DNA of 64,000 nucleotides from a virus (taxonomy: Duplodnaviria; Heunggongvirae; Uroviricota; Caudoviricetes): IMG/VR virus record IMGVR_UViG_2585427757_000006. The stretch is one strand, 5' to 3'. The notes under the pieces were generated by a model, which searched no databases, had not been told where the DNA came from, and worked only from the letters and a program-made list of their open reading frames with translations. How positions within the stretch are numbered: position 1 is the stretch's first letter; every line of letters begins with the position of its first letter. The position numbers were made by a program, and so were the translations under genes. Of this stretch, positions 1 through 64,000 are shown one piece after another.

Positions 1-1830
<1,830 letters not shown>

Positions 1831-2039
1831 TGACCAATAGCGGACATTAAAAATGGCGAAAAACGGCCAATAATCTTGGCGTTGACAGTGTTACGGGGGA
1901 TAAAATCAGGAGTTGAATAAATACGAAAAAGGAGGCGACACCCCTCCTTCCCTCCCCACTTATACATACCTGGCTTCTTCGCTATACATGTTGTGTTTTA
2001 TCTGTCTCAACCTCTCTATAGGCGTTAATGCTCACTCCT

Positions 2040-2760
2040 TCCAGAACGTTCTATACGGCGACTATTTCTGTTGGTGAATTGGGTGTGTTGTTCTCTCTGT
2101 CGGTGTATGTGGTTTCGTTCGTTTTGCGGTGGTTCTTCTATGGGGTGTTCTCGTCGTTTTGGTGATTGTTCTTCTCCGTGTATGGAGTAATGGCAGGGGG
2201 GCGATTCCTTTCGTTGTTGTGTTTGAGTTGTTTGTCTGGAGTGTGTGAAAGGCTTTTGCAGTTATTCGTGTATTGGGTAATGGCATTTCCCGTGATTGTT
2301 GTGTTTCGTGTCTTTTGGGATTGAGAGAAACCTTGCGGTTACAGGCTTCGTTGGGGTTTCAGTGATTCTGGTGTTCTTCGCTGTTTGGGGAATGGCGTGT
2401 CGTGGGTATCGCGCGTATGAATGTTTTCGGATTGCCTGTGAAAGTTAGGTTGGTTGTCCGGTAGCCTGGGGAGAAGAGGTGGGTCTTTTCGGTAGCCTGG
2501 GGAGAAGAGGTGGGTCTTTTCGGTAGCCTGCCATAAAGAGGTTGGTTGTTTTTGGAAATGGCATTTGTGTTATTTAGTTGTTTTGTTATGCCTGAAAATA
2601 AGTTGTTTATATGGTTGTGTAACGCAACGGGAGCGATTTTGAGCGTGTGTTTTTGTTGGTAGTGTGTTGGGTCGTCTGTGGTGAAAATTGGACGCTGTGG
2701 CGCTGTCTGCTGCGTAGAGTTACGGGTATAAGCAGTGATGTGTGAAAACGTCAATTTTTT
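2040..2760. repeat. GT-skewed degenerate repeat tract, non-coding
   Basis: Plus strand dominated by G and T, recurring units such as ggtaatggca; only low-complexity T/N/Q/P/K-rich ORFs. Confidence 0.5.
2459..2530. repeat. 31-bp direct tandem repeat, about 2.3 copies
   Basis: cggtagcctggggagaagaggtgggtctttt repeated exactly twice, then a partial third copy. Confidence 0.85.
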
Positions 2761-2963
2761 AGACCAAATCGGGTGAAAGCGTTGATGTTTCGTTGATCTG
2801 TTATTCAGTTGTTTTCTTGATTGTATAAACAACTATAGCTTATTGATATTTAAGGATGTGATTGCGGGTATGGAAGAAGAGTAGTGGCGATCAACGGATT
2901 CTTATAGAAAAGAATCAAATTGTGACCGCCATTATCAACTGATTGATTTGTTTACTTGTGTAG

Positions 2964-3362
2964 TCAGTTCTCGAAATGAATAGGGTCAACGTAATGCCGC
3001 TCACCGCTTTTACCATTACACAGCACTGTAACTTTCGCCTTTTCACTCCAGGCTGAGTATAGAAAGTTCCCATCAGGTTGAACATGGTAACGAGAGAAGT
3101 AAACATCGCCGACTGAGGCGTCGAACATGTTCCTATCTTTTTCACTTTGGGCAAGCGAGATGGATATCACCGAATTCCCATTTGGGGAAACGATTTTAAA
3201 TTTATTCCCTATATCCATAACAATATTGTAACCAGGTAATTGCTTGTGTGTTTCCGGATCTATTTTCATGCATCGTGGGTACACGATAGTGTTAGGCTCT
3301 TCAACTGGCGTGGCATTAGCAGAAAGCACAAAAAATATTAGTGCCAATGGTGCATATTTCAT
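2964..3362 (-). CDS. hypothetical secreted protein with N-terminal signal peptide
   Basis: 132-aa ORF, hydrophobic N-terminus MKYAPLALIFFVLSANA. Confidence 0.45.
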   Translation of the reverse strand: MKYAPLALIFFVLSANATPVEEPNTIVYPRCMKIDPETHKQLPGYNIVMDIGNKFKIVSPNGNSVISISLAQSEKDRNMFDASVGDVYFSRYHVQPDGNFLYSAWSEKAKVTVLCNGKSGERHYVDPIHFEN

Positions 3363-3656
3363 TTATCCCTCACAATTTCCAATTTTCCAGACCATCGTCT
3401 ATTTCAGCGTCAGGGTGGAATTGTACCGCATCAAATCCTACATCGAGCACCTTTCGAATGTTCTTGATGGTTTGCTATGTGACACCGTAATCACGCAGCT
3501 TTTCTTCCCTCCCCTGACTCCCCCATACTCCGTTTCTGTACCCAATTGAGTCCGAGATTGTATGGTGCTCGAAACAGATATTTGGTAGACACTCAGAGTC
3601 ATGCTGTGTAACGAGGGTAGGGCTACTAACTGTCGTCTTATACAATTTGGTGAGTT

Positions 3657-3905
3657 TCAGCATTTTACCACCCCGTTCGGAAACAACTCATTCGCCGTAG
3701 TTGATATAACCTCCCAATTAACGCCGACATCAGCGTTATGGCATTGTCTGATTTTTTGCATCACCTGTACGCATTGTTCATCAGTGAGATCTGTCCTTAC
3801 TTCAGCAATATCTTCTTTGTGCCACATAACCATGAGTAAGGGTTCGTCTTCTGGATAGTTTTTCAGTTTCTCGATGATTTCTTTTGCTGTTCCAAACATC
3901 TTCAT
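3657..3905 (-). CDS. hypothetical protein
   Basis: 82-aa ORF with SD ggag and the recurrent aaacaaNttgttttct motif directly upstream of its start. Confidence 0.5.
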   Translation of the reverse strand: MKMFGTAKEIIEKLKNYPEDEPLLMVMWHKEDIAEVRTDLTDEQCVQVMQKIRQCHNADVGVNWEVISTTANELFPNGVVKC

Positions 3906-4011
3906 CTCCTAAACAATTTGTTTTCTTATATGACTTATTATCTCAATCAACAAAAGGTAGAAAACAAATTGTTTTAGAGTTTGTTAAAGTCAGAAGGGGT
4001 TGTGTCTATAT

Positions 4012-4040
4012 GAAAATGCCCGGCGTGTTGCCGGGCATTG
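4012..4040 (-). terminator. rho-independent terminator downstream of metG
   Basis: GC hairpin gcccggc-loop-gccgggc followed by a T-run on the minus strand. Confidence 0.6.
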
Positions 4041-4058
4041 CGAAGAGAGGGTGTTTAA

Positions 4059-6092
4059 TTACTTAACCTGGTGGCCAGGTTTAGCACCAGCATCCGGGCT
4101 TAACAGGAAGATATCTTTCCCCCCGGGGCCAGCAGCCATTACCATGCCTTCGGAGATACCAAAGCGCATTTTACGCGGTGCCAGGTTGGCCACCATAATG
4201 GTGTGACGCCCGATCAGTGCCTGCGGATCTGGGTAGGCAGAACGAATACCGGAGAAGACATTGCGTTTTTCACCACCGAGATCCAGCGTCAGGCGAAGCA
4301 GTTTGTCAGAACCTTCTACAAACTCTGCGTTTTCAATCAGCGCCACGCGCAGGTCAACTTTGGCGAAGTCGTCAAAGGTGATAGTTTCCTGAATCGGGTC
4401 GTCAGCCAGTGGGCCAGTTACCGGTGCGGCTGTGGCTTTCACTTCTTCTTTGGATGCTTCCACCAGTGCTTCAACCTGCTTCATATCGATGCGGTTATAC
4501 AGTGCCTTGAACGGATTCACTTTATGGCCCAGCAGCGGTTGCTGGATACCATCCCAGGTCAGTTCTGTATTCAGGAATGCTTCTGCACGTTCAGTCAGTT
4601 TCGGCAGTACCGGTTTCAGGTACGTCATCAGCACGCGGAACAGGTTAATGCCCATAGAGCAAATCGCCTGCAGATCGGCATCGCGTCCTTCCTGCTTTGC
4701 CACCACCCACGGAGCCTGTTCATCAACATAGCGGTTAGCCAGGTCAGCCAGTGCCATGATTTCACGGATAGCTTTGCCAAATTCGCGGCTTTCCCATGCT
4801 TCGCCAATCACTTCAGCGGCATCAGTAAAGGTTTTGTACAGTTGCGGGTCAGCCAGTTCGCTTGCCAGCACGCCGTCAAAACGCTTGTTGATAAAGCCTG
4901 CATTACGGGAGGCCAGGTTAACCACTTTGTTAACGATATCGGCATTCACACGCTGAACGAAATCTTCCAGGTTGAGATCGATATCATCAATGCGCGAAGA
5001 GAGTTTCGCAGTGTAGTAGTAACGCAGGCTGTCGGCGTCAAAATGATTCAGCCAGGTGCTGGCTTTAATAAAGGTGCCGCGAGACTTGGACATCTTCGCG
5101 CCGTTCACCGTCACATAGCCGTGAACAAACAGGTTGGTCGGCTTGCGGAAGTTGCTGCCTTCCAGCATGGCAGGCCAGAACAGGCTGTGGAAGTAAACGA
5201 TATCTTTGCCGATGAAGTGGTACAGCTCGGCGGTGGAGTCTTTCTTCCAGTATTCGTCGAAGCTGGTAGTGTCGCCGCGTTTGTCGCACAGATTCTTGAA
5301 GGAACCCATGTAGCCAATCGGCGCGTCCAGCCAGACGTAGAAGTATTTGCCCGGTGCGTTCGGAATTTCAAAACCGAAGTAAGGTGCGTCACGGGAGATA
5401 TCCCACTGTTGCAGGCCAGATTCAAACCACTCCTGCATTTTGTTTGCCACCTGCTCCTGCAACGCACCGCTGCGGGTCCATGCCTGCAACATTTCGCTGA
5501 AAGAAGGCAGATCAAAGAAGAAGTGTTCGGAATCACGCATTACCGGTGTAGCGCCAGAAACCACTGATTTCGGCTCGATCAGTTCCGTCGGGCTGTATGT
5601 CGCGCCGCAGACTTCACAGTTATCGCCGTATTGATCCGGCGCTTTACATTTCGGGCATGTGCCTTTTACAAAACGGTCCGGCAGGAACATGCCTTTTTCC
5701 GGGTCGTACAGCTGAGAGATGGTGCGGTTTTTAATAAAACCGTTCTCTTTCAGGCGAGTATAGATAAGCTCGGACAACTGACGGTTCTCTTCGCTGTGCG
5801 TCGAGTGATAGTTGTCATAGCTGATGTTAAAGCCTGCGAAATCAGTCTGATGTTCCTGACTCATTTCGCCAATCATCTGTTCCGGTGTGATACCAAGCTG
5901 CTGTGCTTTCAGCATGATTGGCGTACCGTGGGCATCGTCGGCACAGATGAAATTAACCTCGTGGCCGCGCATTCGCTGGTAACGAACCCAGACATCAGCC
6001 TGGATGTGCTCCAGCATATGGCCGAGGTGGATTGAGCCGTTAGCGTACGGCAGCGCGCACGTCACCAGAATTTTCTTCGCGACTTGGGTCAT
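4059..6092 (-). CDS. metG: methionine--tRNA ligase
   Basis: 677-aa product from [40 protein letters not shown] motif, C-terminal tRNA-binding domain; start trimmed from track ORF to the conserved N-terminus. Confidence 0.95.
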
Positions 6093-6249
6093 AGTAGGCA
6101 TTACTTCTTTGTAGTGAAAAGGGGCTTGATAGTAACAAAATGGCCTTATGTCTGCCATGTGATAACAGCATTTCTCATAAATGATTAAATGTCGTAGCTG
6201 GAGTACACTACAAGGCGACAATTGCGCAAATTAAAATAAAGGAGACGGG

Positions 6250-7350
6250 ATGAGCGAGTCCAAATCGCCGGATGCCCTGAGAGCAATGGTAGCCGGTACG
6301 CTGGCTAATTTTCAGCACCCAACCCTGAAACACAACCTGACTACGCTTAAAGCGTTACACCATGTTGCGTTGATGGATGACACACTGCATGTCGAACTAA
6401 TCATGCCTTTCGTGTGGAATAAGCCTTTTGAAGACCTGAAAGAGCAATGTAGTGGTGATCTGCTCCGTATCACTGGCGCAAAGGCTATTGACTGGAAGCT
6501 GTCGTACAACATTGCCACGCTTAAGCGCGTCAAAAACCAACCAGGCATTAATGGCGTTAAGAACATTATCGCCGTCAGCTCAGGCAAGGGCGGCGTGGGT
6601 AAATCCTCCACGGCGGTAAACCTGGCACTGGCGTTGGCTGCTGAAGGTGCGAAAGTTGGTATTTTGGATGCCGATATCTATGGTCCATCAATTCCAACCA
6701 TGCTGGGCGCGGAAAACCAACGTCCAACCTCACCGGACGGTACTCACATGGCACCTATCATGTCTCATGGCCTGGCAACCAACTCTATTGGTTATCTGGT
6801 CACCGACGACAATGCAATGGTGTGGCGTGGACCGATGGCCAGCAAGGCGCTGATGCAGATGTTGCAGGAAACACTGTGGCCTGATCTGGACTATCTCGTT
6901 CTCGATATGCCACCGGGCACTGGTGATATTCAATTGACGCTGGCGCAGAACATTCCTGTAACTGGTGCGGTTGTGGTAACTACGCCGCAAGACATCGCGC
7001 TGATCGATGCGAAGAAAGGCATTGTGATGTTCGAAAAAGTCGAAGTGCCGGTACTGGGTATCGTTGAAAACATGAGTGTGCATATTTGCAGTAACTGCGG
7101 TCATCACGAGCCAATTTTTGGCACCGGTGGCGCACAGAAACTGGCCGAGAAATACAACACGCAGTTGTTAGGCCAAATGCCACTTCATATCTCTCTTCGT
7201 GAAGATCTGGATAACGGAACACCAACCGTTATTAGTCGTCCAGATAGTGAATTTACGGCTATTTATCGTGACCTCGCAGATCGCGTTGCTGCCCAAATGT
7301 ATTGGCAAGGTGAAGTAATACCTGGCGAAATCGCATTCCGCGCAGTGTGA
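6250..7350 (+). CDS. apbC: Fe-S cluster carrier ATPase ApbC/Mrp
   Basis: P-loop [16 protein letters not shown], CxxC motif CSNCGH, SD ggaga upstream; divergent from metG as in enterobacterial chromosomes. Confidence 0.93.
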
Positions 7351-7357
7351 TAAAAAG

Positions 7358-7486
7358 GTGGTGCTTTTGCCGTTACGCACCCCCCCGTCAGTAGCTGAAC
7401 AGGAGGGACAGCTGATAGAAACAGAAGCCACTGGAGCACCTCAAAAACACCATCATACACTAAATCAGTAAGTTGGCAGCATCACC
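7358..7486 (-). mobile_element. IS1 left-end remnant (inverted repeat plus first about 24 codons of insA), internally truncated
   Basis: Reverse complement reads ggtgatgctgccaacttactgatttagtgtatgatggtg, the IS1 terminal repeat; encoded [24 protein letters not shown] then breaks into apbC 3-prime flank. Confidence 0.8.
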
Positions 7487-7648
7487 GAGCGCCAGCGGCG
7501 AACATATGAGCTTCGGAAATACTAGACATTCTTAACTCCGTTGTTTTCTAGTTGTGGTTATTTTCACAAATAAGAAAAGATAGAAAACAATTTATTTAAG
7601 GCCACAACTTATGGCCTTTATTTATTCATGCCGAAGGATTTGTAGCGT

Positions 7649-8029
7649 CTAATTGCCGGATAAAATGGGGTGAGGTGCTTGCCAGTAGGCTCCACCGTTC
7701 CATGTGAACCCCATGCGAATAAGAGTGTTTATTGCGGCTTTGGTAGACTCCGATTCGACACTGGCTTTACGAAACTCTTGAACCTCTTTCGCCAACTTGT
7801 ATGTAATTGTGCAGGGGACGATTGCAGCCCAGCCTTTCTCATGACTGTTAATGACCATCTGGATGTGACCATCCAGAATAGGTTGATTAGGCATGTTATT
7901 GAAAATGTCTGCCTGTTTTTGAATGTGAAGAAAAAGCCTTGCCAGCGCCATTTGCTCACTACGAGACAAGGGATTATCAAGAGGGCTTTTTGCAAAAGCT
8001 GCTATACGCTGTGCATCAATGCCAAACAT
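7649..8029 (-). CDS. hypothetical protein
   Basis: 126-aa ORF; stop overlaps start region of upstream gene. Confidence 0.4.
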   Translation of the reverse strand: MFGIDAQRIAAFAKSPLDNPLSRSEQMALARLFLHIQKQADIFNNMPNQPILDGHIQMVINSHEKGWAAIVPCTITYKLAKEVQEFRKASVESESTKAAINTLIRMGFTWNGGAYWQAPHPILSGN

Positions 8030-8733
8030 CAGCGCACCTCACCATCTTTATGGCTGGAGTTAACTTCCGTCATTAAATGTCTGACGTAATCGACAAGAGA
8101 GCCGCCTGGTGGAATCTGGCATTCCTCAACTAACTGGAAGTAGATATCCGCTGCATTACGTGTATTGCTACCCGCGCATATTCTTTCTTCCCGAAGTGCA
8201 TGAAGCTCGTTGATCAAACGGTCACACTCTCCGTTACGCTGATCCACAACGGCCTCAAGCTCTGCGACGCGTTCACCTGGCGTCTTACCTTCTTTGCGTT
8301 GGATGGTAACGACGAAATCGCCAATTGCAGGGACGTTGTAATCCAGCTCAAGGTAGTTTTTGGCACCGCTGCGGACGAACTCACCCGCGAACATGGTGGC
8401 GAACATCGCAGAGGCCACTTCTCCGTTGAAAAGTGACTCCAGATCTAACGGAGTCCCGGCAGCAAGAGCCTCCTTTGCTGTATCCATTGCATCCATGAAC
8501 CGATCAAACTCACTAGCGCGCTTTTCCAGGTCTTTCCATTGCTCGCTCCAACGTTTGGCAACGAAGTCTATGAATGTTTTCGCGGATTCATCAAAATTCC
8601 CCTCAAACTTAACGATGCCTTTATCAATAATGATCTGGCCTACCGCATCCTCTGCATAACCTTTCAATGTAAACTTGAAAGGAAAATCGGAATGGCCTGT
8701 GACGTTAAAATGCTCTAACTGGAGGTTGCTCAT
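8029..8733 (-). CDS. hypothetical protein
   Basis: 234-aa ORF in compact operon. Confidence 0.45.
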   Translation of the reverse strand: MSNLQLEHFNVTGHSDFPFKFTLKGYAEDAVGQIIIDKGIVKFEGNFDESAKTFIDFVAKRWSEQWKDLEKRASEFDRFMDAMDTAKEALAAGTPLDLESLFNGEVASAMFATMFAGEFVRSGAKNYLELDYNVPAIGDFVVTIQRKEGKTPGERVAELEAVVDQRNGECDRLINELHALREERICAGSNTRNAADIYFQLVEECQIPPGGSLVDYVRHLMTEVNSSHKDGEVR

Positions 8734-8794
8734 GTGTTTTTCTCTTATCGTTTAGTAACTACATTCTTACATAAATTAAGTAAGCATTTACCTA

Positions 8795-10480
8795 TCATTT
8801 AACGCGTTTGAAAACGTATACGCTGACTGTGATCCCTGTGTCTTCAAACTCGTTGGTAAACGACTTCCCTCTGGCATAAACGTAATTATCCATCGTCATC
8901 CAGTCCAGTATTGGCGCAGTGCCCGGCAATACTGCTACAAGACGCCCGCCGACTTTCAGATGCCCCAGCGCAGCCAGCGTGTGCTCTCTATGACGACCAA
9001 GCGAGTACGGCGGGTTCATAACGATTTTGTCGAACTGATAACCTGCGTTGTCCTCAGACCACTTTATGAAGTCGCAGCAAATCGTGTTCGTATACCCTTT
9101 TCCACGCAGGATATCAGCGAAGAGAGGTGCGATTTCTATGCAGGTAACATCTTCCAGATCGGCGTCAATATAGGCCAGAAGATCCCCACGTCCGGCTTGA
9201 GGCTCCAACAGCTTCTCACCAGGCTTCAATTCAGTGGCTCTTGCAACGTACTCAGCAATCAAGCGTGGGGTAGGGTAGAACTGGTGTGATTTTGTATCCG
9301 GTATTAAACCGGTAGCCACAATCGTATTTAGCGTATGGCCGATGTCATACGGGAACTGCCAGTGCTTTTTCTCCTGCACGCCGCCAATGAAGCTCAGTGT
9401 GCGCTCAAGCTCTTCCACCTGCGACTTCTGGAGAGCTGAATCAGAGAAGTACCATACACCTTTGTCTTTGCTCAATCGCCCGTCACGAAGCGCAGTGCGA
9501 ACCGGCACGGAGATCGTCTTCTGGATTAAACCGAACTGCTTTGGTGCCCGTGTTTTTGGCGCAGTTCGGCATGGCGCGGGGATTGCAGCAGGCATACTGT
9601 AAGCCAGCACCTCATTCAACTTCCAGGCCACGTCAGGATGTATTTCAAAGTGAACGTTGCCGTTCTTGAACATCTTCACGCGCATCAGATTTCCATCGAC
9701 GTTCATCCAGTCACCGGTCTGGCAGTCGTTTGCCCGATACGCAGCTGATAGCACCTCAGCAGTGCGGTTGATGGTAATAAATTCTTTGTGCGCGAAGAAA
9801 TGAAGCAAGACACGCAGATCGTCGATGTAGTCCTCTTTGCGATAGTTCACGCTAACGCTGTCCCGCCAGAAATCAGAAATGCAGTCAGCGATTATCAGCC
9901 GCTCGCTGAAACCATTTGTCTTATTTGTCTTGTGCACAGGACTCAGCGCCTTAAACAAGCCATACACGCGCTCAGAGAGATATTTGTGCCTGTCATTCAG
10001 CAAATTAAGCATCGTGGGTATGACCGTTTCTGCTTTGAACTCCGGTACACCAACGAACTCTTTAACCTTCATCTGGTAGCCGGTTCTGTCAGTTTTGATG
10101 ACTTCCTGTTTGCCCTCTATAAACTGCTCGCGCCACTCATCTCGACGGGAAGCTGGCATGATCAGCAAAACGTTAGTCATGTCCGTGACCTTCCTCCAGT
10201 ACTCGGCCCAAATATTCTGTTTCACCCATTCCAGATCGACTTTATCCAACCAACCTCGATTTAAACGCGAGCGATCTTCATCTGGTCGATGGTTTAGTCT
10301 CAGCAGGCGATTAATCATGTTGTGGCGTTCGTCGCCATAAACGAAGTCGTGTACCTGATACATGAAGGCGATCTCTTTCTCGCACTCGGCCACAATTTCG
10401 TGGATAACGTTCATTTCCTGACGATAATCGATAGCAGTGTTTGAGCTGGCATCGTCGATGATGGAAAGGGCTGTATTCAT
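8795..10480 (-). CDS. putative SAM-dependent N6-adenine methyltransferase with large N-terminal domain of unknown function
   Basis: C-terminal FYPTP, LEPQAGRGDLL (motif I-like) and NPPY (motif IV) in 561-aa protein. Confidence 0.55.
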   Translation of the reverse strand: MNTALSIIDDASSNTAIDYRQEMNVIHEIVAECEKEIAFMYQVHDFVYGDERHNMINRLLRLNHRPDEDRSRLNRGWLDKVDLEWVKQNIWAEYWRKVTDMTNVLLIMPASRRDEWREQFIEGKQEVIKTDRTGYQMKVKEFVGVPEFKAETVIPTMLNLLNDRHKYLSERVYGLFKALSPVHKTNKTNGFSERLIIADCISDFWRDSVSVNYRKEDYIDDLRVLLHFFAHKEFITINRTAEVLSAAYRANDCQTGDWMNVDGNLMRVKMFKNGNVHFEIHPDVAWKLNEVLAYSMPAAIPAPCRTAPKTRAPKQFGLIQKTISVPVRTALRDGRLSKDKGVWYFSDSALQKSQVEELERTLSFIGGVQEKKHWQFPYDIGHTLNTIVATGLIPDTKSHQFYPTPRLIAEYVARATELKPGEKLLEPQAGRGDLLAYIDADLEDVTCIEIAPLFADILRGKGYTNTICCDFIKWSEDNAGYQFDKIVMNPPYSLGRHREHTLAALGHLKVGGRLVAVLPGTAPILDWMTMDNYVYARGKSFTNEFEDTGITVSVYVFKRVK

Positions 10481-10581
10481 AATTACACCATTAAATAATT
10501 TGTTTTCTGATTGGTGTAATTATCGCAAACTTGAAAAGGCATAAAAGCTGCATTCATAGGCGTTACAGCAGATTTAAGGCG

Positions 10582-10605
10582 TAAAAATGGGGGCTGTCGC
10601 CCCCT
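10582..10605 (-). terminator. rho-independent terminator
   Basis: gggggcgacagccccc hairpin followed by a T-run on the minus strand. Confidence 0.6.
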
Positions 10606-10621
10606 GTCGACTGGTGCTGTA

Positions 10622-11188
10622 TTAGAGTGCGTATTGCGTTTTGTGCGGCTGCTTATTCAAGTCATGGCGATGCGTGAGCTCCCGCATCATGTCTTCAAGG
10701 CGACTCTTTGTGTCGTCGAGCTGGTCGGCCATTGCACCTAAAAGCTGGCGAACGGCCATCGGATCGTCGCTGTTTAGTGATGGCATTTTAGAACCTGCTT
10801 TAGAAGACATAAGGTTGATTGCAGACATCAACATCGTTAGAGAGGATTTAAGCCCGGCAATTTCACGATCTTTGCTGGCAATAATCGTCTCACTTTTGTT
10901 ACCGTCATCAGTTTCTTGAGTCTCGCTCACCATATCCAAAGTCGCTTGCAACTTATCAGCTCTCTCTTTTTCAGCAAGGTAATGAACACCGAAATGGTGT
11001 GCCAAAGCTACAATCTGAGTTGGCTCTTCAAAGGTGGAATTAAAATTAAGTATTGTAAACAGTCTCTCAAATATGGAAACGTCTTCTATTCCTCGAAGAA
11101 TGGCTAACATTTTGACCAGTTCATTAGCATCCATTTCTTCGAATAAGGCGTTTTGTTCATCAGCTATTGCTTTGCATTTCTCGCACAT
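10622..11188 (-). CDS. hypothetical protein
   Basis: 188-aa ORF preceded by motif aaacaagttgttttcttat and an SD. Confidence 0.45.
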   Translation of the reverse strand: MCEKCKAIADEQNALFEEMDANELVKMLAILRGIEDVSIFERLFTILNFNSTFEEPTQIVALAHHFGVHYLAEKERADKLQATLDMVSETQETDDGNKSETIIASKDREIAGLKSSLTMLMSAINLMSSKAGSKMPSLNSDDPMAVRQLLGAMADQLDDTKSRLEDMMRELTHRHDLNKQPHKTQYAL

Positions 11189-11327
11189 GTGTTTTCCTTA
11201 ATGCTTAAACAAGTTGTTTTCTTATTGGTTTTATTGTGATGTGGCATAAAAGGGGAGCAAGCTAAACGTAAAGGTGCAAACTCTCTATTTCGGTCAACGA
11301 AACACAAGGGCCATTTGGCCCTTGTCA

Positions 11328-11486
11328 TTAACACTTTGCTTTACGAACTAACGGATAAGCGAAGTAGATCGCCAAACCAATGAGGACGCCATCAGAAATG
11401 ACAGACATCATCTTTCCCGTAAAATCCACCAACACCGCCATCACCAGAAGAGCAATGACGATCACAAGCCGGAATCTCTCAAGCAT
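11328..11486 (-). CDS. small hydrophobic membrane protein, 52 aa
   Basis: MLERFRLVIVIALLVMAVLV; start overlaps upstream stop in a TAATG arrangement; below the 60-aa track cutoff. Confidence 0.4.
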   Translation of the reverse strand: MLERFRLVIVIALLVMAVLVDFTGKMMSVISDGVLIGLAIYFAYPLVRKAKC

Positions 11487-11911
11487 TAGAGATAAGCATC
11501 CAGTGACAACTGAAGCGCCTGGGCGATCTTTTTCAGTGCCTGCTCTTCTTGTTCACCAATGCCGTCCTGATCGGCAATATCAAGGCACAGACACAGAACA
11601 TCGACCGCCTCTGGAGTACCCGCAATATCAGACAGCTCACGAATAGCCTGTGCATTAGCAGAACGAGGGGACGCTTCGTAACGAGCACGGATATTGGCGC
11701 TCATTTGGGCAATTTCACCAGCAAACGGAGAAAACGCAGGCAGAGCTGCAATTGTCTTCTCAAGAATGGCAATTTCTTTTGCGTCACATGTGCCGTCGGC
11801 ATAGGAGATCATGTACGCGCCCCACACGGTGGCCTCAACCGCATCACGGTTCTCCATTTTTTTGACTTCGATAACTGCTTTACGAGTTTTCTTTTTGAAG
11901 AAACCTAACAT
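11486..11911 (-). CDS. TerB-like domain protein
   Basis: Two DG-x-E repeats (YADGTCDAKEIAIL and IADQDGIGEQEEQALKKIA) resembling tellurite-resistance TerB. Confidence 0.45.
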   Translation of the reverse strand: MLGFFKKKTRKAVIEVKKMENRDAVEATVWGAYMISYADGTCDAKEIAILEKTIAALPAFSPFAGEIAQMSANIRARYEASPRSANAQAIRELSDIAGTPEAVDVLCLCLDIADQDGIGEQEEQALKKIAQALQLSLDAYL

Positions 11912-12004
11912 GTGTTTTCCTTTTGTTATTTGTCAAAACAAGTTGTTTTCTAGTTAAATAAATTGCTTACGCAAAGACGGTCAATGCATATGTACTAACA
12001 ACCG

Positions 12005-12193
12005 TCAGAAATAACCAAGTACCGAACCGACTGGAAAAATAAAAATCCCAACTACACGAGCCAAGGTCATGCCAGCCTGAAACTGGAGATCGCCAGAGCA
12101 AACAAGTTTTATAATGTTCGATACCCAACCGGCGGCCATGAGGGCAAGAATTGCCAGCCAAATTTTTCCAAAGTGATTTGAAAACCAGTTCAT
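12005..12193 (-). CDS. small membrane protein
   Basis: 62-aa ORF with two hydrophobic segments. Confidence 0.35.
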   Translation of the reverse strand: MNWFSNHFGKIWLAILALMAAGWVSNIIKLVCSGDLQFQAGMTLARVVGIFIFPVGSVLGYF

Positions 12194-12202
12194 ACAACCG
12201 CC

Positions 12203-12697
12203 TTAGTCACAGCATGATCCTGAGTAACTGGATGAACTTGAGGTATCGCATCCACCGCCATCCCATCCAGAGTGACAGGACGCTCCACTGGAGTGGTGGT
12301 AATTGTCGTCGACGAAGGTGTGGTGGTGGATGAATCCGGCATCAAAAGGCTCTGACCGGCTGGAACGGCTACCGTCGCCAGTGAAACTATAATGAGAACG
12401 TAGGCCATTGGTTTCAGCCTCTTTCTTTGAAAATTTTCCATTCGAACTGTCCTTGTTGTTTTTCTCCTTCACTAAAGGCCGTGCATTTTTCGCTTCGCGT
12501 GAAGAACCAGAGGCAACAATCGCCCCCATGTTCGCAACAACTGACGCTTGATTATCTAAACGTTCATTCAGCAACCGAACGGTAGTCTCTAGTTCATCAA
12601 GGCGTGACATAACACGACCGCTAAATAATTCGGCCAAAATTTGACGTAAAGAACGAGGACGTTTAGTTACAGAAGTGAAATAGGTTTGACGTGCCAT
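12203..12697 (-). CDS. hypothetical protein
   Basis: 164-aa ORF, Ser/Gly/Cys-rich C-terminus. Confidence 0.4.
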   Translation of the reverse strand: MARQTYFTSVTKRPRSLRQILAELFSGRVMSRLDELETTVRLLNERLDNQASVVANMGAIVASGSSREAKNARPLVKEKNNKDSSNGKFSKKEAETNGLRSHYSFTGDGSRSSRSEPFDAGFIHHHTFVDDNYHHSSGASCHSGWDGGGCDTSSSSSYSGSCCD

Positions 12698-12845
12698 GTG
12701 GACTCCATCCAGTGTCAGAAAGAGTTGCGGCTGGCGATTGCCAGCCGCTTTTCTCGTTCCATCCTGGAACTGTGTCTTACCGACACATTGTCATCCTGAC
12801 GCCGATAAGATACATGATTTAAAATGATAGGTAAACACTTACTTA

Positions 12846-13436
12846 CTATTTGTTATAAACAAAACCAATATCTTTCTTGTGAGGCATATCTGCTGCTGAA
12901 AAAGCTGCGATCTTCGCGAGTCGATCACATATTTCATTTTCACGATGCCCGGCGTGACCTTTAACCCACTTCCAGCGAACATTATGTCGACTTGCGGCCT
13001 CATCCAGACGCTTCCACAGATCAACATTCTTTACCGGTTTTTTGTCAGAAGTCATCCATCCATTGCGTTTCCACCATTTCATCCACTGTGTCATGCCGTT
13101 TTTCAGATACTGGCTATCAGAGTGCAAAATAACGTTGCATGGATATTTCAAACGCTCCAGCCCGATAAGTGCCCCCATCATCTCCATGCGGTTATTGGTG
13201 GTGCTATGAAAACCATCTGAGAACTCGCGTTCCTCACCACGATACTGGAGAACGATACCGTAACCGCCCGGGCCACCCGGATTTTTAAGGCAAGAGCCAT
13301 CACTAAAGATTTTCACGGTTTTAAGCTGGGGATTGAACTCTACGACAGGCGTTGTGGGATTGGTGCGGGGGGAATTTTTGTTTTTGGCTTTTTTGCGAGT
13401 TTTTGCTTGCGATCGGGCTGGTGTCTTCGTCGTCAT
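12846..13436 (-). CDS. rnhA: ribonuclease H (RnhA-like)
   Basis: [34 protein letters not shown] motifs; start set at MTTKT with SD aggag; basic N-terminal extension. Confidence 0.85.
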
Positions 13437-14018
13437 ATAAACTCCTGAATCAAGCGCCGCGCCGATTTTTCCTCGCGCGTGCGCACACGCGTGCGTGTTA
13501 ATAATTATTAAAATAAACAAATTACTTCCCAGAACAGGTTTTTATAAACCTGAACTGAACGAACGAAGTGAGTGAAGTTCACCTCGAACGAAGTGAGAGG
13601 TTGTCTTTTCAGGTAATACTCTCCCAGGGAGGTGAGTATAAAAATCTCTCACCAACCTGGTCGTTTCATAACCTGAAAAGTTATGGTCTAAGTCTACTGC
13701 CAGCTTAGACTTGGGAAGTTATGGATGACAGCACCCCAGAACCGAGATCTTCCCACACTTTATGAAGGGGAGTACTGGATTCAACCTCTCGAAACACCCC
13801 AGACTCGACAATCATAAAGTGACCCTTGTCTCTGCTCACTTTGGTTCCCCCTTCCCCGACACCTAAACGGCACCAGTTCTACGCTGGTAGTGAGCTTTTT
13901 TAAACCTGACGCCAGTGACGCTTACCCCCACCCATCAGGTCGAGTCTCCAGTCTACGACTGGAAACTATCAGATCTTAGCACTTACAATTCACTTTATGA
14001 ATAGTTTGTACTTATCTA

Positions 14019-14273
14019 TCATTGTGATTGATTATTTTCTCTACCATGTAGTTGAACATTCAAGGCAAACACCTCATTGATCAACTCACCTAAAAGCTGT
14101 TCAACAAGTTCGCGATGCTCGCCAAGATGCAAGCACTTAATTGCCCATTCGTACAAGTTGAAAGCCTGCTCACGATCTTTCATCATTTCACGAGCCTGGG
14201 CCAGAAAATCGCTCTCTACGAGCGCAACGACATTAGTCGGGTATGACATGTTGGTTTCCTTAAAGTGGTTCAT
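14019..14273 (-). CDS. hypothetical protein
   Basis: 84-aa ORF. Confidence 0.35.
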   Translation of the reverse strand: MNHFKETNMSYPTNVVALVESDFLAQAREMMKDREQAFNLYEWAIKCLHLGEHRELVEQLLGELINEVFALNVQLHGRENNQSQ

Positions 14274-14434
14274 AAAATCGATTTTAAAGCGTCTGCGAAG
14301 GGGTTCTAGTGGATTCTGTAGTTATGTTCAGGTCTGGAGTCTCTGATACAAAACAGCCTTCTTCCGTATATTAATAATTAATATGTAGTTATTTATATAT
14401 ACAGAAGCAGGCTAATTACAGACACCAGAACAAA

Positions 14435-15028
14435 CTAAGCAGCCTTCTTTGATGGTCTTTTTTTCCTGATCACATTCGCAGGATCATACCCTCCCAGACT
14501 TTTCATGACGTCCAAAGGGATCTTGCTTATAGAGTGCCCAGCGTCCTGACAGAATCCTCGAAAAACAACGAGCATACTGCCACCCGGGTTGATGTTTACT
14601 TCTACCTGACCCAGATTTACGTCAGGCTCGACAAACGCTACGCGGCCACCAGACAGAATAATCGTCTCATTCGCACACTCTGTTGCACGCTCATACCACT
14701 TTGTATCTAGGGATTGAGGAATTAGCATCACTGTTGTACCCCCGCGAGCCTGCTCACGTATAGCCGCATCAATCCAGGGGTAGATTTTGGAGTAGGGTGG
14801 ATTGAGGAAGGCAATTGTACCTGGCTGTCCCCATTCAGATTTCAAAGCATCACGCTCAACGCCTATGAAATTAGGCAGCTTTGCATTGTCCTTGTTGCAG
14901 GCAACGTCAACATCAAATGTCACTCCAAGATAACGTTGAATGGCAGAAAACAGCCAGTCAGGTGTTCTCCAGAGGTCACGAAGAGAGTTGTCACGCTTTC
15001 GCTGTTTGATTTTTTCGGCTGCAATCAT
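14435..15028 (-). CDS. phage-type N6-adenine DNA methyltransferase (Dam-like)
   Basis: WRTPDWLF and FLNPPYS motifs characteristic of the phage N6A methylase family. Confidence 0.75.
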   Translation of the reverse strand: MIAAEKIKQRKRDNSLRDLWRTPDWLFSAIQRYLGVTFDVDVACNKDNAKLPNFIGVERDALKSEWGQPGTIAFLNPPYSKIYPWIDAAIREQARGGTTVMLIPQSLDTKWYERATECANETIILSGGRVAFVEPDVNLGQVEVNINPGGSMLVVFRGFCQDAGHSISKIPLDVMKSLGGYDPANVIRKKRPSKKAA

Positions 15029-15211
15029 CTTCTTTCTCGATAGGTAAGTAAATACCTATTTTTGCATTTGATTTTATGTCTGGCAATCAAATAAAACGCG
15101 CCAGAAATGCAAACGAGAAGCTCTCTGGCGCGTTTTTGTGGTGCTGGGTATGTGATTGACTTACCCAGTACTATAAAGCTCTCTATGGGCTTTATTTTAA
15201 GTAGGGGAACG

Positions 15212-16021
15212 TCATCCAATAGTGTACTCCGCGACAAACTTCTTAACGATCGGTGATTCTTCGTTCAATGTTAGATTTCCACCGTCTCTAACGGCAATTC
15301 CTGTCGCTGGAAATACAGCCATCATTTGCCCAGCCTGAGTTGACGCAGTATTAAGCGGATACGGTTTTTCTGGATTGCTCATTAAAGCAATCTTAATACT
15401 ATTACTTGTAGCCTTCTTTTCTGTGAGAAGGTGTCTCATGGAAATTACCGTGTAAACACTAATATCTGGACCTCCGCTAAACCAATTAAGAAGGTTTAAT
15501 ATCTTATCCTTTGCTTTGACAGGCGCGTTATCGTAAGCGTCTAAGAAAATATCTTTTTCTAAGCCCGCTTTATTGAAAAACGAATCATCTTTATCACTTA
15601 AAGTAAAACGAGGACCTCTTGCAGTACGAGCTTTTTTATTTGTATTGCTATCATTTGACTGTTGAACTTTTAATTCATCATTAACCTCAACACACTCTTC
15701 AACCTCAATAAATCCCAATTGTTCTGGCTCGTTTTCGGCAGCTTCAACACTTTCAGCGTTAATTACGTTTATAGGCTCATGCGCTAACTCCAACTCATTT
15801 AAAGCAGAGCTGAAATCACCTGCTTTTTCTTCATTGAACAGTTCTTCGGCAACATCATCAGAACTCATGGCTACGCCAGCATCTAGGCCGAGCAGCAGAT
15901 CGTCAATATCATCAGTATTTTCAACCTGTGCAGCTTTTTTTACTGGTTCATCAAGTGATTGCAACATGGCTGTCAGCTCGTCCAGATCAGCATTTGTCAT
16001 TACATTTTCAACCGAACTCAT
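15212..16021 (-). CDS. hypothetical protein with highly acidic N-terminal half
   Basis: 269-aa ORF; D/E-rich first 120 residues. Confidence 0.45.
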   Translation of the reverse strand: MSSVENVMTNADLDELTAMLQSLDEPVKKAAQVENTDDIDDLLLGLDAGVAMSSDDVAEELFNEEKAGDFSSALNELELAHEPINVINAESVEAAENEPEQLGFIEVEECVEVNDELKVQQSNDSNTNKKARTARGPRFTLSDKDDSFFNKAGLEKDIFLDAYDNAPVKAKDKILNLLNWFSGGPDISVYTVISMRHLLTEKKATSNSIKIALMSNPEKPYPLNTASTQAGQMMAVFPATGIAVRDGGNLTLNEESPIVKKFVAEYTIG

Positions 16022-16179
16022 GTAAGTCTCCTTCTGTTTGGTTACATTTGCGTTTCGATGGCTGCATTTTGACTAAACCTATCAGGCGGAAAAGTATTAA
16101 ATACAGGCAGGAAATGATTGAAAGGCGACTGTTCTTTAAAAGAAAGCCTACTTTAAACTTTTTAAAGTAGGCTTTTGTT

Positions 16180-16737
16180 TTACACAATTTCAGAGGGTAA
16201 TTTAAAAAATCCGTACTTATTACGTGCCTTAAAGAAGCATTGCATCATTAAGTTTGTGTCATATAAGGCACTATGTGCTTTGGCATGATCGTATATAAAG
16301 CCAAGAGAGAAGGCCAACTCTTCAAGGCGGGGACGTTTACCGTCTTCTGTGGCCCACAATCCCGATAACATAGTATCTATAACAGGAACTTCTGGCAGTC
16401 TTACTCCATACCCTGAAAACTCGTGTCGAATAAATGGTATATCAAATGCTTCGCCGTTATGAGCAACCCACACACTACATGCCCCCATATAAGCGCCAAT
16501 TTCGCTGGCATGATTTGACAACAAAGGTTCAGCTGCGAGCTGTTCCAATGAAATGCCATGAACGGCTTGAGCTTTCGGATCTATGTTTCTGCGAGGGTTA
16601 AAACGCATCTCCAGACTATCAATATGTCTCTGTGTCTCCAGTTCATAGCGGGTAATTGCGATTTCAATAATTTTATGACCAGCAAGGAAATCCAGTCCCG
16701 TAGACTCGATATCGATGCCTGCAACAATCGTTGTCAT
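16180..16737 (-). CDS. DEDDh-type 3-prime to 5-prime exonuclease
   Basis: GIDIESTGLD, HNGEAFD, HSALYD motifs (DnaQ-like fold). Confidence 0.75.
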   Translation of the reverse strand: MTTIVAGIDIESTGLDFLAGHKIIEIAITRYELETQRHIDSLEMRFNPRRNIDPKAQAVHGISLEQLAAEPLLSNHASEIGAYMGACSVWVAHNGEAFDIPFIRHEFSGYGVRLPEVPVIDTMLSGLWATEDGKRPRLEELAFSLGFIYDHAKAHSALYDTNLMMQCFFKARNKYGFFKLPSEIV

Positions 16738-16746
16738 CAGAACTCC

Positions 16747-17166
16747 TTACAACTTCTTAGCGCCCTTAAGTAGTGCGCTACGTACAAATTGAGCCGCTTT
16801 TTTCAAAGTTTCTTCACTGGTTTCACAGACAATCGGATCTTTCCACTTACCTGACACAGTGTTGAGAATATTGATTTGGTTGCTATCCAGACAAACAGAG
16901 ATATAAAGCACCGTGCCACCAGCCAGCATCAAATGCATAGGAAACAGAGGCTTTTTACTGCCTTCACTGAACTGAGACATGGCGATGTTAATGGCTTCAC
17001 CCACTTGTGTACCAACAAGCCCCTGCGCAGTTTCGAATATGGCACGAATAGCCAGACGAGCCTCTCGATCGCTCATAAGCGACCGGGAATGTTCGTCCGC
17101 TACACGAATCAAAGCCTCTGTTGTTTTCCGATCCAGTTCATCTTCAAGCAACATTTCACTAAACAT
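16747..17166 (-). CDS. hypothetical protein
   Basis: 139-aa ORF. Confidence 0.4.
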   Translation of the reverse strand: MFSEMLLEDELDRKTTEALIRVADEHSRSLMSDREARLAIRAIFETAQGLVGTQVGEAINIAMSQFSEGSKKPLFPMHLMLAGGTVLYISVCLDSNQINILNTVSGKWKDPIVCETSEETLKKAAQFVRSALLKGAKKL

Positions 17167-17227
17167 TTTTTATCCTTAACCCATTTTGAGAGTTTTATTG
17201 TCGCAATGTCGAAGAGGCGAACAATTT

Positions 17228-17872
17228 CTAATGAACGGTCACTCGGCCACAGAACCGGTTTTCTATCTTTTCTACAGCGTTATCTAGCATTCTCATCACT
17301 GATCTGGCTCTTGCTTCAACTGTGCGATACCGGTTGGAAACGACGAAGGTTTGCAGATCTCCCCTTTGCGGATGCAGGTGAATTTTTGTCAGTTCCCCGC
17401 ACATCAACGCATCAATACGAGCGACATACAGACGGTCTAATGATGCTCGTTGTAACCGCAAGTAATCTCGCTCTGAGAGAGCGACCCCCGGGCGTAGGCC
17501 AGCAATGGCGTTAAAGTTTGAAATAGCAGTTTTGTGGCAAAACTTTTCGATATCGAGGGCTAACTCAATACACCGATCTTCATTTGTATGGCCGACCAAA
17601 TCCAACGTGTAGGCCATAACATCAGCAGGTGTGCGATCGATAACAAAGCCTTCAGCACCACGCGTAAGTAGCTCTATATGCTTTGCGATTTCCATTTGAA
17701 TCTGAAGCCGCTCATATAGAGGCATAGAATCACCTACTCGAACACCGAGGCGGCTCATCAAACTTCCGACACCAGCATCCACGTAAGGGATTCCGTAATG
17801 TTTGTCGATATATTTAGCCAGGGTTGTTTTCCCACTGCCCTGAGCACCAGTGATCCCAATCCGGTAATCCAT
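17228..17872 (-). CDS. P-loop nucleotide kinase (deoxynucleoside monophosphate kinase-like)
   Basis: Walker A GITGAQGSGKTT at N-terminus; located in nucleotide-metabolism block. Confidence 0.5.
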   Translation of the reverse strand: MDYRIGITGAQGSGKTTLAKYIDKHYGIPYVDAGVGSLMSRLGVRVGDSMPLYERLQIQMEIAKHIELLTRGAEGFVIDRTPADVMAYTLDLVGHTNEDRCIELALDIEKFCHKTAISNFNAIAGLRPGVALSERDYLRLQRASLDRLYVARIDALMCGELTKIHLHPQRGDLQTFVVSNRYRTVEARARSVMRMLDNAVEKIENRFCGRVTVH

Positions 17873-18348
17873 TACGACCTTCTGTATACGATCTGCGAAA
17901 AGCCAGGCTCTTCCTCGCTGGCTCGTTGGGTATAAGCTGTTTCAACAGGCACAAAGCCTAAATTACGCATCATGCTTGCCGGGAAGAATGCATCGGCGTT
18001 TGGCACATCAACGCCGATGTGGGAGAGCCAAATCTCTTCAACATGCGGCATGAATAGCGAGTAAATTTGTTCCCCGCCAATCACCCACACAGGCTCTGGT
18101 AATCGCAACACATCATCCACACCAGCAGGGTAGAATCCATTTGGTACAAAGCCATGAGAGCGCGTCAAAACGAGGTTATGACGCTCTGGAAGAGGGCGTT
18201 TGAGACTTTCCATCGTTTTACGCCCCATAACGACAGTGGCGTTTTTGGTGAGTCTCTTAAATAGCTTCAGATCGGTAGAACAACGCCAGGGCAGTTCGTT
18301 CGCTATGCCGATTTCATAGTTACGGCCAACAGCAGCTATCATCTTCAT
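17872..18348 (-). CDS. folA: dihydrofolate reductase
   Basis: MIAAVGRNYEIG, LPWRCSTDLKLFK, VVMGRKTMESL, VIGGEQIY resemble DHFR. Confidence 0.85.
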   Translation of the reverse strand: MKMIAAVGRNYEIGIANELPWRCSTDLKLFKRLTKNATVVMGRKTMESLKRPLPERHNLVLTRSHGFVPNGFYPAGVDDVLRLPEPVWVIGGEQIYSLFMPHVEEIWLSHIGVDVPNADAFFPASMMRNLGFVPVETAYTQRASEEEPGFSQIVYRRS

Positions 18349-18758
18349 TTGCTCACCTCATAGATGACCGGTCTATGATGAGAGTCAGCTAAAGCGGCAC
18401 GGAGTCGAGGATCGTGCACCAGCGCAGCGATAAGCAGATCGCCTTTATGCTCCGCTAATGTGCGCTTAATATGCTTCTCATAACTAGTGCTATTCGGTAC
18501 GAGGTGAAGCCAGTCGTAATCAACACCAAAATCTTTCAGCCATCGTTTAGTGGGCGCTTCAAGAGTTTCAGAGCGGCTACTGATAAGCACCACTTCAGCC
18601 CCTGAGCGAGCAAAACCACGCAACATACGGCTGGTGGGGAAAATGAGTTCATCACCGGCAATGAATTGGCCTGCATCCGAGTCAGATACAGATTTACGAT
18701 GGCTGGTATTTGCCAGCACACCTTCAATTTCGCATAAGACATACATACCTCTTGCCAT
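18345..18758 (-). CDS. HAD/5-prime-nucleotidase-like protein with atypical motif I
   Basis: VLCEIEGVLAN aligns to nucleotidase DMDGVLAD scaffold but with C-x-E in place of D-x-D; start set at MARGM, one nucleotide after thyA stop. Confidence 0.35.
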   Translation of the reverse strand: MARGMYVLCEIEGVLANTSHRKSVSDSDAGQFIAGDELIFPTSRMLRGFARSGAEVVLISSRSETLEAPTKRWLKDFGVDYDWLHLVPNSTSYEKHIKRTLAEHKGDLLIAALVHDPRLRAALADSHHRPVIYEVSK

Positions 18759-18759
18759 A

Positions 18760-19890
18760 TCACACCGCCACTGGAACCTTGATCCACGGTAGAGGGGCAT
18801 AGCCAAGAATAAGAATCTCGTCCCATTTGAAATCATCCAGCTCAGACCATTCATTAGGGAATATAACGACCGGATCTGAATGCTCTGGAGCCTGTCGTTG
18901 CATTAGCTCACACACACCTTCCATGTGGTTGTTGTACAAATGCACGTCAAAGCCAAAATGCACAAATGCACCGGCCATGTGACCCGTAATCTTCGCGAGA
19001 AAATGAGTGAGAATGCCATAGCCAGCAATATTGAATGGCATACCAACAAAAGTGTCTACGCTACGCTGTACGAGGCAGGAGTTGAGGATGCGTTTGGGGA
19101 TTCCAAGTTCATCCAGTTCAGCTTCAGTAACACTGCCGTCTATCTCCAGATCGTATAGCATCTTGGTGTAGATAGACTCGTAACCGAGGCGACTGTGTTG
19201 AAGACCAATGTCAGTTGCCATCGTTAAACGGGTTTCAAAATCCAGCTCACGACTCCACAAAGAGAAGACAAAGTGGCAAGGTGGCAGTTTCATATCCTCA
19301 AGCTCGCCTACGTTCCATGCGTTAAGCATGATGCGACGATCGGTAGGGTTCGTGCGCAGTGTATCGACAATACGCTGTAGCTGATCGATTTCACGGGACA
19401 GCACTACGCGATCTTCACTGATACCCAGGTATCCCTCGACTTTGTACCCGCGTTCACGGAAAGTAGCGATCTTGCTCAGATATTCACTATGGCTCACGAT
19501 GCGGGTATCTTCCCATCGACGCCACTGCTTACCGTAAACCGGCCCCAAATCGCCATTCTCATCGGCCCATGCATCCCAAATCTTAACGCCGTTATCCTTG
19601 AGAAATTGGATGTTGCCCGTGCCTTTCAGATACCACTCAAGTTCGACAAGCAGTGGCTTAAGATTTACCGCCTTTCCAGAAATAAGCGGCACAGTCCCAC
19701 CAGTAAGCATGTAGTAAGAGGGAACGTAGCAGGTGCTTAAAGTACCAGTGCCTGTGCGATCATCAGCCTGCACGCCGCTTTTAAGCACCGTCTCAATAAC
19801 TTTTGCATACGATGCGTTTGTTACCTGACCGTTCGTATGCTCACGATTCAAAAGGAGTGACACAAAAACCTCACAAAGATAAGTAACCAC
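18760..19890 (-). CDS. thyA: thymidylate synthase with two internal insertions; start codon uncertain
   Basis: DRTGTGTLS, WADENGDLGPVYGKQWR, RRIMLNAWNVGE, PPCH, MPFNIAGY, C-terminal PLPWIKVPVAV; track ORF begins at a GTG. Confidence 0.85.
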   Translation of the reverse strand: MVTYLCEVFVSLLLNREHTNGQVTNASYAKVIETVLKSGVQADDRTGTGTLSTCYVPSYYMLTGGTVPLISGKAVNLKPLLVELEWYLKGTGNIQFLKDNGVKIWDAWADENGDLGPVYGKQWRRWEDTRIVSHSEYLSKIATFRERGYKVEGYLGISEDRVVLSREIDQLQRIVDTLRTNPTDRRIMLNAWNVGELEDMKLPPCHFVFSLWSRELDFETRLTMATDIGLQHSRLGYESIYTKMLYDLEIDGSVTEAELDELGIPKRILNSCLVQRSVDTFVGMPFNIAGYGILTHFLAKITGHMAGAFVHFGFDVHLYNNHMEGVCELMQRQAPEHSDPVVIFPNEWSELDDFKWDEILILGYAPLPWIKVPVAV

Positions 19891-19927
19891 TTATTCATTG
19901 CGTGAGTTTACATTTATTGAGAGAACA

Positions 19928-19955
19928 AGACCAGACAGATAAAAAAATGGTGGCC
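19928..19955 (-). terminator. rho-independent terminator
   Basis: tggtggcc-loop-ggccacca hairpin followed by seven T on the minus strand. Confidence 0.6.
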
Positions 19956-20034
19956 ATAGGCCACCAAAAACGAATAGTTGTTTCAGAAATTTAACGCGCC
20001 AGCGCAATATACACAGATAGATAACTACCTACAA

Positions 20035-20904
20035 TTATTTTTTGATCATTCCGTACATTGCTGAGGCTTTAGCTTGCTCAACAAAGGAGGATAAATCGAC
20101 ATCACTATAGGTTGGAGACTTCAGAATCTTTCCATCGGAAATTCGAAAACCGATCATCTTATCGGTGCCATCAGCATGGCGAAATCCCAGGTCAGAAGAG
20201 TCGTATTTGCAGTTGGCCACAGCATGGCGACGCTCTTCGGCATCTGCAGGCCATAATTTTGTCATGTTGGACCGATGAATTTCGCCAACCAGCTCGACGA
20301 CATTGATACCGAGAAAATCAGCCAGTCGATAAGTCATCATGCACGCCACATAGATTTTGTTCATTACACGGCGCAGTTCCTGAATCAGCTCAGAATCCTT
20401 AACAGTCTTCTTCTCAAGTTTATCTGCCAGCTCTTCGAGCATACATGACGCCTCACGAGCTTCCTGAAATGGCATTGCCATATCATCGAAAACAGTGTTA
20501 CCAGGCACAAAAATTGTCTGCATAAAGCGATCAATGCTCTGTTCCTGCGTGTAATAAGTCATGCCGGTAGAAATACCACCTTTGATGGCGACCATCGTAC
20601 CAACACCAACGTATAAAAAGTCGGCCATTGCATCCAGCAGTTGCTCAATATCCCCATTCATTGCGGCTGGAATACCTTCCACTACAGCTTCTTCATGAAT
20701 CAGGCTTGCACGGAGACGAAGCAGCTCTGGTGTCGGCATAACGCGTCTCGGATGCTGGAAGAGTTCATGAAACTGATCGACCATCTTGTAAATACTTTCA
20801 GTGGCTACACCATGGCCTTCATGCAACTCATATGGTTCTGGCTTAAATCCAATGAGTCGATCGGTGGCAAGTTTCAGGTGGTCAGTCAGTTTGGTAAAGT
20901 TCAT
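20035..20904 (-). CDS. hypothetical protein, possibly MazG/HisE-like nucleotide pyrophosphohydrolase
   Basis: 289-aa ORF between thyA and nrdB; acidic helical EE-x-D pattern only weakly suggestive. Confidence 0.3.
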   Translation of the reverse strand: MNFTKLTDHLKLATDRLIGFKPEPYELHEGHGVATESIYKMVDQFHELFQHPRRVMPTPELLRLRASLIHEEAVVEGIPAAMNGDIEQLLDAMADFLYVGVGTMVAIKGGISTGMTYYTQEQSIDRFMQTIFVPGNTVFDDMAMPFQEAREASCMLEELADKLEKKTVKDSELIQELRRVMNKIYVACMMTYRLADFLGINVVELVGEIHRSNMTKLWPADAEERRHAVANCKYDSSDLGFRHADGTDKMIGFRISDGKILKSPTYSDVDLSSFVEQAKASAMYGMIKK

Positions 20905-20981
20905 GCTAGTTTTGCTCCTTCTTAATTCTTGTGATCCATTGTGGCCCAGCGTTGCCAGGCCACATAATGCTTTGTATCGGT

Positions 20982-22124
20982 TTACAGGTCTGCAAACTGG
21001 CTTAGAGAAGCCTTATCCACGGTAGAATCGATCTGACCTACCAGATATGTGCTTTGCTCTGCCTCTTGTGGTGCAATTTGCAGTGTGTCGGTTAACAACC
21101 ACTTGTTCATCCAGACCAGCGGATCAGTGGTAACTTCTGGAAATAAAGCCTTCAGGCCAAGACGATTCATAGCCAGATTGGTGCGGTATTTTACATAGGT
21201 TTTGAGAATATCCGCGTTTAAACCAATCATCGAACCGTCTTTGAAGAGATAGTCTGCCCAGTTCATTTCTTGTTCGGCGACTGATTTCATGGTGTCGTAA
21301 ATGACGTTTTCTTCATCAGCAGCAATCTCTTTCCACAATAAACCTTCGCGACCGGTACGCATGAAGCGGATCATGCGTTCAGTTCCTTCGCAATGCAGAG
21401 CTTCATCACGGGCAATAAAGCGCATAATTTTGGTGTTACCCTCAAGCAACTTCCGTTCACCAAAGGCAAACGTACATGCAAAACTTACGTAGAAACGGAT
21501 CGCCTCAAGCGCATTAATGGACACCAACGTGCGGAAAAGCTGACGATGCAAAGGGTATGGCTCCCAGCCATATTCATTTACGTACAGACGCTCAAATTCC
21601 TTCTCACCTAACGACTGGCGCTCGCAGGTCATCCCATAAAGCCTGTCATATTCAGCAGAGATACTGATCGCTCGGTTGATGATTTCTTCATCCGTAACAA
21701 TGCCGTCAAAAACAATGCTCGGATCGTCCACCATGCCACGAATAATGTGGGTGTAGCTGCGGCTATGGATAGTCTCAGAGAAAGACCACGTTTCAACCCA
21801 CGTTTCCAGTTCAGGAATAGAGATAAGCGGCAGCAGCGTTGCATTTGGACTACGTCCCTGAACTGAATCGAGTAACGTTTGATAACGGAGATTGCTCAGA
21901 AAAATGTGACGTTCGTGGTCCCGCAGCTTCGTGTTGAAGTCGATACGATCGCTCGAAATATCAACTTCTTCCGGCCGCCAGAAGAAAGACAATTGACGTT
22001 CAATCAACTTTTCAAAATCACGGTATTTTTGCTGATCGTAACGTGCCACGTTGACAGATTGTCCGAGGAACATAGGCTCTTTGGTTGCATCATTAGCACC
22101 CAAACGGAACGTTGAATATGACAT
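20982..22124 (-). CDS. nrdB: ribonucleotide reductase class Ia beta subunit
   Basis: Diiron ligand pattern incl. EAIRFYVSF and ARDEALH; C-terminal tail; 380 aa. Confidence 0.9.
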
Positions 22125-22189
22125 GTGTTTTTCCTTTTTCTTTTTTGGTGCGTTTAAACAAGTTGTTATCTTATGTGTTTAAACAAGGC

Positions 22190-22225
22190 TTACAAATCAA
22201 AGAGAAGGTGGGGATATCCCCCACC
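22190..22225 (-). terminator. rho-independent terminator between nrdA and nrdB
   Basis: ggtggggatatcccccacc hairpin followed by a T-rich run on the minus strand. Confidence 0.55.
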
Positions 22226-22230
22226 ATATG

Positions 22231-24546
22231 TCAGATTTTGCAGGCTCCGTCGCACTCATCTTCTGGCTCGACGGCTACAGCTTGCGCCAGTGGATTCTGC
22301 GGTTCGTCGTCATCACGCTTTCCTGCACCATCTCTGGTGTTGTGGTAGTAAAGCGTTTTAACTCCCATCTTGTAGGCGAGAAGCAAATCTGACAGTAGCG
22401 TCATCATTGGGACTTTATCGCCTTCAAAGCGAGAAGGGTCATAGTTGGTATTGGCTGAAATAGCCTGGTCAAAGAACTTCTGGATGATCGCCACCTTTGT
22501 CAGATAGCCGCGGTTGTCCGGCATATCCCACAGGTATTCATACTGTTCCTTCAGTTTTTCAAACTCAGGCACGACCATCTTAACGATGCCGTCCTTAGAA
22601 GATTTCACCGACACCGGGCCACGAGGCGGTTCGATGCCGTTGGTGGAATTAGTGATCTGGCTGGAAGTCTCGCATGGCATTTGTGCCGTCAGTGTGGAGT
22701 TGCGAAGGCCGTATTTTGCAATACGTTCACGCAGTTCTTCCCACGGCATCTTTAACTCAAAGTTGGTTTCGCCACTTTCGTCTAATGAAGAACGGTAATG
22801 GTCGATCGGCAACTGACCAATTGCGTATTTGGTCTGCTCAAACCAGTCACACTCACCTTTTGCTTCAGCAAGTCGGCAGCTGGCATCAAGAAGGTAATAC
22901 TGGATAGCTTCGAATGTTTCATGCACCAGTTTATTGCCAGCGGTATCAGAATAACGAACGCCATTCTTTGCCAGGTAATAAGCAAAGTTGGTTACACCAA
23001 TTCCCAAGCTACGACGAGCTTTGGCAGGCACTTCGGCTGCCTCCATCGGATAGTCTTGATAATCCAGTAACGAATCCAGTGCAGCAACGGCATAGAACGC
23101 CACCTCTTTAAGAGACTCCAGTGAACGGATGGCTCCGAGGTTAAAAGCGGATAAAGTGCATAGCGCGATCTCACCGTTCGGGTCGTCGGTAAATGCCAGT
23201 GGACGGGTGGGTAGGGTGATCTCCATACACAGGTTTGACTGGCGGACAGGTGCAAGAGCAGGAATGAAAGCGCCATGCTCATTAATATGATCGACGTTCG
23301 CAATATAAATTCGGCCCGTGGACGCTCGTTCCTGCATCAGAGATGAGAACAGCTCAATGGCAGGTACTGACTTCTTGCGAATTGAATCATCGGCTTCGTA
23401 TTTATGGTACAGCTTTTCAAACAGCTCCTGGTCTGTGAAGAAGGCTTCGTACATATCAGGCACATCATGCGGGCTGAACAGAGTGATGTTCTCGCTTCTG
23501 ACGAGTCGACGGTACATTAGACGGTTACTCATGACGCCGTAATCAAGATGGCGAACGCGGTTTTCATCAATACCACGGTTATTTTTCACCACCAGCAGAC
23601 TTTCAACTTCAAGATGCCAGATCGGGTAAAACGCTGTTGCTGCGCCACCACGAACACCACCTTGCGAACAAGATTTAACAGCCGTCTGGAAATGCTTCAG
23701 GAATGGAATAACTCCGGTATGGGTGGCTTCACCATTGCGGATCTCGCTGCCCAGCGCACGGATACGGCCAAAACCAATACCAATTCCAGCACGACGTGAA
23801 ACGTAGTCGATAATTGCGGCTGAAGCTGCACTAATCCCTTTCAGACTATCGCCAGACTCAATCAGCACACAACTGGAGAACTGACGGGTTGGAGTACGGA
23901 CGCCGGCCATGATTGGTGTGGGCAGAGACAGTTTGAACGTACTTGTAACGTCATAGAAACCTTTGACCATCTCCATACGTGTTTTGCCAGCGCAGTCGTC
24001 TTCCCAATTCTGGAACAGACACATGCCTACCAGCATATAGATATGTTGCGGCCCCTCATGAATCTCACCAGTAACACGGTTTTGAACGAGGTATTTGCTT
24101 TGCAACTGCACCGTAGCTGCATAGCCAAAAAGATCGTCACGTTTCGGCTTAATGTAATTGCCGAGTTCTTCGATCTCTTCAAACGAATAATGTGTCAGCA
24201 AATCCTTGTCATAAACGCCCTTGTTAACGTTCTTGACAATGTGTTGGTAGAAGTTCGGATAGTCGTAACGACCGAAGGCATCTTTGCGGATTTTAAAAAT
24301 GTTCAGGCGGGCAGCCACCTGTGAGTAATTTGGTGCTTCTGGTGAGATCAAATCAGCGGCAGATTTAACCAAAGCCTCATGCAACTGGCTGGTGGTCATC
24401 CCATCAAAAATGCTGGCCGCAGCTCCCATTGCTACAGCGGATGCGCTTACACCACGAATGCCTTCTACGCCATACATTACGACGCGGTTGTATTTTTCTT
24501 CGGATAACGGCTCTGTTTGGCCGTTACGTTTTACGATGCTTATCAT
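22231..24546 (-). CDS. nrdA: ribonucleotide reductase class Ia alpha subunit
   Basis: 771 aa; N-terminal ATP-cone MISIVKRNGQTEPL, catalytic NLCMEI and C-terminal CxxC tail. Confidence 0.9.
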   Translation of the reverse strand: MISIVKRNGQTEPLSEEKYNRVVMYGVEGIRGVSASAVAMGAAASIFDGMTTSQLHEALVKSAADLISPEAPNYSQVAARLNIFKIRKDAFGRYDYPNFYQHIVKNVNKGVYDKDLLTHYSFEEIEELGNYIKPKRDDLFGYAATVQLQSKYLVQNRVTGEIHEGPQHIYMLVGMCLFQNWEDDCAGKTRMEMVKGFYDVTSTFKLSLPTPIMAGVRTPTRQFSSCVLIESGDSLKGISAASAAIIDYVSRRAGIGIGFGRIRALGSEIRNGEATHTGVIPFLKHFQTAVKSCSQGGVRGGAATAFYPIWHLEVESLLVVKNNRGIDENRVRHLDYGVMSNRLMYRRLVRSENITLFSPHDVPDMYEAFFTDQELFEKLYHKYEADDSIRKKSVPAIELFSSLMQERASTGRIYIANVDHINEHGAFIPALAPVRQSNLCMEITLPTRPLAFTDDPNGEIALCTLSAFNLGAIRSLESLKEVAFYAVAALDSLLDYQDYPMEAAEVPAKARRSLGIGVTNFAYYLAKNGVRYSDTAGNKLVHETFEAIQYYLLDASCRLAEAKGECDWFEQTKYAIGQLPIDHYRSSLDESGETNFELKMPWEELRERIAKYGLRNSTLTAQMPCETSSQITNSTNGIEPPRGPVSVKSSKDGIVKMVVPEFEKLKEQYEYLWDMPDNRGYLTKVAIIQKFFDQAISANTNYDPSRFEGDKVPMMTLLSDLLLAYKMGVKTLYYHNTRDGAGKRDDDEPQNPLAQAVAVEPEDECDGACKI

Positions 24547-24619
24547 GTATCACCAAATAAAGAGGGCCACTAAATATAGTGGCCCATGTTAATAGATAAG
24601 CACTTACCTATCAATGAAA

Positions 24620-25189
24620 TCAAATGAGAGACTTAAGAACATCGCGCACCTGGCGGAACTGATCTGTTTGCATACCGGTATGGATGACAGCCACCGCATC
24701 AGCCAAATGTTCGTTTTTGTTCACGAGAACATCCTGTCCAGATTGCTTACGACGCAGCCACGGTTCTTTAGGGTGTTTTTTCGTAGCCCACTGGATAATC
24801 TCTTCTTTCGATGTAGTAAGTTTATTGCCGACAAAATGCTTGATTTCGTTTGGAGTAACCTGGATCAATGGCTTATCCACACACGCAAGTACACCGATAC
24901 AAATACCGTAAGACGTCTGCGAACGAGAGTTTTGGCTCCCAACCGGTAGCTCACAAAAAACCATATTTGCCTTATCAATGATTGGCTTCGCAACACGCCA
25001 TATTTCACTGGCTCGGCGCAGATCGTCACTGTTCACACGAACGGTCTTTTTGTTACTCCCCGCTTTAGTCTCAACAAGAGTAAGGCCGTGAATCTCAAGT
25101 TCGTCCGTCTCAAGGTCTAAAGTGCCCACAGCAAGCCCAAAGTTGCTCATTGAGGGATCAACACCAACTACGCTGATTTTTTTACTCAT
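24620..25189 (-). CDS. RuvC-like Holliday junction resolvase
   Basis: VVGVDPS, FCELP, EHLADAVAVIHTG spacing resembles the RuvC catalytic acidic residues. Confidence 0.55.
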   Translation of the reverse strand: MSKKISVVGVDPSMSNFGLAVGTLDLETDELEIHGLTLVETKAGSNKKTVRVNSDDLRRASEIWRVAKPIIDKANMVFCELPVGSQNSRSQTSYGICIGVLACVDKPLIQVTPNEIKHFVGNKLTTSKEEIIQWATKKHPKEPWLRRKQSGQDVLVNKNEHLADAVAVIHTGMQTDQFRQVRDVLKSLI

Positions 25190-25198
25190 ATAGTCTCC

Positions 25199-25942
25199 TT
25201 ACCATGTTCCCCATATAGGGTTTTCCAATAATCTCGCCTCCAACGAATTGGCTACTATTGCCGTTTGCAACGTTGGTTGGGGATAGTTTGCAAAGTCTGA
25301 ATACTCATTTTCCTGCGTGACACGTTTATCTGCGGTATGTTTAACACCACTTGCTATGAAATGACGCATGATGCCCAACAGCCTCCGACTGTCTGCACTA
25401 TCGTTTGCTAAAACATGAGGGAGCTGAAGTTCGATTTCTACCATTTCTCCATACTTACCAACAAACTGTAGTTTGTCCGCACTGTACTTTTTATCCCTCC
25501 TTTGGATAAGGAAACCAGTAAAAGCATCACCTGGCGATGCCAAACTATCCACCCGCTTATTGGCAAGTCGAATAAGGTTCGTGAAAGCCATACAGTGATG
25601 CGCACCCATTCCCCCAAAGAACCCTTCGCTATTAATGTTAAGATCTTCAGTTTCATGGGATGCAATAAACCCAGGCCCGACGTTGGGAAGATATCCCCCC
25701 TCAACAAAAGGATTAATCAGGATCGGCGCAATACATCCAGGTGGTAGTGATTTCAAACTTTGCATCAATGGTGTCTCGGATATTAGACCAAGCAACGCGG
25801 CGAATTGTACTCCGTCAATATTGTTGCTGCCCCATAGAATACGTGGAGCCGCACCATTGGAAGTATGCCCATTGATCAGTTTTATCGACTGCATCACTGC
25901 AAATACCTGCAAAAACTGCGAGCGGCTTAATTTAAACGACAT
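25199..25942 (-). CDS. hypothetical protein
   Basis: 247-aa ORF overlapping sbcC-like stop. Confidence 0.4.
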   Translation of the reverse strand: MSFKLSRSQFLQVFAVMQSIKLINGHTSNGAAPRILWGSNNIDGVQFAALLGLISETPLMQSLKSLPPGCIAPILINPFVEGGYLPNVGPGFIASHETEDLNINSEGFFGGMGAHHCMAFTNLIRLANKRVDSLASPGDAFTGFLIQRRDKKYSADKLQFVGKYGEMVEIELQLPHVLANDSADSRRLLGIMRHFIASGVKHTADKRVTQENEYSDFANYPQPTLQTAIVANSLEARLLENPIWGTW

Positions 25943-27848
25943 AGCTGCGCCCCTCTTTAACTTCCAGCGTAATAGTTTCCCGGAACCATGACTTCATCTC
26001 TTTATGGGAGATAATCAGCACAGTACCTCGCTCGCGAGCTTTGGACTCCAGAATACCCATGAGGCGTTCAAGACCGGCTGTATCGAGTGCATCGTCAATT
26101 TCGTCGCCGATAAACAAATCGATGTTTTTACTCGCCCGGTTACTAACCAGATCCTGCAATGCCAAAGAACACGCAATGCGAACCTTCCGCTTCTCACCAC
26201 CAGAGAGGGTTTGGAACGACTTACTTGAACCTTTCTTCTGCACACTAATGTTGAATTTGTCGCGATACTCACCTTTTTTAGTGACATCCATCGTCGACCA
26301 CTCAGCAGTAATATTCCCGTCAGACAACGTATTGAGATACTCGGCAGTGCGTGTATTCAGGAAAGGCGTAACAGACGTCAAAATATGAGAACGCACCCCG
26401 GCAGGAGAGTAGACCTGACGAGCTTTTTCCAATAGCAACGTTTGTTCCTGAATAGCCTTCAACTCATCTTTTAAGGACTTGAAGGTAGACTTACTGGATA
26501 CCAGGTTATCTTCGTGTCTGGCGATAAGAGCAATAAACGGATTAATCTCTTTTGATATACGATCGACCTCAGTACGAGCACGAGTCACAAGAGACTCAAT
26601 AGCAACAACCTCCTTCTCACGATGACGCAAAGATGAGAGTTGTTTCGTAAGCTCTTCAATCCGGGCAATGATAGCCGTTACATCAGGTGTCGTTTTAACA
26701 AGGGCAGACTCAATGCTTAACGCTTTCTCAAGATTCGTTTTGTGTTTAGCCATTGCCTCTGCAAGTGTCTTCGCCTGACCAATTTCCTGACGTGCTTGTT
26801 CAATGAAATTCTCCTTCACCGTTGATAGATCTTCTTCGCAGTAGGCTTTGCCACAAGTAGGGCATGGTGATCCCACTTTAGTACCAACCTCTTCTGCTTT
26901 GGTCTTAAAATTACGCGCGCGGCTCATTGCATCAGCCTGACTATTTTCTGTAGCTTTGATGCTTGCCCGAATATCAGTTATCGCACCACGAACTTTGAGC
27001 AACTTGGCGTCATGTTCTTCTTTTGAGGCTAACTTTTTGCGCTCACTTTCGATTGCCTTCTCGGTATCACGGATCTGTTCGGGAAGAGTGCGGATCTCAA
27101 GTTCAACTTCCGTTAACTCAACTTCGGCACTGGCCAGCCCAGCCAGGGCATCGTCATAACGTTTAGAACGCTCTTGCTCCCATGATTCAGAGGAGGCTTT
27201 CGCTGACTCAATTTCTGACTGTGTTGCCTCAATGGTCGAGATTGTCGACTCCAATTTGGTTTTAACCACATCCATACGTGCGGCAGCTGCATTAGCTCGC
27301 TCACGAGCAATAGCGTAGGCGCGTGTCAGTCTGTCAACGCCAGCGGCTTCTTCTACGATGGTTTTGAGGTTTTTGTCGGACATTCCAGGTAAATCTGGCA
27401 TAGCTTCTTGGCTCGCATAGATGGAAGCCATGAAAACCTCTTTAGATGCACCGATCAGACGCTCGACGAACTCTTGCGTCAGCGCATCTTTGCCTTTCGT
27501 CATATCGCCGTCTTCACCACGAACGATAAGCCGATTTTTGAACTCTTTGTGTTTACGGTGACGAATGATCGCATATCTCTTGCCTTCATCCTCGATGGTT
27601 ACTGCAACACGACAGTTCTTTTCATGGTCGGTAGACAACACATCGTCCCCCTTCACACCATGAGCTGTTTCGCCATAAAGACACCACATCAGGCTATTCA
27701 TTAGCGTTGACTTTCCAGAGCCATTACTTGATGCGGAACTATCATCACTATTAACACCCTGAATGAGCACTAAACCACGCTGATCTAACTCGACCTCCGC
27801 GCTGGCGATAGCCATAAAATTCTCAACCTGGAGCTTTAAAAACTTCAT
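25932..27848 (-). CDS. SbcC/Rad50-like recombination ATPase
   Basis: Walker A NGSGKST, long coiled-coil with CPTCG zinc hook, signature LSGGEKRKV, Walker B LFIGDEIDD. Confidence 0.8.
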   Translation of the reverse strand: MKFLKLQVENFMAIASAEVELDQRGLVLIQGVNSDDSSASSNGSGKSTLMNSLMWCLYGETAHGVKGDDVLSTDHEKNCRVAVTIEDEGKRYAIIRHRKHKEFKNRLIVRGEDGDMTKGKDALTQEFVERLIGASKEVFMASIYASQEAMPDLPGMSDKNLKTIVEEAAGVDRLTRAYAIARERANAAAARMDVVKTKLESTISTIEATQSEIESAKASSESWEQERSKRYDDALAGLASAEVELTEVELEIRTLPEQIRDTEKAIESERKKLASKEEHDAKLLKVRGAITDIRASIKATENSQADAMSRARNFKTKAEEVGTKVGSPCPTCGKAYCEEDLSTVKENFIEQARQEIGQAKTLAEAMAKHKTNLEKALSIESALVKTTPDVTAIIARIEELTKQLSSLRHREKEVVAIESLVTRARTEVDRISKEINPFIALIARHEDNLVSSKSTFKSLKDELKAIQEQTLLLEKARQVYSPAGVRSHILTSVTPFLNTRTAEYLNTLSDGNITAEWSTMDVTKKGEYRDKFNISVQKKGSSKSFQTLSGGEKRKVRIACSLALQDLVSNRASKNIDLFIGDEIDDALDTAGLERLMGILESKARERGTVLIISHKEMKSWFRETITLEVKEGRSYVV

Positions 27849-28077
27849 ATAACACCTTTGATACCGTGTGTTAGCTTTTGACCTTCTTTCAATCTGAACT
27901 CCGTATGCGCCGGGAAGGATCTGCGCCTCAATACGCCTTTTCTGGTTAACCTTCCAAGATAAAACGCTACGGGATTTCCTTGTGGCGGGTAGGGCTTGTG
28001 AAACATCACCGTCTGGCCTCGTTCAAGTCTTTTCATCGTGATGGCAAAGTCTCGAAAGCTCCCATAACGACTTTGCC

Positions 28078-29163
28078 TCACACAGCCTCCGAACTCTCCG
28101 CTTCGGTGAGGATTTCCTGACACAAAATATCCAACTTGCTCAGATCAAATCCGCCGTCAGTATCGTGGACAATCTTGCAATAAGCAGATACCGACTCTCC
28201 CAGGCTATCGATTTTGCTGGTTTCCGTTGTGCTTGCTGTCCCTTCCATCATTGATGACTTACGGATGAAGTTGCACACGACACCTTTTGCACCCATTGTT
28301 TTGAGGATGTTCTGGTACTTAATGCCTTCTTCATCGTTCTCAATTACGGCGCGGAAACGCACGTAGTTGCCGCGAATTTGGTCATCGGCAACATAATCTT
28401 CCAGGTTAATGAATTTAGGCGCACTGGTTTCGTAGTGACTGAAACTGCCGTCCGGGTTTACGATCATGTAACCAGCCAGAGATCCAACATCTCCCCAATT
28501 TTGATGGGTCAGCGCACCGACACTGATAACTCCAGGAATGACCTCTTTGTGGTTGTGGTAATGCCCACTAAGCACGAGACGAAAGCCGATATCCTTTAAC
28601 TCCTGCGCATCGATACCGACGTCAGGCATTGTTGGAATGGCTTTGTTAATGGATGTATGGATAACAACGTCATGGTTATCACCTTCTACGCTCTTACGTA
28701 ATGCTTTCAGATCGCTGATAAGCTCCGCATGATTGTTACGCCAGCTAATCAGGTGGACAGTCACATCACCAATTTTTATTGAGTGTGGGCGCTTGCCACA
28801 TACGATTACCACGCCGATAGAACTCAGCGATGCTGCTGCGTTGGCGCTATATACTGAATCGTTGGTTTCAAGATCGTGATTACCGGCCAGCATTACTACT
28901 GTCAGATCAAGCTCGTTGATAATCCACTTGTACGTTTCAGTTACGTAATGCAAAACAGAAGGGGACACAGTTCCTCGGACGTGAAATGTATCACCGGCAA
29001 CCAACATGTACTTACAACCGGCCTTCTTCATGGCGATGGCTGCTTCTTTCGTTGCTTCCAACTGTATTTCAAGTCTGGAGTTAAGCCCCTCTGCGTTCGT
29101 CGTGGAGAACGCATCCCATTTGTGGTAGTGGCAGTCAGAAATGACGCCGTATGGCAAAGTCAT
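28078..29163 (-). CDS. SbcD/Mre11-like nuclease
   Basis: Calcineurin-like phosphoesterase motifs DCHYH, GDTFH, GNHD, GHYH. Confidence 0.8.
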   Translation of the reverse strand: MTLPYGVISDCHYHKWDAFSTTNAEGLNSRLEIQLEATKEAAIAMKKAGCKYMLVAGDTFHVRGTVSPSVLHYVTETYKWIINELDLTVVMLAGNHDLETNDSVYSANAAASLSSIGVVIVCGKRPHSIKIGDVTVHLISWRNNHAELISDLKALRKSVEGDNHDVVIHTSINKAIPTMPDVGIDAQELKDIGFRLVLSGHYHNHKEVIPGVISVGALTHQNWGDVGSLAGYMIVNPDGSFSHYETSAPKFINLEDYVADDQIRGNYVRFRAVIENDEEGIKYQNILKTMGAKGVVCNFIRKSSMMEGTASTTETSKIDSLGESVSAYCKIVHDTDGGFDLSKLDILCQEILTEAESSEAV

Positions 29164-29417
29164 GTGTTTTTCCTTTGTGGTTATTTTGATACAAATTTTA
29201 AGAGCAATGAGAAGGTAAACAACTATGCATAACGGTATGTTAGGAATGAAACGAGCGTCTTAATATACAAAACTTATAAGTAAGTATATACCTATTTATT
29301 GTGGCGCAACTTTGCTTGTCTGTATGACTAAAAATAAGACAGGATCACTGTAGAACGCTATGAGAGCTATTTTGAGGAGGCGTAGATTCTATCTACGCCA
29401 ATATACGATCTGGAGGG

Positions 29418-30062
29418 TTACAGCGCGTCAGTGGGCTTTTTACGCGCTGCGTTTATGCTTATGACGCCAGCTTTTGGACGTGGGTCAACAAGGTTAAGCT
29501 CTTCTTCGCTGTGGTATTCGAGGTCGAACTCACGTTTTACATGTCTGATGTAGATTGCGGTGAGCAGGCTATCTTTGGTCAGAAAGTGTCCGTAGGATTT
29601 GCGGATCACTTCTTCTACCTTCTCGATTTTCTCACCACCCATACAGAGATGATTAAACCGGCTGTGTTTCCGCAACATTTCGTCTACTGGGCCTGAGTAA
29701 ACCTTGTCTACTTTCCCAAAACGGATGATTTTCCCTGTGTCTGCGGATACGAGGCAAATCAGCTTGTCTGGTGATAAACGATCTCGCCACGTCACACCTG
29801 AACGGAGTGTGTTGAAGTAGGGAGCATCCAATCCGATGATCGGTTTACGAAATGCGAGTAATGGAACGTACCTGATGCAACTGTTTAAATGAAAATTCAC
29901 ACCAGCCTTATCAAGTTTAATTCTGGTTTCGTAGATCGGGCACTTCGCCGCTATACCGCAGATGTCACAAAGCAACTTCTGCTTATTCAGGTTGGAATTT
30001 GATTCGATAGTGTAGGAGCCGTCTTCAAGACGACGAACCCAGCGCGTGCGTTTTAGATCCAT
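29418..30062 (-). CDS. hypothetical protein
   Basis: 214-aa ORF. Confidence 0.4.
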   Translation of the reverse strand: MDLKRTRWVRRLEDGSYTIESNSNLNKQKLLCDICGIAAKCPIYETRIKLDKAGVNFHLNSCIRYVPLLAFRKPIIGLDAPYFNTLRSGVTWRDRLSPDKLICLVSADTGKIIRFGKVDKVYSGPVDEMLRKHSRFNHLCMGGEKIEKVEEVIRKSYGHFLTKDSLLTAIYIRHVKREFDLEYHSEEELNLVDPRPKAGVISINAARKKPTDAL

Positions 30063-30140
30063 ATGTCATTTTTCTGTGATTGTTAGCCGAGGCAACGATA
30101 ACCCACCAGGTGCGCCGAAGGTAGTAAATGCCTGTTTTAA

Positions 30141-30365
30141 TTATTCACATATCCACAGGATAGATCCTAATAAAGAGATCCATAGATAGATCCTTATATA
30201 GATCAAATAAGATCCCCGATCGCTGTAAGCCGCGCCACGACTGGTCTGAAGTCATGTTCATGTATGCTGTCAGCGGTAATTGATAGTCTGTCAGCGGTTC
30301 ACCGTATGCTGCCAACTGTTTTTGGTATTCTGTCAGCGGCAAATCAAGTATGCTGTCAGCGGTTG
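30141..30365 (+). promoter_or_regulatory. plasmid replication origin (oriR-like): DnaA-box-like 9-mers, GATC cluster, five iterons
   Basis: ttattcaca and atatccaca 9-mers; six GATC within 30160-30222 in agatcc heptamers; five copies of atgctgtcagcggt-like iteron up to the repA SD. Confidence 0.75.
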
Positions 30366-30383
30366 AATGACAAAGGTGTCCAC

Positions 30384-31478
30384 ATGTCCACAAAAAATAA
30401 AAAAGGTAAAAATAACAAAGAAGTAGAAGATAACATCGACAACTTTGAAGAAGGTTCCCTTGAATTGTACACAGGGGAACTTGTCCCTAATAGCAACAAT
30501 ACAGTCCAACCAATTGCGTTGATGCGACTGGGGTTGTTCGTCCCCACGCTTAAGGGAACAAAATACAGTAAACGTAACAAGCCAAATGAGATCGATGCTT
30601 CAAAGGAGCTTGTCCAGCTCGAAGTAGCCCGTTCTGAAGGCTATTCCGATATCAAGATAACCGGTCCTCGTCTCGACATGGATCATGATTTCAAAACGTG
30701 GGTGGGCGTTGTGCGTTCGCTGGCAGAATACGGCGAACCTAACGGTCGTGTCGAGTTAAGCATCACGAAATTTGCGAAGTTTTGTGGCTATCCATCGTCA
30801 CAGATCCGCAAAACACTCCGCGACCGGCTTACAAACAGTCTTTTGAAGATCATGCGTACAACTCTGTCTTTCCAGAGAACGTATGAAGAAAAGAACGTCG
30901 ACGGCTCTAACAAGATCTCGCTTCTGATGGTGCACCTCATCAATAGCGTGGACTACAACGAGCAGAAAGATACGGTGGTGTTCTATGCAGAACCGAAGCT
31001 GGCCGAACTATATCGCTTTGACCATAAGGTTCTTTTGCAGTTAAAGGTTATCAATAAGCTACCACGCAAAGAAACAGCACAGGCTCTGTACACCTTCATC
31101 GAAAGTCTTCCAACCAAGCCTGCGCCGGTATCGCTTGCTCGATTGCGTGCGCGACTCAATTTGAGTAGCAGGAATGTCAGCTCGCAGAATCAGACTATAC
31201 GTAACGGCTTAAAAGCTCTCCAAGATTTGGGCTATCTCGAATACAGCGAGATTAAGCGTGGGCGGTCGATCTATATCCAGATTCACAGCCGCAATCCAAA
31301 ACTCAAAGTCGCACCGCCAAAACCTGAAGACATCGAACCCAAAAAACCAGATGAGAAAGCCGGGGAAATTGATGCCAAACAGAACATTATCAATAAGATA
31401 ACCGAACTTTCGCAGAATTTGACGCCTGAAAATATCAAGATGATTGAGATCCTTTCCAATAGTCTCAAACTGCTTTGA
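30384..31478 (+). CDS. repA: iteron-binding replication initiator RepA (P1/RepFIB-like)
   Basis: NSNNTVQPIALMRLGLFVP, GYSDIKITGPRLDMDHDFKTW, YTFIESLP, HSRNPKLK resemble P1-type RepA; start set at MSTKN with SD aggtg; track ORF 5-prime part is read-through of iterons. Confidence 0.85.
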   Translation: MSTKNKKGKNNKEVEDNIDNFEEGSLELYTGELVPNSNNTVQPIALMRLGLFVPTLKGTKYSKRNKPNEIDASKELVQLEVARSEGYSDIKITGPRLDMDHDFKTWVGVVRSLAEYGEPNGRVELSITKFAKFCGYPSSQIRKTLRDRLTNSLLKIMRTTLSFQRTYEEKNVDGSNKISLLMVHLINSVDYNEQKDTVVFYAEPKLAELYRFDHKVLLQLKVINKLPRKETAQALYTFIESLPTKPAPVSLARLRARLNLSSRNVSSQNQTIRNGLKALQDLGYLEYSEIKRGRSIYIQIHSRNPKLKVAPPKPEDIEPKKPDEKAGEIDAKQNIINKITELSQNLTPENIKMIEILSNSLKLL

Positions 31479-32010
31479 TATGCTGTCAGCGGTGAAATGT
31501 ATGCTATCAGCGGCTATTTTTCTGAAAAGTATGCTGTGAACGGTTAAAGATATGCTACCAGCGGTATAGTGAGATGAACGTATGCTGTGAGCGGTAAATC
31601 ATCTATCACCACTCAATGCTCTGCCATACCTCCCCAGTGGTTACTAACCTCGAAGAGTGCATTCCATATAGGTTTGCGCTCACTAACATTCTATTGCTAT
31701 TGCGCTGATTGCTTGTAGTGAAAGGCATTTATTGCCTGCTACTCCCTGATAGAATGTATGCTGTCAGCGGTGTTTTATTGAGGAATTTTTGTTTGGATAT
31801 GCTATCAGCGGTAATTAATGGTATATGTCAGACCTTCGTATGCTGCCAGCGGTAATTTTGTTCTGGTTATACCCATACCGGGACACATTATTCATGCAAT
31901 GTCTTAAGTATGCTGTCAGCGGTAAAAAATCGAGTAAAGTATGCTGTGAGCGGTGAGATAGACTCTCGATATGCTATCAGCGGTAGTTGATTGTGTATGC
32001 TGTCAGCGGT
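31478..32010 (+). repeat. incA-like iteron array downstream of repA, about 12 copies in two clusters
   Basis: Repeated tatgctgtcagcggt and variants (gctatcagcgg, gctgtgagcgg, gctgccagcgg) with a 150-bp spacer. Confidence 0.85.
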
Positions 32011-32057
32011 GACGACTATGAAATATGACTGCGGAACGTGCCGCAGTCAGTTTGCAT

Positions 32058-32270
32058 TTAGTGTATTTTCTTTAACAGACCCCAAAGTGTTCCGGCTTTT
32101 GTAGTCAGTTTTCCTGTTTCTGGATCGTACATACGCCATTCACGCCGCTGGTGGACGATATACCCATCTTCACGTTCCAGACGCTCAAGAATGCCAGGCT
32201 GCTTGAAACCCTTAGCACGCCAGTAGCCGCTTGTTTTCTCGATTTCCAGACCTGCCAGTGTTAATGCCAT
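32058..32270 (-). CDS. hypothetical protein
   Basis: 70-aa ORF; start overlaps upstream stop. Confidence 0.35.
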   Translation of the reverse strand: MALTLAGLEIEKTSGYWRAKGFKQPGILERLEREDGYIVHQRREWRMYDPETGKLTTKAGTLWGLLKKIH

Positions 32271-32605
32271 TACCCAACCTCCTTGCAGTCATCGAAAAGG
32301 TAGCTGTCGTTCTTCGCGTGAACGCCGTATACATCACCCGATTTGTTGTAAACGAACCTATCTTTACCTACGCCAGATAGTTCGCCGTTACGTTTAGTGA
32401 GAAACGGGGAAGACAGGACGCGATCATCGCGTACCACATAAAACTGTTCGCCACGGTCCACAACCATCGCGCCGTAATTAGCTTTAACGGCGTTGCGGAT
32501 CAGGCCGTTTTTCGCTTCGACCACAAACATTTCGCACTCATAGACATGTGTGTCCGCAAAGACGGGGAGAGTGAGCAGCGCCAGTACCAGGGCTGTTTTC
32601 TTCAT
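32270..32605 (-). CDS. hypothetical secreted protein
   Basis: Signal peptide MKKTALVLALLTLPVFA; 111 aa. Confidence 0.45.
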   Translation of the reverse strand: MKKTALVLALLTLPVFADTHVYECEMFVVEAKNGLIRNAVKANYGAMVVDRGEQFYVVRDDRVLSSPFLTKRNGELSGVGKDRFVYNKSGDVYGVHAKNDSYLFDDCKEVG

Positions 32606-32781
32606 GCCACGACTCCTTTGAAAACGCCTAATGCTGAGTCGAAGACCAGTACTACGGCCAGCGCATTGATCATCACATCATTAACAGGCGCCAGCGCTTT
32701 ACGGATTGCCCCTGTGAAGATGCAGTCGAGCACAAAGGCTATCGAGATAATAAGTAACGTGATATCTAATAAAATTTTCAC
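32602..32781 (-). CDS. small hydrophobic protein, 59 aa, non-ATG start
   Basis: Hydrophobic ORF whose stop overlaps the next start (ATGA); no clear SD. Confidence 0.3.
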   Translation of the reverse strand: MKILLDITLLIISIAFVLDCIFTGAIRKALAPVNDVMINALAVVLVFDSALGVFKGVVA

Positions 32782-32820
32782 GATAGGTAAATGCTAACTT
32801 ATATATTTTTGCTGTAAATA

Positions 32821-33098
32821 TCACTCAAAAGTGCTGATACCCAAAATGCGCTCAAGATGGGCCGCGTCTTCATCGCTTACCAGCATTGTGTCGTCTACGT
32901 ACCAGCAGCTACCGTTGTGCCAACAAACACCGTCATCATCGATATAAATAGAATCCGCATCCATTCCTGTGTATTCAACTAGATTGCGTTCAATTGCCGC
33001 TTGAATTTCTTCATCGTTCAGCCCGTCGCACTTGATCATGAACAACGGGTAAACGTCATAGTCGGTACTAGATGAAATGCGAACCAAAGTCTTCATGT
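32821..33098 (-). CDS. hypothetical protein
   Basis: Start set at MKTLVR with SD aaggag; recurrent tacttatctatc motif just upstream. Confidence 0.4.
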
Positions 33099-33159
33099 GT
33101 TTTCTCCTTGTTGGTAAGTACTTATCTATCTTAATGGACGCTATAAGGCGCACAATCAT

Positions 33160-36994
<3,835 letters not shown>

Positions 36995-37008
36995 AATTGT
37001 AAATTCCC

Positions 37009-38172
37009 TTAATCAAAATTCTTCTGTTTCATTGCCTCAGCCGCTTTTTGCAGCGGTCCTTTCAAGGCTTTTTCTAACTTTGTCATCTGCTCTAAGTGCC
37101 ACGCAACCGCTTGGGGCCACGTCTCTTTATTAAACCCATCAGCTTTGGTCGAAAACTGAATACGGCAAGATTTCTTCTCATCCAGCCTCATCCACTCAAG
37201 TTCTGCACCAAAAGCATGTTCAATGTCCTGTTTGGACTGACTCAACAAGTCAAAAAGGTATTTATTCTCTTCGGTAACCCCACGGCTGATCCAAAGCTCT
37301 ACTCGAAGCTCTTTTTGCAGAAATATCAGGTTATACGGACACCCACTTAACCCTGAGCCTGCTGATAACCAGTGATCTTTGCTTGGGCTAATGTTGTTAT
37401 AGAGTTGGCAAACGCTTTTCTGAAACGCCTCTAAGGCACGCTCCCAGTACTCGCGACGCACCGTATGGCGGTTTTTAAGGACCACTTCGGTGGTTTTTTC
37501 TTCCGCTTCCTTGGCATTAATGCCGATCATCAACTCTTTCGCTTCTGGCGTTGGAATGATCTGGTCAATATTAATCAGTAGCTGTTCACCCAGTGAATAA
37601 GGCGTGATTTTGAAGCAGGCAATGCTAATGCCTTGACCCAATAACCACAGCGCGGTGCTGGTCACTTCTTTGCGAAAGTTTGCCGCAACTAGCATAATAC
37701 GCTGGCTGTTACCCAGGTTGAGCTTTAACTCATCCAGATCGGGCGCATCCAAAAATTCACATATTCTCGCCGAAGCACTTGCAGGGGCATTTAACAGGTC
37801 AACCTCTGCTGTTACAGGCTCATAGCGATCTAAGTACTGCTGGTAAATGTCAACTATTTGTGCTTTGGTTAAACTGGCACAGTAAGAGGCATATTTAAGG
37901 GCCTGCCACACCACATCTCGGCCACTGTCGTCCAGCTTATTTTCAATAATGACCAAGTTGCCATCTTTATCCAGTGCCAGTAAATCTAATCGTTCACGGG
38001 TGTCATCAAAGCCATCGAACTCTTTTTGAATAATCAACAACTCTTCACCCAATGCGGAAGGTTCGTGTGCCAACCACTCCTGAAGATGCTTGCGCTCAGT
38101 AAAGCCCAACTCACTGAACTTCTTTGTCCTAACAGGACTAATCCTGTTAGTTTGATGATTTACCGTGAACAT
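37009..38172 (-). CDS. PD-(D/E)xK nuclease-fold protein of unknown function embedded in type I R-M operon
   Basis: N-terminal D-x(n)-E-x-K pattern LDLLALDKDGNLVIIENKLD; 387 aa; tightly packed between hsdS and hsdR. Confidence 0.45.
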   Translation of the reverse strand: MFTVNHQTNRISPVRTKKFSELGFTERKHLQEWLAHEPSALGEELLIIQKEFDGFDDTRERLDLLALDKDGNLVIIENKLDDSGRDVVWQALKYASYCASLTKAQIVDIYQQYLDRYEPVTAEVDLLNAPASASARICEFLDAPDLDELKLNLGNSQRIMLVAANFRKEVTSTALWLLGQGISIACFKITPYSLGEQLLINIDQIIPTPEAKELMIGINAKEAEEKTTEVVLKNRHTVRREYWERALEAFQKSVCQLYNNISPSKDHWLSAGSGLSGCPYNLIFLQKELRVELWISRGVTEENKYLFDLLSQSKQDIEHAFGAELEWMRLDEKKSCRIQFSTKADGFNKETWPQAVAWHLEQMTKLEKALKGPLQKAAEAMKQKNFD

Positions 38173-38181
38173 ATTCGCGTC

Positions 38182-39462
38182 CTATTGCTCAACCATTTCT
38201 GGGGTGATTTTTATTTTTCCTGTCACGGCGCTGTTGATCAGGGTGGTTTTGTATTCTTTAAGCTTTTCAATCTGCGACTTTTGGATATCAATCGTGCGAT
38301 TCAGATCTGGCTCAATTCCTTCAATGAACGAAATTATTTCTTGAATTTCATCTTTTGGTGGCACTGGAACCAATACACTTGCAAGACGATCCCTTGTTAA
38401 TTTTGGCTGTGCCGCACCAGAAATATATACCGTATAGTCCAATCCGCTTAATAATTCGGCCCAGTATTTAAAACCATGAAATTTTGGCTTAATAATATGT
38501 GCATGGTTATTCACCCAATACTTTCCAGTTGCAACAAAAGCCAATGGTGTTGACTTGCTTAGCAAATTCGCGCCATCTTCAGCGATCAAGATTAAATCTT
38601 CATCAAAGATGTAGTCATCAACATAATCGATAACACCACTTGCTCCGTAATACGGATATACGCCCTGTCTCGACTCTCTCTCAACTGCGCTTATTGGAAC
38701 TCTTCTACTGTTAAGAAACTCAAACGCATATCTCAATGACATTAAGTTCCAATGCGCTGGAATCTTACCAATCCAATCCACACCGGAGTCTTTCATTGGC
38801 ACATTGGGATCAAGCCCTTGGGTCACCGCCTGTTGGATGATGATCTGCTTACGCTCTTTCAGCAGGCTAATTTGCTGCTCTTTGATCGAAATCGCTTCGT
38901 CGATTAGAGCGGTTTTCTTGTCGAGAAAATTTGCAATTAGGGACTGCTCTTCTTCTGAAGGCAGAACAAAAGGAATCACCTTCATCCGTGCTTTTGAAAG
39001 GTCCCACTGACCAATCCTTACACCATCTGATGCACTACCAAAAAACGATACATATAACTTACTGCGTATCGCCCAATTGAAAAACTCAGGATTTATTGCC
39101 TTTGTAAAATCAAAAATAAAATACGCAGGACTTACAATTCCAGTGAACTTTGATACACCGTAAGAACCCTGCCACGCTTTCATTTTATTCATTCCAAATT
39201 GACCTTTCTCAAGCTTTTTATAGCCGCTAAGATCATCTGGTATAAAATTGTGATTTGACTCTTGATTATCCACGTCTCTCTCGATAACACCTTGTTCGCG
39301 TGTTATCGAAAGTAGTGGCAATTCAGGGCAGTTTTTGACCGACACCGGAGATAGGCACGAGCCTAACTTAACCAAGTCCCAATGCTCTGGAATCTCGCCA
39401 ATCCACTCATAACCAGAGTCACTATATTGATCATACTTTAGCGTTGAGGTAATGCTTTCCAT
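38182..39462 (-). CDS. hsdS: type I restriction-modification specificity subunit
   Basis: 426 aa, two-repeat architecture with conserved central and C-terminal helical spacers; 1-nt overlap with hsdM stop. Confidence 0.8.
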   Translation of the reverse strand: MESITSTLKYDQYSDSGYEWIGEIPEHWDLVKLGSCLSPVSVKNCPELPLLSITREQGVIERDVDNQESNHNFIPDDLSGYKKLEKGQFGMNKMKAWQGSYGVSKFTGIVSPAYFIFDFTKAINPEFFNWAIRSKLYVSFFGSASDGVRIGQWDLSKARMKVIPFVLPSEEEQSLIANFLDKKTALIDEAISIKEQQISLLKERKQIIIQQAVTQGLDPNVPMKDSGVDWIGKIPAHWNLMSLRYAFEFLNSRRVPISAVERESRQGVYPYYGASGVIDYVDDYIFDEDLILIAEDGANLLSKSTPLAFVATGKYWVNNHAHIIKPKFHGFKYWAELLSGLDYTVYISGAAQPKLTRDRLASVLVPVPPKDEIQEIISFIEGIEPDLNRTIDIQKSQIEKLKEYKTTLINSAVTGKIKITPEMVEQ

Positions 39463-41891
39463 TAGGCTTCTCCCTGAACTTCCGCCACTTTCACGCCTAA
39501 TATTTGTGCAATCAAACCATCAGCCTTCTGCTCTAGATTGATAATGTCAGTTGCTACTTCTTCAAGACTACGTAATGGCTTATGCAGATAGAAATACTTA
39601 TTGAAGCTGATTTCATAGCCAATTTTTACCGTATCTAGGTTTATCCATGCTTCATCGACATGAGGCTTCACTTCATCTAGGAAGTACTGGTAAATGCTTT
39701 GCTTTAATGGAACAGATTCTGTATCTCGCAGGTCTGAATTGGTCTCGTAAGTGATATACTCGCCTTTTTTACCGCCTTCTGCTGAAGGAACGGGGTAATA
39801 ACCAAAATCTGGCAAGTCAGCGACTTCACACTCATAGCGCTCCAGCAGGTCGTTTAATTTATCACCCGTTAATTTAACTACCTTTTTAACCACTTTCTTG
39901 GCGGTTTCGTCATACCAGCTCACCGCGTGAAGAATGGCATTTTTCTCAGGTGCTGAAAGCTTAATAGCATGGGCTTTTAGCGATTTATCAACTTGGGTTT
40001 TAAAGCTATTGAAGTCATCAAATTCAATGCTACCGATGTCAGCCATCAGCGTTTGTGCAGTTTCAAGCAATGCTTTTAGCGCCAGCCAGTGTTTCACATC
40101 AAGCAGTTTGGCCTTAGCCTTAGCATTGAGACTGATGTCGTTATCTTCACACCAAGAAAGAATGTCTTTCTCGATGGATTTTAAGAAGCTCTTTTTCTGA
40201 TCTGACCCGTAGCCAGTTTTTTCGTAAACACGTTCGCCGTGCTCTGCGTACACGTACTCCATCACTTCACTAAGTTGCTTATCAAAACGCAGTGGGGCTA
40301 TGGCATCTTGAGTAAACTTGGCTTTGCGGCGATCTGGGCGCTCGATAGTGACTTTGTAGTAGCCAAAATCGTCATTGCTGAATACCTTACTGGCGATGCC
40401 AACAGGATCATTGTTTGCATCCAGTGCTCTTTCAACATCCTTACACGCGAGGTAAGTATCGGTAATTTCCGTGATGTGCTCAGGCGCAAATTCGCAGTTT
40501 TTGTTACCTAAGTTCTTGCGCAACTTACGGTAGAGCAAGCTGGCATCAATTAATTGCACCTTACCTTTACGCGCCTCAGGTTTATTGTTGCTCAACACCC
40601 AAATGTAAGTGGTAATGCCAGTGTTATAGAACAGGTTATTAGGTAACTGAACGATGGCATCTAGCATGTCGTTTTCAATGATGAAGCGACGAATATTACT
40701 TTCACCACCGCCCGCATCTCCGGTAAAGAGCGATGAGCCGTTATGAACAGAGGCAATCCGGCTGCCTAATGGACTTACGCTCGGATCTTTCATCTTGTTG
40801 ACCATCTCCATTAAGAAAAGCAGCTGGCCATCACTCGAACGTGGCGTGGCATCCACCACTTCGAGATTTCCCCAATAGTCTTTCAGGCTAACCTTAAAAC
40901 GCGGGTCAATCACATCACTGCCGTCTTTAATGTACTTCTGTTCAGACGCCCAACTCTTACCGTATGGCGGGGTAGACAACATAAAGTCAAAGCGTGAAGC
41001 CGCAAACTCGTCGGTAGACAAGGTTGAGCCTACCTTGATGTTCTCAGGGTTGTTACCTTTGATCATCATGTCCGATTTACAAATCGCGTAGGTCTCGTCA
41101 TTGATCTCTTTGCCGTAAAGGTAAATATCTCGGCTGTCGTTCGGGTATTTCTCTTCAATGAAGTTTTGAGATTCAGTGAGCATACCACCGCTACCACACG
41201 CAGGGTCGTAAACGGTCATGGTCAATGGTAGCTGCTCTTTCACTGGGTCAAAAACCAAGTGTGTCATCAGCTCAATCACTTCCCTAGGTGTAAAGTGCTC
41301 ACCGGCTTCTTCGTTATTCTCCTCGTTGAACTTACGGATCAACTCTTCGAACACGTACCCCATACCCAGGTTAGTAAGGGCTGGCATCTTGTTGCCATCT
41401 GGGTCTTCGATCGTTTCATGAGTTAAGTTGATGTAAGGGGAAACAAACTTTTCGACGACATCAAGAAGGACTTGCTTTGAGGCCATGTGACGAATTTGCG
41501 ACTTGAGGTTAAAGCATTCAATGATTTCTTTAACATTATCGCTAAAGCTAAGCAGGTACTCTTCAAAGTTGGCGAGTAATATCTGTTGGTTATTCGTTGC
41601 GGTGTTGAACAGGGATTTCAGGGTCCATTTAGATGTATTGTAAAAAACATAACCACTAGCCGCCTTCAATGGTTCATCATCAAGCTCCGTGGCTTGCATC
41701 TCTTCTTTTTGGAACTTGACCTCTTCAAGCACGGCTTCTTTGGTGGGTTCAAGTAACGTATCTAAACGTCGTAATACCACCATAGGTAAAATCACATCGC
41801 GGTACTTACCGCGAACGTACACATCACGTAAACAGTCGTCGGCAATGTTCCATATAAATGAGATGAGCTTGTTATGTACACTATGATCCAT
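39462..41891 (-). CDS. hsdM: type I restriction-modification N6-adenine DNA methyltransferase
   Basis: N-terminal FIWNIADD, motif I PACGSGGML, motif IV LSTPPYG; start set at MDHSVHN. Confidence 0.85.
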   Translation of the reverse strand: MDHSVHNKLISFIWNIADDCLRDVYVRGKYRDVILPMVVLRRLDTLLEPTKEAVLEEVKFQKEEMQATELDDEPLKAASGYVFYNTSKWTLKSLFNTATNNQQILLANFEEYLLSFSDNVKEIIECFNLKSQIRHMASKQVLLDVVEKFVSPYINLTHETIEDPDGNKMPALTNLGMGYVFEELIRKFNEENNEEAGEHFTPREVIELMTHLVFDPVKEQLPLTMTVYDPACGSGGMLTESQNFIEEKYPNDSRDIYLYGKEINDETYAICKSDMMIKGNNPENIKVGSTLSTDEFAASRFDFMLSTPPYGKSWASEQKYIKDGSDVIDPRFKVSLKDYWGNLEVVDATPRSSDGQLLFLMEMVNKMKDPSVSPLGSRIASVHNGSSLFTGDAGGGESNIRRFIIENDMLDAIVQLPNNLFYNTGITTYIWVLSNNKPEARKGKVQLIDASLLYRKLRKNLGNKNCEFAPEHITEITDTYLACKDVERALDANNDPVGIASKVFSNDDFGYYKVTIERPDRRKAKFTQDAIAPLRFDKQLSEVMEYVYAEHGERVYEKTGYGSDQKKSFLKSIEKDILSWCEDNDISLNAKAKAKLLDVKHWLALKALLETAQTLMADIGSIEFDDFNSFKTQVDKSLKAHAIKLSAPEKNAILHAVSWYDETAKKVVKKVVKLTGDKLNDLLERYECEVADLPDFGYYPVPSAEGGKKGEYITYETNSDLRDTESVPLKQSIYQYFLDEVKPHVDEAWINLDTVKIGYEISFNKYFYLHKPLRSLEEVATDIINLEQKADGLIAQILGVKVAEVQGEA

Positions 41892-42123
41892 TTTCTTTTC
41901 CTGTTCAGTGTTGGTTGCACCCCACAAAGTTGCTGCAACGGCTTCACTATAAATTTAAAATTCTGTTCTTTCTGTAACGCCTAAATGGCCTCTACATCGT
42001 TCGATTAACTTGTTCTACCCGGCGCTAGATTTAAGTTTATGACACCATAAAGTGAATCGCCACAGGTTTAATAGACTGAATCGCCACAGGTTTAACAGAC
42101 ACCTCAGAGTCATTTAAGATGAC

Positions 42124-42315
42124 TTAAAGAGAGGTGTACAGCTCGGTATTCAGACCAGTCCACTGACGGCCAACGCCGACAACTTCACCGATACCTTTGT
42201 CTTCACCCAATTTGTTTACTTTGATGCCAACGTACCCAGGCTCAACACGATCGCAGCCTGTAAGACCCATTGTGCAAACAGCAGCCACGATCACTGCCAG
42301 TAAACCTTTCTTCAT
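42124..42315 (-). CDS. small lipoprotein
   Basis: Lipobox MGLTGC after a signal peptide; 63 aa. Confidence 0.45.
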   Translation of the reverse strand: MKKGLLAVIVAAVCTMGLTGCDRVEPGYVGIKVNKLGEDKGIGEVVGVGRQWTGLNTELYTSL

Positions 42316-42318
42316 TAC

Positions 42319-42519
42319 TTACTTCCCCTTCGAATTAATTAGTGACTTCAGAAAGTTACGACCAACATTAAAGCCGATAACAGGAGCGCCAAAAGCAACA
42401 ATGATTCCAAGCATTACGGCAATATCGCTTTTAGCCGAGATCAGCGACGGAACCAGCAAACAGTAGATGAAAACTACAGATATACCTGTAGCCACTGCCA
42501 TCAGATAGAGTTTGATCAT
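42319..42519 (-). CDS. small two-helix membrane protein
   Basis: 66-aa hydrophobic ORF. Confidence 0.4.
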   Translation of the reverse strand: MIKLYLMAVATGISVVFIYCLLVPSLISAKSDIAVMLGIIVAFGAPVIGFNVGRNFLKSLINSKGK

Positions 42520-42609
42520 GTGTTTTCCTATGTGGCTATTGTGTGTAGATGGTGAGTAAGTGTTTATATATTTTCAAGGTATAAAGGCGTCCATTCGGAC
42601 GCCTGAAAA

Positions 42610-43683
42610 TTAATCTTCTAATTCATCTGTCGGTGATGTCTTCTCGCGCCTGTCATCTATTGCCTGTAACGCAGCAATGATTTCAGCTAATGGCTTCTCC
42701 CGGTACATCTCGACGATCTGTGATTTGGTGTATTTCTTCTCGCCAATTTCCACACGCCCGCTGGCGCTCTTGGGCAGGTATCCTTCCTCCAGCATGTATT
42801 CAACCAGAGACTCGACGACGTCCAGCCCGCGAGTCGGGTCGAAGTAGAATTTCCATGAGCATTTGCCAAACGGAGGCGCGACTTTGTTTTTAATGCACTC
42901 GGCGCCAACGTCCTGTCCGATCTTCTCTTTGCCATCCTTCATGACGGATGCACCCAGACGGATGCGCACCGACGCGTAGAACTTCGGAGAGTCGCCACCC
43001 GGAGACGTAGTCGGATCGCCAAACATCACACCAATTTTGGTACGCACCTGGTTCAAGAAGATGATGCACGCGTTGTACTTACGCGCCCAAAGCGCCAGAG
43101 TAGGGAAGTTCGCACTTGTCGCGCGCGCCAGCGCCGTGTTGTCGTTCATGTTCAGCTGATCTTTGTCTTTCGCAGTGCCTTCTGCCATCTTGTCGAACTT
43201 CTCAGCCTTCGAGTTCGGAACCATCGACGCCAGAGAGTCGGCTACGATGCAGATAGGGGCTGTTTCCGGAATAAGCTCTTCGTCGCGCACCAGCTTGAGG
43301 ATTGTGCCGATCAGCTCTACGGAGTCTTCGAAGGTATCCGGCTGTTTGTAGACCCACTGACCGTCATCCTCATCTGCGTTCAGGCCATTGGCTACAGCCA
43401 GGCCAACGTCAAAACTGTTTTCATGATCGAGGAATACCGCCAGACCATCTTGTTTTTGAGCGGAGATCATCGCTGCTGTTGCAAGGAACGTTTTCCCTGC
43501 ACTTGGAGGACCGAATACTTCGACGATACGACCACATGGGAAGCCGCCATCGTAACGACCAGAAATAGCTTTGTTTAACGGTGGAAAGCCTGTATCAATC
43601 CAATGAGTTACTTTCTGAATTTCGTCGTTGCTACCGATTTTCTTTTTCAGAGCAAGTGCCAGTGCGGATTTTCCTTTTGCCAT
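42610..43683 (-). CDS. RecA/UvsX-like recombinase
   Basis: Walker A GPPSAGKT, RecA-like core, acidic C-terminal tail. Confidence 0.7.
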   Translation of the reverse strand: MAKGKSALALALKKKIGSNDEIQKVTHWIDTGFPPLNKAISGRYDGGFPCGRIVEVFGPPSAGKTFLATAAMISAQKQDGLAVFLDHENSFDVGLAVANGLNADEDDGQWVYKQPDTFEDSVELIGTILKLVRDEELIPETAPICIVADSLASMVPNSKAEKFDKMAEGTAKDKDQLNMNDNTALARATSANFPTLALWARKYNACIIFLNQVRTKIGVMFGDPTTSPGGDSPKFYASVRIRLGASVMKDGKEKIGQDVGAECIKNKVAPPFGKCSWKFYFDPTRGLDVVESLVEYMLEEGYLPKSASGRVEIGEKKYTKSQIVEMYREKPLAEIIAALQAIDDRREKTSPTDELED

Positions 43684-43685
43684 GA

Positions 43686-43958
43686 TCAGGCTCCTTTTGT
43701 TTCGTTGATTCGTTTTAAAGCGGCGGATTCGTCGAATACAATCGCATCGTGGTTAAGGAGTCTGGATACACGAGCGAGGATTTTTACGACCTGCTCGCTG
43801 ACTAATCCAAACTCGCGATCTGTCGCTTTCATTCCGGCAGCGCCTAGAATTGACGGCAGTGCGATGACAGCGTACTCACCGTGATAAAAGACAATCTCTT
43901 TTGCCAGTTGGGCAGGGGTGGTTGTAGCGCCATTGATAATCGATTTAAGCATTAGCAA
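43686..43958 (-). CDS. hypothetical protein
   Basis: 90-aa ORF in operon. Confidence 0.35.
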   Translation of the reverse strand: MLMLKSIINGATTTPAQLAKEIVFYHGEYAVIALPSILGAAGMKATDREFGLVSEQVVKILARVSRLLNHDAIVFDESAALKRINETKGA

Positions 43959-44947
43959 TACCTTTCGAATGGAAGAACAAACACTTCAAGGTCTTCAAGG
44001 AACGAACGGAAATTCAGCTCGTAGCACAGTTGCTCGAATGCTTTCACGTCACGATTGCCTTTGATTGTTTCGATTTCGGTAGGCGGAAACTTCGTCTCAA
44101 TCAGGTTCATTAGCGTGATGTTTCTCTTGAACGCTTCGAGCATTCGACAGCCTGTTTTCTCGTTGAAGGCATTCTTCGCTAGTTTGTTGAAGGCGGTCTT
44201 ATGGCGTCCTTTGTCAACCACGATTGAGCCGTCGTTGATGCCGCGTACCATCGTTGCGACACTTCCCCATTCATGCAGCAGCTCTTTCGCACCGCCAGCA
44301 CCAATGCCACCAACACCGCTAATGTTGTCCGATTTATCGCCTTGTAATGCTTTTGCTTCCAAAAATGCGCGAGGAGTAGCGAATCCTGTCAGCTCCGCAA
44401 ATTGCTCAAAATTAACCTGCTTGTTTTTGGCGTCTTCGCGCAGGCTTACCCAGCTTACGTTTTCGCGAACTAACTGAAGCCAGTCGCTATCGCCTGTTAA
44501 CAGATAGATGTGTTCAACGATTGGCTGCGGTGCAATGCTGGCTACCAGCAGCCCGGCCAGATCATCCGCTTCTGCATCTTTTGCAATGAGTTGGGTAACT
44601 CCAAGCGCGGTCATCATTTTGAGGATGTATGGCTTCTGGATAGCAAAGCCTTCCTTCATCTTTTTCATATCAGGATCGTCGTCGCGATTTGCTTTGTAGT
44701 CCGGGTAAAAGTCGCGACGCTTGTCACTAAATCCATCCCAAAGAATCATAGGTCGGGCATGGAGGATGGAGGCATAACGACGGACGTTCTTAACAAAGCC
44801 GAAAGCAGCCTGTACTTCCATTTCGCCGTTGTGCAATTTGTCAGATTGTTGGTGGTAATAACCCAGGCTATTGCCATCTACGAAGAGATAATTCACCGGT
44901 ACATTCCTTCCAAAAAGTAAGGCGTCCGTAGACGCCTTACTGGTCAC
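43952..44947 (-). CDS. 5-prime to 3-prime exonuclease / flap endonuclease
   Basis: Acidic clusters VDGNSLGY, AEADDL, LTGDSDW and helix-hairpin-helix LQGDKSDNISGVGGIG. Confidence 0.8.
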   Translation of the reverse strand: MTSKASTDALLFGRNVPVNYLFVDGNSLGYYHQQSDKLHNGEMEVQAAFGFVKNVRRYASILHARPMILWDGFSDKRRDFYPDYKANRDDDPDMKKMKEGFAIQKPYILKMMTALGVTQLIAKDAEADDLAGLLVASIAPQPIVEHIYLLTGDSDWLQLVRENVSWVSLREDAKNKQVNFEQFAELTGFATPRAFLEAKALQGDKSDNISGVGGIGAGGAKELLHEWGSVATMVRGINDGSIVVDKGRHKTAFNKLAKNAFNEKTGCRMLEAFKRNITLMNLIETKFPPTEIETIKGNRDVKAFEQLCYELNFRSFLEDLEVFVLPFERYC

Positions 44948-44956
44948 GTAATGGGA

Positions 44957-45985
44957 TTACAGAGAGTCCAGCTCTCTCAGTAGGTCATCCAGACCTTCAT
45001 CTTCCGTCGCAGATGCGGCTGCTACAGATGTCGCTGCGACTGCTTCAGACTCTTTGACTGATACTGCAACGGCAGCGGGACTTGCTTCTGGTTTAAATTC
45101 AGTTTCAACGGCACGGAGGATTTCTTCATCAACCAGACTGGTTGGTTCAGAAGCTGGGGTATGAGCGGTAGCTACAGCAGTCGCACCCTCCGTATGACCA
45201 GTGACAGAGCCAAATCCAGGTAGTGCCGCAGCCGATGTTTTCGCGGTTGAGGAAATTGCTGGTGCAGATGCTGCGGCAGTTGGTGCAGCGATGCCAATCA
45301 GACGACCCATAGTGCGAACTGTCGACAGAAGACGAGTTTCATCAGCCTGATTTGCGTATGCGATCAGATCATGCTGGGTGTTCCAGAATTTATCTTCGAT
45401 ATCGCCTTTGTAGACTTTACGCTTAGGCGAGACGTCATATTTGGTATCGCGACCAGAGCCAGTACGTTTAATCAGGAATGCGTAGCCTTCCTCTTTGCTC
45501 AGTGGATTGCCGATATCATCAGCGATGTCTTCGGTGATTGCTTTGCAGATATCATCGAATACAGTAGACGGCAGCTCGATTAACTGGCATTTCTCAGCAT
45601 CTGCGAAATCCTCACGAGCAGAAAGAATGCCGTTGACCAGGTAGCGAGGAGTGGCACGCATTTGACCGATGCGTTCTTCCATTGCTTTGTTACCCTTGTG
45701 ACGAGCGCGACCTTCCATCACCATTTCGCATAGCTGACAAGCGCGACCGTGAGTATGTTGCTCACAAATATAAGCGTTGGTTGCTTCTTTACCTTCCTCG
45801 TTCTGATACTTAACGTAGTGCATACCGAAAGTCTGGAAGAACTTACCGTTTGGGTCGTCTTTATTCGGGAAGATGCGGATATAGTTGACGCCGTCTTTTA
45901 AGCGAGTCAGATCAACGTTGTTACCACGTTTGGCGGCAATGTCTTCACGAGTTTTGTTAAGCAAATCAAGTAATGTCTTAGACAT
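44957..45985 (-). CDS. putative single-stranded DNA-binding protein with zinc motif and acidic tail
   Basis: CEQHTHGRACQLC zinc-like motif, A/S/T-rich linker, acidic C-terminus EDEGLDDLLRELDSL. Confidence 0.5.
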   Translation of the reverse strand: MSKTLLDLLNKTREDIAAKRGNNVDLTRLKDGVNYIRIFPNKDDPNGKFFQTFGMHYVKYQNEEGKEATNAYICEQHTHGRACQLCEMVMEGRARHKGNKAMEERIGQMRATPRYLVNGILSAREDFADAEKCQLIELPSTVFDDICKAITEDIADDIGNPLSKEEGYAFLIKRTGSGRDTKYDVSPKRKVYKGDIEDKFWNTQHDLIAYANQADETRLLSTVRTMGRLIGIAAPTAAASAPAISSTAKTSAAALPGFGSVTGHTEGATAVATAHTPASEPTSLVDEEILRAVETEFKPEASPAAVAVSVKESEAVAATSVAAASATEDEGLDDLLRELDSL

Positions 45986-46102
45986 GTGTTTCTCCTTGTT
46001 GTGATTTGGCCGATGGCGCTATGCGCGTTGGGCTTTCGTTCATTCGTGGCTCTTTCGAGCTGTTAAATGATAGATCAGTACTTACTTATTATCTATCAAA
46101 AA

Positions 46103-46558
46103 TCAACGGGGAGTAATAAAGCGTTCAGAGCCTAATCGCTCTAATTCAACGATGGCCATCTTTGACGCCTGAACGATCATGTCTCGGCGATGCGAAAAGG
46201 CGGCGACAGCATGTTTGTATATGTCTGCGATGTGCCGTGCTTCATCCAACTTCTGCCTTTTAGACAGATACTGTGGGTTTGTTTTAACCTTAGCGTCCAG
46301 TACAGATTCGTTGAACTTAATGCCGTTCATACTCAAGTTCTTACGCTCTGTGTCGTATAGCTTTGCTTCAACAGCTTCAAGGTTAAGTTTTGCCTCTGCG
46401 ACACTTCTTTCTGCATGAGCGAGTTTTGAGCCATACTCCATTAAAAGGCGGGGTTGTCTACGCCAGACTTCCTCCAGATTGTCTCGGTCAAACTCGAGAT
46501 CAGACATTATTTTCTCGTAAATATCGGCGATCATGCACATTTCCTTATCACTTATCAT
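46103..46558 (-). CDS. hypothetical protein, possibly UvsY-like recombination mediator
   Basis: 151-aa coiled-coil protein adjacent to the SSB-like and RecA-like genes; similarity only suggestive. Confidence 0.3.
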   Translation of the reverse strand: MISDKEMCMIADIYEKIMSDLEFDRDNLEEVWRRQPRLLMEYGSKLAHAERSVAEAKLNLEAVEAKLYDTERKNLSMNGIKFNESVLDAKVKTNPQYLSKRQKLDEARHIADIYKHAVAAFSHRRDMIVQASKMAIVELERLGSERFITPR

Positions 46559-46660
46559 TTTGTATTGATTATATCATTGTAATGATGAGGCAATGAGCTT
46601 GAAGATAGGGGGGGTGAGGGGATAAGGGAAAACATGGCCTTTATGGCCATGTTTATTGGA

Positions 46661-47830
46661 TCACGTCTTAATAGTTTCTGCTACGTCGGCTAATATCGCT
46701 TCTAGTCGTTCTCCCTCTTCAGGTCTGAAGTAAAGAATGTTGGGGTTAAACCCGTAAAAGACAGTAACGTCAAGGTCTGGAAGATACTCCTTCCTGCCGA
46801 CCAAATCGGATGGCTTGTTTTTGTTGTTAAACAATGAAGTTGCCCGGCTGCCACACGTCAGCACATAGGTCGGACGCACCAGATTGATCTCTTCACGCAT
46901 AAAGTCGGTGAACTGGCCGATCTCGTCTTTGGTGTAGTCTTTTTCTTTGTCTTTAACCTTCTTGCAAACACCTGTGACATAGAGATCGCCCATGCGTAAA
47001 TCTCCAGCCGTCAATAGCTTGGCCTTAAAGTCGTCGTATCCGTTCTCCATAAAGTAACCGGTTCGAGCATCATTGCCGTTCGCATTGTCCAGAATGATCA
47101 TGATTTTCGGCTTAATACCAATGCTGGGGCGGATTAGTTCATCACCTAAGCCCATTTCAGCCGCCATCCGCGTCATGAGTACGTTAATTTCAGCCGAACG
47201 TTTGGGGTTCATCTCAAACGGACGTGAGGCTTTAACTGCGTCTATGACAAGGTTTCCCATCAATTCAGCCTGGTCGCGTAGGCGCTCTGGATCAGTTGCT
47301 GGCAGACTGCCTGGCTCGATGGATGCAAACGCCCCTACTTTTTGCAGCGATTCGCGCACTCGACTATTACAGGCACGTTTCTCGACAGCTTCTTCGAATT
47401 GCGCCAGTGACTCGAATTTGCCGCCAACTTTTTCTCGCGCTCTCATGATGGCTTGGCAGCCATTCTCAGAACACCCCTTCACAGCAGAGAAGGGCGCATA
47501 CAGCACCTGGCTGCCATCTTCAAGCGTGCGGATCTCGATTCGGTTAGATGACACGTTAACGTCTGGTGGCAATACGCGAATGCCATAGGTCAGCGCATCT
47601 TTAACCAGCCCCTGGTGTTTATCTTCGCCAAGAATAGTGAGAGCAGCAGCGAAAAACTCTGCGGGATAATGAGTTTTCAACCACATAGATTGATAACTGA
47701 TTAAGGAGTAAGCAACAGAGTGTGATTTGTTGAAGGCATACGCGCCGGATTTCTCAAACATATTCCAGATTTCTTCGGCTCGTTCGTGCGTCAGGCCATT
47801 GCTCTCTTCGACAACACCGGTAATTTTCAT
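46661..47830 (-). CDS. dnaE: DNA polymerase III alpha (DnaE-like) C-terminal fragment
   Basis: AYAFNKSHSVAYSLISYQSMWLKTHYPAEFFAAAL matches the DnaE finger region; own start codon overlapping the HNH gene stop. Confidence 0.75.
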   Translation of the reverse strand: MKITGVVEESNGLTHERAEEIWNMFEKSGAYAFNKSHSVAYSLISYQSMWLKTHYPAEFFAAALTILGEDKHQGLVKDALTYGIRVLPPDVNVSSNRIEIRTLEDGSQVLYAPFSAVKGCSENGCQAIMRAREKVGGKFESLAQFEEAVEKRACNSRVRESLQKVGAFASIEPGSLPATDPERLRDQAELMGNLVIDAVKASRPFEMNPKRSAEINVLMTRMAAEMGLGDELIRPSIGIKPKIMIILDNANGNDARTGYFMENGYDDFKAKLLTAGDLRMGDLYVTGVCKKVKDKEKDYTKDEIGQFTDFMREEINLVRPTYVLTCGSRATSLFNNKNKPSDLVGRKEYLPDLDVTVFYGFNPNILYFRPEEGERLEAILADVAETIKT

Positions 47831-48561
47831 GCAGTCACCTCATCAATCTTCACGAACTCATCCCCATTGGAGGCCAGCCAGTTCCGTTGGCGCTCCCAGC
47901 TCCATATCTCTTCACGCATTTCACTATGCAGGCGAATGTGGGCGTCTTCTGGAAGTGCTACAAGATTCCCAGGGGCGTTATCTATCGTATCGCGGTTAAT
48001 ATGGTGGACATGTTCATCGTCACGTAGCTCCCGACCGAGACGTTCTTTCGCTATCAATCGATGAACGTATTCGTATTGCGAAACGCCATTGTTACCAACC
48101 AGCTGCATCATGTAGCCGTTGGTTTTTACGATGATGCCACCTTTGTAGTTGTTCGCTTCTTCTCCGATCTTTCCGCGTTTGGCAGCCGCCAGCTTTTCCT
48201 TCGTCTCCGCGCGGATTGTTCTGCCGGTTAGCTTTTTCGAAACGGTGGCCACTCGCTCATCGATATCAGCACGCAGACCGGCATTCCACGAGGTTTTCCC
48301 ATACATAGGGTTGCCAGTGCCAGTCCGGGCTTCGGAGAGACGCTTCATACGTTCGTCATTATTTTTGTTTTTGCCACGATTCCAGGCTGGGGTAGCGGAG
48401 ATCCGCGCGCTTCCGCGCCTGATCCCCCATTTGGCTAATAAGCGGTCAATATTTGCCTTGCTGCAACCAGCTTCGGCGGCAATGTCTTCTTTTCTCATCA
48501 GGTCAACCATGTAACGCTGACGTAACCATTCTTCTGTGATTTTGTACTTCGTACTCGGCAT
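47827..48561 (-). CDS. HNH homing endonuclease with NUMOD-like repeats
   Basis: EHVHHINRDTIDNAPGNLVALPEDAHIRLH HNH motif; NPMYGKTSWNAG repeats; own promoter-proximal motif. Confidence 0.8.
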   Translation of the reverse strand: MPSTKYKITEEWLRQRYMVDLMRKEDIAAEAGCSKANIDRLLAKWGIRRGSARISATPAWNRGKNKNNDERMKRLSEARTGTGNPMYGKTSWNAGLRADIDERVATVSKKLTGRTIRAETKEKLAAAKRGKIGEEANNYKGGIIVKTNGYMMQLVGNNGVSQYEYVHRLIAKERLGRELRDDEHVHHINRDTIDNAPGNLVALPEDAHIRLHSEMREEIWSWERQRNWLASNGDEFVKIDEVTA

Positions 48562-48609
48562 TTCTAAGACTCACTAAACAAATTGTTTTCTTATCTTATA
48601 AATTAATTC

Positions 48610-50973
48610 TCAAATATCGAAGCTCGTTATGTCGGCATTTATTGCCATTGCTTCGGCATAAGTGCGACGCTCACCATCAGCACAAAGTAGGCGTGCTGCT
48701 TTATGGATTTTTCTCGTAGAACCATCATCCAGTGACACTGTCACCCAGCCTTCCTCCGCTCGCTTAATGAAGTCGCCGCCAATGGATTTCATTTTCTCCA
48801 TATCTTTTTTCCCGATCGCTTTCCTGACCGAGTCTGCTTCCGCCATTGAGAACCCCGCCAAGATTCGCGTAGCAGCCATGATCTGTTCCTGATAAATCAG
48901 AACTCCGTTTGTGTCGCGAGAGATGTCGTCCAGCATTGGGTGTAAGGAATGTGGGGCCATGAAGCCTTTGGCCACGGACACATAATCGTCCAACATGCCG
49001 GATTGAATCGGGCCAGGTCGGAAGAGCGCAGTTGTAGCGACGACCGTTTTAAAGCTCATTGGCTCAATTCCACCACCTAAATCTTTAAGCAGCTTGCGCA
49101 TTGGGCCTGATTCAAGCTGGAATACGCCCTGTGTATACCCTGCAGCAAAACCATCCAGCACCTTGCGATCTTCAAGAGAAATGGCATCAAGATTGATATC
49201 TTCACCTGTGTTCTCTTTTATGTAGCGTTTTGCACTATCGAGCAAATCGAGAGTTGCCAGGCCAAGCACGTCCAGCTTAATTAGGCCCATAGCCTCGCAG
49301 TAACGCTTGTCAAATGCGATACAACGCGCGTCACCACGGCGTTCAACCGGTGTACGTTCTGTCAGAGGAACACCTGCTACGATCATCCCTGCCGCATGTC
49401 TACCAAAGCCACGCATAAGGCTTTGTAACTTGCAGGCTGCATTGAATGCATCAGGATATTTTGTTGCGTATTTGTCGAGACTTGCCAGTTGTTCGCGCAG
49501 CTCTTCCAATGGAAGGCTATCATCCTCGACGTTCTTCAGTTCTTTTGATACCGCCATATCTGCGGACTCCACACCATAAATACGAGCGGTGTCACGTAGT
49601 GCAGAGGCTGCGCCCAGGTAGGTGAAGTTCGGAATGCCTGCAACGTAATCTTCGCCGTAGCGTTCATTCAGATACTCGATCACCTCATGGCGACGTGCCT
49701 GGCTGAAGTCCAAGTCCGCATCCGGCAAGTCGAGACGCTCAGGGTTGATGAAACGCTCAAACAGAAGACCGTGACGGATTGGGTCGACGTTGGTTATGCC
49801 TATGCACCACGCCACCAGAGAACCGGCAGAGGAACCACGACCAGGCCCAACGGGAATGCCAGTTTCACGACTATGATTCATCAGATCGCGCACCATCAGG
49901 AAGTAACCACAGAATCCCAGGCGAGTCAGCGTGTCCATTTCGTACTTTAGCCGCTCAACATAAACCCTGTTCTCAGAAGCAGGTGGTGTGTATCCAAACT
50001 CTTTTGTGGTAAGACGTTTACGCAGCCCTGCAACAGCCAGTTTCATCAGCGTTGCAGGTTCGTCGTCTGCCATCTTGGGCAGTGCTGGTGGCAATTCATG
50101 CCAGCGCCATGTGCAGGCATCGATAATGGAGTCCTGCGTTGTTGAGGCCATTGCAGCTGTTACCGGCACATCCATGCGAACGGAGAAGGCTTTAAGCGCC
50201 TCAAGGAGATGGCGACGACCATTGATGGCGTTATCTCGCTGGTGGGGGATACGCAGACGATGCGGCTGGTCGATTTTTATGTTGTTCGTAACCATGTGCG
50301 CAATGTCTTTAATGTCTGCATCGTCGATCGATTCGTAATAAGCGGGATAGAACGCCACTGGCTCTATTTTCAATGCGCTGGCGACTTTCATCGCCCGGAC
50401 GTTAATCTGGTCGTAGAATGGGGTAGGGTGCGGATAAACCACACTATAGAAGTTGTCTTTTCCACCCGCTGTAATCAGTGTGCTTATGATTTTTGCAAAA
50501 TCGTTGCGTTGGAACACGCTACCGATGTCGGAAGTAAGCAGGATGATGTTGCCTTTGGCATATGTAGAAACCAACTGTTCGAGCGAGAGACGCGGCACAA
50601 AGTAGAACTGTTCTCGTGTGTTGGCCACCGTCATTAGTTCGCAGATGTCGCGATATCCTTGCTCATTTTTAATTAGAGCGGTAAACGAGTAGTTACGTCC
50701 CCGCTCTAATGATTCCATACATCTCATAGATTCTTTAGCAAGTTTAGCCCGGTGCTCGTATGTGGGATCATCAACAATGTTTAGTTTCACACCACAAATA
50801 ACCGCCATGTCGTCACCAGCGGCACGTTGTAGTGGAATAACGCTCGCAATATTCATGCTATCTGCTGAAATTACAGCGGTGTAGCCAGCTTCTCTGGCAA
50901 TCTTCACCGCGTTTTCAGCTTTTAGAGCCGACTCCCCAAGTGAGAAGTCAGTTCGAACCATCAGTGCCTTCAT
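48610..50973 (-). CDS. dnaE: DNA polymerase III alpha (DnaE-like) N-terminal fragment (PHP and polymerase core)
   Basis: GIPVGPGRGSSAGSLVAWCIGIT, DADLDF, KLDVLGLATLD, ALFRPGP; homology ends 44 codons before the stop. Confidence 0.8.
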   Translation of the reverse strand: MKALMVRTDFSLGESALKAENAVKIAREAGYTAVISADSMNIASVIPLQRAAGDDMAVICGVKLNIVDDPTYEHRAKLAKESMRCMESLERGRNYSFTALIKNEQGYRDICELMTVANTREQFYFVPRLSLEQLVSTYAKGNIILLTSDIGSVFQRNDFAKIISTLITAGGKDNFYSVVYPHPTPFYDQINVRAMKVASALKIEPVAFYPAYYESIDDADIKDIAHMVTNNIKIDQPHRLRIPHQRDNAINGRRHLLEALKAFSVRMDVPVTAAMASTTQDSIIDACTWRWHELPPALPKMADDEPATLMKLAVAGLRKRLTTKEFGYTPPASENRVYVERLKYEMDTLTRLGFCGYFLMVRDLMNHSRETGIPVGPGRGSSAGSLVAWCIGITNVDPIRHGLLFERFINPERLDLPDADLDFSQARRHEVIEYLNERYGEDYVAGIPNFTYLGAASALRDTARIYGVESADMAVSKELKNVEDDSLPLEELREQLASLDKYATKYPDAFNAACKLQSLMRGFGRHAAGMIVAGVPLTERTPVERRGDARCIAFDKRYCEAMGLIKLDVLGLATLDLLDSAKRYIKENTGEDINLDAISLEDRKVLDGFAAGYTQGVFQLESGPMRKLLKDLGGGIEPMSFKTVVATTALFRPGPIQSGMLDDYVSVAKGFMAPHSLHPMLDDISRDTNGVLIYQEQIMAATRILAGFSMAEADSVRKAIGKKDMEKMKSIGGDFIKRAEEGWVTVSLDDGSTRKIHKAARLLCADGERRTYAEAMAINADITSFDI

Positions 50974-51151
50974 GTGTTTTTACCTTTCTGGTTTTTTTGA
51001 TTTTGTCATTGGGGAAGCCTACGAACTTCCCATGCATCGAAATCGCAACTTCTTTTGCTGATTGGTGACAATCGGGCTTGTCTGGACACACCAGACAAGC
51101 CTTACCAGTTTCAGAAGCAGCGATAAGAGAGCCGAAACATCCTTTACGCAC
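50948..51151 (-). CDS. small cysteine-containing protein
   Basis: 67-aa ORF with CLVCPDKPDC. Confidence 0.3.
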   Translation of the reverse strand: MRKGCFGSLIAASETGKACLVCPDKPDCHQSAKEVAISMHGKFVGFPNDKIKKTRKVKTHEGTDGSN

Positions 51152-51153
51152 GA

Positions 51154-52389
51154 TTAACCAAATATTTTTTGAACAACTTCACGAGCCGCTTGTGCAGAAG
51201 CTGAAGGGAGTTTGTTAATGAAAGAACGCTCAATACCTGTCACAAAGTCGCCTCGCATCATTCCAATCTTGGCCGACAACAAAAGTTCACGAGGGCCAAT
51301 TGGCTGACTAATAAGGTGTTCTTCGTATCCATCGCGAACGATACCGGCAAACTTAACCATCTTTTCAGCGTATTCATCCACGATGCCTGCATTTGTCAAC
51401 ATGTTGATCTCTGCGTCTTTGCTCATGTATTTCACATTCGAAACGATGCCAAAACGCGAAAAGTTCGCGGCGTTCTGGATGTTTGTACCCTGGTACAAGC
51501 CGGTTTCATCACCAGATCCGTTCGTGTTGCCAGTGCCAATGAAAGCAAACCGTTCATGCGGAGTAATGCGACGCCATTCTGGAGTTGCCTCTTTGATGAC
51601 CAACGCTTCACCTTCCAGCACTGGCTGATACACGCCAAGAATTTGTGGAAACGCAAAGTCGTATTCATCCGCGAGGTAAACCCAGCCATGCTTCATTGCG
51701 AGCGCAAGCAAGCCAGGTTCGAAATACGTAGAGCCATCACGCGCCAGAATTTGCCCCGTAACATGTGCCTCTTCCATTGATGCTGTATGTTGGGCACGGA
51801 TCAACGGACGATTGAGCAAAGCACATAGCTGTGTAGGCAATGACGATTTGCCTGTTCCTGCATGACCCCACAAATAGCCAGGTATGCCAAGTTCAAGCAT
51901 CATGAAAATATCTTTGATCAGTTCGAAGTCGCCATATACGTAGCCTTTCTTCACTTCGGGAACGAACTCTGGATACGGCGTATTGACGTTGACGCTAACC
52001 ATGAGCGGCGTCCCACGTTTTGTTCCGAGTTCTTCCACCGTTACGTTTAGCAGTTCGTGAGCTGCGACCAGATCTGTCTTGTACTCAACTGTGCCTGTGT
52101 AGCCAGGGCTACTGGTCAAGCCAGAAGATTTGGCCATTTCGCTTTTTTGCTCGGCACGTTTAGCTTGAATTGCATCAAGTGCCTTTTTCGATAGCGTTGG
52201 TTCATCTGGAAACTGCGTTGTGTACATTTTCAGTACGGTGTCAGGATCGGCATCTTTTACTGACTCAGGAATGCCCTCGCAATTACCATTGGCTACATGG
52301 GACTTAAAATAGTGAAATGATTTGCCGCACCACTTGCAAACAAGGTAATCAGAAGGATTTTTTTCATTTTGCAGTGCAGTAGTCGTCAT
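51154..52389 (-). CDS. AAA+ ATPase, CobS/MoxR-like, with N-terminal zinc-finger-like motif
   Basis: CKWCGKSFHY, Walker A LWGHAGTGKSS, Walker B YLADEYD. Confidence 0.65.
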   Translation of the reverse strand: MTTTALQNEKNPSDYLVCKWCGKSFHYFKSHVANGNCEGIPESVKDADPDTVLKMYTTQFPDEPTLSKKALDAIQAKRAEQKSEMAKSSGLTSSPGYTGTVEYKTDLVAAHELLNVTVEELGTKRGTPLMVSVNVNTPYPEFVPEVKKGYVYGDFELIKDIFMMLELGIPGYLWGHAGTGKSSLPTQLCALLNRPLIRAQHTASMEEAHVTGQILARDGSTYFEPGLLALAMKHGWVYLADEYDFAFPQILGVYQPVLEGEALVIKEATPEWRRITPHERFAFIGTGNTNGSGDETGLYQGTNIQNAANFSRFGIVSNVKYMSKDAEINMLTNAGIVDEYAEKMVKFAGIVRDGYEEHLISQPIGPRELLLSAKIGMMRGDFVTGIERSFINKLPSASAQAAREVVQKIFG

Positions 52390-52484
52390 GCGTTTTTCCT
52401 TTGTTCTCTAATGAGCGTTCAACTTCTTATATAAATATATCATCATCTATCGTAAGTAGTTACTTATCGTTAAGGCTGTTTTGT

Positions 52485-54593
52485 TCACTTTAAAATGATA
52501 CGAGATAGTTCAGTAACTACAGATGAACCAAGACTATCAACGCTCGTTACCAGGGCATGATTTGAGTAAAATCTCTCCGGTGCGTCAGTCATGATGCCAA
52601 TTGCCATCAAATCAATATCAGTCTGCGTTTCAATTTGCTTCGCAACTGAACGCAAATGAGCGTCAAAACCTCTCCCAACAGCCCACGGCGCGCCATCACT
52701 CAGAACAAGCATGATCTTCCTGTCCTCCATGCGACCGGAAAATAACGATGCAAGGCTGGCTATGCTTTCACCATCCACGTTATTAAGAAGTGGGAATGTG
52801 TAGCCTACGCACCCCATACGTGAGCGAACTTCGCGAGAATTTACCTTTTCATTCCAATTTTTGATGATAGGTAGCATTAAAGATTCAAAGCGAGAGAACT
52901 CATACTTGACAGCCTTAAGTTCTCCTGCCGCCATATGACTACCAAATGTAGTGAAGCCGGTGATAATGTTGGGAACATTTATTCGATCAAGGGCATCGGC
53001 GATGGTATATGCACTTGCAAGAGCCAGTTTAATCGTTATACCACTCATTGAACCTGATAAATCAATCACTTGTTGAACACAGGCGTTAACGGCTTTAGAT
53101 TCTTCTTTTTTACGAAACACGCGAGCATCATTCATTGCTAATCTGTAGATACTAGAACCATGAATGCGCCCCCGACGCTGGCCCGGTATAAACTGAACTC
53201 TGTTTCTGCTTGCTATTGCTCGCTCCAGGTCTTTTGCCAGCGTCGACGAAACACCTGACGAAAGATGCTTTTCAATATATTTGTCGAAGAGCTGGTTGCC
53301 TTCAGGAACGATGCGATAGCGGCTGATTGGATATCCTCCCAAATCAATATCGGAGAATGTTTTAATAAGCCGTTTGATATGGGCTTCTGCCTGATCAATG
53401 GAGCCGATGAAGTCGTATGAGCGATTGTATGGCCTGTATTCGCTTTTCGAGCTTTCTGTTAACTCGCTTTTAATCGTTTCGGATAGCGCATCTTCTGTCA
53501 TGCCTCCGACTTCATCTTCCATGCTATCCAACTCCTCTAAAGCCTCTTCCAGACTCATTTTTGACGGAGTTGGGATATCTGAAGAGCCGTCTTCTGTCGT
53601 TTTTCTTTTTTCGTGGTCAGCGGTTAATGATTCTGACGCCGCGTTATCAGAAGCATCAGAATCTGATACCTCTTTATCATTTTCTGTATCATCGAATATT
53701 GTTTCTGATGATTCAGAATTATCTGAATCATCACTGTCGTTATTATCATGTTTGTGCTTACTATGTGATTCTGATTTGATAGATTTGTGGTTATCTAACA
53801 CTGAGGGTGTCTCATGATCTTCGTTGTCTTCACTGTTTTCTCCAGAGGCATCCGTCTGGTCAGCGTCTGAAGGATCGGAAGTTTTTCCCGGAGCTGACTC
53901 CTTACCTTTGCTTTCACTTTCAGTGTCTTTGAGGATCTTAGCTATGGTCGCAGCCACCTTTACACAATCCTCGGTGCAAGACATGTTACGCACGGCCACA
54001 TCGATACCATGTTCTTTTAATAATGAAATTGGTTTCTCAATGACAGGCCAATATTCATCCATGAAATCTACGAACGGTGCTTGGCCATCCCAGGCTCTTA
54101 CAACCGGACAGAGAAAGAAGTTTAGAAAAAGCGCGCGCTGATCTTTGCCACAATAAGCAATAGCCTCTGAAGCCTTTGGTTTAAAGACTTTTTCGATTAT
54201 AAGGCGCTGAGTTGCCATCAGATTACGTCTTGTTCCGTTAAAGACCTGACCCATTTTTCGCTCGATGAACACGTCTTCTAAGGCATTCCATAGCGACCAG
54301 GAAGGAACGCGTCCTTTTTCTCTCATTTTGTTGGACACACGAATATCGGTAAACAAAATGTGAGCAACCTCATGATCGAGAAATCCGCGCACAGCATTCA
54401 TCAATGCCGGTGTTGCGTTATCCGGGATTGATGGGATGTTTACGAGAATTGGCTCTCCATCATCGTTATAGCGTACATAAGCGTCGTCCCCTCGTTCTGC
54501 AACAGGGATGTTTTTACCTGAAAGGAGAGCGACTACTCGTTTTACACTGTCACGGAAGTCCTGAACCTCTTTGATGGAACGTTTTTTAGACAT
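52485..54593 (-). CDS. von Willebrand factor A domain protein (CobT-like partner of the AAA+ ATPase)
   Basis: MIDAS motif VIDLSGSMSG; long acidic Ser/Asp-rich low-complexity linker. Confidence 0.65.
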   Translation of the reverse strand: MSKKRSIKEVQDFRDSVKRVVALLSGKNIPVAERGDDAYVRYNDDGEPILVNIPSIPDNATPALMNAVRGFLDHEVAHILFTDIRVSNKMREKGRVPSWSLWNALEDVFIERKMGQVFNGTRRNLMATQRLIIEKVFKPKASEAIAYCGKDQRALFLNFFLCPVVRAWDGQAPFVDFMDEYWPVIEKPISLLKEHGIDVAVRNMSCTEDCVKVAATIAKILKDTESESKGKESAPGKTSDPSDADQTDASGENSEDNEDHETPSVLDNHKSIKSESHSKHKHDNNDSDDSDNSESSETIFDDTENDKEVSDSDASDNAASESLTADHEKRKTTEDGSSDIPTPSKMSLEEALEELDSMEDEVGGMTEDALSETIKSELTESSKSEYRPYNRSYDFIGSIDQAEAHIKRLIKTFSDIDLGGYPISRYRIVPEGNQLFDKYIEKHLSSGVSSTLAKDLERAIASRNRVQFIPGQRRGRIHGSSIYRLAMNDARVFRKKEESKAVNACVQQVIDLSGSMSGITIKLALASAYTIADALDRINVPNIITGFTTFGSHMAAGELKAVKYEFSRFESLMLPIIKNWNEKVNSREVRSRMGCVGYTFPLLNNVDGESIASLASLFSGRMEDRKIMLVLSDGAPWAVGRGFDAHLRSVAKQIETQTDIDLMAIGIMTDAPERFYSNHALVTSVDSLGSSVVTELSRIILK

Positions 54594-54691
54594 GGCTAAT
54601 CCTTTGTTATGAAAACAAATTATTTACTAGTGTGTTTAATGTAGCACTGCGCGAACAGGGAACTAAGCCATTCGCGCAGGGAGAAGAGGGG

Positions 54692-54904
54692 TTAACAGAT
54701 TCTGACGGCTAAAGACCCGGAGCCGATATTGAGAAGCGTGAAGCGTTTGTTGTTAAGTTCGAATATAAAGCCAGTTGTGTCATTCACACCAACCTGAATC
54801 TGCTCATTCGGTAGATCGGTGAGGATGTCAGCTACACACTCATCAGCTAATTTCTGTACGTGTCCGATCTCAAGAGCGATTAGGCTGGAAATAGTGGTGT
54901 TCAT
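54692..54904 (-). CDS. hypothetical protein
   Basis: 70-aa ORF. Confidence 0.3.
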   Translation of the reverse strand: MNTTISSLIALEIGHVQKLADECVADILTDLPNEQIQVGVNDTTGFIFELNNKRFTLLNIGSGSLAVRIC

Positions 54905-55154
54905 TCAATCAATCCATTCTAACTTATACTATGGTAAGGAATACTACTAAAATTTATATCAATACTGAATACATTCATATCATATGCAAGTTAATTTTCT
55001 TACCTGTTTTGGGCTAATTTTTCTCCGTGCAATGGCCTTTAACCGGTCTTTTAAGTGTCTATCGAAAAAATGATAATAGCTTTACAACCCTAACCTTTGA
55101 TGTAATATCGGTAAGCACTTACCAGAGAGAATTGAACGCGCAAAGGTTGTAACA

Positions 55155-55541
55155 ATGTCTGACAACAAGATTGAATTTATAGAAAGTCGCTATGCTGCTT
55201 TTATCGCAGGGCTGATTGAATCCTCACCTATGAGTCAGGCCCAAATAGCCAGACTTATTGGTTATAAAAATGCCAACAACCTTTCTTTAATTAAAAGTGG
55301 CAAAATTCCTTTGCCTATCGATAAGGTTCGTCCGTTGGCGCTGGCGCTGGGTATTGAGCCAAGTCGTCTTATGATGATGGTGCTGGAAGAACGCCAACCT
55401 GAACTCGCAGCATTTTTATACAAAGAAGGCACCGCTCCTCTTAACGAGGACGAAAAACAGGTTCTTGCTGCATATAACGAGCGATTCGGTAAAGAGAAAG
55501 GCGCATCACAAAAGGTTGTTGAGGCTATAAAGTCTCTATGA
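55155..55541 (+). CDS. helix-turn-helix transcriptional regulator (XRE-like)
   Basis: MSQAQIARLIGYKNANNLSLIKSGK HTH; one of few plus-strand genes, convergent with the recombinase. Confidence 0.6.
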   Translation: MSDNKIEFIESRYAAFIAGLIESSPMSQAQIARLIGYKNANNLSLIKSGKIPLPIDKVRPLALALGIEPSRLMMMVLEERQPELAAFLYKEGTAPLNEDEKQVLAAYNERFGKEKGASQKVVEAIKSL

Positions 55542-56639
55542 AAAATTTACACGAATAAGCTCTGTTGATAGACGATCTCCCTTAAATTTGTGGTCAATTT
55601 CGTCTAAATCCGGTTGCTCTACGATTGATGCGATGTACGTCGAGAAACTTTCTAAGGCGTCTCGCATCTCGTCCATATAATCGTGCCGGTCGTAGACCCG
55701 ATCTATCCCCTCAAGACTGTGGTTCATGATTTTACGTGATACCTCCTGGCTTATGCCTAATGCTGGGAAGTAACTACGCGCAGTACGGCGCAAATCTCGG
55801 GGTGTAAATGGCTCAAGCTCCATCAGTTCTGGTCGTTCCAGAATACGACGTAATGCCTGGGCTATTGCCACTTTAGACATAGGAAGGTCTTTCCCGATTT
55901 TTTTATTCGAAGGCACGAGCCACTGGCTGTCTTTACCATATTCGAACAACTCTTCAATACAAGTGCGCATTAATGAGCTTAAAGGCAGAGAATGCTCACG
56001 GGCAGATTTGTTCCTCTTGCCTTGATTCCAAACCCCACGCTTAAGATTGAACTCACTTTTTTTAGCCCGCAGTACTTCGTCAGGTCGTCTTGCGGATACA
56101 AGACATAGCCTGGCCGCCCATTTTGTACCAGCACACACATTGAAGTAGTCCCATATATTCCAGAACACCCATACCTCTGCGTCGGTCAGCTTCCGCTCGC
56201 GAGGTGTGGGCTTTGCGCCACCGGCAACTTTGTTTAGTGACATATCGTTTAACGGTGACACGTCTATCATCCCCTGGAAGGCGCACCAGCTAAGGAACTG
56301 CTTCATCAGAGAGAAAACGCGGCGGCCCATAACAATTTTGCCATCCAGTATTAGTGGGTTGACCAGTTGGTTCACCATGAACCTATTAATGTCACTTACT
56401 TTTACATCGGCAATGTGCGGCAAAACATGTATCAAAATACAATGAACAGCGATCTCTGGCCGACGTCTGGTTATCAGCAGAGATAAGCGAGTGAATAACA
56501 TGAATGCGTCCGAGAATCTCATGTCATTGCTGACCTGGGAGATCATAACGGCCTGCATTTGAGATGCTCTTTCGAGATACTCTATCGCCTCTTTTGAGGT
56601 GTTCTCCGCAGCGCGTGCTCTGTCAAAGCTATTTTTCAT
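55536..56639 (-). CDS. tyrosine site-specific recombinase
   Basis: C-terminal R...H-x-x-R...Y pattern: LRRTARSYF, HSLEGIDRVYDRHDY. Confidence 0.75.
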   Translation of the reverse strand: MKNSFDRARAAENTSKEAIEYLERASQMQAVMISQVSNDMRFSDAFMLFTRLSLLITRRRPEIAVHCILIHVLPHIADVKVSDINRFMVNQLVNPLILDGKIVMGRRVFSLMKQFLSWCAFQGMIDVSPLNDMSLNKVAGGAKPTPRERKLTDAEVWVFWNIWDYFNVCAGTKWAARLCLVSARRPDEVLRAKKSEFNLKRGVWNQGKRNKSAREHSLPLSSLMRTCIEELFEYGKDSQWLVPSNKKIGKDLPMSKVAIAQALRRILERPELMELEPFTPRDLRRTARSYFPALGISQEVSRKIMNHSLEGIDRVYDRHDYMDEMRDALESFSTYIASIVEQPDLDEIDHKFKGDRLSTELIRVNFS

Positions 56640-56737
56640 ATGACAATCACCGAGTTACGCCGATTCACTGTATAAGTAAACAGTATATTAGGCATAGATT
56701 CTTATAGGATCAAGAGTAAAAGTAACTCATTTTCAGT

Positions 56738-56770
56738 AATGATTCCATACATAGTAGGTATGGAATCATT
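56738..56770. other. lox/dif-like recombination site candidate: perfect 13-bp inverted repeats around a 7-bp spacer
   Basis: aatgattccatac-atagtag-gtatggaatcatt, 100 bp upstream of the tyrosine recombinase start. Confidence 0.5.
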
Positions 56771-56889
56771 GTGGGCCTTTTTTATAAAATCTGTGATTCT
56801 TCTCAGGATAAATTATCTAAACTAAAAATTGTGTTTTGTGTTGGCATCTGCTTGAATAGACGCATGTTTATTCAGATATGGAATAATCA

Positions 56890-57426
56890 GTGAACAACCA
56901 AATTCATTGGGACTACCCATTCTCAGAAGAATTCGGCAGTGGGATGGTACACAGACAATTCACTGTGGGAAGCACTATTTATGCCGTTGGGTTTGAACAA
57001 ATATTGACGATGGATGATTTCACACGTAAGGGAGTTGATATCCTAAATGTACATCCAACATTCCGGTTTCCTCTGAGTGGTGTATGGGGAGTGATTTTTG
57101 ACGAAATTGACCCTGTAGAAATGGATTTCAAAGGATTTCGGCATATCCAACATCAAGGCTTGGCAGGTGGTCAAGTGCTTTTGAATGTTGCAAGTATAAT
57201 CTTTGACCATTATACTGTTTGTAACGCAGGAGCTTATGTCTTCTCCGCCGCAGACGACCATCAGCATTTACGCAGAACTGACTTGGTTGACATTTACTGT
57301 AAGATACTAGGTCTAAATGGAAAACGTAAAAGTAGATTGTTCGCCAATGGTTTTCCTGGATGGGAGGCATACTGTGATGTACCAACAGGAGGAAGAGGCT
57401 ATGTCGTCACGACTGAAAGTTATTAA
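56890..57426 (+). CDS. hypothetical protein, GTG start
   Basis: 178-aa ORF; no clear SD. Confidence 0.35.
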   Translation: MNNQIHWDYPFSEEFGSGMVHRQFTVGSTIYAVGFEQILTMDDFTRKGVDILNVHPTFRFPLSGVWGVIFDEIDPVEMDFKGFRHIQHQGLAGGQVLLNVASIIFDHYTVCNAGAYVFSAADDHQHLRRTDLVDIYCKILGLNGKRKSRLFANGFPGWEAYCDVPTGGRGYVVTTESY

Positions 57427-57628
57427 TTATTACCCCACCTCTGCAGAACGTTTGAGCCTTGAAATGGGCGAAAGACTACAGAAAGCTGCTGGTCAGGATT
57501 TAAAGAACAAGTTGGGTTCAGGGGAAATTAAACTGATTAACGGTAAATATGTAGGTGAAAGCCTGAAAGTTAATAGCACCTCTATGCTAAAAGCGCGGTT
57601 GCGTAAAGCGTATATCCCCGCTAAATGA
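57401..57628 (+). CDS. hypothetical small protein
   Basis: 75-aa ORF starting MSSRLKV with SD aggagg; overlaps previous ORF in another frame. Confidence 0.4.
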   Translation: MSSRLKVINYYPTSAERLSLEMGERLQKAAGQDLKNKLGSGEIKLINGKYVGESLKVNSTSMLKARLRKAYIPAK

Positions 57629-57630
57629 AA

Positions 57631-57656
57631 AGGCCTATATGGGCCTTTTCATTTTT
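57631..57656. terminator. bidirectional rho-independent terminator between convergent genes
   Basis: aggcc-tatat-ggcct hairpin flanked by A-run and T-run. Confidence 0.6.
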
Positions 57657-57900
57657 ATAGTGTACTCACCAGCGCCGCAAATTCCGTATACCCCCCAATA
57701 TGCTCTCCATGTATGAATATCTGAGGTATGGTATCCACTGGTTTACCAACCAGGTTGCTCAACGTTTCTTTGTTGATCCCCGCAGATGTAATATCTATAT
57801 ACTCATAATCACCGTAGCCATGTCCCTTTAGTTGCTTCGCCAACTCGACCGCACGTTTGCAGTATGAGCAGTTATCTCGTCCGTAGATAGTGATCGTCAT
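57655..57900 (-). CDS. glutaredoxin (NrdH/NrdC-like redoxin)
   Basis: CSYC active site, TIPQIFI, GG motif; 81 aa. Confidence 0.8.
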   Translation of the reverse strand: MTITIYGRDNCSYCKRAVELAKQLKGHGYGDYEYIDITSAGINKETLSNLVGKPVDTIPQIFIHGEHIGGYTEFAALVSTL

Positions 57901-58073
57901 AACTTAACAAATACCTTTATAAATATTGATTCGAACATATCAGACTATACTACAAACAGATTTTTTTGATAAGTATGTAGTAACTTATTGATTGACTAGT
58001 AAACAATTGAAGTGATTACGACAATAGATTACAGTAAGGATTGCCTTGAAATGTACATTTTATAGAGGTTTTA

Positions 58074-58982
58074 ATGATTGGTAAGTTGTCTGATTCTTTG
58101 ATTGAAAATAAATACAACGAATTTAGAGAAGAAATATCTTTACTTTTTGACTATTTAAATCAGATAAATGATACAACAAAGAAAAATATAAAACGTCTTC
58201 TTAAAGAAGTGGAGTATGCACAAAATCCAGATACTATTATTAATATTAATGAAACTATTAAGATTAAGTGTGGCACAACGTTAGCTCGCCATTTATGTTC
58301 AAACCCATATACAGGTTCAACATTAGAGATAGGTAACAGCGCCATTGATTTAGAAGAAAAGATAAGATTGTGTAATACTTTGAAAAATAAACAATATCAG
58401 TGGGTTATTACTGAAGCCTATGAGTTACTGGAAGACTATATTGAGGCAATATATGTCTATACTGTATGTGTTCGAAATGATTTATGGTCCTCAAGTGATT
58501 TTGGTAAGGTTGAAGATGATGAAATTGGGAAAAGGGAAGTTTATTACAGATTATTAAAAGCAAAAAGTAACCCATCGAAAAAAATAACTAAAATTTTCAG
58601 AAATAAAATACCTGGCTTCAAAGAGATAGAAACAAACAACAAGATTGGCAAAAACTATCGCTTTAACATCAAGCTAATTGAACTACTAAGACATACAATA
58701 GTACACAATAGTGGACGATTCAATGATACAGAAAAATTTATAAATAAGGTTTTAGATGAATCTGAAATAAACGGTAAGAAAAGAGTTATTGGAGAAAGAG
58801 CTGTTAGAAGTTACATTACTAAAGTGCAAGAAGATGATATTGTGATGCTCTTAGAAAGACCATCTGAAATTTTAGGTTCTTTTGGTGGGTATTTTAACAG
58901 AGCAAAATTTTTACTAAGTGATATTTTAGAATACTCACTAATCATTAAAGAAGAACTAAAATCATATCTAGGCAATCATTAA
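58074..58982 (+). CDS. AT-rich hypothetical protein with HEPN-like R-x4-H motif; candidate abortive-infection protein
   Basis: 302-aa ORF visibly AT-rich versus its neighbours; LLRHTIVHNSG; strong terminator downstream. Confidence 0.45.
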   Translation: MIGKLSDSLIENKYNEFREEISLLFDYLNQINDTTKKNIKRLLKEVEYAQNPDTIININETIKIKCGTTLARHLCSNPYTGSTLEIGNSAIDLEEKIRLCNTLKNKQYQWVITEAYELLEDYIEAIYVYTVCVRNDLWSSSDFGKVEDDEIGKREVYYRLLKAKSNPSKKITKIFRNKIPGFKEIETNNKIGKNYRFNIKLIELLRHTIVHNSGRFNDTEKFINKVLDESEINGKKRVIGERAVRSYITKVQEDDIVMLLERPSEILGSFGGYFNRAKFLLSDILEYSLIIKEELKSYLGNH

Positions 58983-58987
58983 CAAAA

Positions 58988-59013
58988 AAGGGGCCGAAGC
59001 CCCTTTGGATTTT
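58988..59013. terminator. bidirectional rho-independent terminator
   Basis: aggggc-cgaa-gcccct hairpin flanked by A6 and T-rich runs; sits between the plus-strand gene and the minus-strand tRNA cluster. Confidence 0.7.
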
Positions 59014-59160
59014 GCGCTTAAAAAAGTGTTGCTAGGATGTTAGCAAGCTATGGTTAAGAACGTCTGCCGTAATTGTCTATCACAGCGTTGAGCGGTCTGG
59101 TTTATGTTAGCGGAGTCTTAATCTGGGTGATTAAAAGGCCAAACCGCTCAACGCTGTGTC

Positions 59161-59247
59161 TGGCGGAGAGTAATGGAATCGAACCATCATCGCTTGCGCA
59201 ATGGGACGGTTTTCAAGACCGCTTGAGCACCATGCTCCCTACTCTCC
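59161..59247 (-). tRNA. tRNA-Ser(UGA), type II with long variable arm, CCA encoded
   Basis: Acceptor ggagagt/actctcc, anticodon loop cttgaaa, T-loop ttcgatt; D-loop unusually short. Confidence 0.6.
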
Positions 59248-59471
59248 GGCCGTTGTGGTGGCCGGTACTGAATCTCCGGCATACGGTGCAGCCAATTAGG
59301 ACTACGGACGATCACCGCTCGCGAAAGGGAAGATTTGCGGCCGCATTTCCCTAACATCCAAGAAAGCTATCGCATCAGTCTGCGAATCCACCACAACGGT
59401 AAGATCACTACCTTTCGACCAGTCATTGTGCACATGAACGACGATTAACCGTAATGATCTTATCGTTGTAT

Positions 59472-59547
59472 TGGTGCCGGTTAGCGGACTCGAACCGCTG
59501 ACATCCTGCTTACAAGGCAGGCGCTCTACCAACTGAGCTAAACCGGC
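59472..59547 (-). tRNA. tRNA-Thr(UGU), CCA encoded
   Basis: gccggtttagctcagttggtagagc D-arm, anticodon loop cttgtaa, T-loop ttcgagt. Confidence 0.75.
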
Positions 59548-59551
59548 AATT

Positions 59552-59638
59552 TGGTGGGGAGTGATGGAGTCGAACCACCCGAGTCGCAATGACAGTAGAT
59601 TTACAGTCTACCCCGCTGCCCCTACGGACTAACTCCCC
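59552..59638 (-). tRNA. tRNA-Tyr(GUA), long variable arm, CCA encoded
   Basis: Acceptor ggggagt/actcccc, anticodon stem gtaga/tctac with loop ctgtaaa, T-loop ttcgact. Confidence 0.65.
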
Positions 59639-59643
59639 TAAAT

Positions 59644-59718
59644 TGGCGATGGTGGGTGGATTCGAACCACCGACCAGTTGGTTAACAGCCAACTGCTCTA
59701 CCGCTGAGCTACACCATC
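59644..59718 (-). tRNA. tRNA-Asn(GUU), CCA encoded
   Basis: Acceptor gatggtg/caccatc, D-arm gctcagcggtagagc, anticodon loop ctgttaa, T-loop ttcgaat. Confidence 0.75.
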
Positions 59719-60470
59719 AATTCAGCACTGCCAGTATTTATTACTCAACAGTGCCAATCGCGACGGTTTAGTTTCTGCCAGGAAACGCACCGCTACTTGC
59801 ACTTTTCGTTTGTGCCAGACGCTTTCGACTTCGCTCAATAGTAGAAGGCAAAATCTTTAAGTAGATGATGTTTCTGAGGACAGCACCTACTTTGTAATTT
59901 ATACAATGTGATGTATGGAATCATTTGTTGTGAAAACAGGCACCAATGGCAACAGTGGTTAAACCTACACAACAATCCTGTCTTCACAACGTTGAGGCCA
60001 CTACTCCGATTGAATGTTTGCCCAACATGTTACATATCAACGCTCGCCGGTATCTCTGTGAATAGAACCTTAGAATTGATAAAAATGTAATGGCCTCAAC
60101 GTTGTGTGCTGGCTAACCATACCAGCCGGGCTACGTCGCCGCTTTTTAACCCAGTATAAACGACATAATTGAACAAAATGACGTAACAGGATGGGCGGTC
60201 AGTGGCTAAGAATCCGGGAGTCATATGGAGTTGAAAATATACCAACCGCCCATTCTGTTCCCTCCTGCGTTCTGCAATCACACTCGCTCAGTGTGTCCCA
60301 TTTCGGTAACGAGGCTGGAAACTGACCTCGCTGGTGTTTGGCTTATTAGGCTACTGCCAGATAGACTTCTTCGTTTGCACTTGTATTTAAGTTCAAACAG
60401 TCGCGTCTCAACGAAAACAAAGTCATCTTATACATAAAAGATAAGTAAGTAAATACTTATCAATATGTTT

Positions 60471-60761
60471 TTATTCGGTTGTGACTTTTTTGATCAAGGC
60501 CACTCTACGACTAGGTGTTCTTGTAATGGTGGCAGTGAATCGTTTCGCTTGGATAGTAATGGTTTCGTTCTCCTTAAGTTGCCCGTAGCGAGTTTCCACC
60601 AGGGTGCCAAGACGCCACAGACCATCATCGATACGTTTATGACTAGCAAATTTAATCAGCAACAGTTTTACGACTAACTGACCTACGTAAAAGGCGAATG
60701 CGACTCCGGCCGCTAAGAAATAGGTGGCCAACCACCATTCCCAAGAAGTTAAATTGCTCAT
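60471..60761 (-). CDS. membrane protein, N-terminal transmembrane helix
   Basis: 96-aa ORF; WWLATYFLAAGVAFAFYVG. Confidence 0.4.
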   Translation of the reverse strand: MSNLTSWEWWLATYFLAAGVAFAFYVGQLVVKLLLIKFASHKRIDDGLWRLGTLVETRYGQLKENETITIQAKRFTATITRTPSRRVALIKKVTTE

Positions 60762-60910
60762 TTTTTCACCTTTGTTTCATGAACTACCCGATACACACGC
60801 TTTCCGATGCACAGTGTTTTGGTTTTAAGTTCCTGCTTAATTAAATCACGACAGATGCCGAAGCCGATAAGGAAGCCACCCATAAAAGCTAATGAGATGT
60901 ATGGAATCAT
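60758..60910 (-). CDS. small membrane protein, 50 aa
   Basis: MIPYISLAFMGGFLIGFGIC; SD aggag; stop overlaps next start (ATGA); below track cutoff. Confidence 0.4.
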   Translation of the reverse strand: MIPYISLAFMGGFLIGFGICRDLIKQELKTKTLCIGKRVYRVVHETKVKK

Positions 60911-61122
60911 TTTAACACTCCTGATTCTACTAATTGCTGTAGCAATACTTTCCCTTTATCAGTTAACTGGTAGTTGGCCGAACACCACGTTTCAGAAACG
61001 TTTGCAACCAACCCTAAACGCTCTAACTTAGCTCGCGTTTTAGGCTTCCAGTACTCAGGGAACTCCGGCCACTTACTGATTTCATGAAGCGTTTCCTTCT
61101 CCCGTTTACTTAATACGATCAT
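60907..61122 (-). CDS. hypothetical protein
   Basis: 71-aa ORF, overlapping starts and stops with neighbours. Confidence 0.4.
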   Translation of the reverse strand: MIVLSKREKETLHEISKWPEFPEYWKPKTRAKLERLGLVANVSETWCSANYQLTDKGKVLLQQLVESGVLK

Positions 61123-61285
61123 CCTTAATCTCCTTCAGGGTGTTGGTTATTTCTACAATGCGATAAATACGACCGCGTCTTTCTATAACACCGCTTTTAA
61201 TGTAGTCATTGATGCAACTGGACATCACCACAATACCTATGAAAAAACCAACTGCTAAAAATGCAATCATCCAGCCGAGCATCAT
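61106..61285 (-). CDS. small membrane protein, 59 aa
   Basis: MMLGWMIAFLAVGFFIGIVVM; start overlaps ligase stop; below track cutoff. Confidence 0.35.
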   Translation of the reverse strand: MMLGWMIAFLAVGFFIGIVVMSSCINDYIKSGVIERRGRIYRIVEITNTLKEIKDDRIK

Positions 61286-62604
61286 TCTTTATCTCCGATT
61301 CGATCTTCTGTATCGCGTAAGCAACGCGGCCATTTCAGTCGGGGGTGGCGTAAGCTGCCATCCGGTGTTTTCTCGTGACAATGAACCTCAACAATACGAC
61401 CACGGTACTTCTCTTTGTTGTTCCAGATCTCGTCCAGATATTTATGCTTAATACCGCTCGCACGAACGATGACGCCGTTTTCAAGACGAATAACAATTTT
61501 TCCAAGTGTGTTGGCAAAACCAGAGTCCGGGTCGCCCGGCTCAAAGTCGATAATTTCACCATCTTCTGAATCTTCGTCTTTTAACTTCCACCAGCTGCGG
61601 GTACGTTTAAACTCGTAAACAGAGTTCGGATCTTTGCCCATCTCCCCTTCTTCGTTATCGTCCAGGCGTTTCATGAAGCGTTCGATGAAGTCTTCGTGGC
61701 TATGGATGATATAGAACGGATGCAGGTGAATATCTTGTGTGTAGCCTTCACTGCGATCGTTTTTGAACAACGCCACCAGCATAGCCAGGCGCTCTTTCAG
61801 CTTCATACCTGTCTTTGCATACTCTTTGGATTTAGCCTGTGCTCGCCATTCCGGTAGGAAGAAGTCGAAAACATGATAAATAGCGCCAATTGCCTGCACG
61901 TTCTTTTTGCGCAATGCAGATACGGACTGGTTAAATGAACCGGCAGTTCCTTCACCATCGAAGAAGATGTGTTTGTGGCCTGAAAGTTTGCCTAATTCGA
62001 GCATGGCTGGCTTTAGGTGATCGAGAGACGTGATTGGATTACCAGTACGAGAAAGGAAGTTAACCTCTTCCTCGTCAACAATAACCTCGCAAATTACTCG
62101 CAAACCATCGAGCTTAAGACTGCCAATCATTGGCCATTTTGCTTTAGGATTTGGCTTGAAGGGGTATTTGTCGCCTTTTTCTTTATACGGTGACGCCAGC
62201 TGCACCTCGAATTTCGGAATGGGATTTTCAAAAACCTTGTTGCATAGGCTAATCCCAACGCCAGCTTTCGGGTCTTTTAAGAGGAAACGACGGAACACGT
62301 CCTGCCCATCGGCGCACATTGACGCCACGATAGACTCAACAGCTGCTATTGCTGCGTTCCCCGTTAGCTCGCGAGAGGCCAGCTTGTTCAGTACATCAAT
62401 GGCTTTTTCGTCACTTGGGATGGACTCACTAAGCGGCTCTGCCACTTTGTATTTCTTTACCCCAAAACGGATGAAAGGGTTGAGCATCAATGAAACCATG
62501 CTTTGCTCGAAGTCATCCATGTTGGCCAATGCCTCTTTTTTTGCATTGGTTCCCATAGCTTTCATTTCGTCCAGCTTATGCTTAAGTGCGATCAACTTTT
62601 TCAT
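61282..62604 (-). CDS. ATP-dependent DNA ligase
   Basis: Adenylation lysine motif KLDGLR; 440 aa; OB-fold-like C-terminus. Confidence 0.75.
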   Translation of the reverse strand: MKKLIALKHKLDEMKAMGTNAKKEALANMDDFEQSMVSLMLNPFIRFGVKKYKVAEPLSESIPSDEKAIDVLNKLASRELTGNAAIAAVESIVASMCADGQDVFRRFLLKDPKAGVGISLCNKVFENPIPKFEVQLASPYKEKGDKYPFKPNPKAKWPMIGSLKLDGLRVICEVIVDEEEVNFLSRTGNPITSLDHLKPAMLELGKLSGHKHIFFDGEGTAGSFNQSVSALRKKNVQAIGAIYHVFDFFLPEWRAQAKSKEYAKTGMKLKERLAMLVALFKNDRSEGYTQDIHLHPFYIIHSHEDFIERFMKRLDDNEEGEMGKDPNSVYEFKRTRSWWKLKDEDSEDGEIIDFEPGDPDSGFANTLGKIVIRLENGVIVRASGIKHKYLDEIWNNKEKYRGRIVEVHCHEKTPDGSLRHPRLKWPRCLRDTEDRIGDKE

Positions 62605-63083
62605 TGTTGTTTTACCTCCATATGTTGATCGATTTGCTCATGTGTTTCTTTTGTTGTTTCTTCAAGCAACGCCGCATACACGTCAGTGATCGCTGTTTGT
62701 GATGTGGTGCTCTTCTTAACCATGCTATTAATCGTTACACTGTCACGTTTTCGTTTTAAAGTTCTGGCTTGTTTATTCCGTTCTTCAACCTCCTTAATGA
62801 GCGCGGTCATATCTTCGAAATACAGAGATTCTCCTTTACGAATCTCTTCAACCATCATTTTTAACGCCTTGCATTTGCCTGCTTTGATAGCGGTTGCGCA
62901 CGACTGGAATGAAGTTCGAGGAAGACGGTTTTCTTTGAAGGCAAGAATGGTGTGCTGGCAAACGGAGTAGCTGCAATATGCCGACTCACCGTTTATCTTT
63001 ACTTCCTCACAACGAAGTGAATAACCATTATTTCCTGAAATAGAGGGGATTTTTGACAAATCAGCTTTCACAATTACCGCCAA
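62601..63083 (-). CDS. hypothetical protein with N-terminal Cys/His cluster
   Basis: 160-aa ORF; ATGA overlap with ligase start. Confidence 0.4.
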   Translation of the reverse strand: MAVIVKADLSKIPSISGNNGYSLRCEEVKINGESAYCSYSVCQHTILAFKENRLPRTSFQSCATAIKAGKCKALKMMVEEIRKGESLYFEDMTALIKEVEERNKQARTLKRKRDSVTINSMVKKSTTSQTAITDVYAALLEETTKETHEQIDQHMEVKQQ

Positions 63084-63138
63084 AAATAATCTTGTGCTTA
63101 CCTATCATTATTTGCGTAAAAAACGACACACTGAGAGC

Positions 63139-63915
63139 TTACCAACTTCCCCAGCTAATCATCTTGCGCTGATCGCTTTCTAAGCGATAGGGGACAAGAA
63201 GCTCTGTGACATGATTGGTGGCGTATGATTTAGCCTCTTGCTCTATCATCGGTAATTCGTTAGCAATCCTGACCATCTTCCCAGCAAACTCCGCCATTAC
63301 GCCATCACATGCCTTCCCAGCATCAATAACGATATGCACCAGATCCAACTGGCTTTTGCACATGTCGCAAAGAGACGCATACTCACTCTCTCTGATTACA
63401 TTTACGGCATCATTGGCCCCTTTATTAAGCAAGACTTCCAACAGGTTTGTCGGGGTAACGAAATCTGCTTTCAGAGATAATGTCTTTTCACCACTTATCG
63501 AACGCAAGTACTCTTCGTAGTTATTCTTCATCAAACCGCTGCTGCGCATTGCTAGAACTGCTTCTTGAATGGCCGCTTCAATAGTTTCGTCGTTTGAAAG
63601 ACAAAAAACGGTATTTGTGTAGATCACTCTGCCATCAAGCCATGCTCCAACCTGCACTTTAAGACTGAGCGGGTTTTCTTTGCTAATAAAAACAACTAAT
63701 GCAGAACGCCGTGCACAAGAAGGTTCGCCCCATACGTGTAACTCAACTTTCAGATAAGGCAACCCTGGTAGCGGGATCTCGTCCATACGAGCAGCGATAT
63801 GATTCATTGCTGTATTGACGGCCTTTCCAATGATGTCTAGTCGACTGCCCTCGCTGATTTCTAAACCTGTTTTATCAATGATGTCACAGGCCAATTTCTG
63901 AATTTCGTCTTTCAT
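63139..63915 (-). CDS. hypothetical protein
   Basis: 258-aa ORF with SD upstream. Confidence 0.45.
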   Translation of the reverse strand: MKDEIQKLACDIIDKTGLEISEGSRLDIIGKAVNTAMNHIAARMDEIPLPGLPYLKVELHVWGEPSCARRSALVVFISKENPLSLKVQVGAWLDGRVIYTNTVFCLSNDETIEAAIQEAVLAMRSSGLMKNNYEEYLRSISGEKTLSLKADFVTPTNLLEVLLNKGANDAVNVIRESEYASLCDMCKSQLDLVHIVIDAGKACDGVMAEFAGKMVRIANELPMIEQEAKSYATNHVTELLVPYRLESDQRKMISWGSW

Positions 63916-64000
63916 ACCAACTCCTAGCTAACAGATGAAAGTATTCTTACAAAAAACTAAGTATGTATCTACTTATCATTTTAGGCGCAATAGTTCCCTA

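What the first reader, a model, noticed from the sequence alone, without database searches (positions are those of the whole stretch)
42610..46558. Self-contained recombination toolkit
RecA-like recombinase, flap endonuclease, SSB-like protein with zinc motif and acidic tail, and a possible mediator are contiguous. SbcCD-like and RuvC-like genes lie at 24620-29163. The element may perform recombination-dependent replication or repair independently of the host. The proposed roles of the SSB-like and UvsY-like proteins are weakly supported.
Basis: partly seen in the sequence, partly recalled or inferred. Interest (0 to 1): 0.35.

Follow-up and report, generated by a model that had tools for sequence, protein, structure and literature searches.

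The report
T4-type recombination genes in phage-plasmid
This stretch of an SSU5-like E. coli phage-plasmid carries a conserved operon for a RecA-type recombinase, a T4 gp32-type single-strand DNA-binding protein, a distant UvsY-type loading factor and a flap nuclease, an ordinary module that a 95%-identical public phage record already labels the same way.

Summary
All the ORFs sit at the stated coordinates on the minus strand.

- **342-aa protein:** a full-length member of the gp32 family. It scores 224.7 bits against PF08804; T4 gp32 itself scores 226.4. It has the C-x8-C-x2-C zinc motif and the same C-terminal LDDLL tip as T4 gp32.
- **151-aa ORF (probably 143 aa):** a remote UvsY homologue.
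  - The AlphaFold model (pLDDT 90.9) has T4 UvsY chains as its 19 best PDB matches, with TM up to 0.93.
  - A profile-profile comparison with T4-type UvsY gives E 4e-5 over 116 collinear columns.
  - The order uvsY-like, gp32, exo, recA persists in relatives at about 30% identity.
- **Other genes:** RecA (closer to bacterial RecA than to UvsX), a T5-type flap endonuclease, SbcC, SbcD and a RuvC-like resolvase are also confirmed.

The window is 100% identical over 42000-47000 to E. coli plasmid pRHB17-C18_2. It is about 95% identical to phage Cyrano, whose record already carries the labels RecA, gp32-like SSB, exonuclease and UvsY.

The most likely role is homologous recombination for DNA repair and replication during lytic growth, as in T4. 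That role, and independence from the host, are inferred. Nothing here is new in kind, so interest is low.

The parts
42610..43683 (-). RecA-family recombinase, 357 aa, intein-free allele
   Evidence: Pfam RecA E 9.7e-43 and phrog_97 'UvsX-like recombinase' E 4.6e-92. Matches PDB RecA chains at about 1e-35, against T4 UvsX 3io5 at 7.7e-6. The Walker A loop GPPSAGKT is visible in the sequence. TIGR02012 scores 156.5 bits, below its 325.3-bit equivalog cut-off.
43686..43952 (-). Small conserved ORF (88 aa from the second Met; 90 aa to 43958), function unknown, packed between the exonuclease and recA
   Evidence: phrog_2207, unknown function, E 5e-54. Homologues were found only in SSU5-like enterobacterial elements. 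It is absent from the syntenic module of a distant relative. The AF2 model is mediocre (pLDDT 79; the other four models about 50) and has no PDB fold match.
43952..44947 (-). 5'-3' exonuclease / flap endonuclease (T5 D15 type)
   Evidence: PF02739 E 1e-23 and PF01367 E 5e-12, both above cut-off. The best solved relative is the T5 5'-exonuclease 1exn, E 1e-15. Relatives annotate a 314-aa product, which would start at 44896.
44957..45985 (-). gp32-family single-strand DNA-binding protein, 342 aa
   Evidence: PF08804 scores 224.7 bits over the whole 208-position profile; T4 gp32 scores 226.4 bits. phrog_1192 SSB, E 7e-116. The motif C74-x8-C83-x2-C86 (positions as printed) aligns with T4 C77/C87/C90. 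An Ala/Ser-rich linker and a C-terminal tip ...GLDDLLRELDSL match T4 ...DLDDLLNDL.
46103..46534 (-). UvsY-like recombination mediator candidate, 143 aa (longest ORF runs to 46558, 151 aa)
   Evidence: phrog_2058 (unknown function) E 1.6e-69 and phrog_231 'UvsY-like recombination mediator' E 1e-4 over nearly the full length. The AF2 model has pLDDT 90.9. The top 19 Foldseek PDB hits are all T4 UvsY, with TM 0.67-0.80 on the query and 0.75-0.93 on the target. 7 of 62 family members hit Pfam UvsY. hhalign against T4-type UvsY gives E 4.1e-5, probability 70%, 116 columns. Synteny with gp32 and RecA is kept in distant relatives.
46560..46660 (-). Intergenic region upstream of the uvsY-like gene: a hairpin after the dnaE C-part stop, then a possible extended -10 promoter (TGATATAAT)
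   Evidence: Read directly from the sequence. The consensus scan did not list it, so this is inference only.
28078..29163 (-). SbcD / Mre11 / gp47-type nuclease subunit
   Evidence: phrog_100, E 2.4e-92. Pfam Metallophos, E 8e-10.
25932..27848 (-). SbcC / Rad50 / gp46-type ATPase subunit
   Evidence: phrog_77, E 4.5e-165. Pfam AAA_23 and SMC_N. NCBIfam Rad50/SbcC partial hits.
25199..25942 (-). Unassigned 247-aa gene between SbcC and the RuvC-like gene
   Evidence: phrog_2117, unknown function, E 7.6e-127. No Pfam or NCBIfam hit.
24620..25189 (-). RuvC-like Holliday-junction resolvase candidate, 189 aa
   Evidence: phrog_159, E 1.6e-57. Acidic residues appear in RuvC-like positions by eye: GVDPS D11, CELP E80, HLADA H161/D164. 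No Pfam, NCBIfam or PDB sequence hit.

Best explanation
This is the homologous-recombination module of an SSU5-like (pHCM2-type) temperate phage-plasmid of E. coli. It is a four-gene operon plus one small unknown gene, built on the T4 presynaptic plan.

The proposed pathway is as follows:
1. The gp32-type protein coats single-stranded DNA.
2. The UvsY-type mediator helps the recombinase displace gp32 and form a filament.
3. The RecA-family recombinase carries out homology search and strand exchange.
4. The T5-type flap endonuclease trims 5' flaps and primers.
5. About 13 kb away, the SbcCD (gp46/47-like) nuclease resects double-strand ends.
6. A RuvC-like enzyme resolves the junctions.

Together with the element's own DnaE-type polymerase, ligase and ribonucleotide reductase, the module most likely serves three purposes during lytic growth after induction: double-strand-break repair, restart of broken forks, and recombination-primed replication or concatemer formation.

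What is shown: gene identities, family membership and conserved synteny. What is inferred: the order of action, the timing and independence from the host.
For: - **Identity of the element:** 100% identical over 42000-47000 to plasmid pRHB17-C18_2, about 95% to phages Cyrano, PhiR41_1 and CMS-2020a, and 82% to SSU5.
- **Family assignments:** RecA, gp32, FEN, UvsY-like, SbcC, SbcD and RuvC-like.
- **Operon packing:** the gaps and overlaps are tight, and each gene has a Shine-Dalgarno sequence.
- **Conserved synteny:** the order dnaE, uvsY-like, gp32, exo, recA (followed by SbcD and SbcC) is kept in metagenomic relatives with about 25-32% identical UvsY-like proteins.
- **gp32 C-terminal tip:** LDDLL is conserved from T4 to these elements. 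From general knowledge of T4, the acidic C-terminal domain of gp32 binds partner proteins.
- **Independent annotation:** the Cyrano record carries the same four labels.
- **Literature:** Pfeifer et al. 2021 list RecA-like proteins and resolvases among the persistent genes of the SSU5 supergroup (PMC7969092). Cyrano is induced by genotoxic stress, and CYRAN_52-55 are not in that paper's table of genes expressed above background during lysogeny (PMC9928086). This fits a lytic-phase role, but only weakly.
Against: - There is no functional data for any of these proteins.
- The window's UvsY-like protein does not reach the Pfam UvsY model on its own, and an HMM of close homologues finds nothing in the PDB by sequence. 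The hhalign probability is only 70%.
- The T4 ssDNA-binding residues K58 and R60 do not line up with basic residues in that alignment.
- The recombinase is RecA-like rather than UvsX-like, so a UvsY-RecA partnership is assumed, not shown.
- I identified no UvsW- or gp59-like helicase or loader, so a full T4-style recombination-dependent replication pathway is not documented.
- The RuvC-like call rests on one PHROG family plus residues read by eye.
Confidence: 0.8

Rival explanations
1. The module mainly serves the plasmid (lysogenic) state. It would repair and restart forks on the roughly 110-kb low-copy replicon and process multimers, rather than drive lytic replication.
For: The element replicates as a plasmid, with RepA/Rep3 at 30264-31478 and ParA at 6250-7350. 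Cyrano is kept at about 5.5 copies per cell (PMC9928086). The module lies beside the plasmid replication region.
Against: CYRAN_52-55 are not in the table of Cyrano genes expressed above local background in lysogeny, while the neighbouring hicAB genes are. Distant relatives keep the module next to dnaE, nrdA and cobST-like phage genes, with no Rep gene between recA and sbcD. The host already supplies RecA, SSB and RecFOR for this job.
Confidence: 0.12
2. The 143-aa protein is not a recombination mediator. It would be a helical-hairpin protein with another role, for example a replisome accessory factor for the adjacent DnaE, whose resemblance to UvsY is convergent.
For: No direct Pfam UvsY hit. 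hhalign probability is 70%, not above 95%. Long helical hairpins are a simple fold. Many relatives carry the domain at the C-terminus of 290-420-aa proteins of unknown function. The gene sits directly downstream of dnaE.
Against: The 19 best PDB matches are all UvsY, at full length and with rmsd down to 1.3 Å; the next, unrelated hits drop to TM 0.2-0.5. UvsY is the only Pfam family hit by more than one of 62 members. Conserved positions D12/D13 and Y34/W35 coincide in the alignment. Linkage to gp32 and/or RecA holds in four of the four informative contexts.
Confidence: 0.1
3. The module is kept chiefly because it supports the spread of the element's own homing endonucleases and inteins, or because it drives gene exchange between co-resident phage-plasmids. 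General replication and repair would be secondary.
For: Homing elements are frequent in exactly these genes. There is an HNH endonuclease inside dnaE in this window, a LAGLIDADG intein in recA of Cyrano and many plasmids, and a NUMOD4 endonuclease between uvsY-like and gp32 in a distant relative. From general knowledge, homing needs homologous recombination.
Against: Homing elements are parasites of essential, conserved genes, so their presence argues that these genes are important, not that the genes exist for them. Intein-free and endonuclease-free alleles, including SSU5's intact dnaE and this window's recA, keep the same module.
Confidence: 0.05

Closest known systems
Phage T4 presynaptic system UvsX-UvsY-gp32, with gp46/47, RNase H and endonuclease VII
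   Same: The same division of labour and, for three parts, the same protein families. These are the gp32-family SSB with zinc motif and LDDLL C-terminal tip, the UvsY fold, and the Rad50/Mre11-type nuclease pair. There is also a RecA-superfamily recombinase and a 5' nuclease of the FEN family.
   Different: The recombinase is much closer to bacterial RecA than to UvsX. The mediator is only remotely related to T4 UvsY, at 13-17% identity in the structural alignment. The 5' nuclease is nearest to T5 D15. The resolvase candidate is RuvC-like, not endonuclease VII. In T4 the genes are scattered, whereas here four are in one operon. The host element is a temperate siphovirus that lives as a plasmid and uses a DnaE-type polymerase.
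Recombination genes of SSU5 / pHCM2 / Cyrano-type phage-plasmids (SSU5 supergroup)
   Same: It is the same module. This window is 82-100% identical at the DNA level with identical gene order. The Cyrano record OV696614.1 already names RecA, Exonuclease, 'SSB T4 gp32-like' and 'UvsY recombination mediator'.
   Different: Only allelic differences. There is no intein in recA. There is no hicAB or other cassette between uvsY-like and dnaE. dnaE is split by an HNH endonuclease gene. A type I restriction-modification cassette is inserted just downstream of recA in place of the SPFH gene.
Bacterial RecA with RecFOR mediators and SSB
   Same: A RecA-type filament protein that must be loaded onto SSB-coated ssDNA by a mediator.
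   Different: The SSB is the gp32 type, not the OB-fold tetramer of bacterial SSB. The mediator has the UvsY fold, not RecO/RecR. All of it is encoded by the mobile element.

Membership tests
UvsY recombination mediator (Pfam PF11056; T4 UvsY, PDB 4zwq-4zwt) | Sequence match to the family profile at the curated threshold | tested here: not met
   No PF11056 hit for the window protein, even at E up to 10. T4 UvsY scores 179.5 bits. Weaker links exist: phrog_231 E 1e-4, 7 of 62 family members hit PF11056 with best E 7e-5, and hhalign profile-profile gives E 4.1e-5 at 70% probability.
UvsY recombination mediator (Pfam PF11056; T4 UvsY, PDB 4zwq-4zwt) | UvsY protomer fold (short N-terminal helix, long helical hairpin, small connecting helix) over the full length | tested here: met
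   The AF2 model has pLDDT 90.9 and helices at 2-13, 20-69, 76-84 and 87-139. Foldseek ranks 19 T4 UvsY chains first, with probability 1.00, target TM up to 0.93 and rmsd 1.3-3.7 Å for most of them.
UvsY recombination mediator (Pfam PF11056; T4 UvsY, PDB 4zwq-4zwt) | Basic ssDNA-binding residues of the LKARLDY motif (T4 K58, R60; from my own knowledge of the T4 literature) | tested here: inconclusive
   In the hhalign alignment T4 K58 and R60 fall opposite D61 and E63 of the window protein, next to a 4-residue gap whose placement is uncertain. The nearly invariant K49 and R64 lie close by. No structure superposition was available.
UvsY recombination mediator (Pfam PF11056; T4 UvsY, PDB 4zwq-4zwt) | Heptameric ring assembly and binding to gp32 and the recombinase | not testable with these tools
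   Needs multimer modelling or biochemistry.
UvsY recombination mediator (Pfam PF11056; T4 UvsY, PDB 4zwq-4zwt) | Co-occurrence with a RecA/UvsX recombinase and a gp32-type SSB | tested here: met
   The gene is adjacent to gp32 and two genes from recA here, and the same holds in SSU5 and Cyrano. It also holds in the contexts of P0076, P0085, P0064 and P0098. The fifth context (P0140) ends at the contig edge.
gp32 single-strand DNA-binding protein (Pfam PF08804) | Full-length profile match above the gathering score | tested here: met
   224.7 bits against a cut-off of 26.8, profile positions 1-208 of 208. T4 gp32 scores 226.4 bits.
gp32 single-strand DNA-binding protein (Pfam PF08804) | Zinc-binding subdomain (T4 His64, Cys77, Cys87, Cys90; from my own knowledge) | tested here: met
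   C74-x8-C83-x2-C86 (positions as printed) aligns with T4 C77/C87/C90. The motif is present in all six relatives examined. The His ligand could not be assigned; the candidates are the His in GMHYV and the two His residues in CEQHTHG.
gp32 single-strand DNA-binding protein (Pfam PF08804) | Acidic C-terminal protein-interaction domain | tested here: met
   An Ala/Ser/Thr-rich linker ends in TEDEGLDDLLRELDSL; T4 ends in ADDTDLDDLLNDL. The LDDLL-type tip is kept in SSU5, Cyrano and distant relatives.
gp32 single-strand DNA-binding protein (Pfam PF08804) | Basic N-terminal cooperativity segment (T4 residues 1-21, KRKST) | tested here: inconclusive
   The N-terminus MSKTLLDLLNKTREDIAAKR has scattered basic residues but no KRKST-like run.
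RecA family recombinase (Pfam PF00154) | Profile match above the gathering score, with Walker A and B motifs | tested here: met
   146.9 bits against a cut-off of 27. GPPSAGKT and IVADS are visible. It aligns with E. coli RecA over residues 29-315.
Bacterial RecA orthologue (NCBIfam TIGR02012 equivalog) | Score above the equivalog cut-off | tested here: not met
   156.5 bits against a cut-off of 325.3. It is a divergent, phage-type RecA, not an orthologue of chromosomal recA.
T4 UvsX subfamily | Closer to UvsX than to bacterial RecA | tested here: not met
   T4 UvsX 3io5 gives E 7.7e-6 (28 bits) and UvsX 9gbg gives 4.2e-9, while RecA chains give about 1e-32 to 1e-35 (115-125 bits).
5'-3' exonuclease / flap endonuclease (PF02739 + PF01367) | Both domains above the gathering scores | tested here: met
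   84.3 bits against 34.3, and 46.6 bits against 40. The nearest structure is T5 D15 exonuclease 1exn, E 1e-15.
SbcCD / Mre11-Rad50 / T4 gp46-gp47 | Adjacent Rad50-type ATPase with split ABC head, and a calcineurin-like phosphoesterase | tested here: met
   phrog_77 and phrog_100. AAA_23, SMC_N, SbcC_Walker_B and Metallophos. Rad50 and SbcC N- and C-terminal hits. The two genes are 230 nt apart on the same strand.
RuvC-like Holliday-junction resolvase | Family profile match and the catalytic acidic tetrad | tested here: inconclusive
   phrog_159, E 1.6e-57. D11, E80, H161 and D164 are in plausible positions by eye. There is no Pfam, NCBIfam or PDB sequence hit, and no structure was predicted.

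The most novel reading that the evidence does not exclude
The 143-aa protein may represent a very large, almost unannotated branch of UvsY-type mediators: 2,708 cluster representatives at E<=1e-3, no Pfam model, and PHROG 'unknown function'. This branch would have adapted to load a bacterial-type RecA, rather than UvsX, onto gp32-coated DNA in temperate phage-plasmids and related phages. In many relatives the domain is fused to an N-terminal extension of about 150-280 residues with unknown function. If so, the UvsY mechanism is far more widespread, and less tied to T4-like lytic phages, than current annotation suggests.
Probability: 0.45. Interest if true: 0.35.

Novelty: already known. Interest (0 to 1): 0.15.

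Why it matters
The value is mostly in annotation.
- It settles the identity of two genes that most database records for these very common enterobacterial phage-plasmids still call 'hypothetical' or even 'regulator'.
- It shows that phrog_2058 and related unnamed families belong with UvsY.

SSU5-like phage-plasmids are widespread in E. coli, Klebsiella and Salmonella, and phage-plasmids can carry resistance genes (PMC9600943). Their own recombination machinery may therefore shape how they exchange genes and survive DNA damage. It does not reveal a new kind of system.

Tried and rejected
- **UvsY-like protein by sequence against the PDB:** a single-sequence phmmer search and an HMM of close homologues found nothing meaningful.
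- **Early hhalign runs:** the shallow alignment A1 and the broad alignment A2, each against the single T4 UvsY sequence, gave no significant match. Only the profile-against-profile run was informative.
- **Pfam scan of the 17 close homologues:** only scattered coiled-coil noise.
- **gp32-like protein against PDB sequences:** nothing, even at E 10. Pairwise BLASTP with T4 gp32 was weak (E 0.07) but aligned the Cys motif. Membership rests on the Pfam profile.
- **The search for related loci with the broad alignment A2:** I used the look-up of encoding contigs on representatives instead.
- **88-aa ORF:** no family beyond phrog_2207 and no fold match. I considered a RecA modulator of the DinI, RecX or PsiB kind, but nothing supports it.
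- **Group I intron as the cause of the dnaE split:** no Rfam family reached its gathering score between 40000 and 52000.
- **Tandem 18-mer at 42054-42095 as a transposon end:** no inverted copy exists elsewhere in the window.
- **Literature:** searches for SSU5 with UvsY, and for pHCM2 with RecA, returned nothing useful. One 2026 preprint on a phage-plasmid could not be opened.

Full report
**What is there**

The interval 42610-46558 holds five tightly packed minus-strand ORFs.
- A 357-aa RecA-family protein (42610-43683).
- A 5'-3' exonuclease (43952-44947).
- A 342-aa protein (44957-45985).
- A 151-aa ORF (46103-46558).

Close homologues of the last ORF are nearly all 143 aa. The internal ATG at 46534 has a good Shine-Dalgarno sequence (AAGGAA) and the first ATG has none, so the product is probably 143 aa. 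The exonuclease stop overlaps the start of the small ORF, and that ORF's stop lies 2 nt before the recA start. This layout fits one transcription unit.

**What the element is**

The 5-kb stretch 42000-47000 is 100% identical to E. coli plasmid pRHB17-C18_2 (CP057685.1). It is about 95% identical to Escherichia phages PhiR41_1, CMS-2020a and Cyrano, and 82% identical to Salmonella phage SSU5. At least 80% of it is present in 441 plasmid records.

The window is therefore part of an SSU5-like (pHCM2-type) phage-plasmid. Its neighbours include a Rep3-type initiator, ParA, NrdAB, thymidylate synthase, ligase, a DnaE-type polymerase and a CobT/AAA pair.

**The three easy assignments**

- **RecA.** Pfam RecA gives E 9.7e-43. 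The protein aligns with E. coli RecA over residues 29-315 and matches RecA structures at about 1e-32 to 1e-35. T4 UvsX (3io5) reaches only 7.7e-6. It falls below the NCBIfam RecA equivalog cut-off, at 156.5 against 325.3 bits. It is a divergent, element-borne RecA, not a UvsX and not a copy of host recA.
- **Exonuclease.** It has both FEN-type Pfam domains above threshold. Its nearest solved relative is the phage T5 D15 flap endonuclease.
- **Distal genes.** SbcC (25932-27848), SbcD (28078-29163) and a RuvC-like protein (24620-25189) are confirmed by PHROG and Pfam hits. The RuvC-like call has only PHROG support plus acidic residues in plausible places.

**The 342-aa 'SSB-like' protein**

This protein is a gp32-family member without reservation.
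- It covers all 208 positions of PF08804 at 224.7 bits; T4 gp32 itself scores 226.4 bits.
- Its C-x8-C-x2-C motif aligns with T4 Cys77, Cys87 and Cys90.
- After an Ala/Ser-rich linker it ends in GLDDLLRELDSL. T4 gp32 ends in DLDDLLNDL.
- Both the Cys motif and an LDDLL-type tip recur in the gp32-like genes next to distant UvsY-like genes.
- Direct sequence searches against the PDB failed, so membership rests on the profile and these motifs.

**The 151-aa 'mediator' candidate**

Direct tests were negative. There was no Pfam hit, and neither the single sequence nor an HMM of close homologues found anything in the PDB.

Four other lines agree on UvsY.
1. phrog_231 'UvsY-like recombination mediator' matches at E 1e-4 over nearly the whole length.
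2. An AlphaFold2 model built on 17 homologues has mean pLDDT 90.9. Its 19 best Foldseek hits in the PDB are all chains of T4 UvsY, with probability 1.00, target TM up to 0.93 and rmsd down to 1.3 Å. After them come unrelated helical proteins at TM 0.2-0.5.
3. An exhaustive HMM search found 2,708 representatives at E<=1e-3. Of 62 diverse members, seven hit Pfam UvsY (best E 7e-5), and UvsY is the only family hit more than once. A profile of these 62 aligns with a profile of 25 T4-type UvsY proteins over 116 collinear columns at E 4.1e-5 and 70% probability. The invariant D12/D13 and Y34/W35 coincide in that alignment.
4. Gene context supports the link.
   - A 32%-identical relative sits in the order dnaE, two small genes, uvsY-like, gp32, exo, recA, then SbcD, SbcC and nrdA.
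   - A 359-aa relative sits in the order dnaE, uvsY-like, NUMOD4 endonuclease, gp32, exo, recA.
   - Two short contigs show uvsY-like next to gp32, and uvsY-like next to a Cys-motif protein and then recA.

I conclude it is a remote UvsY homologue. Whether the T4 ssDNA-binding residues K58 and R60 have counterparts is unresolved.

**How it probably works**

By analogy with T4 (established knowledge of UvsX, UvsY, gp32 and gp46/47):
1. SbcCD resects broken ends.
2. gp32 coats the single strand.
3. The UvsY-like ring helps RecA replace gp32 and form the filament.
4. Strand invasion gives a D-loop that can prime synthesis by the element's DnaE polymerase.
5. The FEN removes flaps and primers, ligase seals the nicks and the RuvC-like enzyme resolves the junctions.

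Two observations fit a lytic-phase role. Cyrano is induced by genotoxic stress, and its copies of these genes are not among those reported as expressed above background in lysogens (PMC9928086). All of this is inference. Independence from the host is untested, and I found no UvsW- or gp59-type helicase or loader.

**Comparison with what is known**

The public Cyrano record already labels the four genes 'RecA', 'Exonuclease', 'SSB T4 gp32-like' and 'UvsY recombination mediator'. Pfeifer et al. 2021 list RecA-like proteins and resolvases among the persistent genes of the SSU5 supergroup (PMC7969092).

I found no paper that discusses the UvsY assignment. Most records, including the 100%-identical plasmid, call these genes 'hypothetical' or 'regulator'. 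So the finding is correct but not new.

The only mildly fresh points are the evidence trail for the UvsY link, the size of that unannotated family, and the pairing of a UvsY-type mediator with a RecA-type rather than UvsX-type recombinase.

**Verdict**

It is an ordinary, already annotated module of a well-known phage-plasmid family, and interest is low.

Noticed in passing
window 46661-50973 (-): The DnaE-type polymerase gene is split in two by a free-standing HNH/NUMOD3 endonuclease gene. The N part is 48610-50973 (787 aa, equal to SSU5 DnaE residues 1-776). The endonuclease is 47827-48561. The C part is 46661-47830 (389 aa, equal to SSU5 residues 784-1170), and its ATG overlaps the endonuclease stop. 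SSU5 has one intact 1172-aa gene. No Rfam intron family matched, so this looks like a gene split by a homing endonuclease whose two halves must work together.
   Followed up: partly
window 42610-43683 (-); L001 4478-6817: This window's recA is the intein-free allele. In phage Cyrano the same gene encodes 779 aa, with a 422-aa LAGLIDADG intein inserted between K64 and T65 of the Walker A loop (GPPSAGK|T). Many E. coli plasmid matches carry a roughly 1.27-kb insertion in the same stretch, annotated as a LAGLIDADG homing endonuclease, which is probably the same intein.
   Followed up: yes
window 33276-42315: A type I restriction-modification cassette lies immediately downstream of recA: hsdR 33977-36994, a DUF4268 gene 37009-38172, hsdS 38182-39462 and hsdM 39462-41927. 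An rve-type transposase fragment lies beside it at 33276-33962. SSU5 and Cyrano have an SPFH/stomatin-like lipoprotein gene at this position; only its first 63 codons remain here (42124-42315).
   Followed up: partly
window 41928-42140: The junction piece contains a tandem pair of GAATCGCCACAGGTTTAA (42054-42071 and 42078-42095). Parts of this 213-bp stretch match 1,195 of 5,426 complete E. coli genomes, mostly on chromosomes, and several unrelated phages such as SfIV. There is no inverted copy elsewhere in the window. It may be a repeated mobile-element end or a recombination site.
   Followed up: partly
window 46661-47830 (-); L006 6087-9431; L009 4549-7914: The C-terminus of the DnaE-type polymerase carries a uracil-DNA-glycosylase-superfamily domain (PF03167). 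The hit is weak here (E 0.0047) but is on record for the intact 1114-1121-aa polymerases of distant relatives. The polymerase-UDG-like fusion therefore appears to be a conserved feature of this phage group.
   Followed up: no
window 43686-43952 (-): An 88-aa ORF lies between the exonuclease and recA. It is conserved only in SSU5-like enterobacterial elements, is absent from the syntenic module of a distant relative, and has no family or fold match. Its position suggests a recombination accessory or regulator, but nothing supports a specific role.
   Followed up: yes
window 51154-54593 (-); L009 1-3131: A CobT-like VWA protein (702 aa) and an AAA_5 (CobS/MoxR-like) ATPase (411 aa) sit upstream of dnaE. 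The same pair is syntenic with dnaE, uvsY-like, gp32, exo and recA in distant metagenomic relatives, so it belongs to the conserved replication region even though it is labelled as cobalamin or porphyrin biosynthesis.
   Followed up: no
proteins P0080-P0215; phrog_1069, phrog_9245, phrog_4969: In many relatives the UvsY-like domain is the C-terminal ~115 residues of a 290-420-aa protein. The N-terminal part has no annotated family.
   Followed up: no
window 25199-25942 (-): A 247-aa gene of unknown function (phrog_2117) lies between SbcC and the RuvC-like gene and overlaps the SbcC stop. In a distant relative a 142-aa and a 195-aa gene follow SbcC in the same position.
   Followed up: no
window 17-1830 (+): An IS21-like pair lies at the left edge of the window: a transposase (339 aa as listed, N-terminus probably beyond the window start) and a DnaC/IstB-like ATPase (265 aa).
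   Followed up: no

Follow-up and report, generated by a model that had tools for sequence, protein, structure and literature searches.

A dnaE gene in two pieces around an HNH gene

The window, the whole stretch of 64,000 nt that was analysed, is an SSU5-like E. coli phage-plasmid with an IncFIB-like replicon, and the records matching it are plasmids from isolates. ORF calling found three ORFs on its minus strand, dnaE-N (48610..50973), an HNH gene (47827..48561) and dnaE-C (46661..47830), and Pfam domains bear out the earlier note's description of a dnaE in two genes around a free-standing HNH gene. dnaE-N encodes a 787-aa N-terminal fragment of a Pol III alpha-type polymerase, with the PHP domain, the palm with its acidic motifs (PDADLDF and KLDVLGL), and the greater part of the fingers (Pfam: PHP; DNA_pol3_alpha, E 6e-74; DNA_pol3_finger, E 1e-44); its residues 1-655 are 99% identical to the intact DnaE of PhiR41_1. 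The 389-aa C-terminal fragment encoded by dnaE-C comprises the last part of the fingers, including the FNKSH motif, a helix-hairpin-helix domain and a C-terminal UDG-like domain (Pfam: HHH_6, E 5e-17; UDG, E 0.005), and matches phrog_405 at positions 768-1173.

The gene between them encodes a homing endonuclease of 244 aa, with a NUMOD3 DNA-binding motif and a C-terminal HNH_3 nuclease (Pfam, HNH_3 at E 1e-7), that matches phrog_21964 across its full length. We found this gene only within dnaE of SSU5-like plasmids, plus one homologue, 39.5% identical, at the same site in an Aeromonas plasmid. It is separated from the dnaE-N stop by a 48-nt spacer (48562..48609, minus strand), and, as previously noticed, it has its own start and an upstream motif: the palindromic AAGAAAACAATTTGTTTAG lies at 48574-48592, occurs six times in the window (0.02 expected), sits upstream of nrdB-like and other gene starts, and is kept in the Enterobacter, Cronobacter and Buttiauxella cassettes described below. 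The HNH gene stands behind a motif common to other DNA-metabolism genes of the element. The translation signals of dnaE-C (47827..47841, minus strand) consist of a GAGGTG Shine-Dalgarno sequence (47836-47841), a 5-nt spacer and an ATG within the ATGA at 47827-47830, in which the HNH stop overlaps the dnaE-C start as had been reported; dnaE-C has a strong ribosome-binding site of its own, and its start is coupled to the stop of the HNH gene. The split is not an assembly artefact, since it is present in 25 plasmid records, with the HNH ORF unbroken in 25/25 (tblastn), and in 23 of 5,426 complete E. coli genomes.

Mosaic structure, spread and recurrence of the break

Together the two pieces measure 1176 aa (787 + 389), within the 1168-1178 aa of intact proteins, and the intact 1172-aa dnaE of phages PhiR41_1 and SSU5 makes the locus an insertion polymorphism. 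When the junction is fused, 75 residues separate the conserved F and W anchors, the same number as in the long intact forms, and the position corresponds to a lineage-specific insert between residues 788 and 789 of Taq Pol III alpha. Many intact alleles carry this insert contiguously, with a loop that varies in length at the break. The sequence upstream of the dnaE-N tail aligns with native DnaE, and the tail itself, which had been taken for about 44 non-homologous codons, aligns to residues of intact SSU5-type DnaE and is homologous. Nor do RAEEGW, 44 codons upstream of the break, and ERAEEIW, 17 codons downstream, represent a duplication made by the insertion, as had been proposed: they flank the insert, one on each side, and their equivalents in intact alleles are QAQAGW and MKAKEIW. 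We looked for an intact allele with the window's cassette-type junction sequence and found none.

Identity profiles against intact and split alleles delimit a cassette of ~1.25 kb (47735..48990, minus strand) that comprises the last ~127 codons of dnaE-N, the spacer, the HNH gene and the first ~32 codons of dnaE-C, with a sharp downstream boundary at the FNKSH codons. Within this tract the window is 94-99% identical to the split alleles of Enterobacter, Cronobacter and Buttiauxella plasmids and only 50-66% identical to the intact dnaE of PhiR41_1 and SSU5; beyond its limits, identity is 98-100% to PhiR41_1 and 75-90% to the same Enterobacter, Cronobacter and Buttiauxella carriers. Synonymous divergence is likewise lower in the cassette than in the backbone (dS 0.16-0.51 vs. 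0.8-1.5). These comparisons demonstrate a mosaic gene and the horizontal spread of its junction cassette, and identity that is high among carriers but low against intact alleles is the signature of homing with co-conversion. We infer that the endonuclease cleaved intact alleles, and that the cassette, the HNH/NUMOD3 gene with its flanking dnaE codons, would have been copied, through break-induced recombination, into a dnaE that otherwise resembles that of PhiR41_1.

The same break recurs with other endonucleases or with none. A Buttiauxella plasmid keeps the 787- and 389-aa pieces with the HNH gene deleted down to a 66-nt spacer, and its split allele retains its own start codon and ribosome-binding site. 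An unrelated NUMOD4-HNH gene occupies the same break in plasmids of E. albertii, Klebsiella and Acinetobacter and in the Klebsiella phage vB_KpnS_p4727, and 242 plasmid records contain it at ≥90% identity. An Aeromonas jandaei plasmid carries the 39.5%-identical HNH gene at this break with the ...ETA*/ATGA junction of the window, and here too the junction is mosaic; the sister allele from A. caviae is intact and without the insert. When 1.84 billion representative proteins were searched exhaustively with a profile, the full-length matches were mostly N-fragments of 756-791 aa that stop where the insert stops. Such full-length fragments are kept in at least 10 clusters, each a single 50%-identity group, and the N-fragment clusters at 90% identity have hundreds to more than 1,000 members (P0108, 1105; P0119, 383). 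The homology of the tail, the movement of the junction as a cassette, the wide distribution of the break and the half-intein likeness of the insert (see below) had all been overlooked in the earlier reading.

HNH and NUMOD4-type endonucleases are frequently encoded by introns in phage polymerase genes (e.g. I-HmuI), which would fit a self-splicing group I intron around the endonuclease gene and an mRNA spliced to one reading frame. The junctions make this hardly credible: there were no Rfam matches in 46500-49300 at E ≤ 10, and the window offers just 48 nt between the dnaE-N stop and the HNH start and none between the HNH stop and the dnaE-C start, whose codons overlap. The cassettes of Klebsiella and Aeromonas have an HNH start that adjoins or overlaps the stop of dnaE-N; at the downstream end, the HNH stop lies 20 nt ahead of the dnaE-C start in Klebsiella and overlaps it in Aeromonas; in Buttiauxella, the 66-nt spacer and the retained translation signals also speak against splicing.

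Purifying selection on the three ORFs

All three ORFs are under purifying selection. Among carriers, dN/dS is 0.02-0.06 in the cassette's N-tail region, 0-0.03 in its C-head, 0.013-0.022 in dnaE-C and ~0.2 in the HNH gene. For the insert by itself it is 0-0.24, and in the NUMOD4-type cassette the insert gives 0.28-0.56, a value that derives from very few substitutions and counts against the reading we prefer.

The earlier note had left a two-piece polymerase and an inactivated gene side by side, and the evidence favours the former. If insertion had inactivated dnaE, the ORFs would be decaying remnants, tolerated while the plasmid replicates with host enzymes; the IncFIB-like replicon and the origin of the records as plasmids from isolates fit this, and carriage in isolates by itself says nothing on DnaE function, because plasmid maintenance may use the host replisome. 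Against inactivation stand the dN/dS of 0.02-0.06 in the dnaE codons of the cassette, whose evolution has been confined to the split state, the lack of any frameshift in five type-A carriers (the window, Enterobacter, Cronobacter and Buttiauxella, plus annotated records), the size and number of the N-fragment clusters, and the split form in the phage record vB_KpnS_p4727. We regard decay as improbable, since low dN/dS after the split and diverged lineages that keep full-length fragments with the same end residue both argue, at the level of sequence, for a working polymerase in two pieces.

An intein-like insert at the break

The insert is a beta-rich segment of ~57 aa in the polymerase fingers. 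Its N-terminal part is the dnaE-N tail (aa 743-787, WVTVSL...ITSFDI; 48613..48747, minus strand), which resembles residues ~55-100 of DnaE-type IntN, and its last beta-strand is the dnaE-C head (MKITGVVEESN; 47798..47830, minus strand), corresponding to the first strand of IntC. Aligned by hhalign with the verified Npu and Ssp DnaE inteins, the insert reached Prob 86% and P 5e-6, with scores of 35.5 and 33.7 vs. 10.1 ± 2.0 for a column-shuffled null (maximum 17.8), and the register was unchanged with non-DnaE inteins. In a PDB-wide hmmsearch the top natural matches were DnaE inteins (E 2e-4 to 5e-3, IntN residues ~60-102). AF2 models of contiguous inserts render the segment of the dnaE-C head as a confident strand (residues 52-57 and 52-59; pLDDT ~80-84), and when the hhalign alignment is extended, at low confidence, ITGVVEESNG pairs with IKIATRKYLG of Npu IntC. 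The break falls within ~3 residues of the natural IntN/IntC split site. The insert is similar to inteins in both sequence and fold; most likely it descends from a DnaE-type intein of which one half survives, the later half of IntN together with the opening strand of IntC.

The same two-piece polymerase and mobile cassette could have arisen around a native small beta-domain, its intein likeness being convergent and the endonucleases landing in a permissive surface loop. Pfam intein and Hint models gave no match at E ≤ 10, the search of 1.84 billion representative proteins recovered no full-length intein at this DnaE site, and the many contiguous alleles, with their variable loop at the break, also fit a native domain. 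Three independent approaches, however, agree on the intein family and register, DnaE inteins in particular give the nearest sequence matches, the break lies within ~3 residues of the natural split site, and in Aeromonas the insert and the endonuclease arrive together in a backbone whose sister allele lacks the insert; we hold a native domain to be rather unlikely. The contiguous alleles, in which the insert is unsplit, do mean that the domain may serve a role unrelated to assembly.

Whether the tail and the head of the C-fragment contain intein blocks had been raised earlier, and the answer is divided: part of the fold is present, and the splicing residues are all missing. The order of N-piece, endonuclease gene and C-piece, the likeness of the tail to IntN, and a break ~20 residues upstream of the cyanobacterial DnaE intein site would suit a working split intein, which would trans-splice tail and head into a contiguous DnaE as in cyanobacteria and 'fractured genes'. 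We consider this very improbable, given that the insert has no starting Cys or Ser, no terminal His-Asn and no +1 Cys, Ser or Thr (the next residue is Gly), that the sequence upstream of the tail aligns with native DnaE, and that intact relatives keep the insert permanently. Tail and head also come to only ~57 aa, vs. 88-105 aa for published split IntN plus IntC (PMC2677866).

We therefore prefer, as a reasonably likely account, a functional 'fractured gene' in which a split intein has degenerated into a docking module that no longer splices. The break is not randomly placed, lying within the relic and within ~3 residues of the place where split inteins divide and inteins carry their endonuclease, and the relic cannot splice because block A (Cys1), blocks F and G (His-Asn) and the +1 nucleophile are lost. 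The 45-aa dnaE-N tail and the ~11-aa dnaE-C head would instead re-form a mini-domain non-covalently by strand complementation, joining the palm on the N piece to the FNKSH/HhH part on the C piece in one active polymerase. The remnant probably holds the two polymerase pieces together; physical assembly through it, and polymerase activity of the complex, are what we infer.

A precedent for a split enzyme is nrdA-a/mobE/nrdA-b of Aeromonas phage Aeh1 (Friedrich et al., 2007; Crona et al., 2011, PMC3045599), where an essential DNA-metabolism enzyme is likewise divided by a free-standing endonuclease gene, without RNA or protein splicing. Assembly of the active Aeh1 enzyme depends on short tails at the break, both C- and N-terminal, a role that we propose for the tails here; the Aeh1 tails are described as unique and as having arisen with the insertion, whereas those of dnaE belong to a fold that was already there and bears an intein signature, the enzyme here is a replicative polymerase of the C family, and the break is ancient and shared by many lineages with different endonucleases. 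Gene 43 (PolB) of some T4-related Aeromonas phages is reportedly also split, according to Petrov, Karam and colleagues, its 43A and 43B parts being separated by an endonuclease gene or a short spacer: a replicative polymerase that works as two polypeptides after a homing-endonuclease-associated insertion, although of family B rather than C, and to our knowledge with no intein-like junction reported.

Cyanobacterial split DnaE, with exteins of ~774 and 423 aa, is the same host protein in fragments of similar size (787 and 389 aa here), broken in the same fingers region, ~20 residues from the FNKSH motif. Its inteins are the relic's best sequence and fold matches; unlike the pieces here, the cyanobacterial halves lie at separate loci and trans-splice, with IntN (102-123 aa) and IntC (36 aa) both complete, and the insertion site, AEY|CFNKSH, is a different one (Ssp and Npu; Wu et al., 1998; Caspi et al., 2003, as cited in PMC2677866).

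In the 'fractured genes' of Dassa et al. [quoted passage not shown] Shared with them are a replication gene in two, with both halves at one locus in the same orientation, an endonuclease gene between them that brings regulatory elements along, a variant without that gene in which the break is retained, and intein-like fragment ends and starts that meet at the IntN/IntC boundary. Here, by contrast, only about half of the Hint fold remains, with none of the splicing residues, which makes ligation of the pieces impossible, and intact polymerases carry the relic too, in unsplit form. In place of GIY-YIG or Vsr-like enzymes there are endonucleases of the HNH/NUMOD3 and NUMOD4-HNH types, and in place of marine metagenomes the hosts are phage-plasmids of enterobacteria, Aeromonas and Acinetobacter that are in culture and clinically common.

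The two polymerase pieces and the gene between them

We found three minus-strand open reading frames at the locus: an N-terminal polymerase piece (dnaE-N, 48610-50973, 787 aa) with the PHP domain and the Pol III alpha palm and fingers domains, an HNH gene (47827-48561, 244 aa; HNH_3, E = 1e-7; NUMOD3, E = 3e-6), and a C-terminal piece (dnaE-C, 46661-47830, 389 aa) in which an HhH domain precedes a weakly UDG-like C-terminus. The HNH frame stands apart, with its own ATG and out of frame with dnaE, and the reading frames and their Pfam domains bear out the claim of an earlier note that dnaE is split in two by a free-standing HNH gene. A sequencing error or frameshift was ruled out by the HNH gene's own domains and by the recurrence of the arrangement in 25 independent plasmid records.

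The window is an E. coli phage-plasmid of the SSU5-like kind. Its region from 46400 to 51200 matches the Escherichia phages CMS-2020a, PhiR41_1 and Cyrano and the Salmonella phage SSU5, always in two pieces with ~800 bp skipped, and this region shares 99.9% identity with E. coli plasmids such as NZ_CP031136. Intact DnaE of PhiR41_1 and SSU5 (1172 aa) covers both fragments end to end in the alignment that the earlier note had proposed, and two of its details changed as a result. The '44 non-homologous codons' at the end of dnaE-N do align with these intact proteins, though they are far more diverged than the rest, and RAEEGW and ERAEEIW, taken there for a duplication flanking the break, correspond to QAQAGW and MKAKEIW of the intact alleles, native segments that bracket a lineage-specific insert and not the endonuclease gene.

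The PHP, palm, fingers and HhH domains of a C-family Pol III alpha are all present, their Pfam matches divided over both fragments, and an intact relative matches the Pol III alpha structures of Taq, E. coli and M. tuberculosis by phmmer (E = 1e-109 to 1e-121). Since the palm acidic motifs lie in dnaE-N, and the FNKSH motif and HhH domain in dnaE-C, polymerase activity should need both pieces. The OB-fold and tau-binding region of bacterial DnaE were not found; the polymerase's C-terminal ~145-150 aa (46667-47101) give only a weak match (Pfam UDG, E = 0.005) and also match phrog_4335 and phrog_13175, families of unknown function. Annotation pipelines, PGAP among them, name the whole dnaE-C fragment 'uracil-DNA glycosylase', and a fusion of a polymerase with a UDG-family domain may merit separate study. 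Two further PHROGs, both called DNA polymerase, divide dnaE-N between them (phrog_13169, 463 aa, matches residues 1-414; phrog_21652, 476 aa, matches 371-785), so that some phages of that collection may carry another break near residue 400. A 67-aa cysteine-rich frame (50948-51151, minus strand) runs over the start of dnaE-N; SSU5 (SSU5_051) and E. albertii both have it, annotated as a hypothetical protein, so its position is conserved.

Genes for a CobS-like AAA ATPase, a CobT-like protein, a gp32-like SSB and a 5'-3' exonuclease, neighbours of dnaE, make up a replication module. The 48-nt spacer between the dnaE-N stop and the HNH start contains a palindromic motif (AAGAAAACAATTTGTTTAG, 48574-48592), whose consensus, AAGAAAACAAnTTGTTTAr, occurs six times in the window against 0.02 expected: once on the plus strand (7581-7599) and otherwise on the minus strand (3909-3927, 11205-11223, 11934-11952, 22154-22172 and the spacer copy). 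Every copy lies shortly upstream of a gene start, at 10-30 nt from an nrdB-like gene (20982-22124), a terB-like gene (11486-11911), a phrog_5508 gene (10622-11188) and the HNH gene, and the motif probably serves the element's DNA-metabolism genes as an operator or promoter. A simple consensus scan of the minus strand of the region returned no sigma-70-like promoter and no terminator-like site, with counts at or below the shuffled expectation. The ribosome-binding site is weak for the HNH gene and strong for dnaE-C (GAGGTG, 47836-47841), where an ATGA (47827-47830) overlaps the HNH stop with the dnaE-C start, confirming the new methionine that the earlier note had assigned to this piece. Expression of dnaE-C would rest on its strong ribosome-binding site and on coupling to the end of the HNH gene, itself placed behind the motif common to the DNA-metabolism genes.

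A cassette shared among split alleles

We compared the window in sliding steps with the intact PhiR41_1 dnaE and with the split alleles of Enterobacter asburiae, Cronobacter sakazakii and Buttiauxella plasmids, and a cassette of ~1.25 kb (~48990-47735), from the end of dnaE-N to the start of dnaE-C, emerged. Outside it, the window is 98-100% identical to the intact PhiR41_1 gene and 75-90% identical to these split alleles; inside it, identity is 50-66% to intact alleles and 94-99% to the same split alleles. Downstream, the tract stops abruptly at the FNKSH codons (~47735); upstream, its edge varies somewhat among carriers. Synonymous divergence is lower in the cassette (0.16-0.51) than in the backbones (0.8-1.5). 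The absence of the HNH gene from PhiR41_1, so nearly identical outside the tract, makes this a presence/absence polymorphism with co-converted flanks, the pattern expected of free-standing endonuclease homing with co-conversion of flanking exon sequence, in which cleavage itself is presumed from sequence comparison. Flanks so unlike those of intact alleles could also abolish the endonuclease target in the cassette's own allele. A group I intron around the endonuclease gene is contradicted here: the tract has no Rfam match, hence no conserved intron core RNA was detected, and the non-coding room for an intron is lacking.

At 95% protein identity or more, 26 plasmid records carry the cassette-type tail, and the next-best matches stand at 70%; with nothing between 70% and 95% in plasmids or phages, no intact allele of this junction type is known. 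A word-indexed protein search with a 133-aa tail returned short fragments only. The HNH gene is intact in 25 plasmid records; it turned up in 23 of 5,426 complete E. coli genomes, plasmid-borne in every case, and its close relatives in a collection of 5.8 billion protein clusters occur only in this context.

The same break is found with other endonuclease genes and with none. In Buttiauxella p1WJP83 the 787- and 389-aa pieces are separated by a 66-nt spacer that keeps the motif, the HNH start codon and the last HNH nucleotides, which indicates that the endonuclease gene was deleted and the break stayed. An unrelated NUMOD4-HNH-HTH gene occupies a break at the same residue in E. albertii, Klebsiella and Acinetobacter plasmids and in the Klebsiella phage vB_KpnS_p4727 (242 plasmid records at at least 90% identity; ~97 Acinetobacter records at about 42%). 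An Aeromonas jandaei plasmid carries the break with a homologue 39.5% identical to the window's HNH protein and with an ...ETA*/ATGA junction likewise. Two-piece polymerases are encoded by roughly a third of the SSU5-like plasmids in PLSDB and by most Acinetobacter relatives. An exhaustive profile search of 1.84 billion representative proteins gave 54 matches, of which most full-length ones are N-fragments of 756-791 aa that stop where the N part of the insert ends, some with a canonical bacterial-type N-terminus; the insert is contiguous in only one full-length match. Taken together, these occurrences indicate an old, widespread and stable split state.

We estimated dN/dS among carriers, in which the cassette-borne dnaE codons have evolved only in the split state. 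The N-tail region gave 0.02-0.06 (13-33 synonymous vs. 1-5 non-synonymous differences), the C-head 0-0.03, the HNH gene about 0.2 and the insert alone 0-0.24. This substitution pattern indicates that selection maintains the two polymerase pieces; neither RNA nor protein splicing seems to join them, given that no intron was detected and that the splicing residues are missing. That the insertion simply inactivated dnaE, the other outcome allowed by the earlier note, is contradicted by these selection data and by the many long-lived split lineages.

An intein-like insert in the polymerase fingers

When an intact relative was aligned with Taq Pol III alpha, its residue 739 paired with Taq 788 and its residue 792 was the next to align, with Taq 789. 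The fingers of this DnaE family thus contain an insert of ~52-57 aa, within which the break falls. From the conserved F anchor to the conserved W anchor, the window's tail plus head come to 75 residues, the same as in the long contiguous forms of Xenorhabdus-type relatives, so the break leaves the residue count unchanged. Tail (dnaE-N residues 743-787) and head (the first ~11 aa of dnaE-C) are present, fused, in SSU5-type intact alleles. Canonical DnaE lacks them, and so do intact Aeromonas and Acinetobacter alleles, namely the insert-free, canonical-looking proteins of Aeromonas caviae pNY4625-IMP and of one Acinetobacter baumannii plasmid. The A. jandaei split protein is 80-98% identical to that of A. 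caviae along the backbone and only 56-58% around the junction, where it resembles the enterobacterial and Acinetobacter cassettes more than it does elsewhere. Together, the insert-free allele and this mosaic junction argue that in Aeromonas the insert arrived with the endonuclease gene.

Contiguous forms include the 1172-aa SSU5 type, a 1168-aa E. coli type and others of 1173-1210 aa. The 1168-aa type (related proteins P0021-P0107, on many E. coli and Shigella plasmids) has a junction like that of the NUMOD4 cassette, shorter by 8 residues exactly at the break, and is either the uninvaded target of the NUMOD4-type endonuclease or an allele re-fused after its imprecise loss. In some E. coli relatives (proteins P0094, 1075 aa; P0112, 950 aa; P0137, 879 aa), dnaE is cut short at or before the insert and joined in frame with a RecA-like protein (PF00154), as deletion or fusion variants that begin at the same hotspot.

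Pfam returned nothing for the insert at E ≤ 10, intein models included. A profile-profile comparison set the insert alignment against the Npu and Ssp DnaE split inteins, the Npu sequence having been verified against PDB 2keq and 4kl5. The stretch from RAEEGW to the end of dnaE-N matched residues 49-101 of IntN, the N-terminal half of the split intein (hhalign probability 86%, P = 5e-6), a six-intein profile gave 81%, and four non-DnaE inteins aligned in the same register (P = 6e-4). The scores of 35.5 and 33.7 lie ~12 sd above those of column-shuffled alignments (10.1 ± 2.0, max 17.8, n = 143), and reversed alignments scored 10.9 and 10.5. An HMM search of all PDB sequences placed DnaE inteins as the best natural matches (E = 2e-4 to 5e-3, at IntN ~60-102; E = 2e-4 for 7qil by hmmsearch). 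De novo TIM barrels outranked inteins in that search and were judged artefacts, their scores summing four repeats, each with E > 8. At the level of sequence, then, the insert is significantly similar to known inteins.

AlphaFold models of two different contiguous inserts from relatives (pLDDT 80.4 and 78.7) show a small beta-rich domain that comprises a helix, strands at 9-14 and 19-23 (in the first model also at 27-30 and 33-36) and a closing strand at 52-57/59. In structure comparisons of each model, inteins or bacterial intein-like domains made up 20 of the 21 top matches, with modest scores, and Foldseek ranked inteins first with non-significant E-values. The profile-profile, PDB HMM and model comparisons agree with one another. 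Along a gapless alignment dnaE-N ends three residues short of the IntN end, and the dnaE-C head (MKITGVV...), which supplies the final strand of the model, is paired with the opening strand of IntC, the C-terminal half, in a low-confidence extension.

The insert (~57 aa) matches only IntN ~55-102 and the start of IntC. A check of tail and head for intein blocks, which the earlier note had suggested, returned the likeness to IntN and none of the splicing elements: block A and its Cys1 are missing, as are the His-Asn of blocks F and G and any Cys, Ser or Thr just behind the insert, where Gly comes next. A complete split intein, with six Hint motifs and five catalytic residues (Cys1, Thr/His of block B, the terminal Asn and the +1 Cys), is not what lies here, and the sequence upstream of the tail is native DnaE. 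On these grounds splicing is judged impossible, and intact relatives carry the insert permanently; a functional, trans-splicing split intein is contradicted by the missing catalytic residues and by a relic that is too small.

The most serious rival holds that the insert is a beta-domain native to this DnaE clade and that its likeness to inteins is convergent. The modest structural scores speak for it, as does the fact that no complete intein was found at this DnaE site; we consider it unlikely. The most far-reaching interpretation, advanced tentatively as quite possible, is that the insert is the lone surviving lobe of a DnaE-type intein, now a non-splicing heterodimerisation module. It would be moved among polymerase genes by whichever homing endonuclease holds its split site, adding a domain to the recipient and rendering the break harmless, and the contiguous alleles of 1168-1178 aa would be re-fused split descendants.

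Proposed docking of the pieces, and precedents

The regions by which split-intein fragments recognise each other are said, in work by Shah et al. from 2013, to be the second half of IntN and the first half of IntC, which we take to be the parts retained in the relic. With these recognition parts retained, we propose that tail and head re-form the mini-domain by strand complementation and so would hold the two pieces of the polymerase together as a docking unit. Fragments of natural split inteins first recognise each other via disordered IntN and IntC regions and then co-fold (review, PMC11766414).

In a fractured gene, an endonuclease gene lies between two gene halves, with intein parts at the break (Dassa et al., 2009, PMC2677866). 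The locus described here is alike in that the gene is broken within one locus, with an endonuclease gene between the halves and intein-like parts at the break; unlike those cases, its putative split intein is a single lobe and would not splice. It may represent a fractured gene whose split intein shrank to one lobe as splicing was lost. In Aeh1 nrdA/mobE, the tails at the break are essential to assemble the active enzyme, without splicing (Crona et al., 2011, PMC3045599). As with Aeh1 NrdA, both dnaE halves appear to be retained under selection without RNA or protein splicing, and by analogy the locus probably works in the same way.

Homing endonucleases that split polymerase or reductase genes, and fractured genes with split inteins, are already known. 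What seems new is that a half-intein without splicing ability sits at the break, that it persists in intact alleles and that it is prevalent in clinically common plasmids; our literature search returned no description of a split dnaE or an intein relic in SSU5-like phage-plasmids. Clinical E. coli, Klebsiella, Enterobacter and Acinetobacter commonly harbour these elements, whose two-piece polymerase is apparently undescribed. The locus links two ways of surviving endonuclease insertion, trans-splicing split inteins and non-covalent tails, and suggests that decay can turn an intein into a lasting structural component of an essential enzyme; if the lone-lobe reading is true, intein decay has a natural end state that is neither loss nor splicing. 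Should the relic alone give tight assembly, it would be a very small natural docking pair (~45 + 11 residues) with no splicing chemistry left.

Cultivable hosts also offer a natural allele series for tests of the homing cycle: intact alleles with and without the insert, and split alleles with one endonuclease, with the other, with a decayed one or with none. The E. albertii plasmid p3RM15116 (record L006; 3284-4029 and 5252-5952) is a reduced, 62-kb phage-plasmid derivative with a split dnaE. Its NUMOD4-HNH gene is frameshifted into frames of 40 and 193 aa, a decaying endonuclease, and hdeA/hdeB acid-chaperone genes are inserted just downstream of the split dnaE.

Follow-up and report, generated by a model that had tools for sequence, protein, structure and literature searches.

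The cobS and cobT genes of viromes are often taken as a viral boost to vitamin B12 synthesis, and the pair described here raises the question of whether its products serve a cobalt chelatase or act on another protein. The pair is carried by an SSU5/pHCM2-type Escherichia coli phage-plasmid, of which a stretch of 64,000 nucleotides (the window) was analysed. Both open reading frames of the original prediction were recovered at exactly the coordinates given, on the minus strand: a CobT-like adaptor of 702 aa (52485..54593, -), made up of an M48-like N-domain and a C-terminal VWA/MIDAS domain joined by an acidic disordered linker (Pfam, PHROG 1576 and an AF2 model), and a CobS-like AAA+ ATPase of 411 aa (51154..52389, -; AAA_5, PHROG 249 and Brucella CobS matches). 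The order predicted for them, ATPase and then vWA partner, is reversed, as transcription runs from the CobT-like gene to the ATPase. Upstream of cobT, a 70-aa ORF (54692..54904, -; ORF list, Pfam and PHROG) is probably the first gene of the leftward transcription unit, and divergent from it lies an HTH repressor-like gene (55155..55541, +), followed by an integrase gene (55536..56639, -); their counterparts in phage Cyrano, the closest fully annotated relative, are a putative repressor and an integrase. No promoter or terminator signals above chance were found. Downstream, a 67-aa Cys-rich ORF (orf67; 50948..51151, -; PHROG 6337, function unknown) bridges cobS and a gene for a phage DnaE-type polymerase (46661..50973, -; Pfam PHP, DNA_pol3_alpha, finger and HHH_6), which an HNH endonuclease gene (47827..48561) interrupts, as comparison with the intact Cyrano DnaE confirmed. 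The window also carries a type I R-M system as defence cargo. The pair is already catalogued in more than 1000 plasmids and several phages as "porphyrin/cobalamin biosynthesis protein".

The assignment of the two proteins to a MoxR/CobS-type ATPase and vWA pair was borne out by Pfam, by PDB matches and by the catalytic residues, with AAA_5, CobT (PF06213) and CobT_C (PF11775) all scoring above their gathering thresholds. The ATPase matched AAA_5 with an E value of 2e-15 (57.4 bits against a gathering score of 22), PHROG 249 over residues 11-410 (E 1e-106) and Brucella CobS (9ujv) over residues 142-411 (E 1e-25), and is 30% identical to Sinorhizobium meliloti CobS. Its AAA+ module (residues 142-411; 51157..51966, -) was delimited by a 26-sequence alignment and by mapping onto the Brucella protein. 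Throughout that alignment, the Walker A motif (G175-S182, with K181; 51844..51867, -), the Walker B residues D241 and E242 (51664..51669, -), sensor-1 N288, the arginine finger R312 and sensor-2 R367 are invariant, corresponding to Brucella G71-S78 (K77), D141-E142, N186, R210 and R271. Equally invariant are E404, Q407 and K408 at the C-terminus, the counterparts of Brucella CobS E308, Q311 and R312, which contact CobT_N (bioRxiv 10.64898/2026.07.21.739949). The protein has the features of the MoxR clade (clade 6, as for CobS), including an alignable helix-2 insert, 4 residues shorter. In one Xenorhabdus CobS we observed a homing-endonuclease (intein-like) insert, and the adjacent dnaE, as well as recA in relatives, likewise carry such inserts, in keeping with a link to replication.

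Ahead of the AAA+ module, the zinc-finger-like motif noticed originally proved to be real: C18-x2-C21-x9-H31-x5-C37 is kept in 99 of 120 homologues. These four ligands (core 52279..52338) belong to a probable Ros/MucR-type zinc-finger domain spanning residues 13-70 (52180..52353, -). The case is good at the level of the family: the family profile found Ros (2JSP) as its top PDB match (E 2e-4), and 25 of 47 family members matched Pfam ROS_MUCR (PF05443) at E <0.01 (best 4e-8), one of them at 28.8 bits, over the cut-off of 25.4 bits. The finger in the window is a divergent C2HC variant (H-x5-C) with no Pfam match by itself, and some relatives carry zinc-less variants (C-x2-D).

The CobT-like protein, assigned to PHROG 1576, matched Pfam CobT (E 4e-27; 95.8 bits against a gathering score of 26.1) and CobT_C/VWA (E 3e-82; 275.8 against 21), gave PDB matches to CobT at E 1e-13 to 1e-15, and was modelled by AF2 at a mean pLDDT of 80. 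Its N-terminal domain (residues 1-231; 53901..54593, -), consisting of one helix, a three-stranded sheet and a helical bundle, has a predicted peptidase M48-like fold and matches M48/M56 protease folds; to canonical CobT it aligned at E 4e-4 and a probability of 34% (hhalign against a single canonical sequence), a modest level of support. R69 and D73 of this domain match the Brucella CobT docking residues R76 and D80. The domain bears the zinc-metallopeptidase-type motif HEVAH (H74-E75-x-x-H78; 54360..54374, -), read from the translation, and HExxH is kept in 143 of 146 family representatives, whereas the enzymatically active S. meliloti CobT has S-M-A-L-R at the aligned position. On the long helix that follows (residues 96-117 of the AF2 model), EDVFIE (54261..54278, -) holds a candidate third metal ligand (the "glutamate helix"), with E106, D107 and E111 conserved at 99%, 98% and 99% across the family. 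Two cultured phages keep the pair without the His ligands (S-E-x-x-K in nickie, R-E-x-x-T in BUCTxx99), and proteolysis therefore cannot be the core function in all members.

The N-domain is joined to the C-terminal half through a D/E/S-rich tract (residues 220-395; 53409..53936, -; 19% S, 15% D and 15% E, net charge -35) in which the string SDDSDNSESSETIFDD, cited in the original prediction, is present. A low-complexity tract does exist there, but instead of roughly 200 residues it measures 176 aa, of which about 108 (residues 231-338; 53580..53903) are predicted to be disordered, with pLDDT <50 at 231-263 and 265-338; the remainder is modelled as acidic helices of the C-terminal domain. Nor is an "extreme" acidic linker a peculiarity of this protein. 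Linkers of the family have a median length of 151 aa and 39% D+E, and that of the window is less acidic and richer in Ser/Thr than the family median. The linker of genuine S. meliloti CobT is similarly acidic, and that of Brucella CobT, at ~90 aa, is disordered too (bioRxiv 10.64898/2026.07.21.739949), so the acidity is a property of the family. Linker length and sequence differ among close relatives (total protein length 684-790 aa), and no tandem DNA repeat was found in the linker-coding region.

Just before the VWA fold lies a basic beta-hairpin (residues 462-502; 53088..53210, -), the putative counterpart of the CobT "shaft": hhalign placed it on the pre-VWA segment of S. meliloti CobT, the site of the shaft that in Brucella enters the CobS ring (bioRxiv 10.64898/2026.07.21.739949). 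G471, G475, D489, R491 and F493 of the hairpin are conserved at ≥89%, and the model places strands at 465-472 and 493-499. The VWA domain itself (52488..53087, -), delimited by alignment, matches PDB CobT_C 21vt (E 1e-15). The MIDAS motif reported originally is indeed found, as DLSGS at residues 511-515 (53049..53063); D511, S513 and S515, together with N605 and D633, are 100% conserved among 147 sequences and correspond to Brucella CobT D422, S424, S426, N518 and D546. The protein thus has both the D-x-S-x-S motif and the two further ligands (T/N and D) that mark a VWA domain with a functional MIDAS.

The pair is closely associated with phage replication genes. The order cobT-cobS-dnaE was found in 20 bacterial loci and 4 phages, and among the bacterial loci reaching far enough downstream it failed in only two. 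One further bacterial locus has cobS ahead of cobT, with dnaE again on the downstream side. SSU5-like, Rhizobium, Pseudomonas and Stenotrophomonas phages show the cobT-cobS-dnaE order as well, and in phage ICP2 the pair is immediately upstream of primase, helicase and PolA. Start/stop codon overlaps run through cobS-orf67-dnaE, orf67 overlapping the stop of cobS on one side and the start of dnaE on the other at the junctions inspected, and the pair is predicted to be translationally coupled to the phage DnaE; conservation of orf67 is limited to the enterobacterial clade. However, the CobT-like gene occurs in only ~74 of 1326 phage records encoding DnaE, so that ~94% do without the pair, and no DnaE adjoins the pair in ICP2, CRP-810 and Gordonia phages. 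Because few DnaE phages carry the pair and some pairs lack an adjacent DnaE, the link may reflect gene order inherited within a single large phage lineage rather than a functional dependency. The family comprises 5061 clusters at 50% identity and was found in at least 526 IMG/VR contigs and in 1062 PLSDB plasmid records, its carriers including clinically relevant phage-plasmids: pMT1 of Yersinia pestis, pHCM2-like Salmonella elements and plasmids of Klebsiella, Enterobacter and Acinetobacter.

We propose, with a probability of about 45%, that the pair is a CobN-independent motor and adaptor built on the CobS-CobT plan, which would remodel, and perhaps cleave, a protein of the phage replication module. 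All catalytic residues expected of a ring-forming AAA+ ATPase are present in the CobS-like protein, as are the equivalents of the CobT-docking residues, and the CobT-like protein has the sequence equivalent of the pore-inserting segment together with a complete MIDAS site. By analogy with the family mechanism, the MIDAS site would capture an acidic residue of the target protein, and the ring, moving at the expense of ATP, would transmit its motion through the inserted segment and so pull on or remodel it; that a vWA domain captures a peptide on which the MoxR ATPase then acts is a general principle of such systems (PMC7159879). The polyanionic linker would serve as a tether between the adaptor's two domains, a role it also has in true CobT, BchD and midasin. 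The target would be a protein other than CobN, likely one handled while phage DNA is replicated, given the location of the pair in a replication block and its putative translational coupling to dnaE. Recruitment of the motor to DNA may fall to the Ros/MucR-type finger, and the N-domain, whose HExxH...E site was lost in the real chelatase, may cut the captured protein. Combining these elements, phage-type CobST could even be a DNA-targeted, ATP-driven extractor and protease, in which the finger would put the ring on DNA, the MIDAS would grip a DNA-bound protein and HExxH would cut it, so as to clear host or repressor proteins off the template as phage replication starts; this stronger version we consider unlikely.

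The metabolic explanation, that phage CobS and CobT join a host CobN (or a ChlH-like protein) and raise cobalamin synthesis in the infected cell, has been put forward for viral cobST clusters as a proposal (PMC8651126), and no experiment on any phage CobS or CobT was found in the literature searched. It agrees with the clear homology to both chelatase subunits, with the conserved docking residues and shaft, and with the placing of the ATPase among auxiliary metabolic genes in PHROG. The scores, however, fall far under the equivalog cut-offs of NCBIfam, the ATPase reaching 86.6 bits of 558.55 for TIGR01650 (over residues 141-411 only) and the adaptor 67.2 of 759.05 for TIGR01651 (residues 297-697), and the gene order is opposite to the cobS-cobT of S. 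meliloti. Neither CobN nor any cobalamin gene was detected among the ten large ORFs of the window scanned against Pfam or in the annotation of Cyrano (105 of its 108 kb). No known B12 user among the annotated enzymes and no cobalamin-pathway context was seen either, the neighbours being replication, recombination and nucleotide-metabolism genes: the ribonucleotide reductase of the element matches class I large-subunit domains (annotated NrdA/NrdB in Cyrano), its thymidylate synthase is ThyX, and DHFR is also nearby. To our knowledge, neither class I NrdA/NrdB nor ThyX uses B12, E. coli has no CobN, and the hosts of the lineage (E. coli, Klebsiella, Salmonella and Yersinia) lack the aerobic CobN pathway. 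Consistently, B12 production in E. coli needed foreign cobN, cobS and cobT (PMC6249242). As the metabolic explanation also accounts neither for the additional zinc finger nor for the retention of HExxH, we regard it as very unlikely. The original statement that such pairs have no established function therefore stands, orthology to a cobaltochelatase and a cobalamin context having both been looked for and neither found. Judged by sequence, the pair is a putative distant copy of the cobalt chelatase motor and adaptor without the chelatase partner; given that, the added zinc finger and the intact protease-like motif, it is probably another protein that is remodelled or cut.

A rival explanation is that the pair acts as a dedicated chaperone of metal insertion or assembly that serves a phage metalloenzyme, through the PHP domain of the adjacent DnaE or the di-iron site of NrdB, on the model of NorQ/NorD, CoxD/CoxE and CbbQ/CbbO. 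In most of the MoxR-vWA pairs that have been characterised, the role is maturation of a partner enzyme, and the PDB sequence matches of the ATPase include CbbQ and NorQ; the tight, widely conserved synteny and apparent translational coupling with dnaE would fit as well. Yet the rarity of the pair among DnaE-encoding phages, its occurrence with PolA-type replication and the lack of a role for HExxH or the finger make this doubtful. If the polyanionic linker instead mimicked DNA, it might trap nucleoid proteins or restriction enzymes for removal by the motor and protease during host take-over or anti-defence. This is quite unlikely, since the linker of genuine S. meliloti CobT, which does not act on DNA, is similarly acidic. 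No anti-defence family was matched, the library searched (PADLOC) being one of defence rather than anti-defence systems. Several predicted conflict systems are built around MoxR-vWA pairs (PMC7159879), and the type I R-M system elsewhere in the window could suggest that the pair too is plasmid cargo, a module for defence against phages or for abortive infection. We consider this highly improbable: PADLOC-DB 2.0 gave no match for CobS and only a weak DrmE match for CobT (15.8 bits, E ~1e-3), and the pair is fixed inside the replication block of phages isolated as virions, not in variable cargo regions.

For the SSU5/pHCM2-type lineage, the B12-boost reading finds no support: CobN is missing from the hosts, and the two proteins have modules that are absent from the chelatase or were lost in it. 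If the extractor-protease version of our proposal were true, the pair would play in a bacterial virus the part of midasin or Cdc48-Wss1/SPRTN, and genes routinely scored as "cobalamin auxiliary metabolic genes" in viromes would be mis-assigned. The catalytic residues (Walker B, MIDAS, HExxH and zinc finger) can be mutated, the E. coli element being amenable to genetics. True CobT looks like a version with a decayed peptidase site, which bears on the origin of the chelatase adaptor.

Among known systems, the aerobic CobS-CobT cobaltochelatase (Brucella melitensis 9ujv/9uka; S. meliloti) shares with the phage pair, at the level of sequence, the catalytic AAA+ residues, the docking residues (E-x2-Q-R/K at the CobS C-terminus and R/D in CobT) and the adaptor plan of M48-like N-domain, acidic disordered linker, shaft and VWA with a D-x-S-x-S/N/D MIDAS, at identities of ~30% for the ATPase and 26% for the VWA domain. 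The phage type differs in the 140-aa N-extension with the Ros/MucR finger, in keeping HExxH (S-M-x-x-R in S. meliloti CobT), in an invariant pore Glu (E206) in place of Brucella S102, in a basic rather than acidic shaft, in the helix-2 insert shorter by 4 residues than in Brucella CobS, in a longer linker (~108 aa disordered here and 151 aa at the family median, against ~90 aa in Brucella) and in the order cobT then cobS. Midasin/Rea1, second among the PDB sequence matches of the ATPase (E 8e-12, AAA_5 type), follows the same overall logic: it combines an AAA+ ring with a long D/E-rich region, and its MIDAS domain grips the substrate protein for extraction by the motor. Unlike the phage pair, it fuses six AAA modules in a single giant polypeptide, acts on ribosome assembly factors, and has neither a peptidase-like domain nor a zinc finger. 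NorQ/NorD, CbbQ/CbbO, CoxD/CoxE, RavA/ViaA and BchI/BchD are likewise two-gene systems in which a motor and a VWA adaptor act on a third protein, and BchD also has an acidic linker, but their adaptors lack the CobT-type M48-like N-domain with HExxH and their effectors are known enzymes encoded nearby, none being evident beside the phage pair. Midasin has been grouped with the chelatases in the MoxR clade (PMC7159879). The prokaryotic Ros/MucR DNA-binding domain (2JSP; PF05443) and the CobS-like family share the C-x2-C-x9-H-x4-H spacing, followed by a "T-x-E-x-Y-x-x-K-[WFY]-P" segment; here the domain is N-terminal on an AAA+ ATPase, whereas in Ros/MucR it follows an oligomerisation domain, and the finger of the window has Cys as its fourth ligand, one residue further on, and an inserted loop. 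The M48/M56 gluzincin metallopeptidases (Ste24 and BlaR1) are also among the closest known systems of the N-domain, and AAA+-assisted, DNA-associated proteases such as Cdc48-Wss1 would be the functional counterpart.

Both genes of the pair were recovered exactly where the original prediction had placed them, on the minus strand: the gene for the 702-aa CobT-like adaptor at 52485..54593 and that for the 411-aa CobS-like AAA+ protein at 51154..52389. The predicted order, ATPase and then partner, held only in that the genes are adjacent; in the direction of transcription the cobT-like gene comes first and the cobS-like gene second. E. coli plasmids of ~110 kb (for example, NZ_CP031136) shared 99.5% identity with this region of the window across 6.4 kb, and identities to the region were 96–98% for the Escherichia phages Cyrano, CMS-2020a and PhiR41_1 and 79% for Salmonella phage SSU5. 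On the basis of these plasmid and phage identities, we assigned the window to the SSU5/pHCM2-type phage-plasmids. The window also encodes, on the minus strand (4059..6221), a methionyl-tRNA synthetase that is full-length and carries a tRNA-binding domain at its C terminus; Cyrano encodes one as well.

A divergent HTH repressor-like gene and an integrase lie upstream of the pair, with ligase, primase and helicase genes on the same side past the integrase, and the replication and recombination genes for DnaE, a UvsY-like protein, a gp32-like SSB, a 5'-3' exonuclease and RecA lie downstream. A 67-aa Cys-rich ORF (50948..51151, minus strand; PHROG 6337, function unknown), kept only in the enterobacterial, Xenorhabdus and Morganella clade, overlaps the stop codon of cobS at one end and the start codon of dnaE at the other, and these overlaps suggest translational coupling; a search for promoters and terminators around the operon gave no signal exceeding the shuffled expectation. 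The phage dnaE (46661..50973, minus strand) is split into two ORFs of 787 and 389 aa, with an HNH/NUMOD3 homing-endonuclease gene (ORF 47827..48561) in between. Almost no sequence is missing at the break, because the two halves align with residues 1–781 and 785–1166 of the unbroken 1,168-aa Cyrano DnaE. Separately, the recombination region carries as an insertion a complete type I restriction-modification system (33977..41927, minus strand; HsdR of 1,005 aa, HsdS of 426 aa, HsdM of 821 aa and a 387-aa ORF), which is missing from the matching stretch of NZ_CP031136 and Cyrano.

The same gene block recurs widely. Because an HExxH peptide served as the pattern for the scan of genome contigs, the loci returned were all of the phage type, with no canonical cobT among them, and all 31 bacterial loci retrieved encode an HExxH-type CobT. 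The order cobT-cobS-dnaE on a single strand was found in 20 of the 31; in one more, cobS precedes cobT and dnaE follows the two genes; two (L024 and L036) lack dnaE despite enough downstream sequence, and the other eight end too early for dnaE to be judged. Their hosts include Gamma-, Beta- and Alphaproteobacteria, Desulfosarcina and one cyanobacterium. Rhizobium phage RHEph10, Pseudomonas phage nickie and Stenotrophomonas phage BUCTxx99 have the same order, and in ICP2 the pair is located ahead of primase, helicase and PolA. The scan of viral contigs added no diversity, since all 80 loci returned were SSU5-type relatives (42–100% identical). The block also sits on contigs of 96–113 kb from Xenorhabdus, Morganella, Massilia, Paracoccus, Magnetospirillum, Faunimonas, Roseospira and Chitinibacter (loci L013, L014, L019, L021, L023, L033, L037, L040 and L042), which suggests that SSU5-sized phage-plasmid-like elements exist far beyond Enterobacteriaceae. 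In Roseobacter phage CRP-810 (locus L009, 1827..3680) and Gordonia phage GMA3 (locus L010, 4011..5681), the ATPases are much longer (617 and ~556 aa), lack a Ros/MucR finger and are encoded upstream of cobT; these pairs look like further architectural variants.

One reading of the pair is metabolic, as cobalamin genes, and the only functional proposal that we found, itself untested, is that viral cobST hijacks host CobN (PMC8651126). The window proteins score far below the NCBI equivalog cut-offs, at 86.6 bits against 558.55 for CobS and 67.2 bits against 759.05 for CobT. No CobN-like product was found among the ten large window ORFs scanned, nor any cobalamin gene in the Cyrano annotation, of which 105 of 108 kb were covered. 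The nucleotide enzymes of the element are annotated as NrdA/NrdB, ThyX and DHFR, none of which is known to use B12, and no aerobic CobN pathway is known in the hosts of close relatives (E. coli, Klebsiella, Enterobacter, Salmonella, Yersinia and Citrobacter). For B12 production in E. coli, foreign cobN, cobS and cobT were needed (PMC6249242). No experimental study of viral cobST was found in literature searches. The description of the pair as CobS/CobT-like with no established function is supported. The canonical cobS-cobT used for comparison came from an S. meliloti record in a plasmid collection (locus L043, 2933..5873; CP090106.1); this 3.7-Mb replicon, labelled plasmid pSymB in PLSDB, is probably the chromosome, because it bears rpmB and aroB together with canonical cobS-cobT.

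The acidic linker had been singled out as extreme. The quoted acidic string is present, in a D/E/S-rich tract spanning residues 220–395 (S 19%, D 15%, E 15%; net charge -35), but the linker falls below the family median in acidity. In an AlphaFold2 model built from 40 sequences, pLDDT was below 50 solely at residues 231–263 and 265–338, the other acidic residues of the tract being modelled as helices of the C-terminal domain. Across 146 full-length representatives at ≤50% identity, the linker measures 35–284 aa (median 151), with a median D+E content of 39% and a median net charge of -43; by the same column boundaries, the window linker has 128 aa, 29% D+E, 27% S+T and a net charge of -23, and is thus less acidic and richer in Ser/Thr than the family median. 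Among close relatives (684–790 aa in total), its length and sequence vary highly while the flanking domains are conserved, and no DNA tandem repeat was detected that might have pointed to repeat expansion. A similar acidic segment ("EDDNEPDEQESETDEDQ...") is found in S. meliloti CobT, which is enzymatically active, and the Brucella CobT linker is disordered over ~90 aa. The acidic linker is a trait of the whole family.

The N-domain of the adaptor does differ from that of the chelatase subunit. HExxH occurs in 143 of the 146 representatives, and H74, E75, H78, E106, D107 and E111 are 97–99% conserved. In a profile alignment (E 4e-4, probability 34%), R-G-L-G-D-S-M-A-L-R of S. meliloti CobT lies opposite R-G-F-L-D-H-E-V-A-H, placing S, M and R where the catalytic triplet would be, with both Glu kept. 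Viral cobT has been described in a published note as "mistakenly annotated as a peptidase"; this verdict may merit re-examination, because HExxH is conserved in the phage type and, in this alignment, absent from the chelatase subunit. The HExxH histidines are also lost in phages nickie (L004, 6974..9058; S-E-x-x-K) and BUCTxx99 (L011, 6992..8977; R-E-x-x-T), which keep the MIDAS site and gene order. A PDB search with the lone N-domain sequence gave only chance matches, such as HLA chains, and a profile of 32 N-domains did not recover Brucella CobT_N among PDB sequences; its top match, AcrIIA26 (E 0.005 over 48 columns), was attributed to chance. Foldseek found no significant match for the N-domain model in a PDB copy that apparently lacks CobST entries.

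Canonical CobS has 328–331 aa, whereas phage-type CobS carries ~140 additional N-terminal residues, which PHROG 249 also spans. The pattern C-x2-C-x9-H-x3-6-[H/C] was present in the first 80 residues of 99 of 120 homologues, and a profile of 47 N-termini best matched Ros (PDB 2JSP; E 2e-4, next match E 0.06), the alignment taking in both Cys, both His and the following "T-x-E-x-Y-x-E-K-[FW]". Individually, 25 of the 47 matched Pfam ROS_MUCR (best 4e-8), and one full-length homologue exceeded its cut-off. The predicted zinc-finger-like motif of the window ATPase is the C2HC variant of the enterobacterial clade (C18, C21, H31, C37), which alone has no Pfam match. Nearly all CobS neighbours of the bacterial HExxH-type CobT loci have the finger or a degenerate form, unlike ICP2, CRP-810 and canonical CobS, which have no finger domain. 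The net charge of the finger core was uninformative as a proxy for DNA binding, and no paper linking MucR to CobS was found in the literature searched. The CobS-like protein of Xenorhabdus hominickii (L014, 8445..10754) owes its length of 769 aa to a LAGLIDADG (intein-like) insert directly after the P-loop; such inserts typically reside in conserved replication and repair proteins.

A CobST-like motor-adaptor complex of the two proteins, with a function other than cobalt chelation, is regarded as well supported. By the general MoxR-vWA principle, the target of such a complex would be a protein that the MIDAS site captures; less firmly, the complex may take part in replication, the finger may direct it to DNA and the HExxH domain may cleave its target. 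Alternatively, the pair could act as a chaperone in the maturation of a phage metalloenzyme, DnaE or another. The idea of an obligatory DnaE chaperone was given less weight because most DnaE-encoding phages lack the pair: a CobT-like gene occurs in only ~74 of 1,326 phage records encoding DnaE, which counts against a strict functional dependency. The pair might also be an anti-defence or take-over factor, or a defence module, although for the latter PADLOC gave only a weak match (DrmE, 15.8 bits).

The motor-adaptor reading draws on machinery shared with CobS-CobT. The pair is already catalogued, and the observation is confirmed. As predicted, the 411-aa protein is a CobS-type ATPase with an AAA_5 domain; its best PDB match is Brucella CobS (E 1e-25, residues 142–411), followed by midasin, CbbQ and NorQ. 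The 702-aa adaptor matched Brucella CobT and its crystallised C-domain, with Pfam CobT at residues 9–294 and CobT_C/VWA at 492–701 (E 3e-82), and contains the predicted MIDAS motif, DLSGS, at 511–515. Published Brucella residues (structures 9ujv/9uka; bioRxiv 10.64898/2026.07.21.739949) were mapped onto the window proteins: Walker A G71-S78 corresponds to G175-S182, Walker B D141/E142 to D241/E242, sensor-1 N186 to N288, the Arg finger R210 to R312 and sensor-2 R271 to R367, all invariant in a 26-sequence alignment with identities down to 20%. Across 147 sequences, conservation of the MIDAS ligands D511, S513, S515, N605 and D633 is 100%. The CobT_N-contacting CobS residues E308, Q311 and R312 correspond to E404, Q407 and K408, and their docking partners R76 and D80 to R69 and D73. 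Adaptor residues 383–701 align with S. meliloti CobT 311–616 (E 3e-41), a stretch that includes the segment forming the pore-entering shaft in Brucella CobT and modelled here by AlphaFold2 as a beta-hairpin (strands 465–472 and 493–499). What sets the pair apart from the true chelatase at the domain level, together with the conserved triad with dnaE, makes it a distinct variant. At the pore, Brucella S102 is replaced by an invariant Glu (E206) in phage-type CobS, and the shaft is basic (QRRGRIHG) in the window adaptor in place of acidic in canonical CobT, which suggests that pore and shaft changed together.

Follow-up and report, generated by a model that had tools for sequence, protein, structure and literature searches.

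A lox-like inverted repeat beside the tyrosine recombinase gene of an SSU5-type phage-plasmid: a probable recombination core site and its conserved single-arm copies

The window analysed here, a stretch of 64,000 nucleotides, belongs to a phage-plasmid of the SSU5/pHCM2/pMT1 type and carries, beside a tyrosine recombinase gene, an inverted repeat whose arm recurs singly kilobases away. Two questions arise from this locus: whether the repeat is the site on which the recombinase acts, and whether the single arms delimit an exchangeable cassette, as the initial annotation of the window suggested. The repeat and the gene are laid out as follows.

56738-56770, no strand assigned: full site, AATGATTCCATAC-ATAGTAG-GTATGGAATCATT, kept in the loci of 79 of 79 relatives
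56738-56750: left arm of the full site, AATGATTCCATAC
56751-56757: spacer of the full site, ATAGTAG, 7 bp and AT-rich
56758-56770: right arm of the full site, GTATGGAATCATT
55536-56639, minus strand: tyrosine recombinase gene ('integrase', 367 aa), matching Pfam PF00589 at 2.9e-10

The sequence bears out both the perfect 13-7-13 inverted repeat and its annotated position about 100 bp upstream of the recombinase gene (98 bp from the ATG at 56639). The geometry is that of lox, FRT and dif sites, which have inverted arms of about 11-14 bp and a spacer of 6-8 bp. The exact 13-mer arm occurs five times in the 64 kb, where about 0.002 copies are expected (128,000 positions/4^13). In the complete 108-kb genome of the relative Cyrano the equivalent five arm copies are the only ones, all within 9.2 kb around the recombinase gene, and there is a single full site.

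Conservation of the repeat in related elements, which the initial annotation had named as a check, was found in all 79 examined loci encoding recombinase relatives at 56-100% identity; the repeat lies 17-130 bp upstream of the recombinase gene, unrelated plasmid backgrounds included, and is single-copy in each of 101 IMG/VR contigs. Identical arms persist down to 56-60% recombinase identity and switch to TGACTCCAGAC at 44-50%, where a repeat occupies the same place with both arms changed, (A/G)TGACTCCAGAC-N7-GTCTGGAGTCA(T/C). These distant relatives come from Xenorhabdus and Providencia phage-plasmids, an Erwinia plasmid, a 508-kb Pantoea megaplasmid and a 723-kb Rahnella plasmid, and the genes adjoining their recombinase genes are unrelated; Photorhabdus has an intermediate form of the arms. 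All relatives have the geometry 11/14-7-11/14, and the spacer is always 7 bp long and AT-rich (roughly TTWWTAG), with a sequence that is constant in each lineage and differs from one lineage to the next. Arm sequence follows the recombinase clade, the site evolving with the enzyme. Since the repeat is kept, and its arms change together with distant recombinases in other neighbourhoods, it belongs to the recombinase. The annotated cognate relationship to the adjacent recombinase, of the lox/FRT/dif kind, thus has strong comparative support in the 79 loci, the fixed placement, the joint change of the arms and the constant spacer length. Among 5,426 complete E. coli genomes all 250 occurrences are plasmid-borne and none is chromosomal; maintenance as a plasmid, as expected for multimer resolution, is seen in these E. 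coli occurrences, and one site per replicon in the 101 contigs and Cyrano.

The recombinase has a core-binding and a catalytic domain, two in all, and lacks the arm-binding domain of the lambda type. Its AlphaFold model (pLDDT 84.8) adopts a tyrosine recombinase fold, with lambda Int 75-356, Tn1549 Int, Xer and IntI as the best structural matches, and the protein is distantly related to P4-type integrases. Residues R185, D282-L283-R284-R285 and Y316 are invariant in 28 relatives reaching down to 24% identity, and at least 90% of these keep K211 and H307. In the catalytic set (R-K-H-R-H/W-Y) R281 takes the place of His-II, and because this position is Arg, activity of the recombinase is an assumption. 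In the Cyrano record it is the sole recombinase annotated as site-specific, the only other junction-resolving entry being a RuvC-type resolvase.

Judged from these sequences, the repeat is very probably the crossover site of the adjacent recombinase, the two forming a Cre/loxP-like module. One recombinase monomer would occupy each 13-bp arm, and strand exchange would proceed over the 7-bp AT-rich spacer in the manner of loxP, FRT and dif. Cre/loxP in P1 resolves plasmid multimers and circularises or resolves phage DNA. The present module most likely resolves multimers of the plasmid-borne prophage, may also circularise or resolve replicated phage DNA, and probably does not integrate the element into a chromosome; binding, catalysis and the function in resolution are what we infer, while the sequences themselves show the layout, the conservation, the co-variation with the recombinase, the selection on the single arms and the confinement to plasmids. 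The likeness to Cre/loxP (and to Flp/FRT of the yeast 2-micron plasmid) includes a plasmid prophage with a two-domain tyrosine recombinase, perfect 13-bp inverted arms, a short asymmetric AT-rich spacer, a site near the gene and once per genome, and an expected role in multimer resolution or circularisation. However, no relation to Cre is detectable in the sequence of the recombinase (a phmmer search of the PDB gives no match), Cre is only a weak structural match, and the spacer here is 7 bp rather than 8. The Arg at His-II, the LexA-like box at the promoter and the selected single-arm copies kilobases away also set the system apart. The overall reading that we favour, and regard as reasonably probable, is that 56738-56770 is the core site of the recombinase, with multimer resolution as its likeliest task, and that the single arms are extra binding sites and not cassette boundaries.

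The region between the recombinase gene and the repeat contains two overlapping elements.

56666-56713, minus strand: putative recombinase promoter, read from the sequence, with -35 TTGATC (56708-56713), a 17-nt spacer and -10 TAATAT (56685-56690)
56666-56685, minus strand: LexA-box-like CACTGTATAAGTAAACAGTA, directly after the -10 hexamer and with one base in common

The putative promoter scores 8/12, under the threshold of the promoter scan. The E. coli, Kluyvera-type and Klebsiella lineages share a conserved CTGT-N8-ACAG, which the distant clades lack. The repeat lies 24 bp upstream of the putative -35 in the window, and 17-50 bp from the ATG in Pantoea and Nissabacter relatives. A promoter with a LexA-type box would sooner be expected of a damage-induced function than of a housekeeping resolvase.

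The single-arm copies, here called half-sites, and the genes that contain them are the following.

50708-50723, plus strand: half-site A, AATGATTCCATACATC, within the polymerase gene, oriented like the left arm, in 63 loci
48610-50973, minus strand: DNA polymerase III alpha-like ORF, containing half-site A about 250 nt from its start
59910-59925, minus strand: half-site C, AATGATTCCATACATC, intergenic, just past the tRNA cluster, oriented like the right arm
60895-60910, minus strand: half-site D, AATGATTCCATACATC, giving the start and first codons (MIPYI) of a 50-aa gene
60758-60910, minus strand: 50-aa membrane-protein gene (MIPYI...), PHROG 6302 at 1.4e-36

The annotated 17-mer, GATGTATGGAATCATTT, is indeed present at 59910-59926 and 60895-60911, and the copy at 60899-60911 falls, as described, on the start codon of the small gene (MIPYI), overlapping the minus-strand ORF 60758-60910. 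A fifth exact 13-mer, at 50708-50720 and in the opposite orientation, had escaped the annotation; this copy and the one at 60895-60911 have 20 bp in common, AATGATTCCATACATCTCAT. The three single arms are selected as DNA. In the polymerase gene, no variation is seen at 4 of the 5 wobble positions that fall within half-site A, whereas 0 of 30 outside it are invariant; at half-site C the 16-nt motif has a column identity of 0.95 and its flanks 0.53 (28 unique sequences). Half-sites are conserved family-wide, and selection maintains them in one clade of these phage-plasmids. C and D belong to the fixed backbone, with a spacing of about 1.0 kb wherever an element has both, and in other lineages a further copy, half-site E, lies within the recombinase gene itself. 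At most two half-sites occur to the right of the repeat, and a few elements, among them pMT1 and PhiR41_1, have fewer. Half-sites A, E, C and D all point towards the full site.

Half-sites A, C and D would, on the reading favoured here, be additional binding sites for the recombinase, with accessory, regulatory or DNA-organising functions as candidate roles. XerD-binding half-sites (XDS) in the terminus region of Bacillus subtilis, reportedly described by Karaboja et al. in 2021, are thought to act without recombination. XerCD/dif with XDS is similar in that a full crossover site is surrounded by dispersed single-arm sites for the same tyrosine recombinase, but here a single plasmid-encoded recombinase with palindromic arms stands in place of a heterodimer, the arms do not resemble dif, and the half-sites are partly inside coding sequence; we know of no link between a phage-plasmid recombinase system of this kind and SMC or FtsK. 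In TnpI/IRS of Tn4430 and Tn5401 the recombinase motif likewise forms an inverted pair at the core with extra copies elsewhere (accessory direct repeats, and the transposon ends in Tn5401), which have regulatory or architectural roles. Most of those copies adjoin the core within about 100 bp, whereas the distance here is 1-6 kb and the element is a phage-plasmid rather than a transposon. A simple resolution system leaves conserved half-sites kilobases away, some of them inside coding genes, unexplained. We give a minor share of probability to a recombination-independent second job of the recombinase, in which its binding to the full site and single arms would organise or regulate the replication/accessory region of about 10 kb after SOS induction, a plasmid-scale counterpart of XerD/XDS, or, as an alternative to such a job, to one-armed sites through which it could capture foreign operons, for example the caf1 F1-capsule locus of Y. 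pestis.

The proposal that half-sites delimit a cassette concerns the interval to the right of the repeat.

56771-59909, no strand assigned: hypervariable accessory ('cargo') region, from the full site to half-site C

Its content in the window agrees with the annotated glutaredoxin gene, AT-rich (putative HEPN-motif) gene and tRNA cluster, and comprises 178-aa and 103-aa ORFs, the glutaredoxin gene, a 302-aa AT-rich gene with no match in Pfam or PADLOC, and four tRNA genes (tRNA-Ser/Thr/Tyr/Asn). The cargo is hypervariable, with 35 different configurations in 65 loci (the shortest 1,179 bp), and the window's version is common to only 4 of 248 E. coli plasmids, most alignments ending at 56770; its right-hand boundaries, however, miss the single arms. 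The main hotspot of accessory genes in this element has a fixed left edge at the repeat. Variation is mosaic; several internal breakpoints fall ahead of the glutaredoxin gene, between this gene and the tRNAs, and inside the tRNA cluster, and none coincides with a half-site. In pMT1 of Y. pestis the cargo right of the repeat includes the F1 capsule (caf1) operon, the replaced segment running from the right edge of the repeat to 43 bp past half-site C, which is deleted. In cross-lineage comparisons of cargo, high identity begins 60-100 bp right of the repeat, which does not fit cleanly a crossover inside it.

An integron-like system, in which the recombinase would excise and insert whatever lies between the full site and a secondary site with one arm, exchanging cargo such as fimbrial or capsule operons, accounts for the hypervariability right of the repeat and for PhiR41_1, where a fimbrial operon occupies exactly the space from the repeat to a lone half-site, whose flanks are unlike those of C and D. 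Recombination of a full site with a one-armed site on a circle would also yield a full site again, together with a right-arm half-site oriented as observed, and the LexA-like box recalls the promoters of integron integrases; as in IntI/attI x attC, the recombinase gene with its LexA-type box adjoins the primary site, followed by highly variable accessory genes. Nevertheless we consider this system unlikely, because C and D are fixed in the backbone at constant spacing and form no arrays, half-site A sits in an essential-looking polymerase gene, and the pMT1 caf island has an end without a half-site. The 7 bp beside the half-site arms share only AT(C), 2-3 of 7 positions, with the full-site spacer, and therefore offer no homology for crossover. 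Secondary sites do not bound each unit in varying numbers: no extra half-site was found between cargo modules in any genome compared, and the IMG/VR survey gave neither excision products nor empty sites (0 matches to repeat-C or repeat-D fusion patterns). Unlike integrons, moreover, the locus has no attC-like folded sites or cassette arrays, its cargo boundaries lie off the secondary sites, and entire operons and tRNA genes are among the cargo. The annotated role of the single-arm copies as cassette boundaries is thus not supported. Sites with just one conserved arm also occur in the Rci/sfx shufflon of IncI plasmids, but sfx sites have a common 7-bp spacer and flank inverting segments, whereas the spacers here differ. 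Inversion sites of this type were rejected, since only AT(C) is common beside the arm and the genes keep their order and orientation in about 80 loci, with no inversion seen.

The core-site reading has also to be weighed against accounts without site-specific resolution. A purely regulatory function, in which the recombinase-like protein or another factor would bind the repeat and half-sites without strand exchange for autoregulation or control of replication genes, is unlikely, if slightly less so than cassette exchange. It draws on the short distances to the putative -35 and to the Pantoea and Nissabacter ATG, on half-sites inside genes, or at gene starts, in a single long transcription unit running leftward, and on the substituted His-II. 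Against it stand the invariant R185, R284 and Y316 and the well-conserved K211 and H307 in such distant relatives, the crossover-site signature of a constant 7-bp AT-rich spacer with 20-bp centre-to-centre spacing, and the five copies within 10 kb, none overlapping a recognisable promoter. That the repeat is an attP-like site for chromosomal integration is highly improbable: the name 'integrase', the distant P4-type kinship and a few relatives on contigs of 0.4-0.9 Mb would fit, but no E. coli occurrence is chromosomal, each IMG/VR contig has one intact site, the arm-binding domain is absent, and the large contigs inspected are megaplasmid records with the repeat intact. We give as little credence to a nucleic-acid hairpin (terminator, processing site or cruciform) in place of a protein site, although a terminator scan flags the repeat on the plus strand, the single-strand fold reaches -11.3 kcal/mol (z = -5.2), the arm changes between clades are compensatory and so preserve the hairpin too, and many right flanks have a T-run. 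The T-run begins 5-9 nt past the stem and many relatives lack it, each clade has unchanging arms, without compensated drift, while the loop varies, unpaired single arms are conserved alone, and there is no Rfam match. An intrinsic terminator as such was rejected on the AT-rich stem (4 GC pairs of 15), the offset and non-universal T-run and the invariance of the sequence per clade.

One further gene adjoins the locus.

55155-55541, plus strand: gene of a 128-aa HTH protein, convergent with the recombinase gene and overlapping its 3' end

Dispersed phage-repressor operators of the P1 C1 type were rejected as an explanation of the copies, given five copies in 108 kb that all lie within 9.2 kb, at least two of them in coding sequence, and repeats that occur without an HTH neighbour. 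The HTH gene is absent beside the recombinase gene in plain plasmids that retain the repeat, and this neighbour is therefore not required for it. The gene is annotated as a 'putative repressor', CYRAN_45, and is expressed in the lysogen (PMC9928086).

The window belongs to an SSU5/pHCM2/pMT1-type phage-plasmid, with Escherichia phage CMS-2020a, Cyrano (pLF82) and PhiR41_1 as its nearest records. The initial annotation described a 13-7-13 inverted repeat with dispersed arm copies and suggested that the repeat could be a lox/FRT/dif-like cognate site of the adjacent tyrosine recombinase. Both the repeat and the copies are confirmed at their positions, with one further copy (50708-50720) that had been overlooked, and the assignment as cognate site is well supported by the comparisons described below. 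The features concerned are the following.

50708-50723: half-site A (single-arm copy), about 250 nt into a polymerase III alpha-like gene, antisense to the gene
55536-56639, minus strand: recombinase ORF, ATG at 56639, 367 aa, tyrosine recombinase by Pfam PF00589
56666-56685, in the minus-strand promoter: LexA-box-like CACTGTATAAGTAAACAGTA, directly after the -10 hexamer and sharing one base with it
56685-56690 (-10) and 56708-56713 (-35), minus strand: putative recombinase promoter, TTGATC-17-TAATAT
56738-56770: full site, AATGATTCCATAC-ATAGTAG-GTATGGAATCATT, starting 98 bp from the recombinase ATG (56639)
59910-59925: half-site C, intergenic, beyond the tRNAs, non-coding
60895-60910: half-site D, at the start of a 50-aa gene, with a constant spacing of about 1.0 kb to C

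The window contains five exact copies of the 13-mer: the two arms of the full site, those at 59913-59925 and 60899-60911 (both GATGTATGGAATCATTT), and one in the opposite orientation to these two at 50708-50720. With about 0.002 exact copies expected by chance and the conservation extending across the family, a chance repeat is ruled out. In all 79 loci with recombinase relatives (56-100% identity) the repeat lies some 100 bp ahead of the gene; its arms are all but invariant and the spacer measures 7 bp throughout. Each of 101 IMG/VR contigs has exactly one repeat; the arms are unchanged in a Nissabacter phage-plasmid whose recombinase is 60% identical. Distant recombinase relatives (44-62% identity) were retrieved with their contigs for comparison of the repeat; these additional lineages came solely from the protein database, and a wider IMG/VR search by protein alignment found no further ones. 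Relatives at 44-50% identity, from Xenorhabdus and Providencia phage-plasmids, an Erwinia plasmid, a 508-kb Pantoea megaplasmid and a 723-kb Rahnella plasmid, carry (A/G)TGACTCCAGAC-N7-GTCTGGAGTCA(T/C) 17-130 bp ahead of the recombinase gene, so that two positions have switched jointly in both arms, while Photorhabdus has an intermediate arm form. The spacer remains 7 bp long and AT-rich (roughly TTWWTAG) in these relatives, and the linkage of repeat and recombinase survives in replicons without common neighbouring genes, some of them lacking the convergent HTH gene of the window. Such co-variation is the pattern expected when a recombinase and a core site belong together.

Other readings of the repeat were set aside. 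Its single-stranded form is stable as a hairpin and a terminator scan flags it; against a hairpin or terminator stand the AT-rich stem, a T-run that is offset and not universal, and conservation of the sequence rather than of mere pairing. A repressor with genome-wide operators is rejected because the 108-kb genome of Cyrano has no more than five copies and because the repeat is independent of the HTH gene. An attP is contradicted by the absence of chromosomal copies among 250 E. coli places, and a replication origin or terminus by the lack of a GC-skew switch at the repeat; no known RNA family was found besides the tRNAs.

R185, the DLRR box (R284) and Y316 never vary among 28 relatives of the recombinase, K211 and H307 are present in at least 90%, and Arg281 stands where a His normally precedes the second Arg. 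The AlphaFold model (pLDDT 84.8) has two domains, core-binding and catalytic, with a short helical N-terminus in place of an arm-binding domain. Its closest structures are lambda Int residues 75-356, Tn1549 Int, Xer proteins and IntI; at the sequence level it matches no solved structure, Cre included. The LexA-like box suggests that expression of the recombinase may be SOS-controlled; CTGT-N8-ACAG is kept in the E. coli, Kluyvera-type and Klebsiella lineages and is absent from distant clades.

Relatives of the recombinase and site are found on 840 PLSDB plasmids from Klebsiella, Escherichia, Enterobacter, Yersinia (including Yersinia pestis), Salmonella and others, and 248 out of 5,426 complete E. 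coli genomes have phage-plasmids carrying both; all 250 places there are plasmid-borne and none is chromosomal. Cyrano, a phage inducible by ciprofloxacin and maintained at about 5.5 copies per cell (PMC9928086), has one full site, and its record annotates no second site-specific recombinase, the sole other junction-resolving entry being a RuvC-type resolvase. Because the element is always a plasmid, no other site-specific recombinase is annotated in Cyrano and each genome has one site, the best-supported inferred role is multimer resolution of the Cre/loxP kind; the module may also circularise or resolve replicated phage DNA. Recombinase and site are accordingly described here as a Cre/loxP-like pair, for which we infer catalysis. 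A search of the literature (arm sequences, SSU5/pHCM2/pMT1 integrase, multimer resolution) returned no description of the site or of the SSU5-type recombinase; the pair is thus previously undescribed, and widespread in Enterobacterales plasmids and phage-plasmids. Elements of this type are common; identification of the site gives them a testable maintenance function, and the pair is a possible new orthogonal recombinase/target system with two natural specificities, the ATGATTCCATAC and TGACTCCAGAC arms.

The half-sites A, C and D are conserved throughout the ATGATTCCATAC clade in the form ATGATTCCATACAT(C), the loci L166 and L170 included; in the TGACTCCAGAC clade they were not found within the flanks examined, and the complete Cyrano genome has no arm copies beyond the five. 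The motif of half-site A codes C-M-E-S-L, and 4 of 5 wobble positions inside it are invariant versus 0 of 30 neighbouring ones (28 distinct sequences); at half-site C the 16-nt motif is 95% identical versus 53% in the flanks. Judged by this conservation, the half-sites are real functional elements under selection. Copies to the left of the full site all point right and those to its right all point left. The 60899-60911 copy overlaps the start codon of the conserved 50-aa gene (PHROG 6302), but small-ORF N-termini beginning MIPYI do not account for the repeats, a ribosome-binding site and conserved ORF being present at D only, with A antisense and C non-coding. Nor does a degenerate second arm adjoin the half-sites: a conserved one was looked for at all of them and not found. 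Outside E. coli, the recombinase gene of most lineages holds GATGTATGGAATCA, coding D-V-W-N-Q, a further single arm pointing to the full site (L007 10485-10497, L170 10607-10617, L079 10401-10413); the corresponding copy in the window has decayed to TTGATTCCAAAC (56022-56033). The set of one-armed copies is unusual and, from these patterns, selected, and its role in the phage-plasmid would not be explained by a simple resolution system; selected single arms inside coding genes might point to a tyrosine recombinase with a task besides recombination.

Between the repeat and half-site C lies a hotspot, with 35 configurations in 65 loci; the window's own version is present in only 4 of 248 E. coli plasmids. 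In Y. pestis pMT1 (NZ_CP045146.1; repeat 10203-10235) the cargo is the complete caf1R-caf1M-caf1A-caf1 F1-capsule operon (10864-15992), directly after the repeat. The repeat is a fixed landmark for this hotspot of virulence and accessory cargo. PhiR41_1, an E. coli phage-plasmid, carries at the same spot a related fimbrial (caf-like chaperone-usher) operon (in the region L002 9673-15594). Further cargo includes PhoH and Ail/Lom genes and, in Xenorhabdus, colicin-type DNase/immunity genes and toxin-antitoxin pairs; PADLOC and Pfam searches gave no defence annotation for cargo genes. CYRAN_43, immediately right of the repeat in Cyrano, is expressed 723-fold over background in the lysogen (PMC9928086), as expected for a moron hotspot. 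In the window, a 302-aa gene (58074-58982; PHROG 35492, a family without assigned function) lies in a kilobase of 29.5% GC versus about 45% around it and looks like a recent AT-rich acquisition; it has no Pfam or PADLOC match and contains an R-x4-H motif in LLRHTIVHN, a candidate HEPN motif in the reading of the initial annotation.

The suggestion that the half-sites delimit a cassette exchanged by the recombinase was not borne out, and we consider it improbable. Its best support is PhiR41_1, where the operon follows the repeat and is succeeded by a lone half-site and then a fragment of a 'mobile element protein' gene. Database alignments mostly end exactly at 56770, but the left boundary should be sharp in any case, since constraint ends with the repeat and promoter and the variable region follows. 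The cargo variation is mosaic, with several internal breakpoints, and modules shared between lineages stop near the glutaredoxin gene. On its right side the pMT1 island ends 43 bp past C, which is deleted, leaving a junction without a half-site. The half-site 'spacers' have only AT(C) in common with that of the full site, no genome has extra half-sites between modules, and the IMG/VR search for empty sites returned zero repeat-C or repeat-D fusions. Cross-lineage pairs are 76% identical in the left flank versus 93-95% in the right; the high identity sets in 60-100 bp beyond the repeat on that side, in gene bodies, and is not clean evidence of a crossover inside the repeat.

Spacers are constant inside one lineage and differ between lineages (ATAGTAG in 108 of 109 E. 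coli-type sites; TTAATAG, CTACCAA or CTTACAA elsewhere), which would stop recombination between co-resident lineages. PhiR41_1 (L002) and L042 share 99.8% identity over 5.7 kb, yet the 7-bp spacer alone is inverted between them (CTACTAT versus ATAGTAG; L002 9686-9692), and in both the palindrome arms are lengthened to 17 bp (CAGTAATGATTCCATAC). This inversion, the one flip in 109 E. coli-lineage sites, shows that the full site is dynamic; another occurs in Buttiauxella-type elements. Hairpin template-switching accounts for the flips equally well, and they are not taken as proof of recombinase action.

Several neighbouring features were also observed. Otherwise unrelated right flanks (56771-56795 and equivalents) share 5-9 variable positions, in many cases a T6-8 run, and then a motif resembling (A/T)A(A/T)TCTG at a fixed distance, 16-24 bases past the repeat; this pattern may be an accessory element (a bend, an IHF-type site or part of a promoter). 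The conserved non-coding stretch between C and D holds an inverted repeat, cacaacgttgaggccac / gtggcctcaacgttgtg, at 59986-60002 and 60093-60109, and the former arm is the point where homology resumes past the caf island in pMT1. The 50-aa (60758-60910) and 59-aa (61106-61285) ORFs, both on the minus strand, encode a transmembrane helix and, after it, G(K/R)R(V/I)YR(V/I)V, and appear to be paralogous small membrane proteins; the recombinase-arm motif starts the former and not the latter. A 244-aa ORF (47827-48561, minus strand) with the HNH endonuclease motif HVHHINRD...N...H divides the polymerase III alpha-like gene into ORFs of 787 aa (48610-50973) and 389 aa (46661-47830) and looks like a free-standing homing endonuclease insertion; the polymerase gene is uninterrupted in Cyrano and split likewise in a Nissabacter relative.
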